A stretch of 64,000 nucleotides of DNA from Elusimicrobiota bacterium (GTDB lineage Bacteria > Elusimicrobiota > Elusimicrobia > FEN-1173), in contig JADKHR010000001.1 of the NCBI GenBank assembly GCA_016721625.1, forward strand, positions 1,967,225-2,031,224. The letters are read 5' to 3'. The position numbers and the translations under genes were made by a program. This document shows, one piece after another, positions 1-64,000 of the stretch. The notes under the pieces are model-generated. The model had not been told where the DNA came from and made no database searches. It saw only the letters and a program-made list of their open reading frames with translations. Each line of letters starts with the position of its first letter. Within the stretch, counting starts at the first letter, position 1.

Positions 1-268
1 GGAAGGCCGCGGCACCGGGCGCCTCTTTTTAAACTATTTGTTTTCCGATTCAACGATCCAACCCGGCGACGAGGTGGCGACTTCGGGCCTGGGCGAGGTT
101 TATCCTGCCAATATCTCCGTGGGCTGGGTCTCCGACGTGCTGGATGCGGCGGGAGCCAGTTCCAAACGCGCCGCGGTGATTCCTTTCGCTCGGTTGGGTT
201 ACGTGCGCGAAGTGCTGATCCTGACCCGCACCGCCGGACCCGCCGCCGTGGAGAACCCTGTCCCATGA
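1..268 (+). CDS. mreC: rod shape-determining protein MreC, C-terminal part (5' end outside window)
   Basis: Frame open from window edge to stop at 266-268; translation ...TSGLGEVYPANISVGWVSDV... resembles the conserved MreC C-terminal region; followed by mreD-mrdA-rodA in the canonical order. Confidence 0.7.
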   Translation, partial: EGRGTGRLFLNYLFSDSTIQPGDEVATSGLGEVYPANISVGWVSDVLDAAGASSKRAAVIPFARLGYVREVLILTRTAGPAAVENPVP

Positions 269-774
269 AACGGCGCATTTTATTTTTCGTTCTGACGGCG
301 ATCCTGGGCTGGTCGTTCCAGCTGGTTTTCCTCTATTGGGCGCCGCCCGCCCTCCCGACCCCCCATTGGCTTCTTTTGGTGGTTCTGGCTCTCGGGGCCC
401 GGGGGCGGGTCCACCTAGCCATGGGGCTTGGTTTTCTCTGGGGGTTGGCCCTGGACGCCCATGGGATAACCGCTTTTGGGGTTCAGGGTTGGCTTCTGGC
501 CCTGGCGGGTTACGCTTCCGGAACCCTGTCCAAAAATCTGAACGCCAACGAGTTGGTGACCCAGGAATCTCTTGCGGTGGGTGGGACACTTCTTTTATGG
601 GCCGGGGTGTGGGGGTTGTCGCGGTTTTTCCAACCGGCCCTGGTGGGCCATCCCGGCGTGGGCCTGGCCCTGGGCCAAGTGGTTTTAAACGCGCTGACCG
701 CTCCCGCGGTTTTTTGGGCCACCGAGGTTTGGATCGGGCACTCGGTTCCCCGGTCCGAAACGCCCCATGCTTAA
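265..774 (+). CDS. mreD: rod shape-determining protein MreD
   Basis: 169-aa hydrophobic polytopic membrane ORF (MKRRILFFVLTAILGWSFQLVFLYW...); ATG overlaps mreC stop (ATGA); position between mreC and mrdA; call by synteny and composition. Confidence 0.65.
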   Translation: MKRRILFFVLTAILGWSFQLVFLYWAPPALPTPHWLLLVVLALGARGRVHLAMGLGFLWGLALDAHGITAFGVQGWLLALAGYASGTLSKNLNANELVTQESLAVGGTLLLWAGVWGLSRFFQPALVGHPGVGLALGQVVLNALTAPAVFWATEVWIGHSVPRSETPHA

Positions 775-2536
775 TCAGGAAAGCACGCCGTTCACAACCC
801 GGGACGACCGGCGCCTTTTTATTCTCTCTTCCCTAGCCACGGCGGCGTTCGTCACTCTGGTGTTCCGGCTCTTCTATCTCCAAGTTGTTTGCGGTTCGGA
901 CATGGCCCGCCGGGCCGAAATGAACAGCACTCAAATCCTTCCGCTCCTGGCCCCGCGGGGTCTCGTTTACGCCCGGGACGGCGCGGGGGAAGAAGTCCTT
1001 TTGGACAACGCCCCGCGGTTTTCCCTTTTCTACGCCCACAACCCCAAGGGCAGCGTCCCGCTGGAAAAAATGGAAAAAGAACTGGCGAGCCGACTGCCCC
1101 ACGCCGGAGCGGCGCTGATTCGGAAAATGGGGGAAGCCCGGAAGTCCGGAAAGATGACGCGGATCCTGACCAACATCCCGCGGGAGACCGCCCTGGCGCT
1201 CATGGAACGGCGGATCTTCCTGCCCGGTGTGAACGTTTTAGTCGAACCCCAACGCCGGGCGCGTTACGGCCAGCTGGCCTGCCATCTCTTGGGCTACGCG
1301 GGGGAGGTGGACGAAGGGGAACTTCGGCGCGCTCGGGATCAGGCCCTCCGTCCCGGCCAATGGGTCGGCAAAAACGGACTCGAAAAAATGTACGACCCTG
1401 ATCTGCGCGGCACCGACGGAGGCCTGCAGTTCGAAATGGACGCCGCCGGCCGCCACGTCCAGGTGGTTCGCCGAATTCCGTCGGTTCCAGGAGCCGACAT
1501 CCATCTCACGCTGGACCGACGGCTCCAATCCGTGGCCGAGGCCGGGTTGGGGGGATCTTCCACGGGGCGGGGGGCCGCCGTGGCGCTGGATCCCCGCACG
1601 GGGGCCGTGCTCGCCTTCGCCAGCGCGCCGGGCTACGATCCATCCCAAAATCTGGGCGATTACCTGGGGGATCCGGACCTGCCATTTTTTAATCGCGCGC
1701 TCCAGGGCATCTATCCGCCCGGCTCGATCTTCAAGATCGTGACGGCGGCCGCCGTCCTGAAAGACACCACGTGGAACACCCGGCAAAGCATTCTCTGCAC
1801 GGGTTCCTACGATCTGGGCACAAAAAAGTTCGGTTGCTGGAAACGCCACGGGGTTCTGGATTTTTTCGGGGCCGTGGCCTGGTCCTGCAACGTTTACTTC
1901 TACAACCTGGGCCGGACGGCGGGGCCCGATTCCATTGAAACCTACGCCAAAGCGTTTGGATTCGGTGAAAAGTCCGGACTGGATTTGCCTGGAGAGTCTC
2001 CCGGCCTCGTGCCGGGCCGGGACTGGAAAAGGCGCATCCAAAAGCAAGGGTGGTATGAAGGGGACACGTTGAATTTCTGCATCGGGCAAGGGGCCATGAC
2101 GGCGACGCCGCTCCAGGCGGCTGTTCTGCTGGCGGCCATCGCCAACGGCGGAACGGTGTGGCGGCCCTACGCGGTTTCCCACGCGGTGGGGCCGGACAAG
2201 AAAATCCTTTATCGGCGAGAGCCCGAGGCCCGCCGCCGGGTTGTTTTGGACGAACGCGTATGGTCTATTCTGCACCGGGCGCTGGAGGGCGTGGTCACCC
2301 AGGGGTCGGGCCGGGGCGTCTATCGGCCGGACCTGGTGATCGGGGCCAAAACCGGAACGGCGCAAAACCCCCATGGGGAGGACCACTCATGGTTCTCGGC
2401 TTACGCGGGTCGGCCGGGGGAACCGGCGGGGTTGGCGTTGGCCGTATTCGTCGAAAACGGCGGCCAGGGCTCGGTGGCGGCGGGCCCGATTGCCAAAGCG
2501 ATGATCGAGGCTTATTACCCGAGGCCGACCCCGTGA
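767..2536 (+). CDS. mrdA: penicillin-binding protein 2 (elongasome transpeptidase)
   Basis: 589-aa ORF with N-terminal membrane anchor and class B PBP motifs SxxK (GSIFKIV), SxN (SCNVYFY), KTG (KTGTAQ); followed by rodA. Confidence 0.9.
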   Translation: MLNQESTPFTTRDDRRLFILSSLATAAFVTLVFRLFYLQVVCGSDMARRAEMNSTQILPLLAPRGLVYARDGAGEEVLLDNAPRFSLFYAHNPKGSVPLEKMEKELASRLPHAGAALIRKMGEARKSGKMTRILTNIPRETALALMERRIFLPGVNVLVEPQRRARYGQLACHLLGYAGEVDEGELRRARDQALRPGQWVGKNGLEKMYDPDLRGTDGGLQFEMDAAGRHVQVVRRIPSVPGADIHLTLDRRLQSVAEAGLGGSSTGRGAAVALDPRTGAVLAFASAPGYDPSQNLGDYLGDPDLPFFNRALQGIYPPGSIFKIVTAAAVLKDTTWNTRQSILCTGSYDLGTKKFGCWKRHGVLDFFGAVAWSCNVYFYNLGRTAGPDSIETYAKAFGFGEKSGLDLPGESPGLVPGRDWKRRIQKQGWYEGDTLNFCIGQGAMTATPLQAAVLLAAIANGGTVWRPYAVSHAVGPDKKILYRREPEARRRVVLDERVWSILHRALEGVVTQGSGRGVYRPDLVIGAKTGTAQNPHGEDHSWFSAYAGRPGEPAGLALAVFVENGGQGSVAAGPIAKAMIEAYYPRPTP

Positions 2537-3906
2537 GAGTCGAAATCGTTCCGCGTTTTTTTCGCGCGGGGGAAACCACGGGCGGGCTCCGGGTGTTGGC
2601 CCGGCTGGATTGGAGCCTTCTGGCGTCGGTGATCGCGCTTTCCACCATGGGCCTGCTTTTTATTTTTTCCGCCACGATCCAGGGAGGCCACGCCTCGGCC
2701 TATTTGTCCCGCCAGGGGTTGGGCCTGGGGGTCGGGTTCCTGGCCATGTCGGTATTGGCCCTGATCCCCTACCAAGTGTTTCAGACGTACGCCAAAGGCG
2801 TATACCTCGCGAGTTTATTTCTCTTAGTGTTCACTCTCGTGGTGGGGACGCGGTTGAGGGGAAGCCGGTCCTGGATCGATTTGGGCGGCATCTATTTTCA
2901 ACCCGTGGAAGTCACGCGGCTCGCCCTGGCGGTGGCGCTGGCCGCTTATGTGGACGCCCGAAGCCGGGACGTCCGCCACTGGGACGGGGCCATCCCCCCC
3001 ATGCTCTTGGCGGCGGTTCATTTCGGGTTGGTGCTTCTTCAGCCGGACCTTTCCAGCACGCTGGTGATGGGGCCCATGACGTTGGCGGTCCTGTTCGCCG
3101 CGGGGGCTCCTTTGGGTTTGTTGGTGGCCACGCTGGCTTGCGCCGGTCTGGCGCTGGGCATTCCGCTCACCGGGACCTATTTTTCCATCGTTGGAGATCG
3201 TTGGGCCGACAGCCGGGCCATGACCTGGATCGCGCGGGCGTTCCAGGAGCCCGGGCCTCTTTTGCTGATGTGGTCCGGGGTTTCGGCGGCGGTGGTTTTC
3301 GGCTGGTGGTTCCTGCGGAAGTGGCGGGTCCATTTGTCGGGTTTCGTTTTGGCTGTTTCCTTGGGGGTGATCGCCGCGGGCGTGGCGGGATCGTTCGTGG
3401 TGGACCGCGCGCTCAAACCCTACCAGCGAAAACGCCTCATCGCTTTCGTGGATGCCGCCGTGGATCCGTTGGGGGCGGGGTACAATATTCTGCAGTCGGA
3501 AATCGCCGTGGGGTCCGGGCGATTGATCGGCAAGGGGTATCTCTCGGGAAGCCAGACTCAGCTGGGTTTCTTGCCGGAGAAACACACGGACTTTATTTTT
3601 TCCTTGGTGGGGGAGGAGACGGGTTTCGCCGGAGCGCTTTTTCTTTTGGCGATCTATTTCTGGGTGGCCTGGCGCGCTTTCGACATTGCCTTCACCGCCC
3701 GGGACCATTTCGGGCGGTACCTGGCGTCGGCGCTGGGCGCCTTTTTCGCTTTTTCAGGGCTCGTCAATATCGGCATGGCCATGGGGCTCATGCCCGTGAC
3801 GGGGGTACCCCTGCCCTTTCTCTCGTACGGGGGATCGGGCCTGGTGGGGTCCTTCATGGCCATCGGGTTGTTGTTGTCCATCCATTTGCGTCGTTACATT
3901 TTGTAA
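2533..3906 (+). CDS. rodA: SEDS-family peptidoglycan glycosyltransferase RodA
   Basis: In-frame GTG at 2533 overlaps mrdA stop (GTGA); polytopic membrane protein with conserved segments ...EKHTDFIFSLVGEETGF... and ...PLPFLSYGGSGL...; the ORF-track start at 2158 overlaps mrdA out of frame and is not used; alternative ATG at 2647. Confidence 0.85.
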   Translation: MRVEIVPRFFRAGETTGGLRVLARLDWSLLASVIALSTMGLLFIFSATIQGGHASAYLSRQGLGLGVGFLAMSVLALIPYQVFQTYAKGVYLASLFLLVFTLVVGTRLRGSRSWIDLGGIYFQPVEVTRLALAVALAAYVDARSRDVRHWDGAIPPMLLAAVHFGLVLLQPDLSSTLVMGPMTLAVLFAAGAPLGLLVATLACAGLALGIPLTGTYFSIVGDRWADSRAMTWIARAFQEPGPLLLMWSGVSAAVVFGWWFLRKWRVHLSGFVLAVSLGVIAAGVAGSFVVDRALKPYQRKRLIAFVDAAVDPLGAGYNILQSEIAVGSGRLIGKGYLSGSQTQLGFLPEKHTDFIFSLVGEETGFAGALFLLAIYFWVAWRAFDIAFTARDHFGRYLASALGAFFAFSGLVNIGMAMGLMPVTGVPLPFLSYGGSGLVGSFMAIGLLLSIHLRRYIL

Positions 3907-3926
3907 ACATTGAAAGGGAGTCACCT

Positions 3927-5354
3927 ATGAAAAGAGAAATTATCGCCAACGTTTTACCGGAAGAAACGCGGATCGCCGTTTTAGAGGAAGGGCATCTGGC
4001 GGAGTTCATGATCGAGCGCCCCGCGCTCGGCATGGCGAAACTGGTGGGCAACATCTACAAGGGGCGGCTGGAAAACGTTCTTCCCGGCATCTCCAGCGCC
4101 TTCGTGAGCACGGGGTTCGAAAAAAACGCCTACCTGTACGTGACGGACGTCGTCAGTTCGTCAAAGGACCGCCACATCGAGAAGATGCTCCGGCGGGGGG
4201 AAGAGCTGATGGTTCAGGTGGCCAAGGAAGCCATCAGCACCAAGGGGATGAAAGTGACCATGGACATTTCCATTCCAGGCCGCTATCTGATCTACATGCC
4301 GAAAAGCGAACACGTGGGCGTCTCCAAAAACATCGAGGACACCGAGGAGCGGGAACGACTGCGGCGCATCATTGACGAGGGGAATTTGCCGGGCGGCATG
4401 ATCGTCCGCACCGAAGCCGAGGGCGCCGACGAGGGCGAGCTGAAGGCCGAAATGAAATATTTGGCCAAACTGTGGGAAACCATTCAAAGGAAATACGAGA
4501 GTTCCCAACCCGGCACCTTGATCCACCGAGAACTGGGCCTGACGTTTCAGGTGGCGCGGGACCTGTTGACCAACGACGCGGCGATTTTTTTGATCGACGA
4601 CAAGGAGGAATACAAAGACGTCAAAAAGTTCGTGGAAACCCTGGCGCCGGAGTTCGCCGACCGCGTCCAGCACTACACCGGGAAAACGCCGATTTTCCAA
4701 GCCTTCGGCGTGGACCGAGAGTTGTCCCACATCCGCCAGCAAAGGATCGATCTCCCCTCGGGCGGTTACATCATCATCCAGGAGGCCGAGTCCCTCTGCG
4801 CCATCGACGTCAACACCGGCAAATTCGTCGGCCACAAATCCCAGGAAGAAACCGTCACGGCCACCAACCTGGAAGCCGCCGAGGAAGTGGCCAAACAGCT
4901 CCGGATCCGAAACATCGGCGGCATCATCGTGATCGATTTCATCGACATGCGGAGGAAACGGAACCAAATCAAAGTGGTGGAGGTCTTGGAGGAAGCCACG
5001 CGGAACGACCGGGCGAAAATTAAAATCCTACCCATCACGCGCCTGGGCTTAGTCGAGATGACCCGGGAACGCCGCCGGGAATCGCTGTTGTCCCTTCTCT
5101 CCGAACCCTGCGCCGAATGTGCCGGTTCGGGCAACGTCCTCTCCCGGGAGTCGATGTACCTAAAACTCCAGAAAGAAATCTTGGAAATGACCCAAGGCCG
5201 CTCGGAAGGCCGTCTCCAAATCACGCTCCCGCCCATCGTGGGCGACTTCGTCCGCGAACGCCAAGACCGCCTGGAAAAAATCATCAAACGCCCGCTCACC
5301 ATCGCCATCGACCCCACCCTCCCCTGGGAAGACTACCGCATCGTGATTGATTGA
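3927..5354 (+). CDS. rng: ribonuclease G (RNase E/G family)
   Basis: ATG at 3927 preceded by GGGAG ribosome-binding site; 475 aa; N-terminus MKREIIANVLPEETRIAVLEEG... typical of RNase E/G catalytic domain; size fits RNase G; the upstream 440 aa of ORF 2610..5354 is an out-of-frame shadow of rodA. Confidence 0.85.
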   Translation: MKREIIANVLPEETRIAVLEEGHLAEFMIERPALGMAKLVGNIYKGRLENVLPGISSAFVSTGFEKNAYLYVTDVVSSSKDRHIEKMLRRGEELMVQVAKEAISTKGMKVTMDISIPGRYLIYMPKSEHVGVSKNIEDTEERERLRRIIDEGNLPGGMIVRTEAEGADEGELKAEMKYLAKLWETIQRKYESSQPGTLIHRELGLTFQVARDLLTNDAAIFLIDDKEEYKDVKKFVETLAPEFADRVQHYTGKTPIFQAFGVDRELSHIRQQRIDLPSGGYIIIQEAESLCAIDVNTGKFVGHKSQEETVTATNLEAAEEVAKQLRIRNIGGIIVIDFIDMRRKRNQIKVVEVLEEATRNDRAKIKILPITRLGLVEMTRERRRESLLSLLSEPCAECAGSGNVLSRESMYLKLQKEILEMTQGRSEGRLQITLPPIVGDFVRERQDRLEKIIKRPLTIAIDPTLPWEDYRIVID

Positions 5355-5382
5355 CCGGGATCATAGGCGATTTTTTATGTCG

Positions 5383-5863
5383 AATAGGGGACGGTGATAA
5401 CTTTATAACTTAAAGAAGTTTTCATCCAACCGTCTTTCTTCTCGAAGAATGGCTTTTGATAACGTCGGTGGAAAAAGGAGAGAATTTGTTGGATTTCCGT
5501 GGCGGGGAATCCCATTTTTTCCCTTCCGACAAATACAACCAAATCCCTTCCACTGCGAGAATCGTCCGGGCTCAATGCTTCGGACGATGACGTCGTATAA
5601 CCCTCCAGGAACACGGAGACGTGGCTGGCGCGGCATTTTGGAAATAATAGAAATTCGTGTCTCTTTAGCCGCTTGGTTCATCCGATGACGCATGCATTTT
5701 GTAGTGGCCCCATGGAGGGGGCCACCTTTTTCCAGGACAAGGTCTTCTGACGGAAAATCGCCCGATAAATCGGGCCACTACAAAAATCGCTTCAGAGCGC
5801 TAAACTGACACAGAAATTCAATGGAGGGGGCCACTAAGTTATTAAATTATCACCGTCCTATTT
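5383..5863. mobile_element. MITE-like non-coding element bounded by ~28-bp imperfect terminal inverted repeats
   Basis: Left end aataggggacggtgataactttataactt (5383-5411) is the near reverse complement of right end aagttattaaattatcaccgtcctattt (5836-5863), sharing a 10-bp identical core ACGGTGATAA; internal 10-bp inverted pair gtagtggccc (5701-5710) / gggccactac (5772-5781) and 14-bp direct repeat atggagggggccac (5712-5725, 5821-5834); no protein-like ORF inside. Confidence 0.35.
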
Positions 5864-6185
5864 CTCTGCAACCGGCCATATGGTAGTATGTACCATGGTG
5901 GTTTGTGCGTTTTAAAACGGCCGGTTATTTTATCGCCCGGGACGTTTGATTTTTTTATTTGCACACCAACTGGGACGTTATCGGCGTGTGGGCTTGGTTA
6001 TGGAAAGTCAGGCGGCGCGGTTTGGCCGGCGTTACCGACAGGAATGGCCAGGTTTCAATTGGCTTCATTCTTAACATTTTTCCTTAAGAGCGAGTCATTG
6101 TGTTGCATGTAAGGAAACCGACAGGACAAAATTGTTTCATTGCTTTTTCTTCCTTTTGGGGTTATGCTCAATGAGGGGGTCATAA

Positions 6186-7910
6186 ATGCATACGTTATCG
6201 AATCGCTTTCGAGGTTCTTTTTGGAGGGGTATCGGGGTGTTGGGCGGGGGTATTCTGCTCGCTTTCCCGGTGCGGGCCGATTTATTTGAAACGATTGATT
6301 TTACCGGAACGGGCGCCGGGTATGACATGACCGCGGCTTCTTTTTCCTTCTTAAGCCTTCATGGCGCGGTTCAAGCGGGCGATATAAACGGAGACCAGTT
6401 AGCCGACGTCGTTATTCTGGCCGACGGCCGTGTCCAGGCGAACGATTTTCAAACCCCAGGGGGATGGATTCCTCCGACCCATTACCTGTACAATCCAATT
6501 AATCTCGCCGTCGCTGGCTCAAGTTCGCCCAACGTTTTGGCTGGGATTGTGGGAGCTCCCAACTCCACCTTTATCCAATATACCGGAGGGGACCTGGCCT
6601 GGTACCAAAACAATGGAAACGGGTATTTCGAACCTTGTTTTGTTAACCTCAACACCGGCAATCCCCCCGAAATTTACAACGGAAAAAATCTTCAAGTGGC
6701 GGATTTGGATGGCGACTCAGACAACGATATCGTTGTTTGGGCCAGTATGGAAACAACACAACCGACTTCGCTCTCGGCGCCGGGCGAGTGGCTTGGTTTG
6801 AAAGCATTCCTTTGACGACCAATAAAATACAGTTCAAACAATTCAATGCTGTTGATCCATGGAACACCCCAGGGCATTTTTCAGTGGGCTTAACTAGTTA
6901 CAGTGTCGATGATACGCAGGCGGGAACCTTGGTTAACATGAACTTGGACGGTAAATTAGACTTAGCCGTTTTGGCTCATGGCGGTGCCATTTTCGGGGAA
7001 TCAGGGCTATACGTTTTTAAAAACAATGGAGCCGGACCGGGTTTGTTCAGCCAAACAGTTGGGAATGTGGCTCCCGTCATAGTGGCCGGCGCCCCTATCG
7101 CGATCGGTTCGGCATTGTTATTTCGTCCGCCGACATCGATGGCGACACCTTTCCGGATCTGGTCATTGGCGAGGATGGCCCAACCGGCGGCAATGACCAG
7201 GAATTGTTTTACTTAAAGAATCCCAGCGGGGACATTTTTAGCGGCTTACCTTTCACCAAGGTCGTGGTCCATAACCAGTTCCCCGTCTTCCGCGCGGTGA
7301 CCGTCTCCGATGTGATTCCAGGCGGGTGCCAAGAGATCATCGCCGGGGGAAATCAGACCGGCTCGCCGATTTCCATTTTTTCCGGCAGTCTTCAGGGTGG
7401 CGCGAATTGCGTTAACTGGACCCAGACCCCGCTGGCCGGAGCGAACACCTTGGGCAATATACTCGACATCCGCGTGGCCGATTTCAATAACGACGGTTTG
7501 TTGGATATCGTTGCTTTTTCGGAGAGCGCTCCGAACCCCCTCCCCACTTTGCCGGCGGGAAAAAGCACGGTGACGACCCTCTGGCTGAACTCCGGATCGC
7601 TTCCCACGAACCCGATCACGGCCTGGAGATCCATCCCCTTGGTCGAAAACGGCGCTCTTCCGGCCATGAATATCACCCGGGGGGATTGGCTGTTAGTGAT
7701 TTTGACGGAGATGGGGATATGGATGTGGTGCGGTCCCACATTGAAACCAACCTCGCCTATTTCGAAAACAACTGGAACACGGAACGCCATGTGAAAGTCA
7801 TGACCACCATCGAGAAGAAGGGGTTCGTTCAGCGAGTGGTCTCCTTTCTGTACACTTTGCCGGACCGATCCGTGGGGCGGATCCTTGGGCAAGACGTGGG
7901 TGCCCCTTGA
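6186..7910 (+). pseudogene. FG-GAP/VCBS repeat beta-propeller protein with signal peptide, interrupted by at least three frame changes
   Basis: Four consecutive ORFs (6186-6815, 6737-7216, 7204-7794, 7686-7910) in frames 0,2,1,0 each carry FG-GAP-type motifs (DINGDQLADVVI, DLDGDSDNDIVV, NMNLDGKLDLAV, ADFNNDGLLDIV, SDFDGDGDMDVV); N-terminal signal peptide MHTLSNRFRGSFWRGIGVLGGGILLAFPVRA. Confidence 0.6.
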
Positions 7911-8601
7911 AAATCCTAAACGGGAAGGGCCGCCCCCGCGGCTTTACGCTCATTGAGATGGTGGTGGCTATTTCGTTGGTTTCCATTCTTGGCCTTTTTA
8001 TTTTCAAGATGATGCGGAATTTTGTCGATGGGTTAGGCGGGGTCCAGAGATCGATCCCTTTGCAAAGGGATCTGCAAATCGCCAAATACGTCATCGAAAA
8101 AGATCTTCTCTCGGCCCGCGCCATTCCATTGGAAACGCCGTCCCCAATTGCGGTTTTGAGGAAACGCCGACAGCGATGTCAACGACTTTGCCTCCTCCCC
8201 CGGGGGGATGGACGTGCGTCCCGTACCCGCCGACGATTTCAAACTCTCAATTTTCTTACCGAATAGGGTATATCAGCGGCCGTCCGGTCTCGGTGTTGAA
8301 TGGACATTACGGGCTGATCGTCTCTTTGGATGACAACAGGCAATTTGCCGCGCAATCGGCGACGTTTTCGTTGGTGGGCCAGAATATCTACCTGTTCGGG
8401 GTGGGGATCCGGACTTATAAATCAAATATCGGTCGGGGAGCGGACTCGGTGCTTCTAGGCGATCCCGTTCCCTGGCCTCCTCTTCTTTCCTCCGCACTGG
8501 CCATCACGCTCGCTTCTCCCCGCAAACATGGGTTTATCTTGTTTCCTCCTTTACGGCTGTTGGAACTTATAATTATCGGGTTGAAGCCGGAGCGTCCCTG
8601 A
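7907..8601 (+). CDS. prepilin-type N-terminal cleavage/methylation domain protein (type IV pilin-like pseudopilin), frame-shifted
   Basis: TTG start overlapping stop of FG-GAP gene; N-terminus MKILNGKGRPRGFTLIEMVVAISLVSIL has the canonical G/FTLIE prepilin motif followed by a hydrophobic helix; reading continues in another frame (8176-8601) with protein-like composition; C-terminal extent uncertain. Confidence 0.55.
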
Positions 8602-9061
8602 CGGATTCCTTTTACCCTCGACGCCGCGCATGACGACATTGTGGTGACGCCCCTCTCGTTGGACCTAACGACGACCAATGGGGTGACTTTCGAGTTCGAT
8701 CGATTTGAGGTGAGCGGCGCCACCAGTCGACGCGTACGGATACGATATCGTTTGGCGCCTCATGGAAATAGCGGGCAGTTGATCCGGGAACGGAGGCTGG
8801 TGCCCGGCAGCCCTTGGTCATCCCAAGGGTCGCTCAACAATATCCGGCGGCTTTGGGTGGGATGGGATTTTGGCCAGCCCAGGCCTGGGATCCTACCCAG
8901 CCCTCTCCCTTTCGGATTTTTCCAGAAAGGCATGAATTTTCCGCTCGTCATCTTTTTGGAATCGGGAGAGGTGGGGCCCCGCTCGGCGGATCGGTCGCGT
9001 CTCCGTCAACCACCCGGAACGCCCTCGAGTTGGTGTTTTCCGTTTTCCGGAGGCGCCTTAA

Positions 9062-9527
9062 ATGCGGTCCCGGGCCACTTCCAAGGGGCGTTCGTTCTCG
9101 CAAAGCGGTTTCACCTTTGGCGGAGATTGTGGTTTCCGTGATCATTCTGGTGCCGGTGATGATCCTTATCCTGTCCGTCTTCACGACGTCCATTCGCTCG
9201 GTGACGGATTCCTGGGACGTCACTCAAGTCCACCGCCGTGGCCCAGCGGTTGATCGACAAAATCCGTTCCATGAGGTGGGATGAAAATTTAAGTTCGGCT
9301 TCCTCCGTTTTGGGCCCGATAGCGGTGAATCGGGTCCTGGGGATTTCGATGACGTGGACGATTGGAATAACTTCAGCTTGCCGGACTCTTTAGCCTCCTC
9401 CGTGCGTTACGGAAGGCACGTGGATGGACTACGTGACCTCAACGCTTCCGGACAAGTGGTGTCATCTACCGCCCCAACGAATTGTAAAAGGGTGACTGTC
9501 CGGGTCACCAATGTGGTAGGAAAGTGA
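9062..9527 (+). pseudogene. second pilin-like pseudopilin, multiply frame-shifted
   Basis: ATG 9062 gives MRSRATSKGRSFSQSGFTF; adjacent frame continues AEIVVSVIILVPVMILILSVF (prepilin-like G-FT-x-x-E plus hydrophobic helix); downstream frames read ...GDFDDVDDWNNFSLPDSLASSVRYG...VTVRVTNVVGK to stop near 9525-9527. Confidence 0.4.
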
Positions 9528-10442
9528 CAGTCCTTTCCGTTCTCATCGTGAATACTTAGGATTGGCCATGAAAAAATCGATCCCTCAAGCATCAAAAAAA
9601 GCCGGGGCGGCGATCTTAATGATCGTGTTCTTGCTTTTAATCCTGTTGCCCTAACCATGATCCTCGTCAAATGGAGCGCCCTTCACCTGCGAGGAAGCAA
9701 CCGGGGCCGTATTCACATGGACGAATATTATTCCGGAATCACCGCTACCAACGCGGCACTCCTTAGTGCCAATAGCTGGACCTGGGATAATACACTACCC
9801 CAAACCAACAGCCAAGTTTTTTTGGGTAGCGGAACGGTGATTTCTGTGCAAATAACCCATGTCGGGACCCCCTAATCGGTACCCATTATCCGGGTTAACC
9901 CGAAAGGTGCAGTTGGTTCGCGGGAGTTGAAATTTGAGATGCGGTTCCTGTCGCGTCCCACCCATCGGGAACCAGTGCAATCTGCGTCGCCTATGGCGGT
10001 CGTTTTACTGTAAAATTGTCGACATGCGTAACAGATCGCTGTCGTTTCGAAAAAGGCGGGCCTTCCTGTCCGGCTCCCTTGAGTTTTCCGAACCTTTTAA
10101 ATCCAGAACCTATGGGCCCCTCTAAGAGGGTTCGTCCGTCTGATTCGAAGGCGGCGGGCCCCGCCGCTGATCGAATCCATTTTGTCGAGGCGGGGGGAGT
10201 GGCCGGCGTGCGGAAGACCTGCGAGGTTCGGCTGGACGACCTGCCTCCGGCGGCCCGGCGCGGGGTGCGGCACGCTTTTGCCTCATCCAGGGGGCGGGGC
10301 CTGGGCCGGGACCTGAAAACATGCCGTCTCTCTCCACCGCGGAGGCGAGGGATCCGGGACGTCCTTTTGGACGAAGCCTCGGTGCCTCTGGCCGCCCGGC
10401 CCTTGGTGAGATACCTTTCCCAACGCGCTTCCCCGGCTCGGC

Positions 10443-20117: not shown

Positions 20118-21576
20118 ATGCTTTTCAATTCTTGGGAATTCCTTTTTTTCTTTCCTACGGTGACCGCTTTGTATTTCATCCTGCCCCATCGCTCTCGCTG
20201 GTTCCTGCTTTTGTTGGCGAGTTGTTATTTTTATATGTCTTTTATCCCGATATACATATTGATCCTTGGAGTGACGATCCTGGTGGACTATTACGCCGGC
20301 CAATTTATTGAAATGTCGTCGGGCCGAAAAAAGAAATATTTTCTTGCCGGCAGTATTGTCGCCAATGTGGGTTTCCTGGCTTTTTTCAAGTACTTCATTT
20401 TTCTTAATGACAATATGGCGTTGATAGCAAAGGCGATCCATTGGAATTACCCTATCCCTTCTTTAAATATCATTCTTCCCATCGGGTTATCATTCCATAC
20501 TTTTCAAGCCATGAGTTACACGATTGAAATCTATCGGGGCCGTCAAAAGGCGGAGAAGCACTTCGGCCTATTTGCTTTGTACGTGATGTTTTATCCGCAG
20601 TTGGTGGCCGGACCCATCGAACGTCCTCAAAATTTAATACATCAGTTTTCCGAGGAGCATGAATTTGAATACGGGAGAGTGTCCGACGGATTAAAATTAA
20701 TGGCGTGGGGTTTTTAAAAGGTCGTTGTGGCGGACAGGTTGGCGCTCCTCGTCAATCAAGTCTATGACAATCCCACGCGGTACACGGGTTTACCGTTGAT
20801 CATCGCCACCGTCTTTTTTTCCTTCCAAATCTATTGTGATTTTTCCGGATACTCCGATATCGCCATTGGATCGGCTCAAATCATGGGATTCAAATTAATG
20901 AAAAACTTTAACAGGCCGTATTTTTCGAAATCAATTGCCGAATTTTGGAAAAGATGGCATATTTCTTTGTCTTCGTGGTTCAGAGACTATTTTTATATTC
21001 CACTTGGGGGAAGCAGGGTTTCAAAAGGGAGATGGCAGTTTAATCTGCTCCTCACATTCTTGATAAGCGGGCTGTGGCATGGAGCCCATTGGACTTACGT
21101 TGCCTGGGGAGGCCTGAACGGGCTTTATTTCATTTTTTCAATTTGGACGGAAGGGATCCGGAAAAGAATCACTGTATTTGCGAACCTCCATAAGTTTCCC
21201 ATGGTTCAACAATGCGGGCAAATCGTTATAACTTATTCACTTATTTGTTTTTCTTGGATTTTTTTTCGAGCCAAAAATCTAAAAGAATCTTTCTATATTA
21301 TAAGTCATCTTTTTAAAGGGTCGAATCTATTTTTAAATTCAAAGCCGTCATCTCCGGCATCGGTGGGTTAGGATTCGGAAAGAAGGATTATTTAGCTGCC
21401 ATCGTTTCCATGGTCTTTTTAGAAACCGTGGAATACGTTCAACGAAAGGAAAGCCTTAGGCCATGGATTTCAAAACAACCCGCCTATGTGAGATGGGGAT
21501 TATATTATTTACTGGTTTTTTGGATTTGTTCATTCGGGGTTTTTAGGAAATCGCAATTTATCTATTTTCAATTCTA
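20118..21576 (+). CDS. MBOAT-family membrane O-acyltransferase (AlgI/DltB-like), interrupted by an in-frame TAA and a frame change
   Basis: MBOAT signatures SFHTFQAMSYTIEIYRG, FWKRWHISLSSWFRDYFYIPLGGSR, WHGAHW; same-frame ORFs 20118-20717 and 20727-21371 separated by TAA at 20715-20717 (…LKLMAWGF*KVVVADRLA…); C-terminus continues in another frame to ~21576. Confidence 0.75.
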
Positions 21577-21581
21577 AAACC

Positions 21582-22712
21582 ATGAAAAGAAATGTCGGGG
21601 CATTGTTAATTAAAATATTCATTTTGTCGGTTCCCATCGCCCTCCTCTTCTTCATCATGTGTTGGGCGATGTGGACTTCTGGCGAATTGATGTCGGTGAA
21701 GGATATCCTCAGAAATGAAACACCGGCGACTTTGTTCGGATTGGCATACTCGGACCCTAAAGAACGCTACAAATTAAATAAGCTGATAAAGAAAAACCCC
21801 GTGATCATCGCGCTGGGATCCTCCCGGGTTATGCAGTTTCGGGAGATCTTCTTCAAGCCGAGTTTTTATAATGCCGGGGGGTGTGCGGGGCGAATAAAAA
21901 ACTTTTCACAGTTTATGGCACATCTTCCAAACGAAATGAAATGCACGACGATGATCGTGGGTTTAGACCAAAACTTTTTCAATCCGAATTGGGACGACTT
22001 CGGACCAGATCACTTTTTGGATTTGCTGGAAAAGGAGAGATCCCGAGGGCCGCTCCTGGTTTCATCTTTTCAAAAGTTTTGGTTTGATTTTATGACCAAA
22101 GGGATTTCTCTCTCAAAAATAGCGAACAACAGGTGGAGCGAGGCCATTGGCTTGAACGCCATTGTTCAAAGCAACGGTTTCCAGGACGACGGCGGATATC
22201 AGAGGGGGCCACCGGCGAATAATTTAATAAGGGAGATCCCGAATTTTGCCGCGGAGCCAGGATCGGATGCTATTTTGAAAGAAGGAAGTCGATTAGCGGC
22301 GTTTAAAGGCATAAATGTTAACGCGATAAATGAACTCGATCGTTTTTTAGCGGCATGCAAAATGCGAAACATTCATGTCATTGCTTTTTTCCCTCCCTTT
22401 CCGGAAGATGTGTATGACAAATTGCTGGAACTAAAACCGGATTTTACCGGTTTTTTCCAATTGCCTAAACTCGTATCCCCGCATTTAAAAACGTTTGGAT
22501 TTGAGTTTTATGATTTCACAAATCCCAGAACGTTGGGAGCCCAAAACATGGAGTTTTGCGACAGTATTCATGGTTCCGACACGGTGTATTTGAGAATCGT
22601 TATTGGTATGGCCTTGAGGGGATCTTCCATAAACCAGAGCATCGATTTAAATTCCCTTGCCAAAATGCTTAACGATTCAAAAGGTGGAAAATCGGTATTC
22701 CCTTTAAAATAA
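21582..22712 (+). CDS. DltD/AlgJ-like SGNH-type acyltransferase partner of MBOAT, membrane-anchored
   Basis: 376-aa ORF with N-terminal signal anchor (…ILSVPIALLFFIMCWAMW…), GSS-containing segment …VIIALGSSRVMQF… and …CDSIHGSDTVYL…; directly downstream of MBOAT gene. Confidence 0.5.
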   Translation: MKRNVGALLIKIFILSVPIALLFFIMCWAMWTSGELMSVKDILRNETPATLFGLAYSDPKERYKLNKLIKKNPVIIALGSSRVMQFREIFFKPSFYNAGGCAGRIKNFSQFMAHLPNEMKCTTMIVGLDQNFFNPNWDDFGPDHFLDLLEKERSRGPLLVSSFQKFWFDFMTKGISLSKIANNRWSEAIGLNAIVQSNGFQDDGGYQRGPPANNLIREIPNFAAEPGSDAILKEGSRLAAFKGINVNAINELDRFLAACKMRNIHVIAFFPPFPEDVYDKLLELKPDFTGFFQLPKLVSPHLKTFGFEFYDFTNPRTLGAQNMEFCDSIHGSDTVYLRIVIGMALRGSSINQSIDLNSLAKMLNDSKGGKSVFPLK

Positions 22713-22771
22713 CCGCCGGACCACGGGGGAAAGGGGGGCCGAAATTAAACCGTTGGATGCCATTTTAACTG

Positions 22772-22831
22772 TATAATAGGGGTCGGTTTCCTTTGATGGA
22801 GGCTTTCGTCTTAGCGTAAGACGATTGACAT
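22772..22831 (+). promoter_or_regulatory. candidate promoter/5' leader element upstream of radical SAM gene
   Basis: TATAAT hexamer at 22772-22777 preceded by TG; perfect 19-bp palindrome tcgtcttagcgtaagacga at 22807-22825; TTGACA at 22826-22831; -35/-10 spacing not canonical. Confidence 0.25.
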
Positions 22832-22874
22832 GGCGGGGCCGAAGCCGGTCCGGCAGTAAAGGGACGCGCGCCAT

Positions 22875-23903
22875 ATGGAAAAGTCTTTTGTTCCCTTGGG
22901 GTGGTTGCCTCAAGAACACGTCGTCCAAATCAGCGCGGATTACGTCGAGGTTCTTGGCACCGATCGAATCGATAACGTGGAAAAACGTCTAGGTCCGTCG
23001 TATCAGGCGTACCGCGCGAACTGGACGTCACGGCCGCGATCGCAAATCGTGGGCGATTATCCCCTCCATTTGGATGTGGAATGCACGGCCGTTTGCAACC
23101 TTCGTTGCACCATGTGTCAAATCCCCTTTGATACGATGCCCTCCGGGTTGATTTCCCCAGGCCTCTTCAAGAAGATCATGGACGAAATTAAGCTGAGCAA
23201 AGCCGACCTTCCCTCCGTGAAATTTAATTTTCGCGGGGAACCCACCCTCCATCCTCAGATAGCGGAATTTGTCCGCTTGGCTCGGGAGTCGGGAATTATG
23301 GATGTCCAGTTCAACACGAACGGGACCATGCTGAACGAAAAACTTTCCAAGGACCTTATCTCCGCCGGTCTGGTGCGCATCAAATTTTCTTTGGACAGCA
23401 TGAATCCTTCCCTCTACAACAGCGTTCGGAAAGGCGCCGACTACAAAAAAACGTTAGGGCACATCCTTGATTTTTTGAGAATTCGAAATGAGCTTGGATC
23501 GGCTTTTCCTTCCGTGATGGTCCAAATGGTTTTCATGTCCATGAACCAAAATGAACTCATGGATTACATCCATTTCTGGCAGGACAAGGTCAACCGGATT
23601 GGGATTTCACGCTACCGCTCCGGCAACAATGAGTCCGGAGAGGACGCCCAGGTGAATGTTCCAGTGCAAACCGAACGGTTCCCTTGCCCCCAGCTATGGC
23701 AAAGGCTGGTCATCCTTTTTGACGGCACGGTGCTGATGTGTTGCGGAGATCACCACAGCAAAAATCCTATCGGGGATATCAAAACCCGTTCAATCCGTGA
23801 CATTTGGCACAGTCCGGAGCTCTCCGCCATGAGACGATTACATTCGGAACACCGGTATGATGAAATAGAGGCGTGCAAGGGTTGTCAAATCAACTGTCGT
23901 TGA
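22875..23903 (+). CDS. radical SAM protein with C-terminal SPASM/twitch-like Cys cluster
   Basis: CxxxCxxC motif in ...ECTAVCNLRCTMCQ...; C-terminal cysteine-rich region ...CPQLWQRLVILFDGTVLMCCGDHH...ACKGCQINC. Confidence 0.8.
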   Translation: MEKSFVPLGWLPQEHVVQISADYVEVLGTDRIDNVEKRLGPSYQAYRANWTSRPRSQIVGDYPLHLDVECTAVCNLRCTMCQIPFDTMPSGLISPGLFKKIMDEIKLSKADLPSVKFNFRGEPTLHPQIAEFVRLARESGIMDVQFNTNGTMLNEKLSKDLISAGLVRIKFSLDSMNPSLYNSVRKGADYKKTLGHILDFLRIRNELGSAFPSVMVQMVFMSMNQNELMDYIHFWQDKVNRIGISRYRSGNNESGEDAQVNVPVQTERFPCPQLWQRLVILFDGTVLMCCGDHHSKNPIGDIKTRSIRDIWHSPELSAMRRLHSEHRYDEIEACKGCQINCR

Positions 23904-23999
23904 CGGCGGGTTTTCGGGCGGAGAGAATGAGGAAAAGGTCGACGAAACATCGGTCGGGCCGGGGGTGGTGATTTGAAATTGGCGAACAGGTCGGGGGCG

Positions 24000-24572
24000 A
24001 TGAAAACGAAATACCTGGTTGGCCGGCGCGTTACGCTCGGGCTGATTTCGCTCCGGGCCGATTTGTCCCACTACGCGGATTGGGTCAATGACCGCGAAAC
24101 GACCCAATTTATGGCGGTCGGGCGGTTCCCCGTGACGCTCGGCGAATTGCGGGCCTACGTCCGCCAGTATGCCGTCGACAAAACTGGCCTCTTGCTGGGT
24201 ATTTTTCTAAATAAATCAAAACGACACATTGGAAATATCACGTTGAACGACATACAATGGAAGGATCGGCGCGCGGAGGTCGGCGTTCTCATCGGGGAGA
24301 AGCCGTTCCGCGGCAAAGGTTACGGCCGGGAGGCCATCGAGCTCATTGTCGAGCATGCGTTCGGGTGGCTTAATTTACACAAGTTGTCTTGCGGGATGGT
24401 CGAGGGCAATGAGGCCTCTCGCCGGGCATTTATGCGGATCGGTTTTAAGGAGGAAGGGTTTTTGCGCCGTCATGTTTTTGTGGACGGTTCCTACCTGGGT
24501 TGTTACCGCCTGGGTTTATTGCGGGAAGAGTATGCAAAAACATTGCAACCAAAATTGAAACGAAGGGAATAA
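24000..24572 (+). CDS. GNAT-family N-acetyltransferase
   Basis: ATG 24000 in frame of ORF 23973-24572; acetyl-CoA binding-like segment …RGKGYGREAIELIVEHAFGWLNLHKL…. Confidence 0.65.
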   Translation: MKTKYLVGRRVTLGLISLRADLSHYADWVNDRETTQFMAVGRFPVTLGELRAYVRQYAVDKTGLLLGIFLNKSKRHIGNITLNDIQWKDRRAEVGVLIGEKPFRGKGYGREAIELIVEHAFGWLNLHKLSCGMVEGNEASRRAFMRIGFKEEGFLRRHVFVDGSYLGCYRLGLLREEYAKTLQPKLKRRE

Positions 24573-24576
24573 AACC

Positions 24577-26502
24577 ATGCGGAAAATGTTTATTGCCACC
24601 GGTGACCGTCGGCTCGATTTGGGTGTTTCGCTTGAACCCGTTACGGCCTTGCGCGGCGGGTCGAATTTGGTCGCGAGTCTTAAAACGGCCGATCATACGA
24701 TTTCTATCTCGGCCACGAAGAAAGCCTACATTTGGGGGGATTTGTTTTATTTCATTAACCCGGACGGTTCCGTCCTCCCGATGAATTCAAAGGGGCGGAT
24801 CCAAAACATTTTCCGGAAACATTCCTATCGGGATATTCATCACTCGATGGAAGGCCAGTTCGTGTGCCTGCTCGCGGATTCCGAAAAGAGAAATGCCGTT
24901 ATTTTTTCCGATCGATACTCGCGCCAAGATTATTTTTACGCGGAAGAAAATAATCAATTCTACCTCAGTTCCGATCTGGATTTGTTGTTCACGTTCATTC
25001 AACCGCGCTACGACCAGAAAATGATCGCCCACATGTTTTCGGTGTATGGGTGGTATGTCCCCAAGCCGCGAACCATGTATGTGGGAGTGAACCGTTTGGC
25101 CGTTGGAGAAATTAAACATTTGGACGGGGAGATTTCAACGGAACAGGTCGAATTCAAACCTCTGCCCATCCAAGATTACACTCAAAACCACCTGGCCACG
25201 TACGAGAGTTATTTGCGGAATTCCATCAGAACCCGGGCCAACCAAAAAGGGACCACATGGGTGTCCAGTTCAAGCGGTTGGGATTCGTCCAGCTTGGTCG
25301 GCCTGTTGGCGGATGAGTTCGGTTCTGGAAAAGTCAGGATGGTCACCGGCAGTATGCTGTACTCGAAGGCGACCCATGTCATCAATTCTTTTGAAATCGA
25401 GAAGATAAAGAAAATCGGCAAATTTTTTGGAATCCGCCCCGATATTGTTCCTTTCGATTTCAAAAACCGGGCCATCGTGGATTACTGGAAGAAGGTGCTT
25501 CCATTTTATAAATCGCGTCATGTCTACACGATCGTCACCCACAATTACTCCCGCTTGTCCGAACGGCTGACGGAGTCGAACGGAGGGTCGGAAGTGGTTT
25601 TCAATGGAGAGACCTCGGATTCTTTTCACAATTTCGGGTTTTCTCAATTTGTGACATTTTTTCATACCGTCAAATCATTCACCGAATACGCCGATAAAAT
25701 GAATTGCTATCTTTTCGGACCGACTTTCTTTAAGAAAGTCCTTGATGATTCATACCTGAGCGACAAAGTGTTCCAGATTTTTCAACGAATGAAACCCGAG
25801 GTCAAGTGGGCGGGGGCGGGGGCCTCCAAGGCGGAAAAGATGCGCGCCTATTTATCTCCGTTATTCCACGGCTCAACGAGGATTCCCTTTGCGAGAATCC
25901 CCGCCAATCCGGCCCTGAAACCGTCTGTTGAGGCCCAATCCGTCCATTACATGTTTGAGTGTTTTCGGAATTTGGAATCGATGACCCCGGAAACAATGTA
26001 TTCGTGGATAATTTATCTCTACCACAGCATGCATTCCCAGGGCTCCACGGTCAATGTTCAAAAACACGCCATGGCCATGAACGGCCACGGGTGGAGATCT
26101 CCTTTTAATGATTTACGATTAATCCAACTGCTTTCACAGGCTCCCGAGTCTTGGGGACGGGGCCTCGATCTCCATCACACAAAGTATCCGCTGAAATGGT
26201 TGTTGAAAAACCGTCTTAAATTTCCGTATGAATTGCTTGAAACGGGTCCCCATTCCTATCTCTATGACGTTCTCGAGGGATTTTCTTTGACCGAGGAGAT
26301 CGTCTACCGATCGGGAGTGAGTGAATTTTTCCGTCAAACCCTCCATTCAAAGCCGTATCGAGGGTTATTGGATGATCGCACCTTCAATGTCAAATACCTG
26401 GACTCCATTGCGGATGCGTATCTGCAAAAAAAGGAGACGAAAGGCCAAGATTTCAACAATCTTGTCAGTCTGATCACTTTGTGCATGACCGGGTGGTATT
26501 GA
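24577..26502 (+). CDS. asparagine synthetase-like PP-loop ATP pyrophosphatase lacking N-terminal Cys nucleophile (possible sugar amidotransferase)
   Basis: 641-aa ORF; PP-loop-like segment ...TTWVSSSSGWDSSSLVGLL...; N-terminus MRKMFIATGD has no Cys2. Confidence 0.55.
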   Translation: MRKMFIATGDRRLDLGVSLEPVTALRGGSNLVASLKTADHTISISATKKAYIWGDLFYFINPDGSVLPMNSKGRIQNIFRKHSYRDIHHSMEGQFVCLLADSEKRNAVIFSDRYSRQDYFYAEENNQFYLSSDLDLLFTFIQPRYDQKMIAHMFSVYGWYVPKPRTMYVGVNRLAVGEIKHLDGEISTEQVEFKPLPIQDYTQNHLATYESYLRNSIRTRANQKGTTWVSSSSGWDSSSLVGLLADEFGSGKVRMVTGSMLYSKATHVINSFEIEKIKKIGKFFGIRPDIVPFDFKNRAIVDYWKKVLPFYKSRHVYTIVTHNYSRLSERLTESNGGSEVVFNGETSDSFHNFGFSQFVTFFHTVKSFTEYADKMNCYLFGPTFFKKVLDDSYLSDKVFQIFQRMKPEVKWAGAGASKAEKMRAYLSPLFHGSTRIPFARIPANPALKPSVEAQSVHYMFECFRNLESMTPETMYSWIIYLYHSMHSQGSTVNVQKHAMAMNGHGWRSPFNDLRLIQLLSQAPESWGRGLDLHHTKYPLKWLLKNRLKFPYELLETGPHSYLYDVLEGFSLTEEIVYRSGVSEFFRQTLHSKPYRGLLDDRTFNVKYLDSIADAYLQKKETKGQDFNNLVSLITLCMTGWY

Positions 26503-26550
26503 TCCCTTGGAGGATTTAAAGGCTTCCATGGTGCAGGTTTCGGACGCGGT

Positions 26551-28053
26551 ATGGCCGGCATGGAAGTTGAAAAGAAGTTAATAACGAACTCGTTTTTCTA
26601 TGTTTTGCCGAAATTTGCCGGAATCGGCATTAACATAATGACGCTACCGATATTAACGAGGATTTTGAGCCCCCAGGATTTCGGGGCCGTGGCCATGGCC
26701 ACGGTGTTTTCAACCTTTGCCGTGGGGATTTTTTCATGGGGTTTGCCGATCGCGGTCCAGCGGTATTTTTTCGAATACCGAAGAGACCCCGTTCGGCTGG
26801 GTCGATATCTTTTCACGTGCCAATTTTTTCTGCACTTGGTCCTGCTCGTTTCTTCCGCGCCCATCTATATTTTCAGGAACGCCTTTTCAACGTTGTTCAT
26901 AGGAAACCCAGGGTACGGAAACGCATTTTTTACGTTTTACGTATCGACTTTTTTCTTCTTCATCCTCAACGTGTACTTAACGACGTTACAGAACTTTGAA
27001 AATGCGAAAGTCCATTCGTTTTTCACGATATTCCATGCCGTTGTTTTAGGCGGTCTCAATGTGACGTTAAGTTTTTCGTTTAAAGATTACACCGGCTTGA
27101 TGTACGCTTCAATCGCAAGTTCTTTTGGGGTCTCCGCCCTATGCACGTTATATTTTTTTAAATATTTTCGAAACGTTTTAAGTTTTGAAATGCTCAAAGA
27201 AAGTCTGGTTTACGGGGCCCAAAACATTCCGAAATCATTCACCGGTTTCATAGGGAGGTTTTTTGACAAGTACCTGATCAACAAAGTCCTCACGTTGCAG
27301 GCCGTGGGTGTTTATAACATCGGGCAGTCGCTTGGGAATTCATCGATTTCTTTATTAAACACCATATGGTCCTCTTTTCAACCCTTGTGTTATCGACAGG
27401 TGTTTGATCAGGGACCGAAGGCGAGCCGGCCCGTTGGACGATTGTTCTCCTATTTTCTCTTCGCCACCGCGAGCCCGTTGCTTCTTGTTCTATTGTTTTC
27501 TTCCGAAATCGTCCGTCTCCTGGCTCCCCCGGCCTACCAGCCCGCGGTGGACGTGATTATGATTTTTCTTTGCGCCATGTCGACGAACATATTTGGAATG
27601 TACGTAGGGGTTCAGTATGCCTACGCGAAAAAGCCGCTGTATATTGTTCTCGCCACAACGATGGGAACATTGGTCAATGTCGGCATGAATTTGTTGTTGA
27701 TTCCACGCTGGGGTTTGGTGGGGGCTTCTTTGGGGGCGTTGGTTTCCTACGCGACCATCAACGGACTGCTGACCGTTATTGGTCAGTCTCTTTATCGAAT
27801 ACATTACGAATGGGGGTTTGTGGCGTGCGTCTATGGAATCATCGGGCTCAGCACCTTGGCAGGCCTTCTAATGCGCGCCACGCAAATATCCTATGGCGTT
27901 CAACTCTGCCTTAAGATTTGCTTATTTGGTGCCTTGATCTTCGCGGGTTCCCGTTGGAAGGTCGCGACGATGGATACGGCACGAAAGATCGTCCGGTTGT
28001 TAAAACCTCAAAAGGGGCTCAGTCCGGAATTTCGCCCCGTCTCGCCTCATTAG
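26551..28053 (+). CDS. Wzx-type oligosaccharide flippase (polysaccharide biosynthesis protein, MOP superfamily)
   Basis: 500-aa very hydrophobic multi-pass membrane protein typical of Wzx/polysaccharide transporter family. Confidence 0.7.
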   Translation: MAGMEVEKKLITNSFFYVLPKFAGIGINIMTLPILTRILSPQDFGAVAMATVFSTFAVGIFSWGLPIAVQRYFFEYRRDPVRLGRYLFTCQFFLHLVLLVSSAPIYIFRNAFSTLFIGNPGYGNAFFTFYVSTFFFFILNVYLTTLQNFENAKVHSFFTIFHAVVLGGLNVTLSFSFKDYTGLMYASIASSFGVSALCTLYFFKYFRNVLSFEMLKESLVYGAQNIPKSFTGFIGRFFDKYLINKVLTLQAVGVYNIGQSLGNSSISLLNTIWSSFQPLCYRQVFDQGPKASRPVGRLFSYFLFATASPLLLVLLFSSEIVRLLAPPAYQPAVDVIMIFLCAMSTNIFGMYVGVQYAYAKKPLYIVLATTMGTLVNVGMNLLLIPRWGLVGASLGALVSYATINGLLTVIGQSLYRIHYEWGFVACVYGIIGLSTLAGLLMRATQISYGVQLCLKICLFGALIFAGSRWKVATMDTARKIVRLLKPQKGLSPEFRPVSPH

Positions 28054-28073
28054 ATGGAATAGGGAGAATCCCA

Positions 28074-29077
28074 TTGGGTCGTCAAAAATTTCAATTTCCG
28101 CTCCTCATCGCAGAGGTTGCCAATTCACACGGGGGTTCTCGTCCGTATCTTTTCCAACTGACCAAGAGGCTGCTGGCTACGAGCGTCCCTGCCGTTAAAT
28201 TTCAATGCATCGTGGCGGATGATTTTTTGACCCCCGCTCACCCCCAATACGAGCTATTCAAGTCCTTTGAATTTCCGCCGACCGTATTTTCCACGCTGGT
28301 GCGGCTCATCCATGGGGCAAGGAAAAAGGCGTATTTTGACGTTTTCGGCGACATCTCGTTGGCGGCGGCGGATCGGGTCGGCGCCGACGGTTTTAAAATC
28401 TATGCCAGCGACATCGGCAATAATCCTTTCATTGAAAAGGTCCTCTCGATCGGAAAGCCGGTCTTGATCTCAGTGGGGGAGCGACGCTGAGCGAAATCGA
28501 CGAGATTGTTAAAATATGTTCGGGAAAACAGTTCTGTCTCTTGGTGGGGTTTCAAGCGTTCCCTACTCCGATCGAGGAATCCAACGTGGGGAAAATTAAA
28601 TTCCTAAGAGAACGATACGGTTGTTCCGTCGGATACATGGATCATTCTCCGGCCATTGACCCTTTCTCGGAATTTGTCCCTTGTTTGGCGGTTGGGCAAG
28701 GGGCCTGTTGCATCGAAAAACACGCGTATCTTAAAGCCAGGAAGACCTTGTATGATTGGCAATCGGCGTTCGACCCCTCCCAGTTTGAAACGCTCGCTCA
28801 CCGCCTTAAGAAGGCTCAGTCCGCGTTGGGGACAACGTTCTTTCCCCTTTCTTCTTCTGAACAGGCTTACTCCCGCTCAAAGCGGAAAATCATTGTCGCG
28901 GCCGATCCGATCGACCAAGGAGTTCGGATCCTCCCCAAGAACATCATGGGCCGATGCGCCCATCTTTCTTCGAGGACCTCGTTTTTCACACTCAACCAGT
29001 CCGGCCACGTGGTCGGTCGAGTGGCTCGAAAAAATATCCAACGGTTCGAGGTGATCTCGCCGGACATTTTAAGATGA
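28074..29077 (+). CDS. NeuB-family nonulosonate/ulosonate synthase paralog 1 (one frame change)
   Basis: TTG 28074 after AGGGAGA RBS; N-terminal ...PLLIAEVANSHGGS...AVKFQ...; continues after a frame change at ~28470 (ISVG / GGATLSEIDEIVKICSGKQFCLLVGFQAFPTP...MDHS...IEKH...). Confidence 0.7.
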
Positions 29078-29811
29078 AAGAGATTATTGGGTTGGTCGCC
29101 GTGCGCATGGCTTCCAGGCGGCTCCCAAAAAAGGCTTTTCGGACCATCGCTGGAAAACCGATTCTTCGAATCCTCGTGGACCGGTTACGAACATCGGGAC
29201 TCGATGATTTTGTGGTTTGCACCACCACCGCGGACGAGGACAAAGAGATAGAATCATGGTGTTCCTCCAACGGGGTCCGCTGTTTTCGCGGTGATTCGGA
29301 CAATGTGCTGAGGCGGTTTGTCCGCTGTGTCTCGACAAACCCCGCCGCGTATATCGTCCGAATTACGGGAGACAATCCTTTTACCGATTTTCTGTCCATG
29401 CGGGAGATGTTCGTCGAGATGAAACAAAACAAGGCCGATTACGCCCGGCAGGTGGGTGTGCCCCTGGGGGCCGCCTGTGAAATCGTTCGGACCTCCGCCC
29501 TGGAAGAGCTTCACCGGCGCGCCCGCACGCCCGAACTAAGCGAGTTCATGACCTACTTTTTCGAGCTCGCTCCTTTTATACGGAAGCAGTTCTTCCATGT
29601 GCCGGAAAATATTCGGATGCCGCAATTGCGGCTGACCATCGATTATGAATCGGATGTCCAATTCGCGAACGCTCTCGTCGATCATTTTCATGGTCGGATT
29701 CCCTCGTTGGAGGAAATTGTTTCCCACTGCGTTCAACGGTCGGATTATCCGCTCGTGAAAGAAGATGCGGCGGCTTCGGATGAAATTAAAAAGAAGATAC
29801 TCATTGATTAA
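29074..29811 (+). CDS. cytidylyltransferase (CTP_transf_3 / SpsF-PseF-like CMP-sugar synthetase)
   Basis: ATG overlaps previous stop (ATGA); MKEIIGLVAVRMASRRLPKKAFRTIAGKPIL... and ...RITGDNPF... motifs. Confidence 0.7.
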   Translation: MKEIIGLVAVRMASRRLPKKAFRTIAGKPILRILVDRLRTSGLDDFVVCTTTADEDKEIESWCSSNGVRCFRGDSDNVLRRFVRCVSTNPAAYIVRITGDNPFTDFLSMREMFVEMKQNKADYARQVGVPLGAACEIVRTSALEELHRRARTPELSEFMTYFFELAPFIRKQFFHVPENIRMPQLRLTIDYESDVQFANALVDHFHGRIPSLEEIVSHCVQRSDYPLVKEDAAASDEIKKKILID

Positions 29812-29823
29812 TGGGGGAGCCTG

Positions 29824-30881
29824 ATGGGTGGAATTCGGTTCCAACACGGCGCCGCTATCGGCGACGGGGTTCACTGTTTCATCATGCTCGACGCGGGGGT
29901 CAATCACAACAACGATGTCGGGCGAGCCAAAGAACTTATTCGATCCGCCAAGGCCGGAGGCGCGGACGCTATTAAATTCCAGACCTACAGTGCGGAGGAG
30001 ATCAGCACGAAAAAAGCCGCTCGGTATTGGGATCCGAAACTGGACACGGACGGGGGGGGGACCCAATTCGAAATGTTCGCGCGGGTGGATGACTTGCCGA
30101 AAAAGCGTATTTTGGACTCAAAGAGTATGCCCAGGAACAAGGGATCCTTTTTTCTTCATCCCCTTTCGGCATGGACAGCGCCCGATTTTTGAAGAAACTG
30201 GGGGTCGATTTCTTTAAGATCGCCTCAGCGGAGATTACAAACTTGCACCTGATTGAATTCATCGCCGACTGCGGAAAGCCGATTGTTCTGTCGACGGGGG
30301 CGGCCTCCATTGGGGAAGTGGAGAAAGCCATTGACGTCATTCACCGGACAGGCCTTCGAGAGATCGCGCTTCAGCATTGCGTGCTGAGTTATCCGTGCAA
30401 GGATGATGACGCGAATCTGGCCAAAATGGTCCGGTTGAAGCAGATTTTTCCGGACATCCCCATCGGGTATTCCGACCATACCTTTGGGGCGGAAGTGCCG
30501 TTGGCTGCGGTGGCGTTGGGGGCGCGTTCGATTGAAAAGCATTACACCTTGGACAGCCGTCTCCCCGACAGTCCCGATCATAAATTCGCCCTGACGAGCG
30601 ACGAACTGGGGGATTTCGTAAAACGTTGTCGGAGGGTGGAAAAATCAATCGGCACCTACCGGAGCGGACATTACGCGGCGGAGGAGAAAGCCTATCAACT
30701 CGCACGCAAGAGCCTGGTGGCCGTCCGTCGAATTAAGAAGGGCGAAAGGATCACGGATCGAGCCGTTTCCTGCAAGCGGCCCGGGACCGGCATTTACCCC
30801 GAGTTTTTGGGGGTCATCGTGGGGAGAACGGCCAAAAAAAACATCGAACCGGACGAGCTACTCTCGTGGGACATGTTTTAG
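29824..30881 (+). CDS. NeuB-family nonulosonate/ulosonate synthase paralog 2 (one frame change)
   Basis: N-terminal ...CFIMLDAGVNHNNDVGRAKELIRSAKAGGADAIKFQTY...; frame change at ~30101 (A5 run; one more A gives ...LPKKAYFGLKEYAQEQGILFFSSPFGMDS...); middle ...GKPIVLSTGAASIGEVEKAIDVI...GYSDHT...IEKHYTLD... Confidence 0.7.
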
Positions 30882-30982
30882 AAGGATCCTCATGGGCTTT
30901 GGGTTCTCTCGTTCCGGCGGGATGGGTCGTTCGCGGCGTTTAAAATATTCAACGAATTCTAACGTTGCCTTTTGGAGCCAAA

Positions 30983-31978
30983 ATGAAAAACATGTTTGAG
31001 GGGAAAACCGTTTTGGTCACGGGGGGGACGGGATCTTTCGGGAAGATGTTTACGTCGATTTTCCTGAAGCGGTTTCGCCCCGAGAAACTGATTATCTTCA
31101 GTCGGGACGAGTACAAACAATCTGAAATGGCAAAAACGTTTCCCATCGAGAAGTTTCCCGTGAGGTATTTCATCGGAGACGTCCGGGATCACGACCGGTT
31201 ATTCCGCGCGTTCGATGGGGTGGATTATGTCGTGCATGCGGCGGCGCTTAAGCAAGTGCCGGCTCTTGAATACAATCCCACCGAGGCGGTGAAGACCAAC
31301 GTCACCGGGGCGGACAACATCGTCGAAGCGGCCGTGGATCGAGGGGTAAAAAAGGTGATCGCTCTCTCCACCGACAAGGCCGTCAACCCCATCAATCTTT
31401 ACGGGGCGACGAAACTTGTGGCGGAAAAGATTTTCGTCGCCGCCAACGCATACACCGGGAATAAGACCAAATTCTCGGTGGTGCGTTACGGGAACGTCGT
31501 CGGTTCCCGGGGAAGCGTTATTCCCTTGTTTGCCGATCTTAAGAAACGGGGCGTGAAGGAGTTCCCCATCACCGATGAGAAAATGACTCGATTTTGGATC
31601 GGTTTGGGGGCAGGGGTTGACCTCGTTTTGCGTGCGCTCGAAGAGGCCGAAGGCGGCGAACTTTTTGTGCCCCGCATCCCCTCCATGAGGATAACCGACT
31701 TGGCGCGGGCTGTGGATCCGGAGTGCACGTTTAAGAAGTTGGGCATACGTCCAGGGGAAAAACTGCATGAAACCCTCATTTCCGAAGACGAGGCGCGAAG
31801 CACAAAACAAGTCGGTGATTTCTACGTCGTTTTGCCGCAGTTCATGATCAGCGCCGCCCTCGATTCAAAATATGATCCGTTCGAATTCGTGAAAAATGTT
31901 TTTTCCTACCGGAGCGATACCAACGATCGGTGGCTCGATATCGCGTCTTTAACCGCGATGATTTCGCAGAATGAATAG
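30983..31978 (+). CDS. pseB: UDP-N-acetylglucosamine 4,6-dehydratase (inverting), PseB/FlaA1-type SDR
   Basis: MKNMFEGKTVLVTGGTGSFGK... N-terminus, YGATK catalytic motif, ~330 aa; followed by DegT aminotransferase. Confidence 0.8.
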   Translation: MKNMFEGKTVLVTGGTGSFGKMFTSIFLKRFRPEKLIIFSRDEYKQSEMAKTFPIEKFPVRYFIGDVRDHDRLFRAFDGVDYVVHAAALKQVPALEYNPTEAVKTNVTGADNIVEAAVDRGVKKVIALSTDKAVNPINLYGATKLVAEKIFVAANAYTGNKTKFSVVRYGNVVGSRGSVIPLFADLKKRGVKEFPITDEKMTRFWIGLGAGVDLVLRALEEAEGGELFVPRIPSMRITDLARAVDPECTFKKLGIRPGEKLHETLISEDEARSTKQVGDFYVVLPQFMISAALDSKYDPFEFVKNVFSYRSDTNDRWLDIASLTAMISQNE

Positions 31979-31990
31979 GGCCCTCTTTCC

Positions 31991-33133
31991 TTGATCCCTT
32001 ACGGAAAGCAATCGGTCACCCGTGCGGATGTGCAGGCGGTGGCCTCCGCCCTTCGTTCGGACTGGCTGACCCAGGGTCCTCGGGTGGGCGATTTTGAAAA
32101 AGCGTTGTGCCGCTACACCGGAGCGCGCCACGCCGTGGCGGTTTCAAGCGGCACCGCCGCGTTGCATCTCGCGATGCTTTCTCTGGGGGTCGGTCCCGGG
32201 GAAACCATCCTCACTTCCCCCATCACTTTTGCGGCGAGCGCCAACTGCGCGTGTTATGTCGGGGCGCGACCGCATTTTATCGATATTGACCCTAAAACCT
32301 ACCAGATGAGCGCGGAACGCCTGGAGGAGTATCTCCGGGTTGAATCTCGCAGGAGAAAAGTGCGAGTCATTATCCCTGTGCATTTTATGGGGACGGTTCC
32401 GGACGTCCGGGCGTATTCCCAAATCGGCGCGCGCTACGGCATTCCCGTTGTGGAAGATGCGGCACACGCTCTGGGGGCGGCCTATGAGCACAAAGGAGCC
32501 CAGGTTCGCGTTGGTTCTGGCTTTCATGCCGATGTGAGTATTTTAAGTTTCCATCCCATAAAACATATTACAACCGGTGAAGGCGGGGCCCTGCTCACCA
32601 ACAATAAGCGCATCTACGAACGGGCGCGTCGTATGAGGCATCATGGGATTACAAAGGACCCTTCTCGGCCGCGATGGTTTTACGATATCCCTGAGCTGGG
32701 TTACAACTATCGCCTAACGGATTTCCAGTGTGCGTTGGGGTTGTCTCAGTTGTCCCGCATTGAACAATTCCGCAAAGCGCGGTACGCGCTTGTTCAGAAA
32801 TATAATTCGGCGTTCAAAAGGATTCCGGAAATAATTCTCCCATTTGAAAGACCAGGGACAACCCCCTCTTATCATTTGTACGTCATTCAGGTCCCGCCCA
32901 AAAAGCGCCAGGCGTTGTACGACCATCTTTTTGGAAAGGGAATTGGAACGCAGGTCAACTATATCCCCGTTCACCTGTTTTCGTTTTACAAAAGACAATT
33001 CGGATATCGTCTTGGAGATTATCCGAACGCCGAGAGGTACTACCAGCGATGTTTAAGTCTGCCTTTGTTTCCTGGATTATCCTCTTCGGAACAGGAATAT
33101 ATCATCAAACAGGTCCAAGGATTTTTTCGATGA
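31991..33133 (+). CDS. pseC: DegT/DnrJ/EryC1/StrS-family sugar aminotransferase (PseC-like)
   Basis: 380-aa ORF with PLP-dependent sugar aminotransferase features (…AVSSGTAALHLAM…, …SFHPIKHITTGEGGAL…); immediately downstream of pseB. Confidence 0.7.
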   Translation: MIPYGKQSVTRADVQAVASALRSDWLTQGPRVGDFEKALCRYTGARHAVAVSSGTAALHLAMLSLGVGPGETILTSPITFAASANCACYVGARPHFIDIDPKTYQMSAERLEEYLRVESRRRKVRVIIPVHFMGTVPDVRAYSQIGARYGIPVVEDAAHALGAAYEHKGAQVRVGSGFHADVSILSFHPIKHITTGEGGALLTNNKRIYERARRMRHHGITKDPSRPRWFYDIPELGYNYRLTDFQCALGLSQLSRIEQFRKARYALVQKYNSAFKRIPEIILPFERPGTTPSYHLYVIQVPPKKRQALYDHLFGKGIGTQVNYIPVHLFSFYKRQFGYRLGDYPNAERYYQRCLSLPLFPGLSSSEQEYIIKQVQGFFR

Positions 33134-33137
33134 CGCG

Positions 33138-34016
33138 ATGTTGAACGCCGACAGGATCTGCCTCGGTACGGTCCAATTGGGTCTACCTTACGGGATCGCC
33201 AACCGGGGAGGACAACCCGACCTCCCCGCCGCTTTCTCGATCCTTGACGCCGCGCATCAAAGCGGGATCTCCCTGCTGGACACCAGCCGCGCCTACGGAA
33301 CCAGCGAGGAGGTCATTGGGTCCTTCGCCGAAAAGATGGGGAGGTCTTTCCAGGTCATTTCGAAATTGCCGCCCCATCCGAATTGTTCTCGTCTGAGCGT
33401 CTCGGGGTTTCTGAAGGAATCGTTAACCCGGTTGCGGGCCCCCTTTCTTCAAGGATACCTCATTCACGATTTCAAAACGTATCGCGACCACCCGGAAGTT
33501 TGGGATTTCCTGTTGGGACTGAAAAACGACCATCTGGTTAAACAAGTCGGTTTTTCCGTCTATTTCCCCAGAGAGGTTGAACTCTTTCTGGCGCAGGGGA
33601 TTTGCCCGGATATTGTCCAAATTCCGTTCAGTGTTTTGGATACCCGATTTGCGCCGCTCCTTTCGGAGTTGAAACAAAGGTCCGTGGAAGTTCACGCCCG
33701 ATCGGTCTTTTTGCAGGGCGCTGTATTCCTCCCGGAGGAGAAGCTGACGGGGGCTCTCCAAAAGGCGGCGGCCTCGATTCGAAGACTCCGTGAACTGTCT
33801 TCACAGACGGGGGTCCCGGTGCTCGATCTTTGCCTGCGGTTCGTGGTGGCGCACGAAACCATTGATCGGATCGTCCTGGGGGTCGATTCGGCGGCTCATT
33901 TGCGGACCAACGTCGCGGCGCTCGGAAACCCTTTTGAAGATTCCGCTCTATCGGCAGAATTACGACAACTGGCTGTGAATGAGGAGAAGGTCGTGGTTCC
34001 CTCCCTCTGGACCTGA
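33138..34016 (+). CDS. aldo/keto reductase family oxidoreductase
   Basis: 292-aa ORF; ...LGTVQLGLPYG... and ...LLDTSRAYGTSEEVIG... typical of AKR family. Confidence 0.7.
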   Translation: MLNADRICLGTVQLGLPYGIANRGGQPDLPAAFSILDAAHQSGISLLDTSRAYGTSEEVIGSFAEKMGRSFQVISKLPPHPNCSRLSVSGFLKESLTRLRAPFLQGYLIHDFKTYRDHPEVWDFLLGLKNDHLVKQVGFSVYFPREVELFLAQGICPDIVQIPFSVLDTRFAPLLSELKQRSVEVHARSVFLQGAVFLPEEKLTGALQKAAASIRRLRELSSQTGVPVLDLCLRFVVAHETIDRIVLGVDSAAHLRTNVAALGNPFEDSALSAELRQLAVNEEKVVVPSLWT

Positions 34017-34029
34017 TACAATTCGTCCC

Positions 34030-34803
34030 GTGAATACGGTCGCGATCGTCCAAGCCAGGATGTGTTCCACCCGTTTGCCGGGAAAAGTCTTATTGTCCTT
34101 GGGAGGAAAAAAGGTCTTGGAGCACGTGGTGGGAAGAATCCGCCGTGCCCGATTGGTCCGCGACGTGGTCGTCGCCACCACGATCCAGGAGGAGGATTTG
34201 GAGATCGTCAGGTTTTGCGCCGAAAACAAGATCCGCGTTTATGTGGGTTCGGAACAGGACGTTCTCGATCGTTACTATCAGGCGGCCCGGTTGTTCCACG
34301 TCGACCACGTGGTGAGAATCACGGCGGATTGTCCTGTTATCGACCCCCGCATTATCAATCGGGTGATCGCCCGCCATTTGGCCAGCCGCTCCGACCTGAC
34401 CGCCAACATACTTCGAGAAACCTTTCCCGACGGCCAGGATGTCGAGGTGTTCACTTTTTCGGCCTTATCGCGAGCATGGAAGGAGGCCAAGTTGGCCTCT
34501 CAGCGGGAGCACGTGACTCCCTACCTGAAGGACCATCCGACCCTCTTCAAGCTGACCAATGTCGCGTGCAGGGAAAACCTCGGAAAAATGAGATGGACTC
34601 TTGATAACAAGGAAGACTTTTTATTCTTGAAACATATTTTCAACGCTCTTTACGACAAAAAGAAAATATTCGGAATGGAGGATATACTCCGTTACTTGAG
34701 AACACATCCCGAAGTGGAAAAGATCAACGGACTCCTTGAGCGAAACGAGGGTTATAAGAAATCCCTCCGGCAAGACCGTCCGGTGGGAACGGAATGGCGA
34801 TAA
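34030..34803 (+). CDS. cytidylyltransferase (CTP_transf_3 family), second copy
   Basis: GTG 34030; ...NTVAIVQARMCSTRLPGKVL... and ...RITADCPVIDP... motifs. Confidence 0.7.
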   Translation: MNTVAIVQARMCSTRLPGKVLLSLGGKKVLEHVVGRIRRARLVRDVVVATTIQEEDLEIVRFCAENKIRVYVGSEQDVLDRYYQAARLFHVDHVVRITADCPVIDPRIINRVIARHLASRSDLTANILRETFPDGQDVEVFTFSALSRAWKEAKLASQREHVTPYLKDHPTLFKLTNVACRENLGKMRWTLDNKEDFLFLKHIFNALYDKKKIFGMEDILRYLRTHPEVEKINGLLERNEGYKKSLRQDRPVGTEWR

Positions 34804-34825
34804 CGAAAAAGGATGATGGGGCCCT

Positions 34826-36136
34826 ATGAACAAAACCCAATCGTTGTATAAGAAGGCCAAGGAATTAATTCCGGGGGGAACCCAGCTGTTTTCAAAACGG
34901 CCGGAACTCTACTCTCCCGGTTTATGGCCGGCCTATTTTTCCAAGGCGCGCGGTTGTCTCGTTTGGGATCTTGATGGAAAATGCTACGTCGACATGGCGT
35001 CCATGGGAATCGGATCCTGTCTTCTGGGTTATGCAGATCCGGACGTAAATGCGGCCGTTTCCAGGGTGGTGCGCGCCGGGAACATGAGCACGCTGAACGC
35101 CCCGGAAGATGTGGAATTGGCCAAACTCTTGGTATCTTTGCACCCGTGGGCGGACATGGCGCGATTTGGGCGCGGCGGCGGCGAAGCCATGTCGATGGCC
35201 GTGCGGATTGCCCGCGCGAGGACGGGGCGCGACCGAGTATTGTTCTGCGGTTACCACGGATGGCATGATTGGTATTTGGCCGCCAATGTGGCTGATAAAA
35301 AATCTCTGGACGGACATCTCCTTCCCGGCTTGAACCCCGCGGGTGTCCCTCGCGCTCTTCGGGGAACGGCCGTTCCGTTCACCTACAATGACACCGTTGG
35401 TTTTAGGAAACTCATCAAAGATGGAAAACGAAAAATCGGCGCGGTTATTCTTGAATCCATTCGCGGAGTGAAACCCGAAGGCGGTTTCCTGGCCGCCGTT
35501 CAAGAGGAGACTCGCGCCATCGGCGCTGTGTTAATTGTGGATGAAATAACCGCCGGTTTTCGGCTGACCGTCGGCGGAGCGCACTTACTCTTTAAGCTTA
35601 AACCCGATTTAGCGGTGTTCGCCAAGGGGATGAGCAACGGGTACCCCATGTCCGCCGTGATCGGGGTCGCGGACGTTATGCAGGCCGCCCAGGATTCCTT
35701 TGTGAGCAGTACCTATTGGACGGAAAGAATAGGGCCGAGCGCGGCCATCGCGACCATAAACAAGATCAAACACCTCCACATCCCGGGAAGGCTCTGCCGG
35801 ATCGGCAGGGAAGTGCAGGCCGGATGGAAGACCGCGGCTCACCGGCACGGGGTGGATATCTCCGTGGCCGGAATGGATTCGCTTTGCCACTTCAGCTTTA
35901 ACCGGGGGGATCCTTTACTGCTGAAGACGCTTTTCACGCAATTCATGCTGGAAGAGGGATTCCTCGCATCGAACGCGTTCTATGCGAGTTTTGCGCATAA
36001 GGAAAAACATATCGGGAACTATTTGGCCTCCGCCGATAAAGCCTTTTTCAAAATAGGGAAAGCCTTGCGAAGCGGCACGGAACGCTCCCTGCTACGCGGT
36101 CCGATTTGCACGAGCGGTTTCAAACGGTTGACGTGA
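34826..36136 (+). CDS. class-III (glutamate-1-semialdehyde aminomutase-like) PLP-dependent aminotransferase
   Basis: 436-aa ORF; ...GGTQLFSKRP...; ...LIVDEITAGFRLTVGGAHLLFKLKPDLAVFAKGMSNGYPMSAV... Confidence 0.75.
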   Translation: MNKTQSLYKKAKELIPGGTQLFSKRPELYSPGLWPAYFSKARGCLVWDLDGKCYVDMASMGIGSCLLGYADPDVNAAVSRVVRAGNMSTLNAPEDVELAKLLVSLHPWADMARFGRGGGEAMSMAVRIARARTGRDRVLFCGYHGWHDWYLAANVADKKSLDGHLLPGLNPAGVPRALRGTAVPFTYNDTVGFRKLIKDGKRKIGAVILESIRGVKPEGGFLAAVQEETRAIGAVLIVDEITAGFRLTVGGAHLLFKLKPDLAVFAKGMSNGYPMSAVIGVADVMQAAQDSFVSSTYWTERIGPSAAIATINKIKHLHIPGRLCRIGREVQAGWKTAAHRHGVDISVAGMDSLCHFSFNRGDPLLLKTLFTQFMLEEGFLASNAFYASFAHKEKHIGNYLASADKAFFKIGKALRSGTERSLLRGPICTSGFKRLT

Positions 36137-36189
36137 GTTTGCCCGTGTCTATTGAAATTCCGGGCATCGCGTGGCAAGCGGGATAGCTG

Positions 36190-36547
36190 TTTTCCTTTAA
36201 AGGGGTTCCTATTGGCCGACCTCAATAAGCAACAATTTTGGGATGAAAAGATTATCGGTTGGAAAAGCGACAAATACGCCCTTCCGCGGGATGGTTCCGT
36301 CGTCTGGTGGATGTCAATCAATCCCTCAAGAACAGGCACCTCCTCGCGCAAAATGTCCTCCGCCAGGTGGTGAAGGGAAAGTCGGTATTGGAAATCGGCT
36401 GTGGGACGGCCCGATTGCTTCCTTCGATCATGAATGACGGCGCGACGAAATAGGTGGGCGTGGATAATTCAGATGTGGCGTTGAAAAGGACGGCGGGACG
36501 TCTCTTGGGAAAATACCCGAAGGCGAGGTCGGACGGTAACGGCTAAC
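36190..36547 (+). pseudogene. remnant of class I SAM-dependent methyltransferase (N-terminal part only, frame-shifted)
   Basis: Motif I ...VVKGKSVLEIGCGTARLLPSIM... followed in another frame by YVGVDNSDVALKRTAGRLLGKYPKARSDGNG then stop; remainder of fold absent. Confidence 0.3.
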
Positions 36548-36799
36548 GCCGTTGAGATCAAGCCTATCCCCGCTTTCAATCGATATAAATGAAGGGGTTA
36601 AACTGACGCTTTTGAAGAGGACCATTGTGTTAGGTCACGAGTTCGGCAGCGCGCAGCGCTGCTGAACGGGAGATATAGCTCGCGGCGGCGCGGACATTGA
36701 AGGGTTCATACTGGAGGCCGGGAAGAAATGTTAATGGGAGACTTCCCTTCTTCTGACGGATGGAAAATGAAATCCTAAGGCGGAACAAAAGGGAAACCA

Positions 36800-39013
36800 A
36801 TGAAAAACGAAAACGCAAATCCGGCGATCGTCGTTTATCTCGCTGAACTGGCCCATGATGGTTTTGGTTTGAGTCTTCGTACCTTCCCTCTGGGCCTCGG
36901 CGTCGTCGGGTCCTATGTGAAAGAAAAATTCTCCAACAGGGTGGACCTCCATCTTTTTAGAACCTATGGGGATCTGATGGCGGCCGTCAAAGAAAAAACG
37001 CCGGATATTGTGGGTTTCGGCTATTTCTCCTGGAATGATTATCTGACCTTGGTGGCGGCGAGAGCCATACGAGAATCCTGTCCCCGCGCGCTCATCGTTT
37101 TCGGCGGGGCGAATATCAGCCCCTTTGGCCAAGAAAAAACGAGCGGTTTCCCTTTCGCGGGGAAAACGGGAGGCGCTATTCCGATGGCCCCGGCCCCCCA
37201 GAACGAGGCCCTCCATTCGTTCACCTGGCCGGTCTATAACGACTATCAACTCCTGGCGGCTTATCCGAACATCGACGTGCTTATTCATGGCGACGGCGAG
37301 ATCCCGATGGCGGATTTAGTGGCGAAGTTTATCGAAACCGGGGATAAGGAGGCGGTGAAGAGCGCCGGGGTTCCGGGGTGCAGTTCAAGGGTGGGCGACG
37401 CCATCGTTTGCGGGCCCGCCCCGGAAATATTGTTTGACTTGGACCGAATTCCGTCCCCCTATTCGTCCGGCCTGTTCAAAGGGTTCATGGACAAATACAA
37501 CCTCCTTCCGCAGATCGAAACGACGAGAGGCTGTCCTTACAAATGCACGTTCTGCACGGTCGGATTGAATGAGGGAAAGATGCGCAAGCACTCCCTGGAG
37601 TATTCAAAAGACGAAATCCGCTACCTCATGAACCATTATCCGAACACCGTTTTGCGAATCGCCGACCCCAACTGGGGCATCGCCGAAAAAGACGTGGAAC
37701 TGGCCGAATTCATCCACGAATTGCGAAAGACCACGGGGTATCCCTCCAGCCTGAGGGTGTATTACTCCGCGGGGGGGCCTTTCAAAAATATCAAGACCAT
37801 GGCGCTTTTGATGAAAGACCTTTTACCCTTGAATATGAGCTTTCAATCGTTGAACGTGGAAACCCTGAAGAACATCAAACGGGGAAACATGCCCCTGAGC
37901 AAGGTCCAGGAAATGGTGGCCTACGCGCGCTCGAACGGCATCGCCTCCTCCACGGAGCTCATCTCGGGGCTTCCGAAAGAGTCCCTTTCGTCGTTCAAGA
38001 ACTCTTTCCTGATGGCCGTCACGCTTCGCCTGGACAGTGTATATGTGGGCGCGCTCTACCTGATCAAAGGTTCCGAGTTGTATACCGGGGAGGCTCGAGC
38101 CCAGTACAAGTTCCGGACCAAGTTCGCGCTCATCGAAAAAGACGTGACACGGATCGACGACCGATGGGTCTTTGAGATGGACGAGCTTGTGGTGGAGCAT
38201 TCGGAAATGACGGAAGCCGATTTCTACGAACTATACCGGTTTAAGATCTGGGGGATGGTGGGTTACGGTTCGGCCTACCTTAAGGAAATCATCATGCATG
38301 GCTTCAATTACGACGTGACGATTATCGAGATCTACGACGAACTGGTCGGAAACCCAGAGCGATACCCTTTCCACCGAACGATCCTCTCTGAATACGTGGA
38401 GAGTATTAAGCCGCTGTTTTTTGACACGCCCCAAGCCCTTGAAGAAAAACTGGTGCAACATATCGAAAAACACGGAAACGTGGATCGGTTCTATTGGAAC
38501 CGATACACCCAATTGACGATGGCGAAAGTTCTGGGGCGGGAAAGCAAGGTCGTTTTCGTCAACGAGGTCGCCGCCGCCGCCAAAAAGGTCTTTGACAGAA
38601 AGGTTCAAGGCGAAGCTCCTGCCGATCGAAAGAGTGATTTTTATTCGATTTTGGATGTTTTGTCCGGCCTCCAACCGGATTGTATCATCAGCCCGCTAGA
38701 GACTAATGAACGCGTGGTGAATGTGGAATTGCCGTTTGATGTAAAGGTTTGGGCCGACGAGAATTATGAGTTTCCGCTCTCCCGTTATCGATTGCCAAAA
38801 CCGAGAAGGTTCGGCCTGGTGATACGCAATATTCAGGAACATATCAACTTCATGAGAGATACGAAATCCTTTGATTCTACGGCCGACAAATATGAATACT
38901 ATTACAACGTTATGGTTTCTTCCAATATGCGGCGGTCCATCGCTTATGCTGAGGAGCACGGGTTGATCAACACGGAAGTCCCCGGGGTGGTTCATCCGAT
39001 GGAAAATAATTAG
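36800..39013 (+). CDS. B12-binding domain radical SAM protein (class B-like)
   Basis: 737-aa ORF; N-terminal cobalamin-binding-like Rossmann segment (...PDIVGFGYFSWNDYLTLV...LIVFGGANISP...) and radical SAM CxxxCxxC in ...TTRGCPYKCTFCTVG... Confidence 0.8.
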   Translation: MKNENANPAIVVYLAELAHDGFGLSLRTFPLGLGVVGSYVKEKFSNRVDLHLFRTYGDLMAAVKEKTPDIVGFGYFSWNDYLTLVAARAIRESCPRALIVFGGANISPFGQEKTSGFPFAGKTGGAIPMAPAPQNEALHSFTWPVYNDYQLLAAYPNIDVLIHGDGEIPMADLVAKFIETGDKEAVKSAGVPGCSSRVGDAIVCGPAPEILFDLDRIPSPYSSGLFKGFMDKYNLLPQIETTRGCPYKCTFCTVGLNEGKMRKHSLEYSKDEIRYLMNHYPNTVLRIADPNWGIAEKDVELAEFIHELRKTTGYPSSLRVYYSAGGPFKNIKTMALLMKDLLPLNMSFQSLNVETLKNIKRGNMPLSKVQEMVAYARSNGIASSTELISGLPKESLSSFKNSFLMAVTLRLDSVYVGALYLIKGSELYTGEARAQYKFRTKFALIEKDVTRIDDRWVFEMDELVVEHSEMTEADFYELYRFKIWGMVGYGSAYLKEIIMHGFNYDVTIIEIYDELVGNPERYPFHRTILSEYVESIKPLFFDTPQALEEKLVQHIEKHGNVDRFYWNRYTQLTMAKVLGRESKVVFVNEVAAAAKKVFDRKVQGEAPADRKSDFYSILDVLSGLQPDCIISPLETNERVVNVELPFDVKVWADENYEFPLSRYRLPKPRRFGLVIRNIQEHINFMRDTKSFDSTADKYEYYYNVMVSSNMRRSIAYAEEHGLINTEVPGVVHPMENN

Positions 39014-39024
39014 GGGTCGACCCG

Positions 39025-39897
39025 TTGATGACCCATGTATTCATCGTCAATGATTTAAAGGGGGTCCGAAAGATCGTTGAACAAAAAGCGGGCGGACCTT
39101 TCTCGTATTTTGTTTTCAGGGAACATGCCCATGGTCCAGAATCCAACGAGCTCAAAAAGGCCGGGGGAATTGAGATCAAGGCCGGAAAACTCTTTTCGGA
39201 GGTTAACGCGCATTTTCGGGACGATTTCGTTTCTTGGATGGGGGCGCTCAATAACGCCGGTCATTCCCCGTTCTGGGACGGATTGGACCTGGCCGGGAAA
39301 AGCGCCCTTTCCACGCGGGTCTGCGAACGCGTTTTTTATACGGACTGTTTGACCCGCCTTTTGAAATACGACGGCGAGGATTTGGTGATCGTCTTTGATG
39401 ATGCCGCTGTCCTCCGGCAAATAAAACGCAACTTTAAAAACAGGATCATCCGTGATTTCAGCGTCGGGAAACCGCTCGGACTAAGAATTCTCACGGATTT
39501 TCTTCCGGGAAAGGTCCTCCATCGATTCGTAGTTTCCGTTTTCCGAAAAACAACCGCTGGGCCAACCCCTTTTCCAACGGGCCTCCAGCGCCTGGTCGTT
39601 GTTAAGACAGTCCTCAGTGAGGGATCCTTTGACGTCGCGGGCGCTTATCGGGATCTCTACTTCGGGGATCTTCTCCCTTACCTGCAAGAGAGGCAAAAGA
39701 ATTTATTGGTCGTTGGCATCGTTCTAAACGCTTATCGACAAACGGTGGAATACCTGCGGCGAAGCGGGACCCTCCAGGTGTATTCCATCGAGCAGTTGCT
39801 GAGCGTGTTCGAATTGGTCGGGATTTTTATTCGCGCGGTGTGGATGTTTTATTCTCGCCTTTTTACGATCTCCGGGTTCCCCGTTTCCGAGGAATGA
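39025..39897 (+). CDS. hypothetical protein
   Basis: 290-aa ORF, protein-like composition, no recognised motif; stop overlaps next start (ATGA). Confidence 0.4.
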   Translation: MMTHVFIVNDLKGVRKIVEQKAGGPFSYFVFREHAHGPESNELKKAGGIEIKAGKLFSEVNAHFRDDFVSWMGALNNAGHSPFWDGLDLAGKSALSTRVCERVFYTDCLTRLLKYDGEDLVIVFDDAAVLRQIKRNFKNRIIRDFSVGKPLGLRILTDFLPGKVLHRFVVSVFRKTTAGPTPFPTGLQRLVVVKTVLSEGSFDVAGAYRDLYFGDLLPYLQERQKNLLVVGIVLNAYRQTVEYLRRSGTLQVYSIEQLLSVFELVGIFIRAVWMFYSRLFTISGFPVSEE

Positions 39898-40810
39898 GTC
39901 TGCAACGGATTGTGCAGGATTCGGTGATGGAGGAATTGAGGGCGAGCCTGAATATGGTCAAAATGATGAATTCGCTTACGACAAAGAAAATCGTCGAACA
40001 AAACGATGTGGAGCGGTTCATTCTGCCCTATGAAAACCGCGGTTGGGAACGAGCGGATATGATGGTTCTTCGCGCCCTCAGCAGGCAGACCCGCGTCATT
40101 GGATATCAGCACGCCGCCATCACCGGGAAGCACACCGAATATTGTCTTTCGGCGGCGGAAGCCCTTCCCCTCCCAGACGTCCTTGTTTCCATGGGAGAGG
40201 TAACCGCCCATATGCTCACCCATCGCGGGGGGTACCCCGAAGGGATCGTGAAAAGCGGGTGTGCCCTCCGACAGAAAGGCGGCGAAGTCAAAATCTTACC
40301 GCCCCGGCGACAGCCGGCCCATGTATTGGTGTTGCTTTCCACCAGTCCGGATTACTACGCACGGACTCTCTTTGCATTGAATAAGATCTTCAAGGCTCCC
40401 GGTGGTTATTCAATTCGTCTGCGCGCGCACCCGCTCATCCCGTTAAAAAACGATCTCCGCAAAACAATCGTCTTCCCTTATGGGGAGGATCATTCCTTGG
40501 AAGACGACGCGATCGACTGGGCGGACGTGGTTCTTTACAGTTCATCGACCACATTGGTTCTGAATTGTGTGCAACGCGGAAAACCTGTATTCTATGTTCC
40601 AGTCGATGATTATTTGGATTCGACCCCCTTTACGAGTCGGCGGACATTAAATGGGTGGTTCGCACCGCTGATGCGTTTCATCAGGCCATGGCGGAATTGG
40701 GTAGCATGGACCCAGCCCGATGGCAAGCGCGGGTGACCCAGGCTCAGGCATACGTCGGGCGTTATTTCGGACCCGTTTCTAAATCAGCGATGAACATATT
40801 CCTTGAATAG
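39894..40810 (+). CDS. hypothetical GT-B-like protein (TagF/capsule-biosynthesis-like C-terminal region), one frame change
   Basis: ATG 39894; ...DWADVVLYSSSTTLVLNCVQRGKPVFYVPVDDYLDS... resembles the donor-binding region of TagF-like glycosyl/glycerophosphotransferases; C-terminus continues in another frame from ~40625 to stop 40808-40810. Confidence 0.35.
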
Positions 40811-40819
40811 GATGTCCCG

Positions 40820-41740
40820 GTGAACTTTGGTTTCGTCGTGCCCACAAAAAATAGGCCCCAGGAAATGGGGAGGCTCCTCGCGAGCTTGGAGCGACAGTCG
40901 GTTTTGCCGGCGGCCATCGTCATCGTGGATGGGGGCTCCTACTCCCTTCAGGCCCTCCTCGAGCAACACACGACCATTCCCATTAAATACATCCGCGAAA
41001 AAACCTCCATCACCGAAGCGCGAAACAGAGGGATTGCCGAACTGGATCCCGCGATCGAGCACATTGGATTCCTCGATGACGATCTCGTGTTTGAACCGAG
41101 AGCGTTGGAAGCGTTGATGCGGTTTTGGTCCACGGCGGATGCGTTGGTGGGCGGAGCGGGCTTCAATATCGTTAACCACCCCGTCCGGAGAACCGGCAAC
41201 ATTCTCAAATGGCCCTTTTTCCTTGATTGCAAATCGGAGGGGAAAATATTGCGGTCAGGGTATAACACCACCTACTGCCCGGTGGAAACAACACAAAAGG
41301 TCAGTTGGTTGTACGGCGGAGCCACTATGTGGAAAAGGGAAGTTCTTTCGACTTTTAGGTTTGATGAGTGGTACGAAGGCTACGGCCTTATGGAAGACAT
41401 CGATTTTAGTTACAGCGTTTCAAAAAAATATGACCTTTACGTTGTCTCGGGAGCGGCCGTTCTTCATCTGCACGCTCCGGGTGATCGCGTTGCGGATTTC
41501 ACGTTTGGGCAAATGCAGATCATCAACCGATATAATTTCGTCAGGAAACATCCGGAATTGTCTTTCCCTCTTTTTTGGTGGGCCAGTTTTGGACAGGCAT
41601 TGGAAAATTTTGCCCGTTGGATCGTTTTCAAAAAGAGGTCGTTCATTTCGAAATGTTTTGGAAATGTGGCCGGGATGGTCCGGTTGCTTTTCAATTCACA
41701 GACAAAGATCCGGCTTAACGAGAGATCTCAAAAACGATGA
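40820..41740 (+). CDS. glycosyltransferase family 2
   Basis: GTG start; ...FGFVVPTKNRP..., ...IVIVDGGS..., DxD-like ...FLDDDL... Confidence 0.65.
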   Translation: MNFGFVVPTKNRPQEMGRLLASLERQSVLPAAIVIVDGGSYSLQALLEQHTTIPIKYIREKTSITEARNRGIAELDPAIEHIGFLDDDLVFEPRALEALMRFWSTADALVGGAGFNIVNHPVRRTGNILKWPFFLDCKSEGKILRSGYNTTYCPVETTQKVSWLYGGATMWKREVLSTFRFDEWYEGYGLMEDIDFSYSVSKKYDLYVVSGAAVLHLHAPGDRVADFTFGQMQIINRYNFVRKHPELSFPLFWWASFGQALENFARWIVFKKRSFISKCFGNVAGMVRLLFNSQTKIRLNERSQKR

Positions 41741-41761
41741 AAGCGCTGAACTCCTCCGCCC

Positions 41762-42793
41762 ATGGCGTCGCTGGGCGCCGTCCTCGTTAAGGGACCGATG
41801 CCCCCACCCAAGCCCCCTTTGTTTGGGGAATCCATCACGATGGCGGTGGTCATCCCGGCCTATAACGCGGAGGACTTTATTGCCCGTTGTTTGGAGAGCG
41901 TTTACTCTCAATCCCGGCCTCCTGACGAAATCATTGTGGTGGACGACGGGTCCACCGATCATACGCCCGATTTGCTTGAAAAGGGGGGAGGTCGAGTAAA
42001 AGTCCTTCGCACCCGAAACAACGGATTGGCGGCCGCGCGAAATGCGGGGTTTTCTCTAACCCAATGCCGATACGTGGCGTTCCTTGACGCCGATGACTAT
42101 TGGCCGTCTCATAAGTTGGAAGTTTACAATGATTACGCCCGCCGTTATCCCCGGGTGGGTTTGTTTTACAGCGATTATTATTGTTTTAGGTCAGAGAAAG
42201 TGTATCGCCGCGTTCGCGCGGGGGCTCCAGGCTCAAACCCCTTCTTCCAAATGTTAAAATACAATTGCGTGGCTTCCTCCGCCGCCATGGTCGACAGGGA
42301 TGTCTGGCAACGTGTGGGGGGGCTCCGAGGAGGCTTCTCTCATCCCGCCGGGGTGGTGGATTGGGATTTCTTTCTGAAAGCCGCGCAAGTGACGCCCTTT
42401 CAGTATATTCCCGAGCCCCTTATGTTCTACCGGGTGCACGAAAAAAGCGCGATGCAGACGAGGCAGGAAGCCATGTGGAAAGATTCCGTCCGCGTGGTCC
42501 TTTGGCATTCAAAAAACAATTCTGTTCCGCTCCAAGTGAAAAAGGAGGCCCTCGCGGCCCTCTTTTATCAAAGCGGTCTGCGGTGGTTGACGGCTGGATT
42601 TCCGAAAAAGGCCCGCGATCATTTTTTTCGCAGTCTGAGGTTTTCTTTTGGATCTTCCCCGAGCGCCGTTCTTTTTTTGGTTTCCCTGGGTGGGGCGAGA
42701 GTCATTTCTTCATTGTTGGCCCTCCGTCGTTACCTGTCTCGACTGTTCACTCTGGTTTCAAAATCCAACGATGGGTCACGGGGATGGAGTTGA
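41762..42793 (+). CDS. glycosyltransferase family 2
   Basis: ...MAVVIPAYNAEDFI..., ...IIVVDDGSTDHT..., ...FLDADD...; possible true start at ATG 41840. Confidence 0.75.
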   Translation: MASLGAVLVKGPMPPPKPPLFGESITMAVVIPAYNAEDFIARCLESVYSQSRPPDEIIVVDDGSTDHTPDLLEKGGGRVKVLRTRNNGLAAARNAGFSLTQCRYVAFLDADDYWPSHKLEVYNDYARRYPRVGLFYSDYYCFRSEKVYRRVRAGAPGSNPFFQMLKYNCVASSAAMVDRDVWQRVGGLRGGFSHPAGVVDWDFFLKAAQVTPFQYIPEPLMFYRVHEKSAMQTRQEAMWKDSVRVVLWHSKNNSVPLQVKKEALAALFYQSGLRWLTAGFPKKARDHFFRSLRFSFGSSPSAVLFLVSLGGARVISSLLALRRYLSRLFTLVSKSNDGSRGWS

Positions 42794-44321
42794 AGCCTTC
42801 CCCGCCTCCTTTGGCGGTTCGAGCGGATGCTGGGCCCGCCATGGGGACTGGGCATATGATGCGTTGTATCGCGCTGGGGCAGGCTTGGCGCGCTTTGGGA
42901 GGCCGGGTCGTTTTTCTAACGGCGAACAGCCTTCCCTCTCTTTTGTCTCGAATACCTGGAGGGATTTCGTCATTCCCCTTTTGACGGTTCGAGCCGGCGG
43001 CCGGTCGGACGCTGTCAAAACGGCGGACGCGGCGCGGAGGTTCGGGGCTCGCTGGGTCGTGGTCGATGGATATCATTTCGGGCCCGGCTATCGAGAGATT
43101 TTGCAAAAAAGCGGATTTCGCGTTTTGTGGGTTGACGATCTCGGCAGTTCCGAGAATTGTTTTTCAGACATTGTTGTGAATCAAAACCTTCACGCCAAGC
43201 CGAACCTTTATCCTCGCCGTGAGGCCCGCCCCCGGTTGATGTTAGGGTCCCGCTACGCGTTGTTGCGAAACGAGTTCTCCGCTTTCCAGCGGCGATCCGC
43301 TCGGCATTCAACAGTGAAACGAATATTGGTTTCGGGCGGGGGAACCGATCCTAAAAACATAACGAGAACCGTTCTGAAGGCCTTGGCGAATGTTCCGGCT
43401 CCTCGGTTTGAGATCGACGTCCTTCTTGGCGGAGGGTATCGTAAGGCGTGGTCCCTCGCCGGATGGGCACGCCGGGCGGGTGTTCATCGGGTTCACGTTC
43501 ACAAAAACCCAAGAAATATCGCTTTTCTGATGTCTCGTGCCGACCTGGGAATCCTGGCGGCCGGATCCACTTGTTTGGAAATCGCTCGATTGGGGCTTCC
43601 GGCTATTCTCGTGGCCCAATCTGACAACCAAACCAACATCGCCCATTCAATGCATCAAGAGGGTGCCGCCTGGAGCCTGGGGTCCATCGCTTCCTTGTCG
43701 GTAGGGGAAATCCGGGATCGAGTCGAATGGTTGGCGCGATCGCCATCGGTTCGTAAACGAATGTCTCTAAGAGGAAAACGGCTCGTTGATGGAAAAGGGG
43801 CCAAGCGCGTGGTGGCCATGATGCAGGACATGGCTTCGCCAAGGGTTCCCTTTGTTCTTCGACGCGTCCGTCCCTCCGACTGTCGAAGGTTGTGGAATTG
43901 GGCGAACGACCCGGCCGCCCGCGCGGCAAGTTTTTCTGAAACCCGTATTCCATGGGGGCCCCACCAGGCCTGGTTTAAGGAACGACTTAATAATTCCCAT
44001 TGTGTTATTTTCGTTGCCGTTCTTCGACAGGGGAAATCCATTGGAAGTGCGCGTTTTGAACGCCGAAAGATCGGTTGGGTGATTTCCGTTTTTGTCGAGA
44101 GGACCTATCGTGGGCAAGGGCTTGGATCCAGTCTCATCCGAACGGCGGCATGCGCGTTCATGAGGGACACCGGAGAAAAGGTTGTGAACGCTTATGTGAA
44201 GCCCACCAACGGCGCTTCTCTCCAAGCTTTCCTTCGAGCGGGGTTTCGTCAAAGGGCGAAAACGCGCATTTCAAACACTCCGGCCTATTGGTGTGTGTTA
44301 ACCACGGAAGATTGTCAATGA
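42784..44321 (+). CDS. pseG: bifunctional PseG-like UDP-sugar hydrolase / PseH-like GNAT acetyltransferase (one frame change)
   Basis: N-terminus ...LAVRADAGPAMGTGHMMRCIALGQAW... (PseG-like) in frame 1, continuing after a frame change at ~42950 in frame 0 (...WVVVDGYHFGPGYREILQKSGFRVLWVDDL...); C-terminal GNAT domain ...FVERTYRGQGLGSSLIRTAACAF... Confidence 0.65.
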
Positions 44322-45417
44322 ACGAACCCACAGCGATCCGCGATCGGAACGTTGGAGACGGGAACCCGGTCTACATCGTGGCGGAGATGTCGGCGAATCA
44401 CGGGGGGGACTATTCCAGGGCTGTGAGAATACTGCAGGAGGCCAAGACCGCCGGGGCTGACGCGGTCAAACTTCAGACCTACACGGCCGATACCCTCACG
44501 ATAAAATCCGAGCAGGACTGTTTTCGAATCGGCCATGGTTCTTTGTGGGAAGGAAAGCGGCTTTACGACCTCTATCAGGAGGCGTACACCCCTTGGGAGT
44601 GGCATCCGAAGCTGAAGGAAGTGGCCCGACGCTTGGGTTTGGATCTTTTCTCCTCGCCCTTTGACGCCACCGCCGTGGAATTTTTGGAAACAATGGATGT
44701 TCCTTGTTATAAGATTTCGTCATTCGAGATCATCGATATCCCGTTGATCCGGCGCGTGGCGCGAACCGGAAAGCCCATGATCCTGTCAACGGGAATGGCC
44801 ACCCGGGAGGAAATTGACGAAGCGGTGCGCGAAGCCCGCACCCACGGAGCCCGTGGGATCGTTCTTCTTAGTGTCAGCGCCTATCCGGCGCCGGCAGAGG
44901 AAATGAATCTTCGCGCCATTCCGCGCCTCTCCCATGATTTCGGCTTTCCGGTGGGATTATCGGACCATACGCTTGGATCGGCCGCCCCCGTGGCCGCCGT
45001 TGCGTTGGGGGCCTGTCTCATGAAAAACACTTTACGCTTTCCCGTTCGTTTGCCGGTCCGGATAGTTCGTTTTCAATGGAACCCACGGAGTTCAAGGCCA
45101 TGGTGGAAGCTGTTCGTGGAACGGAGAAAGCTCTCGGAAAATCTGATTACGTTTTGGGGGAGAAAGAGAAGGCGAGTCGCGCTCTCCGGCGCTCTCTGTT
45201 TGTGGTCCAAGAGATGGCGTCGGGCGACGTTTTCACCGAGACCAACGTCCGTTCCATTCGGCCGGCGAACGGGTTGCCTCCCCGTCATTACGCGGAGGTG
45301 TTGGGCCGCCGCTCGACGCGTGGGATACAACGCGGGACGCCGTTGACGTGGGACCTTGTGGAAAAAATAGGGGATGGAATGATCAAAGATACGGGGAAAT
45401 CCAGGAGCGAAAAATGA
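44318..45417 (+). CDS. pseI: pseudaminic acid synthase-like NeuB-family enzyme (PseI-like), one frame change
   Basis: ...VYIVAEMSANHGGDYSRAVRILQEAKTAGADAVKLQTY...GKPMILSTGMAT...GLSDHTLG...; frame change at ~45032 (ctcatgaaaaacac); then ...EKHFTLSRSFAGPDSSFSMEPTEFKAMVEAVRGTEKALG... with SAF-like C-terminus. Confidence 0.75.
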
Positions 45418-46391
45418 CCTTGTTTGTGACGGGAGCGGGAGGATTTATCGGGAGCCATGTCGTTGAGTCTCTCCTCGATCGGGGCCATCGGGTCCGGGCC
45501 TTGGTCCACTATAATGGGGCGGGGCGAAGAGGTTTTTTGGACGAGCTCGATTCGAGGGGACGGGGAAGGCTCGACATTGTCGTCGGGGATGTTCGAGACA
45601 GTTCTCAAATGAACGCCTTGGTCCAGGGGTGCGACAAGGTGATTCATTTGGCGGCGTTAATCGCGATCCCTTACTCTTACCAGGCGGCGGAGTCTTATGT
45701 GGAGACCAACGTCCGGGGGACCTTGAATATTTTAGAAGCGTGTCGGCGAAATAAAGTGCGCCGCGTGATCGTAACGTCCACCAGTGAGGTCTACGGGACG
45801 GCCCAGCGGATTCCCATGACGGAACTTCATCCTCTTCAGGCCCAATCGCCTTACGCGGCGACCAAGATGGGGGCGGACCAATTGGCTTTGTCGTATCACC
45901 GAAGCCACGGGCTTCCCGTTGTGGTTTTGCGGCCGTTTAATACGTACGGCCCGCGCCAGTCCGCTCGGGCGGTTTTGCCCACGATCCTGACTCAAATCCT
46001 TTCGGAGCGGAAAACCATCTCCCTGGGGAACCTCGCCCCTCGGAGGGACCTGACCTTTGTGACCGACACCGCCCGCGCGTTCGTTGCGGCGTTGGATCGG
46101 AAGGGATTGGAGGGAGAAGTGATTCATTTCGGCCAAGGGTCTGCGGTCAGCGTCAAGGAATTGGCGGAGCGGTGTTTTTCTGTCTTGAAGAGGAAGGCGC
46201 GGGTGACGACGGCCGGGGGGCGCGTGCGTCCGAGGCAAAGCGAGGTGGATCTCCTTGTATGCGACGCCGCGAAAGCGCGGGAGAAATTGGGGTGGGAGCC
46301 TCGCACGTCTTTAGACGAAGGCATTCGGCGAACGGCGGCCTATATTGAAAAGCATCTAGCGGCCTATCGCCCCGACGAGTACGCGCGATGA
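45414..46391 (+). CDS. NAD-dependent epimerase/dehydratase (SDR family)
   Basis: AGGAG RBS; ...MTLFVTGAGGFIGSH... and catalytic ...SPYAATK...; start overlaps pseI stop. Confidence 0.8.
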   Translation: MTLFVTGAGGFIGSHVVESLLDRGHRVRALVHYNGAGRRGFLDELDSRGRGRLDIVVGDVRDSSQMNALVQGCDKVIHLAALIAIPYSYQAAESYVETNVRGTLNILEACRRNKVRRVIVTSTSEVYGTAQRIPMTELHPLQAQSPYAATKMGADQLALSYHRSHGLPVVVLRPFNTYGPRQSARAVLPTILTQILSERKTISLGNLAPRRDLTFVTDTARAFVAALDRKGLEGEVIHFGQGSAVSVKELAERCFSVLKRKARVTTAGGRVRPRQSEVDLLVCDAAKAREKLGWEPRTSLDEGIRRTAAYIEKHLAAYRPDEYAR

Positions 46392-47137
46392 GTCCCCTGT
46401 CACCCGAAAAAAACCGGGGGCTTCGCGCCGTCATTTTGGCCGGCGGCCGCGGACGCGCTTGCATCCTTTTTACCATCAACTTTCCAAAACCTCTGATGCC
46501 TGTTGGGGATCGGCCCATTCTGGAGGTGTTGATGGAGCGATTGGCGGCCCATGGGATCACGGACATCACGATCTCCGTCGGTCACTTGGCCGAACTGATT
46601 AAAGCTTACTTCGACCAAAGGCCCTTCTGGAAAGAAAAAATAACTTTATCGTTCGTACAGGAGGAAAAACCTTTGGGGACGGCAGGGGCCCTGTCGTTGG
46701 TTCCCGACCTCAACCAAACCTTTATCGTCATGAACGGGGATCTTCTTACCGATTTGGACTTCAGCGCGCTGGTGAAATTCCATCGGGAGAGTTCCGCTTC
46801 TTTGACCATCGCCGCCCATCGGCGTGAAGTGAAGATTGATTTGGGGGTTTTGGAGGTGGACGGGGAGCGCCGGGTTCGCGGGTATAAAGAAAAACCCGTC
46901 TCCTCCCTGGAAGTCAGCATGGGGATCTACGTCTATGAACCCCGCGTTCTCCGATGGATCCCCCGGGGAGAGCGGTTGGACCTTCCGGATCTGGTTTTAA
47001 AATTGATCGCCGCCGGGGAGCCCGTCTGTGCGTTCCCCAGCCAATGTCAATGGTTGGACATCGGCCGGCCGGACGATTATCGACAGGCGCAGGATTTAGT
47101 TTTGGGAGTAAAAGAAGCGTCGGTCTCGACGTTCTAA
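46388..47137 (+). CDS. sugar-phosphate nucleotidyltransferase
   Basis: ...AVILAGGRG...KPLMPVGDRPILE... NTP-transferase signature; ATGA overlap with upstream gene. Confidence 0.75.
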   Translation: MSPLSPEKNRGLRAVILAGGRGRACILFTINFPKPLMPVGDRPILEVLMERLAAHGITDITISVGHLAELIKAYFDQRPFWKEKITLSFVQEEKPLGTAGALSLVPDLNQTFIVMNGDLLTDLDFSALVKFHRESSASLTIAAHRREVKIDLGVLEVDGERRVRGYKEKPVSSLEVSMGIYVYEPRVLRWIPRGERLDLPDLVLKLIAAGEPVCAFPSQCQWLDIGRPDDYRQAQDLVLGVKEASVSTF

Positions 47138-47143
47138 CCCATC

Positions 47144-48052
47144 GTGCGACTCTTGATCACGGGCAGTCGAGGGTATTTGGGATCTCGCCTTCTGGATTAT
47201 CTTCGGGCGCAGGATCCTCGCGCCTCGATCCTGGGAGTTTCCCGCCATTCCAGGCGCCAAGGGGAGTTGGCTTGCCAATTTGACAACGCCCTTTCTGTTA
47301 GGAAAACCCTTGTTTCCAACCGGCCGGATATTGTTTTCCATTGCGTTGGAACAACCCTGCCGGGGCCGTGGGAAGCGCTCGTTCGAGCGCACCTTCTTTC
47401 GACCATAAACGTGTTGGAGGCGGTGCGCGCCTTCCCGGGGAAGAAGCCCCGGGTGGTGATCATCGGGTCCGCCGCGGAATACGGAGCTGGGAAGCCGGGG
47501 GCGCGTTTTTCCGAGAAGGACACTCCCCGCCCGGAAACACCCTACGGTCTTTCCAAATACCTCCAAACCTCGTTGGCCATGGCCTATGCCAGGCTCGGGG
47601 TTCCGGTCGTAGCGGCGCGGTTGTTCAATTTGTTGGTGCCGGACGCTCCTCCTGCCTTTGCGGTTTCCCGCGTCATCGGTTTGCTTCGAGGGATTCCTCG
47701 GGGAGCTTCTTGTCATTTAAAAGTCGGGCCGATGAACGCGATCCGGGATTTCCTTCCCCTGGAAGAGGTGTTCCGGGCCCTGTATCTTTTGGGGAGGGAT
47801 GGAAAGCCGGGTGAAATTTATAACGTGTGTTCGGGTCAAGGGACCCGCATGGGAGATCTTTTTGATGCCCTGGCTGACGCGGCGGGGGTTCGCGTTGATT
47901 GGGGGATGGAGGGAAAAGGGTCCCAACGGTTCCACGCTTCCATCTCTGTCGGCAATGGGGCCAAGATCCGCCGCCACACCGGTTGGTTTCCGAAATCAAG
48001 CTTCTCAACTGCCGTGAAAACGTTGGTCCGCCCAATGGGAAAGAATAGGTGA
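47144..48052 (+). CDS. NAD-dependent epimerase/dehydratase or NDP-sugar reductase (SDR family)
   Basis: GTG start; ...RLLITGSRGYLGS... and ...TPYGLSKYL... motifs. Confidence 0.7.
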   Translation: MRLLITGSRGYLGSRLLDYLRAQDPRASILGVSRHSRRQGELACQFDNALSVRKTLVSNRPDIVFHCVGTTLPGPWEALVRAHLLSTINVLEAVRAFPGKKPRVVIIGSAAEYGAGKPGARFSEKDTPRPETPYGLSKYLQTSLAMAYARLGVPVVAARLFNLLVPDAPPAFAVSRVIGLLRGIPRGASCHLKVGPMNAIRDFLPLEEVFRALYLLGRDGKPGEIYNVCSGQGTRMGDLFDALADAAGVRVDWGMEGKGSQRFHASISVGNGAKIRRHTGWFPKSSFSTAVKTLVRPMGKNR

Positions 48053-48227
48053 CGGCCCCTCTGGTAAAAAAATGCGGCTCGGAATCTTTTATCCTTGGGC
48101 CCTCGAGTGAGTGGGGAAATGATGATCTGGGACCGACCCACCGCGTTCTCTTTGGGTTCGGGGGGTCGGTTTCCGAGGACCTATTCGATCGCAGAGCGAT
48201 CTTACGGAGACCGTTTTCGGAATCTGC

Positions 48228-49331
48228 GTGATGGGAAAAAAAATCCGAGTCCTCCATGTTACGGTGGGATTGAACATCGGCGGAACGGAAAAACTTCTTT
48301 CGAGATTGGCGGCCGCAATAAATCCCGAACGCTTTGATGTCTCGGTCCTCTGTCTGAAATCCTGGGGGATCGAAGCCGAATATTTGCGGCAACACGGCCT
48401 TCGTGTGTTTGCTCTGGAGGGGAGGGGGTGGTGGGATGTTCGTCTGGGATTCAGGCTCTTCAGATTTTTTCGTCATCACTCGTTCGAGGTCGTCCACTCT
48501 CATTTAGCCATCGCGAATGTGGTCGCGGCGATTTTTAAAAGCAAGGGTCGGTTGGTTTGGCATATCCATGAGATGGGCGAGGGAACCTCTTGGCTTTTTC
48601 GAAAGGCGGAAAGGTGTCTGGGGGCGCGGGCGGATGTGGTTTTGGCCGTCTCAAAAGCGGTGGCACGGGCCTTCTCTTCTCGGACGGGTAGGGAGGATTC
48701 GAGAGTGCGGGTCTTCCCAAACGCGATTCCGTCCGAGAAAAAAGGGAACCCACTCAAAGAAAAACTTCCCGTCCCTTGGCCCGAACCCCGCCAGGTCATT
48801 GGTTTTGTTGGGCGGCTGGACGACGAGATCAAGGGGATTCGTGTTCTTCTTCAGGCGGCGAAGCGGGTCGTTCAAAAAGCACCCACGGCGAGGTTTTTAA
48901 TTGTGGGGGATGGCCCCGATCGCCAGGTGCTGGAAAAAACTTCGGAAACATTAGGGTTGAAAGATTTTGTTTCCTTTACGGGTGAAATTCCAAACGCGGC
49001 CGGCCATTTCTCTGAGTTCGATCTCTTCGTTCTCCCCTCCCGGTTTGAAGGTTTCGGAATCGGTTTGCTAGAGGCCATGTGGGCCGGGTGCCCCGTGGTG
49101 GCCACAAGAACCGGAGGCATCCCGGAAGTCATCCTAGACGGCGAGACGGGTTTGTTGGTTCCCCCGGAAGACCCCAAGGCTCTTGCCGACGCCCTTCTTC
49201 TATTGCTGACGGATCCGGAAAAGCGGAGCGCCATGGGGCGGAAGGCTTCTTCCCACATTGAAACCCATTTCCGGTGGGAAAAGTTTGTCGAAGATACAGA
49301 ATCAATTTACGAGAATTCGTTTGTTCCATAA
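48228..49331 (+). CDS. glycosyltransferase family 4
   Basis: ...RVLHVTVGLNIGGTEKLL... N-terminus and ...LPSRFEGFGIGLLEAMWAGCPVVATRTGGIPEVI... donor-binding signature. Confidence 0.8.
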   Translation: MMGKKIRVLHVTVGLNIGGTEKLLSRLAAAINPERFDVSVLCLKSWGIEAEYLRQHGLRVFALEGRGWWDVRLGFRLFRFFRHHSFEVVHSHLAIANVVAAIFKSKGRLVWHIHEMGEGTSWLFRKAERCLGARADVVLAVSKAVARAFSSRTGREDSRVRVFPNAIPSEKKGNPLKEKLPVPWPEPRQVIGFVGRLDDEIKGIRVLLQAAKRVVQKAPTARFLIVGDGPDRQVLEKTSETLGLKDFVSFTGEIPNAAGHFSEFDLFVLPSRFEGFGIGLLEAMWAGCPVVATRTGGIPEVILDGETGLLVPPEDPKALADALLLLLTDPEKRSAMGRKASSHIETHFRWEKFVEDTESIYENSFVP

Positions 49332-49475
49332 GAATGTATTCGGAGATGGCTTCGACGAGGAAACCGGTTACAAAACCTTTTTCTCTTTCCGGATGGTTTC
49401 CCGCGGGTCCGGTTGTTTGGCCGAGGGTTTTGGACGGGTTGGCCCTCTGAATGGGAATTGCAAAGGAGGCCGGCC

Positions 49476-51360
49476 GTGTGCGGGATAGTGGGTCTTTATA
49501 GTCGAGAACAGGGCACCGCCTGTTTCCTTACTTGGGAAAATGGCGGATGCTTTGGCTCACCGGGGACCGGATGGGGGCGGCGCTTGGGTTTCGCCCGACG
49601 GTCGGGTGGGGTTGGCCATGCGGCGGTTGGCGATCATTGATGTGGCGGGGGGGCGACAGCCGATCTTCAATGAAGATGGGACGGTGGGGATTGTTTTTAA
49701 CGGGGAGATTTATAATTTCGAGGTTTTGCGGAAAGAGTTGGAGGCCAAGGGGCACCGGTTTAAAACCCATTCGGACACGGAAACCATTGTCCATCTGTAT
49801 GAGGAAGAAGGCGTGGAGTGCGTTCGGCGGCTTCGGGGGATGTTCGCTTTTTCCTTGTGGGACGAGAAACGCCAGCGGTTGTTTTTAGCTCGGGACCGGT
49901 TCGGGAAAAAGCCGCTCTTCTACATGGAACGGGGCGGCCGGCTGGCGTGGGCGTCTGAACTTCAGGCGCTTAAAAAGTTCCCGGACTTTGATCCGGAAAT
50001 GCACCCCGAGGCGCTGGATCTGTTTTTAAGTTTTCAGTATATCCCCAGCCCGTTCACCATCTACAAAAATGTTCGGAAACTTCCCCCGGCCCACCGTTTG
50101 ATCGTGGAGAAAGGCGCGGTGCGGGTGGAACGGTATTGGGACCTTCCGGTTAACCAACCGCCCTTATCGATCGGGTTGGAAGAGGCCAAGTTCGAGATCC
50201 GCCGACGATTGACCGAGGCGGTCAAAATGCGACTGATCTCCGAGGTTCCTTTGGGCGCGTTTCTTTCGGGCGGTATCGATTCCTCCGTCATCGTGGGGCT
50301 CATGAGCGAATTGTCGGACCAGCCCGTTAAAACCTTTTCCATTGGGTTCGACCATGAGGAATTTTCCGAACTCCCCTTCGCCAAGGAGGTGGCCCGGCGG
50401 TTCGGGACCGACCACACGGAGTTCGTGGTCAAGCCCGAGATGGCGGAAGTGCTTCCCCTTCTGGCCCGCCATTACGGCGAGCCTTTCGCGGACCCCTCCG
50501 CCCTGCCGACCTATTACGTGGCGCGGGAGACCCGGCGGCACGTCACCGTGGCCTTGAACGGCGACGGGGGGGACGAGAACTTCGCGGGATACCTTCGGCA
50601 CGTGGCGGCCCTGGGGGCCCACAGGGCGCGGGCCGTTCCCGGAGCGGTTTGGAAAGCGGGGGCCAAAACGCTTTCCCTACTCGGAGATCGCGGGGGTTCC
50701 AAGGGGTGGGTGTGGCGGGTTCGGCGCTTGATGGAGAGCGTGGGGGAATCGGACCCCGCGGCGCGCCATCTCGGGTTTTCTTGTTTTTTCCCGGACCCGC
50801 TCAAACGCGCGCTCTATACGGAAGCCTTCGCTTCCCGGGTTGCCGAGGGACGGGCGTTGCGCTATATTCGACAAGCCTTCGACCGGGCGCCCAGCGCCGA
50901 TGTCATCAACCGGACGCTCTACACGGATTTTTCGACCTATTTGCCGGAATGTTTGATGACGAAAGTCGACATCGCCTCCATGGCGGTTTCTTTGGAGGGA
51001 CGGTCGCCGCTCCTGGACCACGATTTCGCGGAGTTCGTGTTCCGACTGCCCGGCCGGTGGAAATTAAAGGGATGGTCCCAGACCAAATGGATTTTCAAAG
51101 AAACCTTCAAGGATCTCCTTCCCCCGTCGATCTTGAAGCGGAAAAAAATGGGGTTTGGGATTCCTTTGGGACCCTGGTTTCGGGGGCCGCTCCGTCCGAT
51201 GTTTCAGGAGACCGTGCTTTCTCCCGAGGCGCTCCAGCGGGGCTATTTCCGGCCCGAGGTTCTTCAGGGATTATGGGACGAGCACCAATCGGGCCGACGG
51301 GACCACGGGTATCGCCTGTGGGCTCTCCTCATGCTGGAAATGTGGCAACGCCATGGGTGA
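49476..51360 (+). CDS. asnB: asparagine synthetase (glutamine-hydrolysing), N-terminal frame change
   Basis: GTG-TGC at 49476 gives (M)CGIVGLYSREQG... with catalytic Cys2; frame changes by +1 near 49500 into ORF 49540-51360 (...MADALAHRGPDG...NGEIYN...); PP-loop ...LSGGIDSSVIVGLM... Confidence 0.8.
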
Positions 51361-52438
51361 ACCTTTGACCCTGGCGGCGGAGGCGTGGGATCGGACGACG
51401 GCCACGGCCGTTAAGCACCATGTGTTTCAAACCGCGGGTTGGTCCGAGGTTAAAGCCCCGTCGGGCTGGCGGGCGCACCGTCTTTGTGTGGAACGGGACG
51501 GCGTTTTCCGGGTGGGGCTCCAGGTTTTGGAGCGGGATTTTCCAAAAATTCGGTACCGTTTTTTTTACGCGCCCCGGGGCCCGGTTCTCTCGGAGGGATG
51601 GACGGCGGAGGATTTGGCGGAACTGTTCCGTCGAGTGGAAAAGCTGGCGCGGGAACGTAAAGCGGTTTTTCTTAAGATCGATCCCGATGTCTCAAAAACG
51701 ATGGACTGGATTTCGGGGCCTCTTTTGCAAAACGGGTTTCGGCGGGCGCCGGAGACGGGCGGGTTTTCGGGGGTTCAGCCTCGGCTGGTGTTTCGCTTGG
51801 ATATTTCGAAGAGCGAAGAGGATCTTCTGAAGGGGATGGATCAGAAGACCCGCTACAACATTCGTTTGGCGGAAAAGAAGGGCGTGACCATCCGCCCGGT
51901 CGCTTCCCGCGAAGAGATTGAAACCTTCTACCGCATCCTCGTCGATACGGCCCGCCGGGACGGATTTTTGATTCGGCCGGCGGGGTATTTTTTGGACATT
52001 CAAAAGCGGTTGGGCGCGCAGGGGAAGGCTCAATTTTTCCTGGCCGAGCGCGAGGGGAAACCGATTTCCGGGGCCCTGGCGCTCACCCATGGGAAAACAA
52101 CCTGGTATGCTTACGGCGCCAGCGCCAACACCGACCGTCAATACATGCCCAACCATCTGATGCAATGGACCATGATCCGCTGGGCGAAATCCAACGCCTG
52201 CACGCTCTACGATTTCCGCGCCGTGCCGAGCAACCCGAAACCGGAGGATCCGCTGTACGGGTTGTATCGGTTCAAGAAAGGCTTTGGGGCGGAACTGACG
52301 GAGTTTGTGGGGGAATACGACCGCGTGTATGTCCCTTGGCTCTATTTCCTGTGGGTTCATGGGTGGCCGATCTTTAAGAAAATCCGGCGGGCGATCCTCC
52401 TTCGTCCGTCCCGTTCGACTCGTCCCGAGGCCGACTGA
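51353..52438 (+). CDS. FemAB-family aminoacyltransferase (peptidoglycan branch formation-like)
   Basis: ATG 51353 overlapping asnB end; ...WYAYGASANTDRQYMPNHLMQWTMIRWAKSNACTLYDFRAV... characteristic of FemAB/FemX family. Confidence 0.65.
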   Translation: MGEPLTLAAEAWDRTTATAVKHHVFQTAGWSEVKAPSGWRAHRLCVERDGVFRVGLQVLERDFPKIRYRFFYAPRGPVLSEGWTAEDLAELFRRVEKLARERKAVFLKIDPDVSKTMDWISGPLLQNGFRRAPETGGFSGVQPRLVFRLDISKSEEDLLKGMDQKTRYNIRLAEKKGVTIRPVASREEIETFYRILVDTARRDGFLIRPAGYFLDIQKRLGAQGKAQFFLAEREGKPISGALALTHGKTTWYAYGASANTDRQYMPNHLMQWTMIRWAKSNACTLYDFRAVPSNPKPEDPLYGLYRFKKGFGAELTEFVGEYDRVYVPWLYFLWVHGWPIFKKIRRAILLRPSRSTRPEAD

Positions 52439-53506
52439 TGTCGTCAATGGACCACGCTCTGCGCTGGGTGGAGGTGAATCTGGCCGCCATCGCCCACAAC
52501 GTGCGGGCGGTGAGGCGGGGAAATCGGGCCGGGCCTTGGCTTCGCCGCGGTCGTCAAGGCCGACGGGTATGGCCACGGAGCGCCGGCGGTGGCCCGGGTA
52601 GCCCTCGCCTCGGGCGCCGACTTGCTGGCCGTGACCGATCTGAACGAGGCCCTGGCCCTTCGCGCCGCTGGGCTCGGCGCTTCGATCCTGATCACCGGGC
52701 CGGTGAATCCCGCGCGGGCGGGCGTGGTGTCCGAAAACAAATTTTCTGTGATGGTGGACAACCCCCGCCTCCTTCGCGCCCTCTCGTCCTTGAACGCTCG
52801 GCGGCCTGTGTCGGTGCAGATCGAGGTCGACCTGGGACTGGGCCGGTGGGGGGTTGGGCTCCAGGATCTCCCAAAATTTTATCGTTTGGTGGAAAAAGCT
52901 CCTGGGGTTCGCTTAGATGGGATCTATGCCCATCCCGGCTATGTGGCCGGGAAAAACGGTCCTTTGATTCGAAAACGGTTGGCCGAGTTTTGCGCCGTGA
53001 CGGATCGGTTGTTCGCCGACGGCCGCGCCGTTCCGCGCCATGTGGCCAATAGTGCTCTCCTTCTGGATTTTCCAAAATACCGATGGGACGGAGTTCGGGT
53101 GGGGAACCTTCTCTACGGCATCCATTCGACTCCGGGGGTTCTCTCGCTCCAAAACCCCTGGCGGCCCTTGTCCAAGATTGTTCGGATCGGGCGCGTTCAG
53201 GCGGGTCAGCGGATCGGGTATGGGAGCGAGTCTATTTTCCCCCGCGCCATGACGGTGGGGACTATTCCCGTGGGCTACGGACACGGGTTGACGTTGGAAC
53301 CGGCGTCGGTCTTGAAGGGGCGCCGGCCCTCCTTCCATTATTGGGGAATGGTTCGCGGGGTTCGGTGCCCGTTCATCGGAAAACCTGGAATGAATCACGT
53401 CTTGGTGGATTTGAGCGGCGTGGCGAAACCCCGGGAGGGGGAAGAGATTCAGATGCCCCTTCGACGAACGGCCGCGGCCCACTGGCCCAAGGTCTATCTC
53501 CGTTAG
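52438..53506 (+). CDS. alr: alanine racemase, N-terminal frame change
   Basis: N-terminus MSSMDHALRWVEVNLAAIAHNVRAVRR... then frame change near 52510 into ...LGFAAVVKADGYGHGAPAVA... (PLP-lysine motif) and ORF 52589-53506. Confidence 0.75.
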
Positions 53507-53516
53507 GCCGTTCTCC

Positions 53517-54632
53517 GTGCAGGTTCTCGCCGCTCCCAACGCTTTCAAAGGATCGCTTTCCGCCCGCGCCGCGGCGCGGGCCCTGGCGAGGGGGGCGCGC
53601 GGGGTCGGCGTTCGCGTGGTTCAGTGTCCTCTGGCCGACGGCGGGGACGGGACGTTGGACGTGCTACGAGACCCTCTCGGCTTGACCCTCCGCCGGACGC
53701 GGGTCCTCGATCCGCTGGGGCGCCCCCTCCTGGCCGCATGGGGATACAATCCGAATTCCCGCCAGGCGGTGGTGGAGATGGCGCGCGCCTCGGGGCTGGC
53801 CCTGTTGTCTCCCCAGGAACACGACCCCATGAAGACCACCAGTTTCGGCACCGGCCAATTGATCGCCGCCGCCCTCCGGGCGGGGGCCCGGAATATTTGG
53901 GTGGGGTTGGGCGGGAGCGCCACCGTCGACGGCGGGTTAGGGATTCTTCAGGCGTTGGGGGCCCTGGTGTGGGTCCGCGCGGCAGGGCGGGTGGTCCCCT
54001 TGGACCGGCCCGCTACGGGAGCCGATTTAATTTCGCTTTGCGAGGTGGGCGTCGCGAAGACGCGCGGTGTGCGTTTGAGGGTTCTCTGTGATGTGCTCAA
54101 TCCCCTCTTGGGCTCGCGTGGGGCGGCCCGCGCTTTCGGGCCTCAAAAGGGGGCTTCTCCGTCAGGGATTCGCCGACTGGAAGGCGGGCTCAAAATCCTC
54201 CAGCGCCTGGCTCGGGCCCAGGGGCGACCGGTGTCTCCCTTGGTGGGTGCCGGCGCGGCGGGGGGCGCCGCGGCCGGATTGTTCGGCTTTGCCGGGGCCC
54301 CATGCGTCAGCGGCGTCGGCGCCATTTTTCGCCTCCTGGGTTTGGAGGAAAAGGTTAAACAGGCGGATTTAGTCTTGACCGGCGAAGGCCGGGTGGACCG
54401 GACCTCCTGGGAAGGGAAGGCCCTCGGGGAATTGGCTCGACTCTGTGGGCGATGGGGTAAACCGCTTTTTGTTTTGGCGGGCGAAACGGGTCCCGGCTAT
54501 CGGAGGCGGGGGGCGCCGGTGTTTCTCATCGGGTCCGCCGGCATGGGGAAGGAGGAAAAGATCCGTCGTGCCGCTTCGCTGGTTCAAGGGACGGCGGACC
54601 GAATCCTGAAAAAATGGAGAGGGGAAGAATGA
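53517..54632 (+). CDS. glxK: glycerate kinase
   Basis: ...VLAAPNAFKGSLSARAAARAL...CPLADGGDGT... N-terminal signature of glycerate kinase family. Confidence 0.75.
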   Translation: MQVLAAPNAFKGSLSARAAARALARGARGVGVRVVQCPLADGGDGTLDVLRDPLGLTLRRTRVLDPLGRPLLAAWGYNPNSRQAVVEMARASGLALLSPQEHDPMKTTSFGTGQLIAAALRAGARNIWVGLGGSATVDGGLGILQALGALVWVRAAGRVVPLDRPATGADLISLCEVGVAKTRGVRLRVLCDVLNPLLGSRGAARAFGPQKGASPSGIRRLEGGLKILQRLARAQGRPVSPLVGAGAAGGAAAGLFGFAGAPCVSGVGAIFRLLGLEEKVKQADLVLTGEGRVDRTSWEGKALGELARLCGRWGKPLFVLAGETGPGYRRRGAPVFLIGSAGMGKEEKIRRAASLVQGTADRILKKWRGEE

Positions 54633-55591
54633 AAAACCGAGTGCTCGTCACGCGTCGGATCCCTCCGGAGGGTCTGGCGGTTCTCCAGGACCATGGGTTC
54701 GCGGTGGAGTTGAACCCCGAGGATCGGCCCATGACCAAGCTCGAAATTATTGGTTCCTTAAACGGCGTCGATGCCCTGCTCACCCAACTGGTGGACCCCG
54801 TGAACCGCGAGGTGATCGAGGCCGGCAAGAGCCTGCGGGTCATTGCGGCCTATGCCGCGGGATACGACAACATCGACGTCCCCGCCGCGGCGGAGCGGGG
54901 CATCGTGGTGACGAACACTCCCCGGGTATTAACGGAGGCCACGGCGGAAATGGCCTGGTCTCTCCTTCTCTCCGCCGCTCGCCGGGTGGCGGAGGGGGAC
55001 CGCTTGACGCGGTCCGGGGGGTTTCGGGGCTGGGCGCCCCTGTTTCATCTCGGGCAAGGAATCACCGGAAAGGTTCTTGGGATCGTGGGGGCGGGGCGTA
55101 TCGGTACGGCGGTGGCGCGGATGTCCCGAGGGTTCCAGATGAAGATCCTCTATTGGGGACGAACCCGGAACGAGGAGATCGAAAAAGAGTTGGCCGGACG
55201 GAAGGTGGAACTGACGGAACTTTTGAAAGAAAGTGATTTCGTTTCGCTTCATGTGCCCCTTAGCGCGGAAACGCGGCACCTGATCGGAAAAAAAGAGTTG
55301 GAACTCATGAAACCCACTTCGGTTTTGGTGAATACCGCCCGGGGCCCGGTGATCGATGAAGCGGCTCTGGTCCTCGCGCTTCGGGCCGGGCGGCCCTTCG
55401 CGGCGGGGCTCGATGTTTACGAGAAGGAGCCGTTGCTCTCCCCGGGATTAGCCGATTTACCGAACGTTGTTCTGGCGCCTCATGCGGGGTCGGCCACCGT
55501 GGAAACGCGGGCCCGCATGGCGGTCTTGGCGGCGGAAAATATTGCGGCGGTCTTGGAGGGGCGGCCGCCCCTCACTCCGGTCGGGGGTTGA
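54629..55591 (+). CDS. D-isomer-specific 2-hydroxyacid dehydrogenase (glyoxylate/hydroxypyruvate reductase-like)
   Basis: ATG 54629 overlaps glxK stop; NAD-binding ...VLGIVGAGRIGTAVARM...; ...VNTARGPVIDEAAL... Confidence 0.8.
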   Translation: MKNRVLVTRRIPPEGLAVLQDHGFAVELNPEDRPMTKLEIIGSLNGVDALLTQLVDPVNREVIEAGKSLRVIAAYAAGYDNIDVPAAAERGIVVTNTPRVLTEATAEMAWSLLLSAARRVAEGDRLTRSGGFRGWAPLFHLGQGITGKVLGIVGAGRIGTAVARMSRGFQMKILYWGRTRNEEIEKELAGRKVELTELLKESDFVSLHVPLSAETRHLIGKKELELMKPTSVLVNTARGPVIDEAALVLALRAGRPFAAGLDVYEKEPLLSPGLADLPNVVLAPHAGSATVETRARMAVLAAENIAAVLEGRPPLTPVGG

Positions 55592-55600
55592 CCGGGATCG

Positions 55601-57811
55601 TTATTCGGTAATTTCTTCCTCGGGAGGCGCCTCTTCGGTTTCGTGGTCCACGGGGCAAAACTCCGTGGGGACGGCGCCCTCCCGAAAGGATTCAAGGACG
55701 ACGTTCGGGCAGGTGGGGAGTGCCAAGAATCCCGTGTCCCGATCAATCTTGGCGAAGGCGATCCCGGTGGGCATGGCGAAGTCCCGGTTCGGAACGTATT
55801 TCACCGCCTGGGCCATGTACTCAGTCCAGAGGGGCACGGTGGTTCCCGCGCTGGTCAGGTTCTTCCCCAGGGACGTGAAATCGTCATAGCCGATCCAAAC
55901 CCCCGTCACTAAATCCGGAACGAAACCGATAAACCAAAGGTCGCGCATGTCTTGGGTGGTCCCCGTTTTTCCGGCCGCAGGCCGGCCCAGGGTTCGGGCG
56001 TAGGAGCCGGTGCCTTCCTGGACCACGGCCTGCATGAGCCGGGTGATGAGATACGCGCTTTGGGGGGAAACGCCCGGCGACCCCTGCCCGACGTTTTCTT
56101 CCAACACCTTCCCGTTTCGGTCGATGACGCGGACGACGGTGTAAGGTTTCATGTGAACGCCTGCGTTGGCAAAGGAGCCGATGGCGCTCACCATCTCCAG
56201 CGGCGTCACCACCGAGGACCCGAGTCCCAGGGCCAACACGGGATCCAGGTTGCTGGTGATCCCGGCGCTGTGGGCCACGTTGACCACGGCTTTCGGTCCC
56301 ACACGGTCGATCAATCGAACGGACACCAAGTTCCGGGAGAAAGCCAATCCTCGCCGCAGGGTCACGGGTCCCAGAAATTTGTTGTCCCAGTTTTGGGGGG
56401 ACCAGATCGGGTCCGGTGCGTCCGGTTCCCGAGGGACGGTGTAGTATCCCGTCACCATCTCCCTTAAGGTCGCGTAGTCCGTGGCCTCGGCCACGAGGCG
56501 AGGACGGTGTTCCACATCTGTGTAGGCGATGGGAAGGTCGTCCACGATGGTGGCGGCGGTCATCCCCGCGTCCAGCGCCGCCAACCACACGAAGGGTTTA
56601 AAGGTCGAGCCTGGCTGGCGCTTGGCCTGGAGCGCGCGGTTGAATTGGCTTTCTTGAAAATCTCGACCGCCCACCAAAGCGCGGATGCCGCCCGTGTGCG
56701 GATCCAAAGACACCAACGCCCCTTGAACCGGGATCGGTTCCGGAACGTCCTCGGGCTCCTCGTTCTTAAGCGGGTCGGCTTTCCACTTTTTCCAGCGGGC
56801 GACGAAATCTTCGCTGATCTTTTTGTTTTTGAGGAGCGCAATCAGTCGTTGCTCCGCGTAACGATCGTCGAAAGCCGCCCAATGTTTTTGGGCCGTTTCT
56901 TCCGCCGCCCGTTGCATCCGCACGTCCATGGTGGTGTAGATGGACAGGCCGCCTTTATAAAGAGCTTCGGCGCCATAGGTGGGTTCCAACTGAATCCGCA
57001 CGCTTTCGACGAAATAGGAGGCGTTCACCTTTTCCGGCGGTTTTTTACGGAAATTGTGCGCCATGGCCATGGCGTGCAACTGTTCCTGTTCGGTGATGTA
57101 GCCCTCCTCCCGCATGCGGCGGAGCACGAGGTTTCGACGGCGGATGGCGCGGTCCGGCCGCCGAAAGGGAGAAAAACGTTCGGGTCCTTTCGGCAGGCCG
57201 GCCAAAAGAGCGCATTCCGGCAGAGTCAATTCCTGGGCGGACTTTCCGAAAAACGTGCGGGCGGCGCTTTCGATCCCGTAGGCCCCGTGACCAAAATAAA
57301 TTTGGTTGATGTAAAGTTGAAGAATTTCGTCCTTGCTTAGACTGCGCTCGATTTGAAGGGTTAACAACATTTCTTTCACTTTGCGGGAGAGCGTTCTCTC
57401 CCGCGTCAGGAAGATGTTCTTGGCGAGTTGTTGGGTGACGGTGGAGGCGCCTTGCACCATGCGACGGGCGCGGAAATTGGCCCACATGGCCCGGGCGATT
57501 CCCCGTGGATCGATGCCCATGTGTTTATAAAAGTCATTGTCTTCGATGGCCAGCACCGCGCGTTGCATGTCCATCGGGATGAGCGGGAGCGGGAGGATGC
57601 TCCGCTTTTCAACGAAAAGCTCGGTCACCAGTTCTCCCCGAACGTCGTATATTTTAGTGACGAGCGAAGGAGTGTAATGGTCTAAATTCTGAACGGTGGG
57701 GAGGTCCCCCAAAAAGCGTTTCAAGAAGAGCCCGAGCCCCAACACCCCGATCGTGAAAAGCACCAGGAGGGTCGCCAGGGTGCGACGGAAGCGAACGAAA
57801 GGATTGATCAT
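55601..57811 (-). CDS. class A penicillin-binding protein (PBP1A, bifunctional transglycosylase/transpeptidase)
   Basis: 736-aa minus-strand ORF; N-terminal anchor, transglycosylase motifs (...AIEDNDFYKHMGIDPRG..., ...TVTQQLAKNIFL...), transpeptidase region downstream. Confidence 0.9.
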   Translation of the reverse strand: MINPFVRFRRTLATLLVLFTIGVLGLGLFLKRFLGDLPTVQNLDHYTPSLVTKIYDVRGELVTELFVEKRSILPLPLIPMDMQRAVLAIEDNDFYKHMGIDPRGIARAMWANFRARRMVQGASTVTQQLAKNIFLTRERTLSRKVKEMLLTLQIERSLSKDEILQLYINQIYFGHGAYGIESAARTFFGKSAQELTLPECALLAGLPKGPERFSPFRRPDRAIRRRNLVLRRMREEGYITEQEQLHAMAMAHNFRKKPPEKVNASYFVESVRIQLEPTYGAEALYKGGLSIYTTMDVRMQRAAEETAQKHWAAFDDRYAEQRLIALLKNKKISEDFVARWKKWKADPLKNEEPEDVPEPIPVQGALVSLDPHTGGIRALVGGRDFQESQFNRALQAKRQPGSTFKPFVWLAALDAGMTAATIVDDLPIAYTDVEHRPRLVAEATDYATLREMVTGYYTVPREPDAPDPIWSPQNWDNKFLGPVTLRRGLAFSRNLVSVRLIDRVGPKAVVNVAHSAGITSNLDPVLALGLGSSVVTPLEMVSAIGSFANAGVHMKPYTVVRVIDRNGKVLEENVGQGSPGVSPQSAYLITRLMQAVVQEGTGSYARTLGRPAAGKTGTTQDMRDLWFIGFVPDLVTGVWIGYDDFTSLGKNLTSAGTTVPLWTEYMAQAVKYVPNRDFAMPTGIAFAKIDRDTGFLALPTCPNVVLESFREGAVPTEFCPVDHETEEAPPEEEITE

Positions 57812-57939
57812 GGGACCCCATCCTACGTTTTTGGGGAGCCCCCTTCAATAGTTTATCGACGGAATAACGGCCCACTTCATCCTTGCGAAGCCAGCCCTGG
57901 GATGCTAAAATCGCCTCTATTATCCGTCCTTTTTATTTT

Positions 57940-58011
57940 TCCCCGGTAGCTCAATGGTGGAGCGGTCGGCTGTTAACCGACAGGATGTTGGTTCGAGTCC
58001 AACCCGGGGAG
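57940..58011 (+). tRNA. tRNA-Asn (anticodon GTT)
   Basis: Cloverleaf folded by hand: acceptor TCCCCGG/CCGGGGA, D-arm GCTC/GAGC, anticodon stem GTCGG/CCGAC with loop CTGTTAA (anticodon GTT), T-arm GTTGG/TTCGAGT/CCAAC; CCA not encoded. Confidence 0.85.
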
Positions 58012-58019
58012 CTTTTGGT

Positions 58020-58078
58020 GTCCGGCTTTTCGTCGGGGCACGCTCGCGCGTGGCGACGGGAGGCCGGACTCTTTTTTT
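58020..58078 (+). terminator. putative rho-independent terminator after tRNA-Asn
   Basis: GTCCGGC (58020-58026) pairs with GCCGGAC (58063-58069) around a structured loop, followed by TCTTTTTTT. Confidence 0.4.
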
Positions 58079-58142
58079 GTTCAATCCGGTCGATGGGGAC
58101 ATCCATGAAAAATGATCGGCGGGGAAGAAGGGGCGTCTTTTT

Positions 58143-59387
58143 GTGGAAATGAAAAATCCGGGGAACGGGCCTCTCCGCGTGGTGGTTGTCGGTGGCGGGG
58201 CGGCGGGGTTTTTTGGCGCCATTGTTTGCGCGGAGGCGAACCCTGGGGCTCGGGTGACCGTTTTGGAGAAGGGGGAGGGGGTTTTGCGGAAGGTCCTTCT
58301 CTCCGGCGGGGGGCGCTGCAATGTCACCCATGCCTGTTTTGAGCCGAGGGCGCTCGTGGGACATTACCCGCGGGGGCATCGAGAACTTTTGGGGGCGTTT
58401 CAACGGTTTCAGCCTCGGGACACGATGGAGTGGTTTGAGTCTCGGGGAGTGGAGCTTAAAACGGAGGAAGACGGCCGGGTTTTTCCGGTCAGCGACCGAG
58501 CCGGGAGCATCGTGGATGCGTTGTTGAACGCGGCTCAAGCCGCGGGCGTGGGCGTCCGAACCGGAGCGGGCCCTCGGGCGGTGGAGCGTTCAGAGCCATC
58601 GGGTTTTAAGCTTGTCTTGGAAGGAGGCGAATCCCTCCACGCCGACCGGCTCCTTTTGGCCACAGGAAGCGGACGGCAGGGATACGCCTGGGCCCGGCGG
58701 TTGGGCCATTCCCTTGTGCCTCCGGTACCCTCCCTCTTTACATTTTCGATCTCCGACAAACGGTTGGAAGGCTTGGCGGGCGTGGCGGTGGAAAACGCTC
58801 TTCTTTATTTGGAGGACACCGCGCTTTCTCAATCGGGGCCCGTTCTCATTACCCATGGGGGATTGAGCGGGCCCGCCGTCTTAAAATTATCGGCCTGGGG
58901 CGCGCGCGAGCTGAGCGAACGGGGGTATGTGGCGAAACTCCGGATCCATTGGGCCGGGGGCTCAACGGAGGAAGTCCAGGCTCGGTTCCAGGAGATGCGG
59001 AACATCGCGGGCCCAAAAACCGTAGGGGGGCGTTCGCCCCTGGGGATTCCTCAACGTTTGTGGGAGCGGCTGGTTCAGTCGGCCGGCGTGGGCCGTGAAC
59101 GGAGATGGGCGGATCTTTCCATGGCCGAGCGAGCGCGTCTGGTGGGGGAAATCACCGGGGGAATTTTTGAAATGACAGGAAAGGGAGCGTTTAAGGAAGA
59201 GTTCGTGACCGCGGGCGGCGTGCCGCTAAATGAGGTAAACTTCAAAACCATGGAAAGCCGCCGGTCTCCCCATCTCTTCTTTGCGGGCGAAATTTTGGAC
59301 ATCGACGGCGTCACCGGGGGTTTCAACTTCCAAAGCGCCTGGACCACCGGATGGCAGGCGGGCCGGGCCATGGCGAAGGAACCTTAA
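58143..59387 (+). CDS. HI0933-family NAD(P)/FAD-dependent flavoprotein
   Basis: GTG start; FAD-binding ...RVVVVGGGAAGFFGA...; ...LLSGGGRCNVTH... Confidence 0.75.
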   Translation: MEMKNPGNGPLRVVVVGGGAAGFFGAIVCAEANPGARVTVLEKGEGVLRKVLLSGGGRCNVTHACFEPRALVGHYPRGHRELLGAFQRFQPRDTMEWFESRGVELKTEEDGRVFPVSDRAGSIVDALLNAAQAAGVGVRTGAGPRAVERSEPSGFKLVLEGGESLHADRLLLATGSGRQGYAWARRLGHSLVPPVPSLFTFSISDKRLEGLAGVAVENALLYLEDTALSQSGPVLITHGGLSGPAVLKLSAWGARELSERGYVAKLRIHWAGGSTEEVQARFQEMRNIAGPKTVGGRSPLGIPQRLWERLVQSAGVGRERRWADLSMAERARLVGEITGGIFEMTGKGAFKEEFVTAGGVPLNEVNFKTMESRRSPHLFFAGEILDIDGVTGGFNFQSAWTTGWQAGRAMAKEP

Positions 59388-60806
59388 ATGGAACACGAAC
59401 CCCTGAATTTTTCCATTCGATTCCACGGCGGGGCCGAGGAGGTCACGGGTTCGCGCCATTTAATTGAGTATGGGTCTTCGCGGATCCTCTTGGACTGCGG
59501 GCTCTATCAAGGCCATCGCCAGGAGGCCCTGGCCAAAACCCGTTCCTTTCCCGCCGATCCGAAAACGATATCCTCCGTCATGCTTTCCCACGCCCACATC
59601 GACCATTCGGGCGGTCTTCCTCTTCTGGTCAAAGAAGGTTACAGCGGTGTGATCCATTGCACCGCGCCCACCGCAGACCTCCTTCGTATTATGTTGATGG
59701 ATTCCGCCATGTTGCAGGAAGAAGACGCGAAATTTTTCAATAAAATTCACGCCGCTGAGGGCCTGCGCATTGAACCCCTGTATGACCAAGCGGACGTGGA
59801 GAAAACTTTGCAAGCGCTGAAGGCTCACCCCTACGATGAATCTTTCCCGGTGGTGGAAGGAGTGGAGGGGTCCTTCTTAAACGCGGGACACGTTTTGGGG
59901 TCCGCCATGGTGCATCTGGGGCTTAAAACCTTGAAACGGAAACGCCACGTTCTCTTCACGGGCGACCTGGGGCGGAGGGAAAGCATTCTGATGACGCCGC
60001 CCAAGATCCCCGCCCACGTGGACTACCTCATCACCGAAAGCACCTACGGCGGCCGATTTCATCCGCCCGTCCATGAGGCGGAATCCTTCCTGGCCAACGT
60101 GATCAATCGCTCGGAAAAGGAAGCCGGTCCTATCCTGATCCCCAGCTTTGCCCTGGAACGCACCCAGGAACTTGTGGTCATTTTGGAAAAACTTCTTCGC
60201 CAGAAACGGATCCAGCCCATCCATATCTATGTGGACAGCCCCATGGCCGCCAACATCACGGAGATTTTCCAAAAGAATTTGACCCATGTCAGTCTTTCCC
60301 AGGAATTTCGGGATTTCGCCGTTAAGGACGGAGACCCCTTTGGGCTCGGCTCGGTGCGATACGTGCGTTCGGTGGAGGATTCCAAGCGGCTGATGAACAC
60401 CCCCGGGCGGAAAATTATTATGGCCGGGTCCGGCATGTGCGAAGGGGGGCGAATTCTGCACCATTTGCGGAACTTGGTCGGTTTTTCAACCACGACTCTG
60501 CTCATCGTGGGGCACCAAGCCACGGGGACCTTGGGTCGGCGGCTTGTGGAAGGATGGAAGAAGGTGAAAATTTTCGGACTCATGCACGATGTCGCCGCCG
60601 AGGTCCACGTGCTCACGCACCTTTCCTCCCACGCGGACCAAGAAGACCTGGCCTGGTTCATCCGCAGTCTTTCCCCGCGGCCGGCCCAGACGTTCCTGGT
60701 TCACGGAGACCAGACCCAACGGGAGGCGCTGAAGGAAAAACTGAAGGGGGAGGGCATTCTCCGTGTGATCACCCCCCATTTCGGCGAAGTTTTTGAGTTG
60801 GACTGA
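59388..60806 (+). CDS. MBL-fold beta-CASP family ribonuclease (RNase J / CPSF-like)
   Basis: Metallo-beta-lactamase motif ...MLSHAHIDHSGGLPLL...; 472 aa. Confidence 0.7.
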   Translation: MEHEPLNFSIRFHGGAEEVTGSRHLIEYGSSRILLDCGLYQGHRQEALAKTRSFPADPKTISSVMLSHAHIDHSGGLPLLVKEGYSGVIHCTAPTADLLRIMLMDSAMLQEEDAKFFNKIHAAEGLRIEPLYDQADVEKTLQALKAHPYDESFPVVEGVEGSFLNAGHVLGSAMVHLGLKTLKRKRHVLFTGDLGRRESILMTPPKIPAHVDYLITESTYGGRFHPPVHEAESFLANVINRSEKEAGPILIPSFALERTQELVVILEKLLRQKRIQPIHIYVDSPMAANITEIFQKNLTHVSLSQEFRDFAVKDGDPFGLGSVRYVRSVEDSKRLMNTPGRKIIMAGSGMCEGGRILHHLRNLVGFSTTTLLIVGHQATGTLGRRLVEGWKKVKIFGLMHDVAAEVHVLTHLSSHADQEDLAWFIRSLSPRPAQTFLVHGDQTQREALKEKLKGEGILRVITPHFGEVFELD

Positions 60807-60890
60807 CCTCGACTCCATTGACCCGGGCTTCCGGTAAGGTTAAAATTCACTTTTCCAATCTACGATGTTGACCCAGGAGGTCCTTTTCCC

Positions 60891-63224
60891 ATGCATGGTT
60901 TAACCTTGTTTGAACAGAGCGCGATTTGGTGCGTTCTGGGCGTTGCGATTCTTGGTTTGTGGTATGCCGTTTTTCTCCGGAGACAGATTATGCGGGAGGA
61001 CGCCGGAACTCCCAAGATGAAAGAGGTGTGGACGGCCATTAAGGACGGCGCCGACGCCTACTTGGGTCAGCAGTTGAAGTCCATCCTCCCTCTCATTGGG
61101 GTGTTAACGGTGGCGCTTTTCTTCTCGGTGTACATCGTTCCGCCGTCGGAAGAGGCCATGGAACGTTTTTCGGGGATGACCGAAGAACGGGTCCGGATGA
61201 TCATCGGTTTTGCCCGCTCCGGCGCGTTCATCATGGGCGCCTTCTTCAGCTTACTGGTGGGCCGGATCGGAATGCGGATGGCGGTTCAAGCCAATGTTCG
61301 GGTGGCCTCTGCGGCCCGGCGGTCTTTTGGCGACGCCTTGCGGATTGCTTACCGGGCAGGAACCGTGACCGGAATGTTGACGGACGGGCTCGGCCTCCTG
61401 GGCGGGACGGTCATCTTCATTATTTTGGGCATCGCCGCTCCCGACGCGCTGTTGGGTTTCGGTTTTGGCGGGACGCTCCTGGCGCTCTTCATGCGGGTGG
61501 GCGGCGGGATTTTCACCAAGGCGGCGGATGTGGGAGCCGACTTGGTGGGCAAGGTGGAAGCGGGCATCCCCGAGGATGATCCTCGTAACCCCGCCGTCAT
61601 CGCGGACCTGGTGGGCGATAATGTCGGCGATTGCGCCGGCATGGCCGCCGATATTTTTGAATCCTATGAAGTCACCATCGTCGCCGGATTGATCCTGGGT
61701 TTGGCCCTCATGCACATCACCGGACGAATGGAATGGATCGTTTTCCCCTTGATCGTTCGGGGCATCGGCGTTATTTCCTCCATCATCGGGACCTATGTGG
61801 TGAAGGGCGGCCCCGGAAATTCCGGGAACGCCATGAAAGCCATTTTCAAGGGGTTCCTGTCCTCCGCGGCCATCAGCGCGGCGCTCTTCTTTATCGCGGG
61901 GTTTTTCTACCTCAACACGAGCGCCATGGACGCCTGGGGTGGTTGGTGGCGGACACCCATGGCGGTGGCCGCCGGCGTCCTGCTGGCCATCCTGATCGAC
62001 CGTTTGACGGAACATTTCACCGGGACGGAAGGTTCTCCGGTGAAGGAGATCAAGGCGTCCGCGGATACGGGGCCGGCGACCTTGATCCTTCAAGGGGTCT
62101 CGGCGGGTTTTGAAAGTTCGGTCTGGTCCGTGTTGGTGATCGCGGTGACGATCGTTTCGTCCATCGCGATTTTCGGCACCATCCCCGGGTTGACCCCGGG
62201 CCAACGGGTGACGTTCATCCTTTACGGCGTGGCCATGACGGGTATCGGCATGTTGACCCTGACGGGCAACAACGTCGCCATGGATTCTTTCGGGCCCATC
62301 GCGGACAACGCCAACGGAATCGGCGAAATGTCCTGGTCCGGAATGACGGATCCGGAAACCAAATCCGCCCAGCGCATCATGGCGGACCTGGACGGAGTGG
62401 GCAACACCACGAAAGCCATCACCAAAGGAGTGGCGATTGGTTCCGCCGTGATCGCGGCGGTGGCCCTCTTCGGTTCGTTCCTGGTGGACGTGGGCCGAGC
62501 CCAGGCCTCCATGGGGGTGGAAGCTTCCCAGCAAATTTCCGCCCTGGGCATCCGAGTGGACGTGCCCATCGTGTTCGTCGGCATGTTGATCGGCGGGGCG
62601 CTTCCCTGGCTATTCTCCTCCTTCGCCATTCAAGCCGTCAGCCGCGCGGCGGCATTGATCGTGCAGGAGTGTCGCCGGCAGTTCCGGTTGGGCGTTCTGG
62701 AGGGCAAGGTTCCGCCGGATTATCGCCAGGCGGTTGCCATCTCGACCACGGCGGCCCAGAAAGAGTTGGTGAGCTTGGCTCTCTTGGGCGTTCTCACCCC
62801 GATCCTGGTGGGGTTGGTGTTTCAGGTGGAGGCGTTGGGTGGGTTCTTGGCCGGTCTTATCTTGTCCGGCCAGCTCCTGGCGGTTTTCATGAACAACGCC
62901 GGGGGGGCCTGGGACAACGCCAAGAAACTCTTGGAAGAAGAGCCCAAGGACATTGCCGGGAACACGGGGAAAGGGTCCGAACGGCATAAGGCCACGGTGG
63001 TGGGAGATACGGTGGGCGACCCCCTGAAAGACACCTCGGGGCCCGCGCTGAACCCCATGATCAAGGTGGTGAACTTGGTTTCCGTCATCATTGCGCCCAT
63101 TGTGGTCCACTACCAAAACTTGGGCGCCAAGGGATGGACGGTGGCGGCTCTTCTCCTCGCGGCCTTGATTTGGGCGGTCCGCCGGTCGAAGAAACCCGTG
63201 GAAAAATTGGTGGCCGCGGCGTAA
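60891..63224 (+). CDS. hppA: membrane-bound proton-translocating pyrophosphatase
   Basis: AGGAGG RBS; 777-aa polytopic ORF with V-PPase signatures ...GGIFTKAADVGADLVGKVEAGIPEDDPRNPAVIADLVGDNVGDCAGMAAD... Confidence 0.9.
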   Translation: MHGLTLFEQSAIWCVLGVAILGLWYAVFLRRQIMREDAGTPKMKEVWTAIKDGADAYLGQQLKSILPLIGVLTVALFFSVYIVPPSEEAMERFSGMTEERVRMIIGFARSGAFIMGAFFSLLVGRIGMRMAVQANVRVASAARRSFGDALRIAYRAGTVTGMLTDGLGLLGGTVIFIILGIAAPDALLGFGFGGTLLALFMRVGGGIFTKAADVGADLVGKVEAGIPEDDPRNPAVIADLVGDNVGDCAGMAADIFESYEVTIVAGLILGLALMHITGRMEWIVFPLIVRGIGVISSIIGTYVVKGGPGNSGNAMKAIFKGFLSSAAISAALFFIAGFFYLNTSAMDAWGGWWRTPMAVAAGVLLAILIDRLTEHFTGTEGSPVKEIKASADTGPATLILQGVSAGFESSVWSVLVIAVTIVSSIAIFGTIPGLTPGQRVTFILYGVAMTGIGMLTLTGNNVAMDSFGPIADNANGIGEMSWSGMTDPETKSAQRIMADLDGVGNTTKAITKGVAIGSAVIAAVALFGSFLVDVGRAQASMGVEASQQISALGIRVDVPIVFVGMLIGGALPWLFSSFAIQAVSRAAALIVQECRRQFRLGVLEGKVPPDYRQAVAISTTAAQKELVSLALLGVLTPILVGLVFQVEALGGFLAGLILSGQLLAVFMNNAGGAWDNAKKLLEEEPKDIAGNTGKGSERHKATVVGDTVGDPLKDTSGPALNPMIKVVNLVSVIIAPIVVHYQNLGAKGWTVAALLLAALIWAVRRSKKPVEKLVAAA

Positions 63225-63251
63225 CGCGTTTCTTTAAAGAAGATCTTTTCG

Positions 63252-63296
63252 AAGAGGGCAGGTCTCCGCTCGGGGGCCTGCCCTCTTTCTTTTTGG
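63252..63296 (+). terminator. putative bidirectional rho-independent terminator between hppA and convergent OMP gene
   Basis: Inverted repeat agagggcagg ... cctgccctct followed by ttctttttg; coordinates approximate (+/-1). Confidence 0.4.
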
Positions 63297-63301
63297 GCGG
63301 G

Positions 63302-64000
63302 TTAGAAGAAGTATTTTAGGGCGAGGTAGGCTTGATCGTTGTTTCCAAAAAATCCCGTTTGACTGTAGGACGGGCCGCCGTAGATGTCGACCCCGACCTC
63401 TATCCCGATATTCGGGATGTAGCCGATATTGACCTTGGGGTTGTGGTAATAACTTTTGTCGGTGACGTTCATGTAGCCAAGATAGGAGAGTTTGACATTT
63501 CCGCTCATGAGTTCCAGGGAAAACTGTGCGCTGAGGGTGGTGGTTTTCTCTTCTGTTGGAGCGAGGATCGGGTCGTAATCCCGAATTTGGGTTTGGCTGA
63601 CGGACACATTGATGTAGGATCCCGCGGGGCCGCTGTAGTCCATGCCCCCCACGGCGGTGATCACCGGTTTCCACTGCTCTTGAAGGTTCTGGGTGGTAAA
63701 ACTTTGGCTGGAAACGTAGCTGAGGTCTCCCCGCAAACCAAAACTTCCCGCCGTGGTCTCGAACTCGAAACCGTACCGTTCTTCGCGGTCGTATCGGAAC
63801 TGAATGGGTTGGGGAGGGATAAATGGGGGGAACCCGAACTTGGAGAATTTTACCAGGTCCTCAATGCCCCCCACTTGGCCAGGCACGACGGGTGGCCCAA
63901 TGGGGAAACCCACGAGGGTCGGGATGTCCCGCCGGTGGTTCAGGTAGCTGAAGGCCAAGTCAAAACGTCCCAGGGCGCCGGAAAGGCGTCCTCCGTAGCC
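63302..64000 (-). CDS. putative outer-membrane beta-barrel protein (N-terminal part beyond window)
   Basis: Minus-strand ORF ending ...AYLALKYFF (C-terminal aromatic residue typical of OMP beta-barrels); alternating hydrophobic pattern; frame open to window edge. Confidence 0.45.
   Translation of the reverse strand, partial: GYGGRLSGALGRFDLAFSYLNHRRDIPTLVGFPIGPPVVPGQVGGIEDLVKFSKFGFPPFIPPQPIQFRYDREERYGFEFETTAGSFGLRGDLSYVSSQSFTTQNLQEQWKPVITAVGGMDYSGPAGSYINVSVSQTQIRDYDPILAPTEEKTTTLSAQFSLELMSGNVKLSYLGYMNVTDKSYYHNPKVNIGYIPNIGIEVGVDIYGGPSYSQTGFFGNNDQAYLALKYFF

What the first reader, a model, noticed from the sequence alone, without database searches (positions are those of the whole stretch)
28074..30881. 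NeuB - cytidylyltransferase - NeuB cassette: three NeuB-family synthases in one locus
Two NeuB-like synthases (28074-29077 and 29824-30881) flank a CMP-sugar-type cytidylyltransferase, and a third (pseI-like, 44318-45417) sits 14 kb downstream beside pseG/H. The three copies differ clearly in sequence (active-site neighbourhoods PLLIAEVANSHGGS, CFIMLDAGVNHNND, VYIVAEMSANHGGD), arguing for distinct substrates rather than recent duplication. Multiple ulosonic acid products from one locus would be unusual.
Basis: partly seen in the sequence, partly recalled or inferred. Interest (0 to 1): 0.6.

Follow-up and report, generated by a model that had tools for sequence, protein, structure and literature searches.

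The report
Three diverged NeuB sugar-acid synthases
A surface-sugar gene island in an uncultured Elusimicrobiota genome carries three anciently diverged NeuB-type synthases (enzymes that build sialic-acid-like sugars). One is an ordinary pseudaminic acid synthase, and the other two form a conserved but uncharacterised synthase–cytidylyltransferase–synthase cassette. The frame breaks in all three genes look like sequencing errors.

Summary
Three NeuB-family genes lie at 28074-29077, 29824-30881 and 44318-45417, and a CTP_transf_3 cytidylyltransferase (29074-29811) sits between the first two.

Each gene has one single-base deletion. The same kind of break also hits an FG-GAP gene three times, alanine racemase and pseG/H. 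Every orthologue is intact, so the breaks are most likely long-read assembly errors.

After correction the proteins share only 25-35% identity and fall in three robust clades.
- **NeuB3** is a canonical PseI, with PseB, PseC and a PseG-PseH fusion in the same island.
- **NeuB2** belongs to a large uncharacterised environmental clade linked to LegB-like dehydratase and NTP-transferase genes.
- **NeuB1** belongs to a very rare offshoot of a deep "GFQ-motif" subfamily. Members of that subfamily are often fused to the cytidylyltransferase, and once to a second NeuB domain as well.

The order NeuB(GFQ/NeuB1-type) – cytidylyltransferase – NeuB2-type recurs in eight independent related loci (nine fetched), often behind a radical SAM/SPASM gene.

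"Distinct substrates, not recent duplicates" is supported. "Unusual" is only partly supported, because Leptospira and Campylobacter already show several such synthases per genome or locus. I file it as a new variant of a known kind, of moderate interest.

The parts
22875..23903 (+). Radical SAM/SPASM protein. Its orthologue lies immediately upstream of the NeuB1-type gene in L002, L003, L007 and L013.
   Evidence: Pfam Radical_SAM + SPASM. TIGR04321 spiro-SPASM, C-terminal half, 94 bits. Orthologues are 44-82% identical.
23973..26502 (+). GNAT acetyltransferase (23973-24572) and a 641-aa asparagine-synthase-like amidotransferase (24577-26502). Both are conserved in the Elusimicrobiota-type loci.
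   Evidence: Orthologues in L001 and L004-L006.
26551..28053 (+). Wzx-type polysaccharide flippase directly upstream of NeuB1.
   Evidence: Pfam Polysacc_synt and Polysacc_synt_3. Orthologues in L001 and L004-L006.
28074..29077 (+). NeuB1: a divergent NeuB-family synthase, 334 aa after adding one G to the G5 run 28475-28479. It starts at TTG. It belongs to a rare clade inside the 'GFQ-motif' subfamily.
   Evidence: (123 bits against the NeuB_NnaB cutoff of 400).
29074..29811 (+). CT1: a 245-aa SpsF/KdsB-type cytidylyltransferase (CTP_transf_3). Its start overlaps the NeuB1 stop as ATGA.
   Evidence: Orthologues of 242-246 aa occupy the same position in L002-L007; the L001 copy is truncated to a 168-aa ORF in that assembly. 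The identical sequence occurs in an independent assembly, L016.
29824..30881 (+). NeuB2: NeuB + SAF synthase, 352 aa after adding one A to the A5 run 30100-30104. It has Asp in place of Glu25. It contains a G9 tract at 30052-30060. It belongs to a large uncharacterised environmental clade.
   Evidence: (331 bits, below the 400 cutoff).
30965..33133 (+). PseB (30965-31978) and PseC (31991-33133).
   Evidence: NCBIfam equivalogs above cutoff: PseB 485.6 against 407.75, PseC 460.1 against 423.5.
33138..36136 (+). Aldo/keto reductase (33138-34016), second cytidylyltransferase CT2 (ORF 33979-34803, probable GTG start at 34033) and a class-III aminotransferase (34826-36136). This trio is conserved.
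   Evidence: The CT + Aminotran_3 pair is also found next to a NeuB2-type gene in L010.
42784..44321 (+). PseG-PseH fusion, 512 aa after adding one G at the G3 run 42961-42963.
   Evidence: The corrected protein scores 181.4 bits against the PseG cutoff of 153.55. GNAT/PseH-like C-terminal domain.
44318..45417 (+). NeuB3 = PseI, pseudaminic acid synthase, 366 aa after adding one base between 45021 and 45022.
   Evidence: TIGR03586 PseI 476 bits against the 340 cutoff. Groups with C. jejuni PseI in 181/200 bootstraps. Has F133 and S184, the Pse-type residues.
45414..48052 (+). LegB-like NAD-dependent 4,6-dehydratase (45414-46391, ATGA overlap with the PseI stop), sugar-1-phosphate nucleotidyltransferase (46388-47137) and an SDR epimerase/reductase (47144-48052). 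This gene set accompanies NeuB2-type synthases in other genomes.
   Evidence: (TIGR04180 414.6 bits, cutoff 475). Orthologues of the dehydratase (45-50% identical) and the nucleotidyltransferase (32-36%) lie next to NeuB2-type genes in L002, L003, L009 and L013; in L007 only the dehydratase orthologue falls within the contig.

Best explanation
**Setting.** The window holds a low-GC surface-polysaccharide island of about 35 kb from an uncultured Elusimicrobiota genome. It encodes three functional, anciently diverged NeuB-family enzymes. Each condenses phosphoenolpyruvate with a different free aldose to give a different 2-keto-3-deoxy sugar acid of the sialic acid type.

**NeuB3** is a canonical pseudaminic acid synthase. 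It is fed by PseB, PseC and a PseH/PseG fusion in the same island.

**NeuB2** belongs to a widespread uncharacterised environmental clade. Its steady partners are a LegB-like 4,6-dehydratase, a sugar-1-phosphate nucleotidyltransferase, an epimerase and a PseG-like hydrolase. It probably makes a legionaminic-type or other 9-deoxy sugar acid (inferred).

**NeuB1** belongs to a rare, fast-evolving offshoot of a deep NeuB subfamily with the motif GFQ in place of HC(T/V)x. Members of that subfamily are often fused to a CTP_transf_3 cytidylyltransferase. Its product is therefore most likely CMP-activated directly by the translationally coupled CT1 (inferred). Its sugar substrate is unknown.

**The cassette.** NeuB1 – CT1 – NeuB2, often with a radical SAM/SPASM gene, is a conserved module. 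The island therefore probably supplies two or three different CMP-activated sugar acids to the Wzx-dependent glycan.

**The frame breaks.** The single-base breaks in all three genes are assembly errors at short homopolymers, not biology.
For: **Identity of the genes**
- Pfam and NCBIfam assignments.

**The enzymes look competent**
- The catalytic and metal-binding residues are kept in all three once the frame is corrected, apart from conservative E134D (NeuB1) and E25D (NeuB2) changes.
- The AF2 model of a NeuB1 orthologue (pLDDT 82.6) has the NeuB fold over its full length, including the C-terminal domain.

**They are separate lineages**
- Three clades, each supported in 181-200 of 200 bootstraps, at 25-35% identity.
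- Clade-specific residues at the specificity positions Nm133 and Nm184: S/Q in NeuB1, A/L in NeuB2, F/S in NeuB3 (PMC7371886).

**The cassette is conserved and intact elsewhere**
- Seen in L001-L007 and L013.
- Natural fusions exist: NeuB-CTase, NeuB-CTase-GT2 and NeuB-NeuB-CTase.
- NeuB2-type genes sit with LegB-like, NTP-transferase, PseG-like and CTase genes in L002, L008, L009 and L013.

**The breaks look like errors**
- All are one-base deletions at short runs or run boundaries, verified against orthologue DNA.
- The same kind of break occurs three times in an FG-GAP gene and once in alanine racemase.
- Conservation is equal upstream and downstream of the breaks: 71/71% for NeuB1 and 81/82% for NeuB2.
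- The source is a single 2.76-Mb contig of a metagenome-assembled genome.

**Precedent**
- SpsE/SpsF/SpsG-type legionaminic acid synthesis in B. subtilis (PMC7439481).
Against: - There are no biochemical data. The substrates of NeuB1 and NeuB2 are inferred from gene neighbourhoods only.
- Only two cytidylyltransferases are present in the window for three synthases. No LegC-, LegG- or NeuC-type gene was seen.
- NeuB1 has lost the conserved SAF-domain arginine (Nm R314), which is essential in N. meningitidis NeuB.
- GFQ/NeuB1-type synthases were never seen without a second NeuB gene in the same locus, in 13 of 13 loci with enough context. This hints at dependence rather than an independent pathway.
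- All three NeuB genes being hit by random errors is a notable coincidence. At roughly 1 break per 6-7 kb the chance is well under 1%.
- No independent assembly covering the break sites could be found.
Confidence: 0.6

Rival explanations
1. NeuB1 and NeuB2 do not run separate pathways. They work together, with CT1 and the radical SAM/SPASM enzyme, in one pathway. They could form an obligate heterodimer: NeuB enzymes are domain-swapped dimers in which the partner's SAF domain supplies an active-site arginine. Or they could act in sequence on one growing molecule, giving a single unusual sugar acid.
For: - The gene order NeuB(GFQ/N1) – CTase – NeuB(N2) is strictly conserved across phyla.
- A natural 963-aa fusion joins a SpsE-like NeuB, a GFQ-type NeuB and a CTase in one protein.
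- GFQ/N1-type genes always have a second NeuB nearby, whereas N2-type genes can stand alone, as in L010.
- The NeuB1 clade has a degenerate R314, while NeuB2 keeps it.
- A radical SAM/SPASM gene is adjacent in L002, L003, L007, L013 and L015.
Against: - NeuB1 keeps its full catalytic and metal-binding set (with E134D), so it is not a mere scaffold.
- Most GFQ-type enzymes keep R314 and are fused only to the CTase. One is fused to CTase plus a GT2 transferase. That fits a self-contained line of make, activate and transfer.
- Most loci carry a second cytidylyltransferase, consistent with two separate products.
- The product of a NeuB reaction is a keto acid, not an aldose, so it is not an obvious substrate for a second NeuB.
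Confidence: 0.2
2. The frame breaks are real. This strain has inactivated its sialic-acid-like sugar pathways (NeuB1, NeuB2, PseG/H and PseI are pseudogenes), for example under phage or predator pressure on the surface glycan.
For: - Four breaks within the 17-kb stretch studied in detail (28-45 kb) fall in genes of these pathways, including all three synthases. That is more than expected from the window-wide break density.
- The deposited genome carries the same fragments as separate proteins, MBL0059171.1 and MBL0059174.1.
Against: - The same one-base deletion signature hits an FG-GAP gene three times within 1 kb and also alanine racemase.
- There is no decay downstream of the breaks and no other lesions.
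- All orthologues in related loci are intact.
- The breaks sit at short homopolymers or run boundaries in a single-contig MAG, which is typical of long-read consensus error.
Confidence: 0.12
3. The breaks are phase-variation switches: slipped-strand mispairing at homopolymers turns surface-glycan genes on and off, as in the Campylobacter flagellar glycosylation genes.
For: - The breaks lie at homopolymers or run boundaries.
- NeuB2 also carries the only G9 tract in the 64-kb window, at 30052-30060.
- Homopolymer-controlled glycan genes are known in C. jejuni (PMC3068675, title and abstract).
Against: - The tracts at the breaks are only G5, A5 and G3, and there is no run at the PseI break. These are far shorter than known contingency tracts.
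- The G9 tract is in frame.
- Identical breaks occur in housekeeping and unrelated genes.
Confidence: 0.03

Closest known systems
Campylobacter jejuni NeuB1 / NeuB2 (LegI) / NeuB3 (PseI)
   Same: One genome carries three NeuB paralogues, each for a different sugar acid: Neu5Ac, legionaminic acid and pseudaminic acid (PMC7371886). From my own knowledge, LegI and PseI share the flagellar glycosylation locus.
   Different: - Here all three lie within 17 kb of a Wzx-type polysaccharide island, not a flagellin locus.
- Only one (PseI) belongs to a characterised class.
- NeuB1 and NeuB2 fail the NeuB/LegI and PseI equivalog cutoffs and lack the diagnostic G133/Y184 or F133/S184 residues.
Leptospira interrogans nonulosonic acid gene cluster (Ricaldi et al. 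2012, PMC3438082)
   Same: [quoted passage not shown] The authors took this to mean several sugar acids.
- Leptospira-named families (LIC12162, LIC13510, Lept_O_ant_chp1, spiro-SPASM) recur in the loci studied here.
   Different: - The Leptospira distant synthase carries a C-terminal phosphatase-like domain.
- There is no synthase – cytidylyltransferase – synthase cassette.
- Whether it belongs to the GFQ-motif subfamily was not tested. The solved L. borgpetersenii NeuB (6NCS) does not.
Bacillus subtilis SpsE–SpsF–SpsG legionaminic acid pathway (Dubois et al. 2020, PMC7439481)
   Same: - A NeuB-family synthase works with an SpsF-type CTP_transf_3 cytidylyltransferase and a PseG-like hydrolase.
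- SpsE (1VLI) is the best solved-structure match of NeuB2.
   Different: - NeuB2 is only about 35% identical to SpsE and forms its own clade.
- There is a second, GFQ-type synthase and a radical SAM/SPASM partner.
- The nucleotide-sugar precursors probably differ, given the LegB-like dehydratase and separate NTP transferase.
Neisseria meningitidis NeuB (1XUU/1XUZ), the mechanistic reference
   Same: TIM barrel plus swapped SAF domain. Equivalents of His215 and His236 (metal), Glu25, Glu134 and Glu234, and Lys53, Gln55 and Lys129 are present in all three proteins, with conservative D-for-E changes.
   Different: - 21-33% identity.
- The NeuB1 clade replaces N29, T110, S132, S213 and the HC(T/V)x motif, and loses R314. 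A different sugar substrate is therefore expected.

Membership tests
NeuB family of PEP-dependent sugar-acid synthases (PF03102) | Significant match to the NeuB TIM-barrel domain | tested here: met
   All three genes match. The fragments score 24.5-229 bits against a cutoff of 22.1. The corrected proteins match NCBIfam NeuB models end to end.
NeuB family of PEP-dependent sugar-acid synthases (PF03102) | Metal ligands (Nm H215, H236), catalytic acids (E25, E134, E234) and PEP ligands (K53, Q55, K129) | tested here: met
   All are present in all three proteins. NeuB1 has E134D. NeuB2 has E25D. Both are conservative changes and clade-typical.
NeuB family of PEP-dependent sugar-acid synthases (PF03102) | C-terminal SAF/antifreeze-like domain contributing Arg314 to the partner's active site | tested here: inconclusive
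   - NeuB2 and NeuB3: the SAF domain is detected and R314 is kept.
- NeuB1: Pfam SAF is not detected in the window copy. The AF2 model of an orthologue aligns over its full length to NeuB structures. However, R314 is degenerate in the clade (C, W, R or I).
NeuB family of PEP-dependent sugar-acid synthases (PF03102) | Uninterrupted reading frame | tested here: not met
   In the sequence as given, each gene has one frame break. The breaks are judged to be assembly errors, but no independent read evidence was found.
NeuB family of PEP-dependent sugar-acid synthases (PF03102) | PEP + aldose condensing activity | not testable with these tools
   Needs enzyme assays.
PseI, pseudaminic acid synthase (TIGR03586 equivalog) | Score above the curated equivalog cutoff, Pse-type F133/S184, and pseB/C/G/H in the locus | tested here: met
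   - NeuB3 scores 476 bits against a cutoff of 340, has F133 and S184, and has PseB, PseC and PseG-PseH in the island.
- NeuB1 (108 bits) and NeuB2 (267 bits) do not meet the cutoff.
NeuB/NnaB–LegI group (TIGR03569 equivalog) | Score above the curated cutoff (399.65) and the Neu/Leg-type G133 | tested here: not met
   NeuB2 scores 331 bits and has A133/L184. NeuB1 scores 123 bits and has S133/Q184. Other members of both clades also fall below the cutoff.
CMP-sugar-acid synthetases (CTP_transf_3, PF02348: KdsB, NeuA, PseF, SpsF) | Domain match, and assignment to a specific equivalog (PseF or KdsB) | tested here: inconclusive
   CT1 scores 83.8 bits against the 22.6 cutoff for the Pfam domain. 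It is far below the PseF cutoff (20.8 against 205.7) and all KdsB cutoffs. Its best solved relative is an unnamed 'cytidylyltransferase', 6OEW. Family membership is met, but specificity is unknown.
Homopolymer-controlled phase-variable (contingency) genes | A long homopolymer tract (about 8 or more bases) at the site of the frame change | tested here: not met
   The breaks lie at G5, A5 and G3 runs, and at a site with no run. The only long tract, G9 at 30052-30060, is in frame.

The most novel reading that the evidence does not exclude
The conserved module of radical SAM/SPASM, GFQ-type NeuB, cytidylyltransferase and a second NeuB is a single biosynthetic machine for a sugar acid not yet described. 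Three versions are possible: a radical-SAM-tailored CMP sugar acid, a higher-carbon sugar built by two PEP condensations, or the product of an obligate NeuB1/NeuB2 heterodimer in which NeuB2 lends the arginine NeuB1 has lost. Natural fusions of NeuB–CTase, NeuB–CTase–GT2, NeuB–NeuB–CTase and (in spirochaetes) CTase–SPASM would then all be traces of one pathway.
Probability: 0.15. Interest if true: 0.75.

Novelty: new variant of a known kind. Interest (0 to 1): 0.42.

Why it matters
Sialic-acid-like sugars shape how bacterial surfaces are seen by phages, predators and immune systems. Surveys of environmental microbes find many such sugars with no known pathway.

This locus and its relatives define an uncharacterised, phylogenetically deep NeuB subfamily with the GFQ motif, often fused to its activating enzyme. 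It always travels with a second synthase and usually with a radical SAM enzyme. That gives concrete enzyme targets for finding new sugar acids in uncultured phyla such as Elusimicrobiota and Margulisiibacteriota.

It is also a cautionary case. Three 'broken' genes in a row in a long-read genome are most likely an assembly artefact, not pseudogenes.

Tried and rejected
**Searching for an independent assembly across the break sites**
- An exact look-up of CT1 found a Logan contig (L016, 1181 nt) that is 100% identical to the window, but it ends before both break sites.
- Two metagenome pattern scans that allowed either tract length found nothing.
- A peptide search across the NeuB2 break returned only the source's own fragment.

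**A suspected further break, rejected**
- The junction at 39.85 kb looked like another frame break in the codon-frame scan. It reads as a normal ATGA stop/start overlap.
- However, TIGR04326 models a single 602-aa protein there, so this is left open.

**A suspected fusion, rejected**
- The pair 17138-17902 and 17824-18654 is two separate methyltransferases, not a split gene.

**Testing the heterodimer idea by folding the natural NeuB-NeuB-CTase fusion (P0139)**
- Abandoned. MAFFT placed all homologues on the second NeuB domain, which leaves the first domain without an alignment.

**Literature searches with no hits**
- Searches linking these synthases to radical SAM enzymes or to Elusimicrobia found nothing relevant.

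**Failed computation**
- A first tree run with Biopython BLOSUM distances timed out. It was redone with Kimura distances.
Full report
**1. What is in the sequence**

Between about 14 and 49 kb the window has lower GC (42-55%) than its flanks (58-64%). Nearly all genes there lie on the + strand.

This stretch is a surface-glycan island. It encodes:
- methyltransferases
- GT1, GT2 and GT4 glycosyltransferases
- an MBOAT acyltransferase
- a Wzx flippase
- radical SAM enzymes
- many sugar-nucleotide enzymes

The flanks hold housekeeping genes: PBP2, RodA, RNase G, AsnB, alanine racemase and glycerate kinase.

The gene between the first two is a 245-aa CTP_transf_3 cytidylyltransferase, CT1, at 29074-29811. 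Its ATG overlaps the NeuB1 stop. A tblastn search finds no fourth NeuB gene in the window.

**2. The frame breaks**

None of the three genes is a single open frame. Each needs one added base:
- NeuB1 in the G5 run at 28475-28479
- NeuB2 in the A5 run at 30100-30104
- NeuB3 between 45021 and 45022

The pseG/H fusion needs one more G at 42961-42963.

DNA alignment with intact orthologues shows a one-base gap exactly at the two runs tested, GT-GGGGG and CC-GAAAAA.

A codon-usage frame scan of the whole window, followed by three-frame reading, found the same kind of lesion elsewhere:
- three breaks within 1 kb of an FG-GAP gene (6732-6750, 7102-7125, and the G6 run in 7672-7692)
- one break in alanine racemase at a G4 run (52509-52530)
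- an in-frame stop in an MBOAT gene at a T5A4 boundary (20715-20717)

Three further points bear on whether the breaks are real:
- Conservation against orthologues is the same upstream and downstream of the breaks: 71/71% for NeuB1 and 81/82% for NeuB2.
- Every orthologue in the related loci L001-L007 is uninterrupted.
- The source is a single 2.76-Mb contig of an Elusimicrobiota metagenome-assembled genome. Its deposited proteins MBL0059171.1 and MBL0059174.1 are the fragments themselves.

I conclude, at about 85%, that these are deletion-type consensus errors of a long-read assembly.

It remains a notable coincidence that all three NeuB genes are hit. No independent assembly spanning the sites was found.

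**3. The three proteins**

After correction the proteins are 334, 352 and 366 aa long. Pairwise identity is 25% (NeuB1/NeuB2), 25% (NeuB1/NeuB3) and 35% (NeuB2/NeuB3).

*NeuB3 is a canonical PseI.*
- It scores 476 bits on the PseI equivalog, cutoff 340.
- It groups with C. jejuni PseI in 181 of 200 bootstraps.
- It has the Pse-type F133 and S184 (PMC7371886).
- Its pathway partners are in the island: PseB and PseC above their cutoffs, and a PseG-PseH fusion that passes the PseG cutoff once corrected.

*NeuB2 belongs to a large uncharacterised clade.*
- It scores 331 bits on NeuB_NnaB, below the cutoff of 400.
- Its best solved relative is B. subtilis SpsE.
- Its clade is tight (200/200 bootstraps), with more than 120 cluster representatives of about 352 aa at 50% identity or more. 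These come from many phyla and none carries a specific name.
- All canonical active-site residues are kept, including R314. The exception is E25D.
- Positions 133 and 184 are A and L, which fit none of the Neu, Leg or Pse patterns.

*NeuB1 is very divergent.*
- It scores 123 bits on NeuB_NnaB.
- It keeps E25, H30, K53, Q55, K129, D134, S154, D214, H215, E234, H236 and D247.
- It changes N29, T110, S132 and S213.
- It has GFQ where other NeuB enzymes have HC(T/V)x.
- It has a degenerate R314.
- An AF2 model of its orthologue P0003 (pLDDT 82.6) matches NeuB, PseI and SpsE structures over the full length.

**4. Where NeuB1 belongs**

An exhaustive profile search of 1.84 billion cluster representatives gave three tiers:
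- Only five NeuB1-clade representatives, at 392-573 bits.
- A gap, then one protein at 301 bits, P0139.
- More than 140 proteins at 205-270 bits.

This wider group shares the GFQ motif. It forms a supergroup with the NeuB1 clade, separate from all canonical enzymes, in 200 of 200 bootstraps.

Many members are 575-610 aa long. The four of that size scanned (P0140, P0142, P0146, P0147) all have NeuB at the N-terminus; three show a detectable CTP_transf_3 C-terminal half and three a detectable SAF domain. Other natural fusions were also found:
- P0174 is NeuB–CTase–GT2.
- P0139 is a 963-aa fusion of a SpsE-like NeuB, a GFQ-type NeuB with its SAF domain, and a CTase.

**5. A conserved module**

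The gene order NeuB(GFQ/NeuB1-type) – CTase – NeuB(NeuB2-type) recurs widely, with coupled or overlapping starts:

| Locus | Source |
|---|---|
| L001 | Elusimicrobia MAG |
| L002 | WOR-1 complete genome |
| L003 | Margulisiibacteriota |
| L004-L007 | JGI metagenomes |
| L013 | JGI metagenome |

In L013 a wider-group GFQ enzyme sits in the NeuB1 position, next to a NeuB2 orthologue that is 55% identical.

A radical SAM/SPASM gene orthologous to window 22875-23903 lies directly upstream in L002, L003, L007 and L013. A similar gene precedes the fusion in L015.

Four other loci also pair a GFQ-type NeuB with a second NeuB: L009, L011, L012 and L015.

In every locus with enough context (13 of 13, counting L004 and L005, which hold the same proteins), the GFQ/NeuB1-type gene has a second NeuB nearby. 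NeuB2-type genes can stand alone, as in L010.

NeuB2-type genes are regularly accompanied by:
- a LegB-like dehydratase, 45-50% identical to window 45414-46391
- an NTP transferase
- a 286-aa epimerase
- a PseG-like hydrolase
- a further CTase

**6. Interpretation**

The simplest reading is that the island makes several CMP-activated sugar acids of the sialic acid type:
- pseudaminic acid, through PseB, PseC, PseH, PseG and PseI
- a legionaminic-type or other 9-deoxy acid, through the NTP transferase, LegB-like dehydratase and NeuB2
- an unknown acid made by NeuB1 and activated by CT1

The NeuB–CTase and NeuB–CTase–GT2 fusions argue that the GFQ-type enzyme makes its own donor sugar.

Shown here: gene identities, clade separation, conserved active sites, conserved synteny and the fusions.

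Inferred: the substrates, which cytidylyltransferase serves which synthase, and that the genes are intact in the organism.

The main rival (about 0.2) is that NeuB1 and NeuB2 cooperate, either as a heterodimer or in sequence with the radical SAM enzyme. Three things suggest it:
- the one-sided dependence of GFQ/NeuB1-type genes on a second NeuB
- the NeuB–NeuB–CTase fusion
- the lost arginine in NeuB1

Real pseudogenisation (about 0.12) and phase variation (about 0.03) are less likely, for the reasons given in section 2.

**7. Comparison with what is known**

Several synthases per genome or locus is established:
- C. jejuni has three NeuB paralogues for three pathways (PMC7371886).
- The L. 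interrogans cluster has two synthases and two CMP-synthetases (PMC3438082).
- SpsE, SpsF and SpsG give a precedent for the type of synthase, cytidylyltransferase and hydrolase found here (PMC7439481).
- A large phylogeny of these synthases exists (PMC8208679).

I found no description of the GFQ subfamily, its CTase fusions or the dual-synthase cassette.

**8. Verdict**

- The frame breaks are probably artefacts.
- Novelty: a new variant of a known kind.
- Interest: 0.42.

Noticed in passing
window 6186-7910; 52438-53506; 20706-20724: The same one-base-deletion frame breaks occur outside the finding. An FG-GAP repeat protein is split into four ORFs by breaks at 6732-6750, 7102-7125 and the G6 run in 7672-7692. 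Alanine racemase is broken at a G4 run (52509-52530). An MBOAT gene carries an in-frame TAA at a T5A4 boundary (20715-20717). Gene calls from this assembly should be treated with care.
   Followed up: yes
window 30052-30060: A G9 tract inside NeuB2 is the longest homopolymer in the 64-kb window. It encodes the conserved Gly-Gly-Gly, where orthologues use mixed glycine codons. It is in frame here. It could be a slippage-prone site, and its length is uncertain in a long-read assembly.
   Followed up: partly
window 33138-36136; L010 12581-14709: The trio of aldo/keto reductase, cytidylyltransferase CT2 and class-III aminotransferase is conserved in L001 and L004-L006. The CT + aminotransferase pair also sits by a NeuB2-type gene in L010. 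It might be a tailoring cassette that oxidises and aminates a terminal carbon before CMP activation, by loose analogy with Kdo8N synthesis. This is my speculation.
   Followed up: partly
L011 2696-5587 (P0139); L015 10001-13138 (P0174); L012 4322-6103 (P0142): Natural multi-domain fusions exist: NeuB–NeuB–SAF–cytidylyltransferase (963 aa), NeuB–cytidylyltransferase–GT2 (1045 aa), and many NeuB–cytidylyltransferase proteins of about 590 aa. In P0139 the first, SpsE-like domain has Gly at the catalytic Glu134 position.
   Followed up: partly
window 36800-39013: A 737-aa B12-binding radical SAM protein lies in the middle of the glycan island. Its best match is the KedN5 family of C-methyltransferases (140 bits, far below the cutoff). 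Similar genes sit next to the module in L007 and L015. It could C-methylate a sugar.
   Followed up: no
window 39025-40736: Two ORFs are joined by an ATGA overlap. The second matches positions 301-557 of TIGR04326, a 602-aa Leptospira-type 'surface carbohydrate biosynthesis protein'. The pair may be a naturally split, or erroneously split, single gene.
   Followed up: partly
L007 3527-6252; L015 16346-17332: Sulfate-activation genes (an ATP-sulfurylase fusion and APS kinase) in L007, and a sulfotransferase in L015, lie beside the dual-synthase module. This hints that the glycans carrying these sugar acids are also sulfated.
   Followed up: no
window ~14000-49000: The whole glycan island has markedly lower GC (42-55%) than its flanks (58-64%). 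This is consistent with horizontal acquisition or relaxed composition of a variable surface locus. A tRNA-Asn at 57940-58012 is the only RNA gene found.
   Followed up: partly
L016 (Logan contig from run ERR8482632) = window 28807-29987: An independent public assembly holds 1181 nt that are 100% identical to the window across CT1. The same strain is therefore present in another sequencing run, whose reads could settle the frame-break question.
   Followed up: partly

Follow-up and report, generated by a model that had tools for sequence, protein, structure and literature searches.

Pseudaminic acids (Pse) are bacterial sugars that resemble sialic acids. They are found on flagella, capsules, LPS and S-layers, where they affect motility, recognition by the immune system and the attachment of phages. 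The textbook pathway towards the activated sugar consists of six enzymes, i.e., PseB, PseC, PseH, PseG, PseI and PseF. A longer arrangement has been described in the Group I polar-flagellin islands (subgroups IA–IE) of Aeromonas, where the genes are ordered as pseB-pseC-[aldo('alpha')/keto reductase]-pseF-[class III aminotransferase]-pseG-(pseH)-pseI (Forn-Cuni et al., 2021, PMC7874193). The glycan of Aeromonas AH-1 has a mass of 403 Da, for which the formula ranked highest by the authors is C19H32O9 with an additional mass left unexplained (PMC4691044). In Vibrio, an aldo/keto reductase is fused to a cytidylyltransferase, in a cluster that has the reductase without an aminotransferase (PMC7371886).

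Other systems are informative on the activating enzyme. The FlmA-B-H-D-NeuB-FlmC set of Caulobacter crescentus was enough to glycosylate flagellin in E. coli (PMC7591256), and in Bacillus subtilis spsF is required for the transfer of legionaminic acid (PMC7439481). Literature on these systems yielded no direct enzymology of FlmC or SpsF. In the biosynthesis of Kdo8N, an aminotransferase step is reportedly carried out by KdnA. KdnB from Shewanella is an oxidase acting on a 2-keto-3-deoxy sugar acid in the same pathway (PMC5125639).

The locus described here lies in a surface-glycan island of an Elusimicrobia MAG, of which a stretch of 64 kb was analyzed (hereafter, the window). A co-oriented block is opened by pseB (30965..31978, + strand), encoding the inverting UDP-GlcNAc 4,6-dehydratase (TIGR03589, 485.6 bits; cutoff 407.75) and sharing 84% identity with its ortholog in the related locus L088. 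It is followed by pseC (31991..33133, +), which encodes the DegT family UDP-4-amino-4,6-dideoxy-AltNAc transaminase (TIGR03588, 460.1 bits; cutoff 423.5) and is the only DegT match in the window. Directly after pseB-pseC comes a trio of genes encoding an aldo/keto reductase of 292 aa (AKR; 33138..34016, +), a cytidylyltransferase of the CTP_transf_3 family (CTPb; 34030..34803, +) and a class-III pyridoxal phosphate (PLP) aminotransferase of 436 aa that resembles glutamate-1-semialdehyde (GSA) aminomutase (AT; 34826..36136, +). The coordinates stated before for the trio (33138–36136) coincide exactly with boundaries in the ORF list of the window, all on the + strand. The longest CTPb ORF spans 33979–34803 (ATG at 33979, 274 aa), and the GTG at 34030, which fits the orthologs and aligns with residue 1 of CTPb in L088, is the likely true start. 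The five genes are separated by spacers of 4–22 nt, and a promoter and terminator scan of 30.8–36.9 kb gave no signal above shuffled expectation, which is compatible with a single transcription unit. The trio genes are real and intact, far beyond chance, and their folds are placed by sequence-level PDB matches. An earlier note had placed these three protein types between pseC and a B12-binding radical SAM gene (36800–39013), outside the canonical Pse pathway. ORFs and Pfam agree with this placement, and the three genes are indeed extra to the six-enzyme set.

The Pse set of the window is completed downstream by a PseG-like hydrolase fused to a PseH-like GNAT (42648..44321, +; TIGR03590, 139 bits, cutoff 153.6), with the GNAT domains at aa 403–539. 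Besides this fusion, the window holds one further GNAT (23973–24572), two in total. The pseI gene for pseudaminic acid synthase (44075..45346, +; TIGR03586, 329 bits, cutoff 340) carries a frameshift near 45020; its match spans only profile positions 2–220 of 327, while the C-terminal SAF part runs on in another frame. Directly 3′ of the aminotransferase, L088 has a SAM-methyltransferase gene (MT1, 225 aa). A tblastn search with MT1 located a frameshifted, shortened remnant in the window (36221..36513, +), with aa 1–23 at 36221–36289 and aa 24–101 at 36289–36513 in the other frame. A second remnant (36477..36764, +) corresponds to the C-terminal end of a 745-aa L088 protein, unk745 (tblastn, aa 657–741, 36% identity), and marks a deletion of the MT2, GT and YdjC genes in the lineage of the window.

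CTPb matches PF02348 with 115.7 bits (E 3.5e-33) and, judged by homology, is of the FlmC/SpsF type, not of the PseF type. The HMM of the CTPb family aligns with Caulobacter FlmC over positions 14–243 of 266 (254 bits), and FlmC shares 36% identity with CTPb of the window (148 bits). The PseF model TIGR03584 (cutoff 205.7 bits) does not match CTPb at E<1e-3, and reaches only 20 bits with CTPa, the other CTP_transf_3 protein of the window. A canonical PseF of this type is absent from the 64 kb. Conversely, the true PseF ORFs in L007, L011 and L021 score 262–280 bits on TIGR03584 and only 25–36 bits on the CTPb HMM. The best solved relative of CTPb is PDB 6OEW (134 bits), on which a literature search found nothing. 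CTPb is the only CTP_transf_3 protein among the Pse genes within the window. Elsewhere, a full set of pse genes often has no other CTP_transf_3 within ±10 kb, and in Saganbacteria, Methanoregula and Pseudosulfitobacter, for example, CTPb is the sole one in the analyzed surroundings of the pse genes. CTPb is therefore the probable CMP-activating enzyme of the operon itself, i.e., a CMP-pseudaminate synthetase. In L021, a canonical PseF (262 bits; cutoff 206) is located between AKR and aminotransferase, in the slot of CTPb. CTPb and canonical PseF occur together in L007/L087 (277 bits) and L011 (280 bits), and in such cases the substrate of CTPb may be a different one. FlmC-type enzymes are named "glycosyltransferase family protein" by PGAP, a likely annotation trap, as it makes FlmC-type loci seem to be devoid of PseF.

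The AKR matches Aldo_ket_red PF00248 with 102.8 bits (E 2e-29; gathering score 24), and its catalytic tetrad D48/Y53/K76/H110 is kept in at least 95% of 31 homologs. The nearest PDB entry scores only 43 bits. KidO (NF011432) is the best NCBIfam name, at 100.7 bits compared to an equivalog cutoff of 244; given this score and the intact tetrad, a KidO-like regulatory role was rejected.

AT has the fold-type I class-III architecture (PF00202 Aminotran_3, 134.3 bits, E 6e-39). Its best NCBIfam matches are GSA-aminomutase models, in line with the GSA-aminomutase-like class-III identity proposed before, and all score far below cutoff: PRK06209, the best model with that name, gives 235 bits (cutoff 486) and hemL TIGR00713 gives 197.9 bits (equivalog cutoff 527.3). 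JGI also annotates AT homologs as GSA aminomutase. The PLP lysine K267 (14 sequences), the region of which aligns with the lysine region of the T. thermophilus aminomutase, and R25 are invariant. R25 coincides in the alignment with the conserved SPVR-motif Arg of the T. thermophilus enzyme, a residue that we take to be the binder of the substrate carboxylate; an acidic substrate, for instance a nonulosonate, would agree with such a role. The solved relatives of AT, at about 30% identity and 113–141 bits, include aminoglycoside C-6′ aminotransferases (7LLD) and FumI (6HBS), which are aldehyde/ketone aminators. AT is the most conserved member of the module. Its family of 436 aa has at least 60% identity across phyla and is represented in no fewer than 600 species-level genomes, both bacterial and archaeal. 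As the exact AT sequence of the window has no match in the contig index, the context of AT was drawn from homologs. AT is found inside pse operons in all three annotated distant loci and in most of the 80 species-genome loci that were surveyed.

To count neighbors, the 60 surveyed loci with at least 3 kb on both sides of AT were used. A CTP_transf_3 gene lies within 3 kb of AT in 42 of these (37 of the CTPb type), usually inside pseB/C/G/H/I operons, and in 34 of those 42 an AKR or Gfo/Idh/MocA oxidoreductase is present as well. Counting against one conserved module, 18/60 loci are without a nearby cytidylyltransferase and 8/42 without a recognizable oxidoreductase. AKR is present within 3 kb of AT in 26/60 loci and Gfo/Idh/MocA in 12/60, with both in only one; the Gfo identity was confirmed in nine out of ten tested loci and in L087. 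The slot is thus occupied by AKR or Gfo/Idh/MocA as alternatives. The order PseB-PseC-AKR-CTP-AT is kept in a Methanoperedenaceae archaeon, in a Saganbacterium and in an 82%-identical relative. The three-gene block, for which a search in other Pse/Leg loci had been proposed, recurs in comparable nonulosonate loci across many phyla of Bacteria and Archaea. Minimal operons consist of PseB, PseC, Gfo, CTPb, AT, PseG/H and NeuB (L026, L029, L059, L017, L018), hence of the six canonical activities with only two extras, the oxidoreductase and AT. Moreover, CTPb is fused to AT in three lineages, i.e., Saccharibacteria (L020), Pseudosulfitobacter (WP_089422657.1) and Pseudothauera, and to NeuB in L065. 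Most AT loci keep PseC next to AT. One locus, L092, contains AKR, Gfo and SDR while the aminotransferase is absent; like the Vibrio cluster (PMC7371886), it has AKR without AT, which speaks against the pairing of both enzymes. Solitary AT loci are interleaved with nonulosonate-linked clades in an NJ tree instead of forming one separate clade, and neighbor clustering (16/21 loci without a nearby nonulosonate gene) revealed no neighbor that they share. These two observations neither define nor exclude a second function.

On balance, we read the trio as one conserved module in a variant Pse operon, in which CTPb activates the sugar while AKR and AT tailor it. This reading draws on the gene identities, the intact catalytic residues, the synteny, the replacement of components in situ, the fusions and the homology with FlmC, all of which were observed. 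CTPb would convert Pse, or a tailored form of it, and CTP into the CMP-sugar, fulfilling the task of PseF at this locus. Against this reading, neither AKR nor AT is required for activation itself, given that FlmC can do without both (PMC7591256). AKR and AT probably modify the sugar, and the alternation of AKR and Gfo in one slot points to a redox and transamination tailoring step on Pse. The oxidoreductase, AKR here and Gfo/Idh/MocA elsewhere, would generate or resolve a carbonyl group of the nonulosonate, in whose place the PLP aminotransferase would put an amino group, the two acting as a redox/transamination pair beside the activation step. The most likely outcome would be that a free hydroxyl of Pse, at C4 or C8, becomes an amine, after which the product is CMP-activated. 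In this scheme we infer the substrate, the modified position, the redox direction and the order relative to activation. AKRs are usually reductases in vivo, which makes them an awkward fit to the role of oxidizing partner. In a literature search on the function of AKR or AT in any organism, descriptive mentions were found but no biochemical or genetic data, and a search for a natural triamino nonulosonate found none in the literature covered. The more specific proposal, that the module makes a so far undescribed 4- or 8-amino (triamino) Pse by oxidation and transamination, captured by a dedicated FlmC-type cytidylyltransferase, is put forward tentatively, as a possibility with less than even chances.

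Other explanations have to be weighed against such tailoring of the sugar. The earlier note had suggested that the trio makes an unusual N-acyl substituent. AKR and AT would then build or remodel a side chain on N5 or N7 of Pse, e.g., from lactoyl or pyruvoyl to alanyl, or from 3-hydroxy- or 3-oxo- to 3-aminobutyryl, and CTPb would activate the finished sugar. N-acyl groups such as hydroxybutyryl, glyceroyl and alanyl are known from derivatives of Pse and Leg, and the exchange of hydroxy, keto and amino groups on an acyl chain follows the same redox and transaminase logic. GNATs are present in or near many loci, including the two in the window, and are even fused to CTPb in L025 and L031. However, the minimal operons L026, L029 and L059 lack a ligase, ACP, CoA-transferase or ATP-grasp enzyme for a non-acetyl acyl group. 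Moreover, an AT that is more than 60% identical across phyla implies one invariant substrate instead of variable side chains, and its fusion with the cytidylyltransferase in three lineages suggests that both enzymes act on the nonulosonate core. The N-acyl explanation is thus disfavored and we consider it rather unlikely.

Still less probable is an action of oxidoreductase and AT before NeuB/PseI, on a hexose intermediate, where the pair would reset stereochemistry or replace PseC and yield a stereoisomer of Pse instead of an amino-Pse. Six loci (L015, L039, L043, L052, L057, L068) combine a PseB-like protein, NeuB and AT with no DegT aminotransferase in the DNA covered, and the AKR, Gfo and SDR of L092 resemble an epimerization by oxidation and reduction. 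Nevertheless, PseC is the neighbor of AT in most loci, the solved relatives of AT include no class-III enzymes acting on NDP-hexoses, and the fusion with the cytidylyltransferase of the last step argues for a late step.

A second CMP-activated sugar, the other suggestion of the earlier note, would mean that the trio makes and activates another CMP- or CDP-linked compound, independently of Pse. The window contains two CTP_transf_3 genes, CTPa and CTPb, and three NeuB-like genes, and canonical PseF accompanies CTPb in L007 and L011. Yet CTPb mostly is the sole CTP_transf_3 near a complete pse set, an enzyme of the FlmC type completes the reconstituted Pse pathway (PMC7591256), and a CTPb-NeuB fusion exists. 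PseF can also occupy the slot of CTPb, in L021 and, by the naming in the paper, in Aeromonas (PMC7874193). In L088 as well as in the window, it is CTPa and not CTPb that is flanked by the additional NeuB genes. The actual second branch of activated-sugar synthesis in the window lies upstream of the trio, with a split NeuB-like gene, CTPa (28954–29811, also delimited as 29074–29811, +) and a split NeuB/NnaB-like gene (27918..30881, +), together with LegB-like and NTP-transferase genes at 45.3–48 kb. L088 keeps an intact orthologous block, NeuB(335)-CTP(245)-NeuB+SAF(372). A second CMP-sugar made by the trio is thus not supported and is considered very improbable. CTPb was also rejected as a plain redundant duplicate of CTPa, with which it shares only 28% identity and from which its conserved neighbors differ. 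Lastly, a true HemL and a housekeeping AKR that landed in the island by chance, the refuting case named in the earlier note and suggested by the GSA-aminomutase names in NCBIfam and JGI, is effectively refuted by scores far below every equivalog cutoff (198 compared to 527 and 235 compared to 486 bits), the lack of a tetrapyrrole-biosynthesis context, the pse synteny in Bacteria and Archaea and the fusions with the cytidylyltransferase.

If the amino-Pse proposal holds, microbial cell surfaces would commonly carry an overlooked sugar, amino-substituted Pse, given that the module is spread over at least 600 species-level genomes of both domains. Hundreds of species have the two-enzyme add-on in their Pse operons, among them, according to literature, Aeromonas hydrophila and Legionella pneumophila serogroups 6 and 12, which implies that much environmental and some pathogen "Pse" is in fact a derivative. 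The loose annotation "reductase, aminotransferase" is replaced by a testable model in which AKR or Gfo as oxidoreductase, a FlmC-type enzyme or PseF as cytidylyltransferase, and a class-III aminotransferase act at the activation step. Cultured organisms suited to this model are Pseudosulfitobacter pseudonitzschiae, Pseudothauera nasutitermitis, Halorussus aquaticus and Aeromonas.

Compared to the canonical Campylobacter/Helicobacter pathway, the window has PseB and PseC above the equivalog cutoffs and PseG (139/154) and PseI (329/340) near them, but it lacks a TIGR03584-type PseF and has two extra enzymes between pseC and the later genes. CTPb and FlmC have the N-terminal motif QARxxSxRLPGK in common, while the FlmC and SpsF systems, as described, run without an adjacent AKR or class-III aminotransferase. 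With HemL, AT shares the fold, the PLP lysine and the N-terminal SPVR Arg, but it stays under all HemL equivalog cutoffs and forms a tight 436-aa family of its own in glycan loci. Kdo8N biosynthesis offers a functional analogy, in which an oxidoreductase and a PLP aminotransferase turn a hydroxyl of an ulosonic acid into an amine before CMP-activation by a CTP_transf_3 enzyme. This chemistry was shown for Kdo and would extend to the window module by inference; KdnB is an iron-type alcohol dehydrogenase, whereas the oxidoreductase of the module, AKR in the window and Gfo/Idh/MocA elsewhere, is without homology to KdnB. The closest resemblance is to the Aeromonas Group I islands, which have the same gene order as positions 30965–36136 of the window and are likewise low in GC. 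Their cytidylyltransferase is named pseF (PMC7874193) and occupies the position that CTPb has in the window. The Aeromonas locus lies beside flagellar genes and a Maf transferase, whereas the window represents a Wzx/glycosyltransferase polysaccharide island: the ORFs scanned with Pfam at 10–55 kb include Wzx, GT1/GT2, radical SAM, NeuB and similar proteins but no flagellar genes or Maf. Descriptively, the trio is a new member of a module whose order was already published for the flagellin islands of Aeromonas.

The three genes that the earlier note placed at 33138-36136 are indeed present as co-oriented ORFs with exactly these ends. They encode an aldo/keto reductase (AKR; 33138-34016, 292 aa; PF00248, 103 bits), a CTP_transf_3 cytidylyltransferase, here called CTPb (34030-34803; 274 aa from the first ATG, although the GTG at 34030 matches the orthologues better), and a class-III aminotransferase (34826-36136, 436 aa; PF00202, 134 bits). 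The trio is preceded by pseB (TIGR03589, 486 bits versus a cutoff of 408) and pseC (TIGR03588, 460 bits versus 423.5), with spacers of 4-22 nt throughout this run, and is followed by a B12/radical-SAM gene. The catalytic tetrad of the AKR (D48/Y53/K76/H110) and the PLP lysine of the aminotransferase (K267) are intact and conserved. None of the three proteins reaches an NCBIfam equivalog cutoff: the AKR scores 101 bits against the KidO model (cutoff 244), CTPb has no PseF match among the NCBIfam models, and the aminotransferase scores 198 bits against the HemL model (cutoff 527). This last score, together with the recurring pse synteny, upholds the view that the trio consists of non-canonical glycan genes, with no HemL among them.

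The aminotransferase family is strikingly uniform in length (436 aa), with more than 60% identity in Methanoperedenaceae, Omnitrophota, Nitrospirota, Saganbacteria and others, and at least 600 carriers are found when each species is represented by one genome. Recurrence of the block in other nonulosonate loci, raised in the earlier note, is borne out: the order PseB-PseC-AKR-CTP_transf_3-aminotransferase, followed by PseG, a GNAT and NeuB, is identical in the Pfam-annotated contexts of an archaeon and a Saganbacterium, and in an 82%-identical relative (L088) the entire layout of the window recurs with its genes intact. From 80 fetched loci, the 50 with at least 5 kb on each side were used for a first count of neighbours. 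A CTPb-type gene is present in 30 of these, in 29 cases within 1.5 kb of the aminotransferase; AKR (22), PseB (28), PseC (25) and NeuB (33) are the other neighbours.

In most loci, no CTP_transf_3 protein other than CTPb is found within ±10 kb of a full pse set. One locus (L021) has a canonical PseF (262 bits, cutoff 206) in its place between AKR and aminotransferase, and in another lacking CTPb (L063) a weaker PseF-like gene adjoins the aminotransferase; in Aeromonas, pseF has likewise been described at the cytidylyltransferase position beside the aminotransferase (PMC7874193). CTPb is also found fused to NeuB (L065), to a GNAT (L025, L031) and, in three separate lineages, to the aminotransferase, namely in a Saccharibacteria locus (L020), in Pseudosulfitobacter pseudonitzschiae (WP_089422657.1, 677 aa) and in Pseudothauera nasutitermitis (675 aa). 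The Pseudosulfitobacter fusion is the sole CTP_transf_3 protein within ±9 kb on its plasmid, where the PGAP names include pseB, pseC, pseG and pseI and no pseF. The sequence of FlmC, the Caulobacter cytidylyltransferase of the reconstituted Pse pathway (PMC7591256), came from the eLife supplement, where it is part of a synthetic operon; FlmC matches the CTPb family HMM over its full length with 254 bits, versus 25-36 bits for canonical PseF sequences, and is 36% identical to CTPb and 28% to CTPa, the other CTP_transf_3 protein of the window (28954-29811). In B. subtilis, legionaminic acid transfer needs spsF (PMC7439481). Given this sole occurrence, the PseF swap, the fusions, the FlmC homology and the role of spsF, CTPb is best read as the putative CMP-Pse synthetase of its operon rather than as a second activator. 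The step from a second cytidylyltransferase to a second CMP-sugar, taken in the earlier note, is thus most likely wrong for this gene. CTPb does occur along with a canonical PseF in some genomes (L007/L087 and L011; 277 and 280 bits for PseF), where CTPb may act on a distinct, perhaps tailored, substrate. In L087, an Endomicrobiales MAG, CTPb and the aminotransferase are immediately followed, at 11329-14632, by genes for a 601-aa TPP-dependent enzyme and a NeuB-Cupin_2 fusion of 504 aa, and the locus also contains HisH/HisF-like genes. On a plasmid of the cultured haloarchaeon Halorussus aquaticus (NZ_CP100401.1; L089 8167-8910), the FlmC/CTPb-type enzyme (295 bits against the CTPb HMM) is labelled 'glycosyltransferase family protein' by RefSeq/PGAP; through this label, such loci seem to be without a nonulosonate-activating enzyme.

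Loci without an AKR have an ORF of about 335 aa at its position, which in nine of ten tested cases encodes a Gfo/Idh/MocA oxidoreductase (Gfo); the same holds for L087 and H. aquaticus. In a second count that included a Gfo profile, 60 loci with at least 3 kb on each side were considered. A cytidylyltransferase lies within 3 kb of the aminotransferase in 42 of them, 34 of which have AKR or Gfo; over all 60 loci, AKR occurs in 26 and Gfo in 12, and both occur together once. Two unrelated NAD(P)-oxidoreductase families in one slot, almost never together, indicate that a redox step probably belongs to the job of the module. In the Pse operon of a Bacteroidia MAG (L092 4798-12740), AKR, Gfo/Idh/MocA and SDR genes stand in a row before a cytidylyltransferase and the class-III aminotransferase is absent; this operon may be a redox-only, possibly epimerising, variant.

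Sugar hydroxyls are usually turned into amines by way of a keto intermediate, with an oxidoreductase and an aminotransferase working as a pair. In Shewanella, KdnA reportedly carries out the aminotransferase step of Kdo8N formation. This pathway, in which KdnB also has a role (PMC5125639), is the nearest ulosonic-acid precedent for such a pair. The solved relatives of the aminotransferase include enzymes that aminate aldehydes or ketones, for example aminoglycoside C-6' aminotransferases and FumI, with scores similar to that of HemL. In the alignment, R25, an invariant residue of the aminotransferase, matches the Arg of the SPVR motif in GSAM. In GSAM this Arg binds the substrate carboxylate; a like role of R25 would suit a carboxylate-bearing nonulosonate, and a 4-keto-5-acylamino nonulosonate would resemble 5-aminolevulinate. 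Alternatively, AKR and aminotransferase might build or remodel an unusual N-acyl group, but this is disfavoured by minimal operons (PseB PseC Gfo CTPb aminotransferase PseG/H NeuB), which contain no gene able to build a non-acetyl acyl group. Together with the Kdo8N precedent, the aminating relatives and R25, these operons favour tailoring of the Pse backbone, in which AKR or Gfo and the aminotransferase would convert a hydroxyl (at C4 or C8) through a ketone into an amine, close to CMP-activation. Several points count against backbone tailoring. No described triamino nonulosonate was found in the literature search, and AKRs are usually reductases. AKR occurs without the aminotransferase in L092 and in Vibrio (PMC7371886), and 18 of the 60 aminotransferase loci, mostly from Planctomycetota and Acidobacteria, have no nearby cytidylyltransferase; comparison of the latter loci revealed no common neighbours, and they are interleaved in the tree.

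In this Elusimicrobia MAG, the trio sits in an island at 14-50 kb of the window with a G+C content of 0.43-0.57, most flanking sequence being at 0.58-0.65. Among the island's genes are those for a Wzx-type flippase, GT1/GT2 glycosyltransferases, radical SAM enzymes, GNATs and AsnB-like amidotransferases. The flanks carry housekeeping-type genes such as RNase E/G (2610-5354) and glycerate kinase (53517-54632), and the low G+C between such flanks would fit a glycan island that moves horizontally. A PseG-GNAT fusion (42648-44321) and pseI (44075-45346) complete the Pse set. The window contains just two CTP_transf_3 genes, a single DegT aminotransferase gene, and neither a canonical PseF nor a Gfo/Idh/MocA gene. 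Upstream of the trio, a NeuB-like - CTPa - NeuB/NnaB-like unit (27918-30881), and downstream, genes for a LegB-like dehydratase (TIGR04180, 415 bits, cutoff 475), a sugar-1-P nucleotidyltransferase and an epimerase (45348-48052), represent another nonulosonate branch.

All three NeuB-family genes carry one frameshift each: the NeuB-like gene (27918-28490 and 28541-29077) at a G5 run near 28475, the NeuB/NnaB-like gene (29824-30192 and 30171-30881) between 30093 and 30153, with G9 at 30052 and T6 at 30148 nearby, and pseI near 45020. The L088 orthologues of the first two are intact; the frameshifts are either long-read homopolymer errors in this MAG or mark real phase-variable or decaying genes. 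The 664-nt gap at 36136-36800 holds a frameshifted methyltransferase remnant (L088 MT1 aa 1-101) and the C-terminal remnant of a 745-aa protein, which implies that MT2, glycosyltransferase and YdjC genes were probably deleted relative to L088. In L088, the place of the following 'B12 radical SAM' ORF (36800-39013, 737 aa) is taken by two distinct genes that overlap, one for a KedN5-like B12-rSAM C-methyltransferase of 444 aa (75% identity) and one for a protein of 289 aa (62%); the single ORF of the window is either a true fusion or the result of an indel. An MBOAT-family gene (20118-21371) is apparently split into ORFs 20118-20717 (no Pfam match) and 20727-21371 (profile positions 160-302 only), and may be another disrupted island gene. 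A radical SAM/SPASM gene (22875-23903) recurs in Pse loci L001, L003, L005, L087 and L088 and is similar to the spirochaete 'spiro-SPASM' protein (TIGR04321, 94 bits) in the C-terminal part of the latter, to whose N-terminal part both CTP_transf_3 proteins of the window show weak matches; a further conserved tailoring step may be indicated here.

The module is already known, though uncharacterised, and the window provides a further member. The same gene order has been described in Aeromonas Group I flagellin glycosylation islands (subgroups IA-IE), where the AKR and aminotransferase genes are listed only as modifying functional groups (PMC7874193). The genes listed for the LPS loci of Legionella pneumophila Sg6 and Sg12 include CapD, DegT, a cytidylyltransferase, a "GSA aminomutase", PseG and an aryl-alcohol-dehydrogenase-like oxidoreductase, and a Vibrio cluster contains an AKR-SpsF-like fusion that was proposed to replace NeuA (PMC7371886). 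The locus itself is ordinary; it frames a widespread putative tailoring step and points to cultured test organisms. Compared with the literature found, what is new is the breadth of the distribution, the alternation of AKR with Gfo and of FlmC-type enzymes with PseF, the fusions and the link to FlmC.

Follow-up and report, generated by a model that had tools for sequence, protein, structure and literature searches.

TokK and ThnK, the methylases of the carbapenem C6 alkyl chain (PDB 7KDX/7KDY), and CysS, which iteratively converts the cystobactamid methoxy group to isopropoxy, sec-butoxy and tert-butoxy groups (PDB 9N1B-D), are the described enzymes to which the protein analysed here is compared. 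TokK and CysS are iterative cobalamin-dependent C-methylases, and every member of the TokK/ThnK/CysS group characterised so far is a radical methylase that uses methylcobalamin (MeCbl). As far as solved structures and the literature show, the characterised enzymes of this group work in antibiotic pathways. On the glycan side, the Legionella pneumophila Sg6/Sg12 O-antigen locus and the Vibrio B9-25K2 nab cluster (PMC3694923 and PMC7371886) share with the present locus a trio of accessory genes beside PseB/PseC/PseG/NeuB. No B12 radical SAM gene figures in the published descriptions of these loci, which marks it as an extra module in a subset.

The window, i.e. the whole 64,000-nucleotide stretch of DNA that was analysed, carries a complete radical SAM gene with the following features.

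36800..39013, + strand: complete radical SAM gene (ATG start, 737 aa; ORF finder and translation)
36824..37414, + strand: predicted Rossmann-type cobalamin-binding domain, residues ~9-205, five strands and a beta-hairpin (model, Foldseek, sub-threshold Pfam)
37118..37249, + strand: Rossmann insertion of ~40 residues (107-150) relative to TokK (alignment)
37505..38119, + strand: radical SAM core, a partial TIM barrel, residues ~236-440 (PF04055; alignment with the TokK and CysS cores)
37532..37555, + strand: CX3CX2C motif CPYKCTFC, residues 245-252, with C245, C249 and C252 as predicted [4Fe-4S] ligands (translation)
38120..39010, + strand: C-terminal domain, mainly helical, residues ~441-737 (model; Foldseek to TokK/CysS)
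38915..38935, + strand: VSSNMRR motif, invariant, residues 706-712 (invariant alignment columns)

The 737-aa reading frame and its CPYKCTFC-containing core, as claimed in the initial annotation, were recovered from the ORF list and the translation, and Pfam Radical_SAM (PF04055) matched residues 239-402 with 49.5 bits (cutoff 29.5). The CX3CX2C motif was invariant across all homologs compared. Unlike several neighbouring genes, the reading frame aligned end to end with 27 orthologs without a frameshift, all catalytic motifs were kept, and many residues were invariant along the full ortholog alignment. An Rfam scan of positions 13000-50000 gave no match at E<=1, either to a cobalamin riboswitch or to another family, in line with the earlier observation that such a riboswitch was lacking upstream, and a promoter/terminator consensus scan around the gene gave nothing beyond shuffle expectation.

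The N-terminal segment had been described as a cobalamin-binding-like Rossmann fold, a claim which holds by fold and by a conserved Trp, whereas the match to Pfam B12-binding (PF02310) stayed below threshold (residues 28-107, 23.2 bits, E 6.7e-5; cutoff 32.1 bits). In the AlphaFold2 model (pLDDT 83.1, pTM 0.84), the Rossmann domain gave Foldseek matches to TokK, CysS, TsrM and OxsB and, separately, to the corrinoid protein 1y80 and the mutase B12 domains 3kp1 and 4r3u. Many orthologs have a precomputed PF02310 match. The assignment of a cobalamin domain stands on these ortholog matches, the TokK/CysS and corrinoid-domain folds and the conserved Trp under the cobalt. The long form of the Rossmann insertion (alignment columns 108-160; query residue 106 corresponds to TokK 104 and 154 to TokK 114) is restricted to the Elusimicrobia-type subclade and was modelled with low confidence, with pLDDT <50 at residues 109-124.

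Foldseek aligned ~700 columns, including the C-terminal domain, with TokK (7kdx; E 4e-33, TMt 0.74) and with CysS (TMt 0.72), at a structural-alignment identity of ~17-22%. TokK (2.9e-33; 4.3e-47 with profile) and CysS were also the best solved relatives by sequence, where sequence and profile alignments to the two gave no match past about residue 480-520, and profile extension into the C-terminal domain did not map VSSNMRR onto TokK Tyr652. The radical SAM Pfam match, the fold and the conserved residues uphold the earlier classification: judged from sequence and model, the protein is a class B (cobalamin-type) radical SAM enzyme with predicted cobalamin binding.

No NCBIfam model reached its cutoff on the 737-aa protein. 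The best match, the KedN5 family of methylcobalamin-dependent radical SAM C-methyltransferases (NF033712; residues 151-497), was rejected at 139.9 bits, far under the cutoff of 700, since the core alone matches. Likewise rejected were HpnR (41.5 bits vs 650), HpnJ (37 vs 578), the P-methylases Sden_1168 (60 vs 575) and PhpK (19 vs 600), the RiPP C-methylase rSAM_ocin_1 (65 vs 282) and the MCR glutamine methylase MJ_0865 (37 vs 360). BchE/HemN-like membership, which according to the initial annotation would speak against its reading, was not found (BchE, 51 bits vs 481). The protein also matched none of the six NCBIfam equivalogs of the canonical Pse enzymes (PseB, C, H, G, I, F) and is thus an accessory enzyme.

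As had been proposed, the gene is part of a glycan island. This surface-glycan region of lower GC, at about 15-52 kb, also holds PseB, PseC, PseG/GNAT, PseI, a Wzx flippase and GT2/GT4 enzymes. The island genes needed for the argument are listed here.

22875-23903: second radical SAM gene, SPASM type
24577..26502, + strand: AsnB-like adenylating protein, 641 aa (weak Pfam and NCBIfam matches)
30965-31978, + strand: PseB (NCBIfam equivalog, 485.6 vs 407.75)
31991-33133, + strand: PseC (NCBIfam equivalog, 460.1 vs 423.5)
33138-34016, + strand: aldo/keto reductase (AKR), upstream partner trio (Pfam, NCBIfam)
33979-34803, + strand: SpsF-like CTP_transf_3 cytidylyltransferase, upstream partner trio (Pfam, NCBIfam)
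34826-36136, + strand: class-III (GSA-aminomutase-like) aminotransferase, upstream partner trio (Pfam, NCBIfam)
42811..45360, + strand: PseG-GNAT (PseH-like) fusion and PseI-type synthase, both frameshifted in the assembly (Pfam, NCBIfam)

Atypical in GC, the island looks horizontally acquired. A tblastn comparison with intact orthologs located frame changes in the PseG/PseI region near 42951-43005 and 45004-45040. Frameshifts are also present outside the island, which indicates assembly indels; with several pathway genes frameshifted, NeuB, PseI and PseG among them, the pathway in the organism may nevertheless not be intact. A decayed methyltransferase remnant lies directly upstream of the radical SAM gene. 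Neither flagellin nor Maf genes were found in the window, and a flagellin glycosylation island was rejected on this ground and on the presence of Wzx and glycosyltransferases.

The radical SAM protein has ~45 orthologs with 41-77% identity, forming a tight clade from Elusimicrobia, Proteobacteria and one Asgard MAG. TokK-like proteins number ~576 clusters at 50% identity. In a scan of GTDB representative genomes, the relatives among the matches listed have 31% identity at most. A NeuB/PseI synthase is encoded in all seven ortholog loci read, and with the window included the linkage amounts to 8/8 compared with 3/81 in a background of distant relatives (Fisher p=2.3e-9), these being the relatives of <=32% identity obtained from the GTDB scan with the RGCPxxC pattern. 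The co-occurrence with Pse genes, proposed earlier as a check, was thereby borne out. The trio of AKR, CTP_transf_3 and class-III aminotransferase genes flanks or encloses the radical SAM gene in the window and in five further loci (L001-L004 and L087). Enzymes of the nonulosonic acid (NulO) core are the only universally conserved partners, and this synteny holds across phyla. We conclude that the small clade is dedicated to pseudaminic-acid-type NulO loci.

Two further gene types are co-conserved with the clade. One comprises GNAT acyltransferases, and the other AsnB-like proteins, with homologs in L003, L004, L086 and L087, adjoining the radical SAM gene in L004 and L086. The AsnB-like protein of the window has the PP-loop SSGWDSS and is missing the N-terminal Cys nucleophile. 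The SPASM radical SAM gene was rejected as a functional partner, being absent from 7/7 ortholog loci, and with it falls the argument that the initial annotation built on the island having a second enzyme of this kind. A conserved partner directly downstream was also rejected, as the ORF at 39025-39897 of the window has no homolog in any of the loci compared.

With moderate confidence, and by analogy, we propose that the protein is a three-domain TokK/CysS-type enzyme acting as a cobalamin-dependent radical C-methylase on an anionic intermediate of the pseudaminic acid pathway. C-methylation or a related sugar tailoring is the best supported function because TokK and CysS are nearest in sequence and fold and because the clade is strictly NeuB/PseI-linked. 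On these two grounds the earlier suggestion of C-methylation or a related sugar modification stands, without its appeal to a second radical SAM enzyme; we infer the chemistry and the substrate.

Every mechanistic step is proposed by homology. The [4Fe-4S] cluster on C245, C249 and C252 would cleave SAM reductively, and hydrogen abstraction by the resulting 5'-deoxyadenosyl radical would leave the substrate with a radical at an unactivated sp3 carbon. This radical would then receive a methyl group from methylcobalamin; the N-terminal Rossmann domain is predicted to bind this cofactor in the base-off, His-off state, with W78 lying below its cobalt. A second SAM would re-methylate cob(I)alamin, and the cycle may repeat, adding methyls. 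The most likely substrate would be anionic and come from the island's own pathway: pseudaminic acid, free or CMP-activated, or a precursor in the form of a nucleotide sugar. It could be held by invariant R319, the probable counterpart of the carboxylate-binding Arg of TokK, and by R286, invariant as well, which takes the place of aromatics found in the natural-product enzymes. The expected outcome is a nonulosonic acid, C-methylated or C-alkyl-extended, carried on a surface polysaccharide that Wzx exports. We know of no described C-methylated pseudaminic or legionaminic acid; our literature search found none, nor any relevant precedent that ties class B radical SAM enzymes to O-antigen or to pseudaminic or other nonulosonic acids.

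The residues on which the predicted active site is based are as follows.

36854..36856, + strand: H19, invariant across the clade, loop following Rossmann strand 1 (alignment; loop from the model)
37031..37033, + strand: W78 (with N79), invariant, aligned with TokK Trp76 and CysS Trp75 (HMMER alignment)
37556..37561, + strand: T253 and V254, with V254 replacing TokK W215 and CysS W206 (alignment)
37655..37657, + strand: R286, invariant, barrel strand 2, aligned with TokK F247 and CysS F238 (alignment, residue table)
37754..37765, + strand: R319-V-Y-Y322, invariant, barrel strand 3 (alignment, invariant columns)

TokK Trp76 and CysS Trp75 occupy the lower axial face of cobalamin, and enzymes of the radical methyl-transfer group typically have a hydrophobic Trp there, under the cobalt; the Trp was also found in nearly all TokK-like relatives sampled. 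The H19 loop corresponds to the position of the "His loop" of MetH and is the loop in which E19/Y20 of TokK and F17 of CysS line the substrate tunnel, and its position in this tunnel-lining loop suggests a role for H19. The aligned counterpart of R319 in TokK is R280, a ligand of the substrate carboxylate, and in CysS it is W271, which provides a substrate hydrogen bond and a gate, while CysS F238, the counterpart of R286, is a wall of the substrate pocket. According to the residue table, the combination of R286 and R319 is confined to this clade. The SAM-core columns Q349, E386 and E394 are kept across the family. Alignment with TokK and CysS places R286, R319 and H19 at the predicted pocket, which would be cationic, and the invariant Arg pair would suit a carboxylate or phosphate such as that of (CMP-)NulO.

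Residue 254 is V or I throughout the clade, and the active-site Trp two residues past the third Cys is absent. In TokK this Trp, W215, matters for catalysis, and W206 is its active-site counterpart in CysS. Counting against the methylase reading are this V/I at the catalytic Trp position, the PF02310 score below cutoff, the ~17-22% identity to TokK and CysS, and a substrate-recognising C-terminal domain that is unalignable by sequence.

More tentatively, the clade might C-alkylate the nonulosonic acid itself, giving pseudaminic acid derivatives that are branched or whose chain is extended to ten or more carbons; to our knowledge, none have been described. The alkylation could target the C9 methyl, the C3 methylene or an N-acetyl methyl, and by analogy with TokK it could be iterative. 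Still more speculatively, the AsnB-like enzyme may act on the same carboxylate, forming an amide or a lactam.

It is unlikely, though worth weighing first among the alternatives, that the enzyme is a radical methylase of a side-chain building block which is later attached to the sugar, rather than of the NulO skeleton. Candidate substrates would be an N-acyl group or a carrier- or CoA-bound precursor (acetyl to propionyl to isobutyryl; glyceroyl or amino-acyl). TokK and CysS indeed act on pantetheinyl-linked small molecules, extending alkyls beside a carbonyl or ether oxygen, and the co-conserved GNAT acyltransferases and AsnB-like adenylating enzyme would fit such a route. FkbH-like genes occur in three ortholog loci, one of which (L002) also has a called carrier-protein (ACP) gene, for glyceroyl-type acyl groups, but FkbH and ACP genes are absent from the window, L004, L086 and L087. 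Moreover, no carrier protein, CoA ligase, PP-binding or NRPS/PKS gene was found among the island ORFs of at least 80 aa in the window, the universal partners are the NulO core enzymes alone, and two invariant Arg fit a carboxylate or phosphate, e.g. of (CMP-)NulO.

Methylation of a pseudaminic-acid-pathway intermediate also has to be weighed against a class B enzyme doing non-methylation chemistry, which we regard as rather improbable. Class B enzymes of the same Rossmann and barrel layout do perform such chemistry (a review; the ThnL paper), the clade is only distantly related to characterised enzymes, and the catalytically important TokK Trp215 is not kept. However, the Foldseek matches to TokK and CysS far exceed those to OxsB, TsrM and MgmA (TokK vs OxsB: E 4e-33 vs 3e-14; TM 0.74 vs 0.46), the Trp beneath the cobalt is invariant, and the BchE and HpnJ NCBIfam matches are weak. 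A passenger gene unrelated to glycan synthesis, or non-functional in this genome, is very improbable: frameshifted neighbours, the upstream methyltransferase remnant and the atypical GC of a horizontally acquired-looking island would fit it, but the ORF is intact with all catalytic motifs, full-length ortholog identity is 41-77% with many invariant residues, the NulO synteny spans phyla, and frameshifts outside the island point to assembly indels.

Nonulosonic acids have roles in immune evasion, in the recognition of cells by phages and in the function of flagella or capsules. If the proposed C-methylase function is true, radical C-methylation would extend to bacterial cell-surface nonulosonic acids via a conserved cross-phylum TokK-like clade. 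This would mean a new NulO structure class, with +14, +28 or +42 Da on Pse that would be visible to mass-spectrometric surveys, and mechanistic studies would gain a TokK-like enzyme whose substrate is soluble in water and accessible by synthesis. The link to the radical SAM gene also offers a handle on the widespread module of AKR, SpsF-like cytidylyltransferase and class-III aminotransferase in Pse-type loci.

Fom3 of fosfomycin biosynthesis is a class B methylase acting on a CMP-linked substrate, cytidylyl-2-hydroxyethylphosphonate, and GenK and GenD1 of gentamicin biosynthesis C-methylate unactivated sugar carbons. They offer a functional analogy for (CMP-)pseudaminic acid and are likened here by function alone, as they belong to different class B subfamilies; we know of none in nonulosonic acid loci.

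TokK/ThnK are nearest in structure and sequence. With TokK the protein shares three domains (cobalamin-binding Rossmann, radical SAM barrel and C-terminal), W78 in place of W76, and R319 in place of R280. Identity to TokK is ~21%, and the protein differs by V/I254 for W215 and invariant R286 for F247, by its ~40-residue Rossmann insertion and by C-terminal domains that are unalignable by sequence. It is also encoded in a surface-glycan (Pse) locus rather than a beta-lactam cluster, with no evident pantetheinylated substrate. CysS is the second-best match in sequence and fold, and its Trp75 equivalent is kept as W78, whereas gate W271 is changed to Arg, W206 to V/I and F238 to Arg; CysS acts on a neutral aromatic pantetheinyl thioester, in contrast to the cationic pocket predicted here. 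The AsnB-like protein, without a glutaminase nucleophile, shares its enzyme type with beta-lactam synthetase and CarA. Together with the radical SAM enzyme it would echo, in a cell-surface sugar pathway, the pairing of CarA/ThnM with ThnK/TokK in carbapenem pathways.

The open reading frame under study was recovered by ORF finding at the coordinates of the initial annotation, with an ATG start, and its radical SAM core is confirmed by a Pfam Radical_SAM match to residues 239-402 (49.5 bits, cutoff 29.5) that encloses the translated CPYKCTFC motif at residues 245-252. For the proposed N-terminal cobalamin domain, the Pfam B12-binding match (PF02310, residues 28-107), which the initial annotation had named as a check, was borderline at 23.2 bits, under the 32.1-bit cutoff. 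The domain is nevertheless supported by precomputed PF02310 matches on many orthologs, by a fold match to cobalamin-binding domains, and by a conserved diagnostic Trp.

By sequence, the sole strong solved relatives are the iterative C-methylases TokK (E 2.9e-33; family profile 4.3e-47) and CysS (2.5e-28; 1.3e-44). An AlphaFold2 model built from an input of 28 family members (pLDDT 83.1, pTM 0.84) was aligned by Foldseek to TokK over ~700 columns (E 4e-33, TM 0.74 normalised to TokK) and to CysS (TM 0.72), while OxsB, TsrM, and the MCR glutamine methylase matched far more weakly. The model also matched the isolated corrinoid-binding Rossmann domains 1y80, 3kp1, and 4r3u. These matches indicate the full three-domain TokK architecture:

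36800-39013, + strand: the 737-aa cobalamin radical SAM gene
Residues ~9-205: cobalamin Rossmann domain, with a low-confidence insertion at 107-150
Residues ~236-440: radical SAM barrel
Residues 441-737: large C-terminal domain

The insertion (window 37118-37249) comprises ~40 Gly/Pro-rich residues, is predicted to be disordered, and in its long form is confined to an Elusimicrobia-type subclade (proteins P0002-P0016). No curated NCBIfam family takes in the protein, the best being KedN5 with 140 bits, where 700 are required. The HpnJ/R, PhpK-type, and RiPP methylase identities were rejected on NCBIfam scores far under their cutoffs, and so was BchE, membership of which the initial annotation had set against a role in glycan tailoring. 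With high confidence we assign the protein to the TokK-type cobalamin radical SAM enzymes.

Pocket residues were compared through HMMER alignments, with roles taken from the TokK and CysS structure papers and a cobalamin-domain review.

Active-site positions in TokK, CysS, and the target
TokK W76, CysS W75, target W78: under the cobalt at 3.8 Å, keeping cobalamin without a lower ligand; invariant in the clade
TokK W215, CysS W206, target V254: active-site Trp important for catalysis; V or I in the clade, the Trp not being conserved
TokK R280 (H-bond to the carbapenam carboxylate), CysS W271 (substrate H-bond and gate), target R319: invariant in the clade
TokK F247, CysS F238, target R286: substrate-pocket wall; invariant in the clade

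The TokK R280Q variant is nearly dead (TokK structure paper). In CysS, the cavity for the substrate is made up of barrel strands 1-3, a C-terminal helix, and F17 from the loop after Rossmann strand 1, and in our model the clade-specific residues lie on the same elements: T253/V254 follow strand 1, strands 2 and 3 bear R286 and R319-V-Y-Y, respectively, and the loop after Rossmann strand 1 contains H19. Across a table of 157 relatives, the combination H19/W78/T253/[VI]254/R286/R319/Y321/Y322 is restricted to the target clade; in most others, TokK and CysS among them, positions 253-254 read D/x-W and position 286 is aromatic. From these aligned residues we infer a cationic pocket that would fit a carboxylate- or phosphate-bearing substrate.

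A search of 5.8 billion proteins returned ~45 orthologs (41-77% identity, mostly full-length); among the sources named for them are Elusimicrobia, Proteobacteria, a hydrothermal-vent metagenome, and an Asgard archaeon. The next tier of relatives is at ≤32% identity. In the 50%-identity library the clade has two or three full-length representatives, and the wider TokK-like family contains 576 clusters at a limit of E ≤ 1e-30 and 3149 when the limit is relaxed to E ≤ 1e-10. The clade was not among the matches listed for GTDB species representatives, which is no evidence of absence. The archaeal protein (P0030, full-length, 46% identity, annotated from a Candidatus Hodarchaeota MAG) implies either that the module was transferred between domains or that the binning is at fault.

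Co-occurrence with pseudaminic acid (Pse) genes, to which the initial annotation had looked, was borne out. Seven ortholog contexts were read (loci L001-L004, L086, and L087), and each of the seven has a NeuB-family synthase no more than 10 kb from the radical SAM gene, against 3 of 81 loci of the ≤32%-identity relatives, among the matches listed. Fisher's test on this linkage (8/8, counting the window, versus 3/81, among the matches listed) gives p = 2.3e-9, which is indicative only as the loci are not phylogenetically independent. Three of four synthases tested are PseI-type against the 340-bit NCBIfam cutoff (L001, 488; L004, 485; L087, 351 bits), the one in L002 being ambiguous. One 32%-identity relative is hosted by an NRPS locus. 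The nonulosonic acid (NulO) locus L086 holds two B12 radical SAM paralogs of different TokK-like clades (5993-8053 and 10001-12139), and members of other TokK-like clades also have NeuB genes nearby, in loci of Nitrospina (L019) and Pelagibacterales (L057). Uncultured marine bacteria may thus have radical methylases as a repeated feature of their surface-glycan loci.

The window matches an Elusimicrobia MAG, in which protein P0001, on a 2.76-Mb contig, is 100% identical to the target. In the window, the gene lies within an island (~15-52 kb) where GC falls from ~0.6 to 0.43-0.58 and every gene is on the + strand. It includes methyltransferases, a GT4, an MBOAT, a SPASM radical SAM gene, a GNAT, a 641-aa AsnB-like protein, and a Wzx-type flippase, together with two NeuB paralogs, an SpsF-like cytidylyltransferase, and PseB and PseC (both over equivalog cutoffs). 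Upstream of the target lies a trio of genes:

33138-34016, + strand: aldo/keto reductase
33979-34803, + strand: second SpsF-like (CTP_transf_3) cytidylyltransferase, not a PseF equivalog
34826-36136, + strand: class-III (GSA-aminomutase-like) aminotransferase

The island also has a TIGR04326-like protein, two GT2, a PseG-GNAT fusion, a PseI-type synthase, deoxysugar nucleotide genes, a GT4, AsnB, and FemAB. Housekeeping genes flank the island, with PBP2 and RNase E/G at one end and glycerate kinase, PBP1, and H+-PPase at the opposite end. The island appears to be a locus for a Wzx-dependent surface polysaccharide, with a Pse pathway in it; a flagellin glycosylation island was set aside, as the window contains no flagellin or Maf genes. 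An Rfam scan of 13-50 kb at E ≤ 1 found no cobalamin riboswitch, in agreement with the first reading, nor any other family.

The trio flanks or encloses the radical SAM gene in the window and in five loci (L001-L004, L087). Since the Pse-type loci published for Legionella Sg6/12 and Vibrio B9-25K2 (PMC3694923, PMC7371886) have the trio but not that gene, the radical SAM gene is an add-on to a known Pse-variant module. No DegT/PseC-type aminotransferase is visible in L002 and L003, where the class-III enzyme might thus take its place or install a further amino group. The initial annotation had also drawn support for sugar modification from a second radical SAM gene, the SPASM-type one (22875-23903), an argument that loses its footing because no ortholog locus carries it. 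This gene scores 94 bits, under cutoff, against the radical SAM/SPASM part of the "spiro-SPASM" family TIGR04321, and the 33979-34803 cytidylyltransferase weakly matches its N-terminal half (22.7 bits); judged from these matches, the island may encode a split form of the fusion. The 660-bp gap upstream of the target (36137-36799) holds a class-I SAM methyltransferase remnant (…VLEIGCGTARLL…K*VGVDNSDVAL…) with an in-frame TAG and a frameshift, similarity ending after ~36530; it appears to be a decayed conventional methyltransferase beside the radical one.

Compared with intact orthologs, all three genes of the NeuB family (the PseI-type synthase among them) and PseG-GNAT are frameshift-split (27918-29077; 29824-30881; 44318-45360; 42811-44147). 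Frameshifts probably also affect the TIGR04326-like gene, the gene at 14983-17068, and AsnB at its N-terminus (at 49540, ~27 residues missing). ORFs 14983-16443 and 16463-17068 match one ~650-aa unannotated protein kept in L004 and L087, and 39025-39897 and 39840-40736 overlap in different frames, the second half matching TIGR04326 (surface carbohydrate biosynthesis protein) and L004_unk622, a protein of locus L004. Each pair resembles one large gene broken by frameshifts, and both are candidates for NulO transferases or polymerases. As broken genes are found beyond the island too (FG-GAP pieces, 6186-7794; overlapping PLD ORFs, 10016-11501; an M4 peptidase C-terminal piece, 13163-13957), we favour indel errors in a long-read MAG over island-specific pathway decay.

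By homology with TokK and CysS, a cluster on C245/C249/C252 would cleave SAM to a 5'-deoxyadenosyl radical, which would take hydrogen from an unactivated substrate carbon; the substrate radical would then pick up a methyl group from methylcobalamin, which the Rossmann domain would bind above W78, a second SAM would re-methylate cob(I)alamin, and the cycle may repeat. The enzyme is probably a methylase. We consider its likeliest substrate to be an anionic intermediate from the pathway encoded by the island itself, namely Pse, CMP-Pse, or a nucleotide-sugar precursor, and for the whole reading, a cobalamin radical methylase acting on that substrate class, we see the balance as even. It is unlikely that the enzyme instead methylates an acyl side-chain precursor, and slightly less likely that its cobalamin-radical chemistry is of a non-methylating kind. 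A passenger or inactive gene is very improbable.

Full-text searches turned up no paper that connects radical SAM enzymes of class B with pseudaminic acid, nonulosonic acids, or O-antigen loci; what comes closest is a list of phase-variable genes in Campylobacter fetus, where SPASM-type radical SAM genes are named along with methyltransferase and formyltransferase genes. FkbH-like genes adjoin the radical SAM gene in three loci (L002, 3761-6548; L003, 3697-6484; L001, 15456-17192), and L002 and L003 also have a TylF-type O-methyltransferase, with a called carrier-protein gene between in L002. These genes suggest (O-methyl)glyceroyl N-acyl decoration of the NulO at FkbH-bearing loci, recalling the di-O-methylglyceroyl-Pse of Campylobacter. 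A further partner conserved along with the radical SAM clade is the ~640-aa AsnB-like protein (24577-26502), a predicted adenylating, amide-forming enzyme that has an intact PP-loop (SSGWDSS) and is without the N-terminal Cys nucleophile; homologs occur in L003 (15407-17323), L004 (7976-9910), L086 (8065-9942), and L087 (18394-20325), adjoining the radical SAM gene in L004 and L086. The same enzyme type includes beta-lactam synthetase and CarA, the partners of TokK/ThnK-type methylases in carbapenem gene clusters. For the radical SAM protein, the kind of enzyme is already known, and what is new is its pocket, its context, and the implied product, a putative C-methylated nonulosonic acid.
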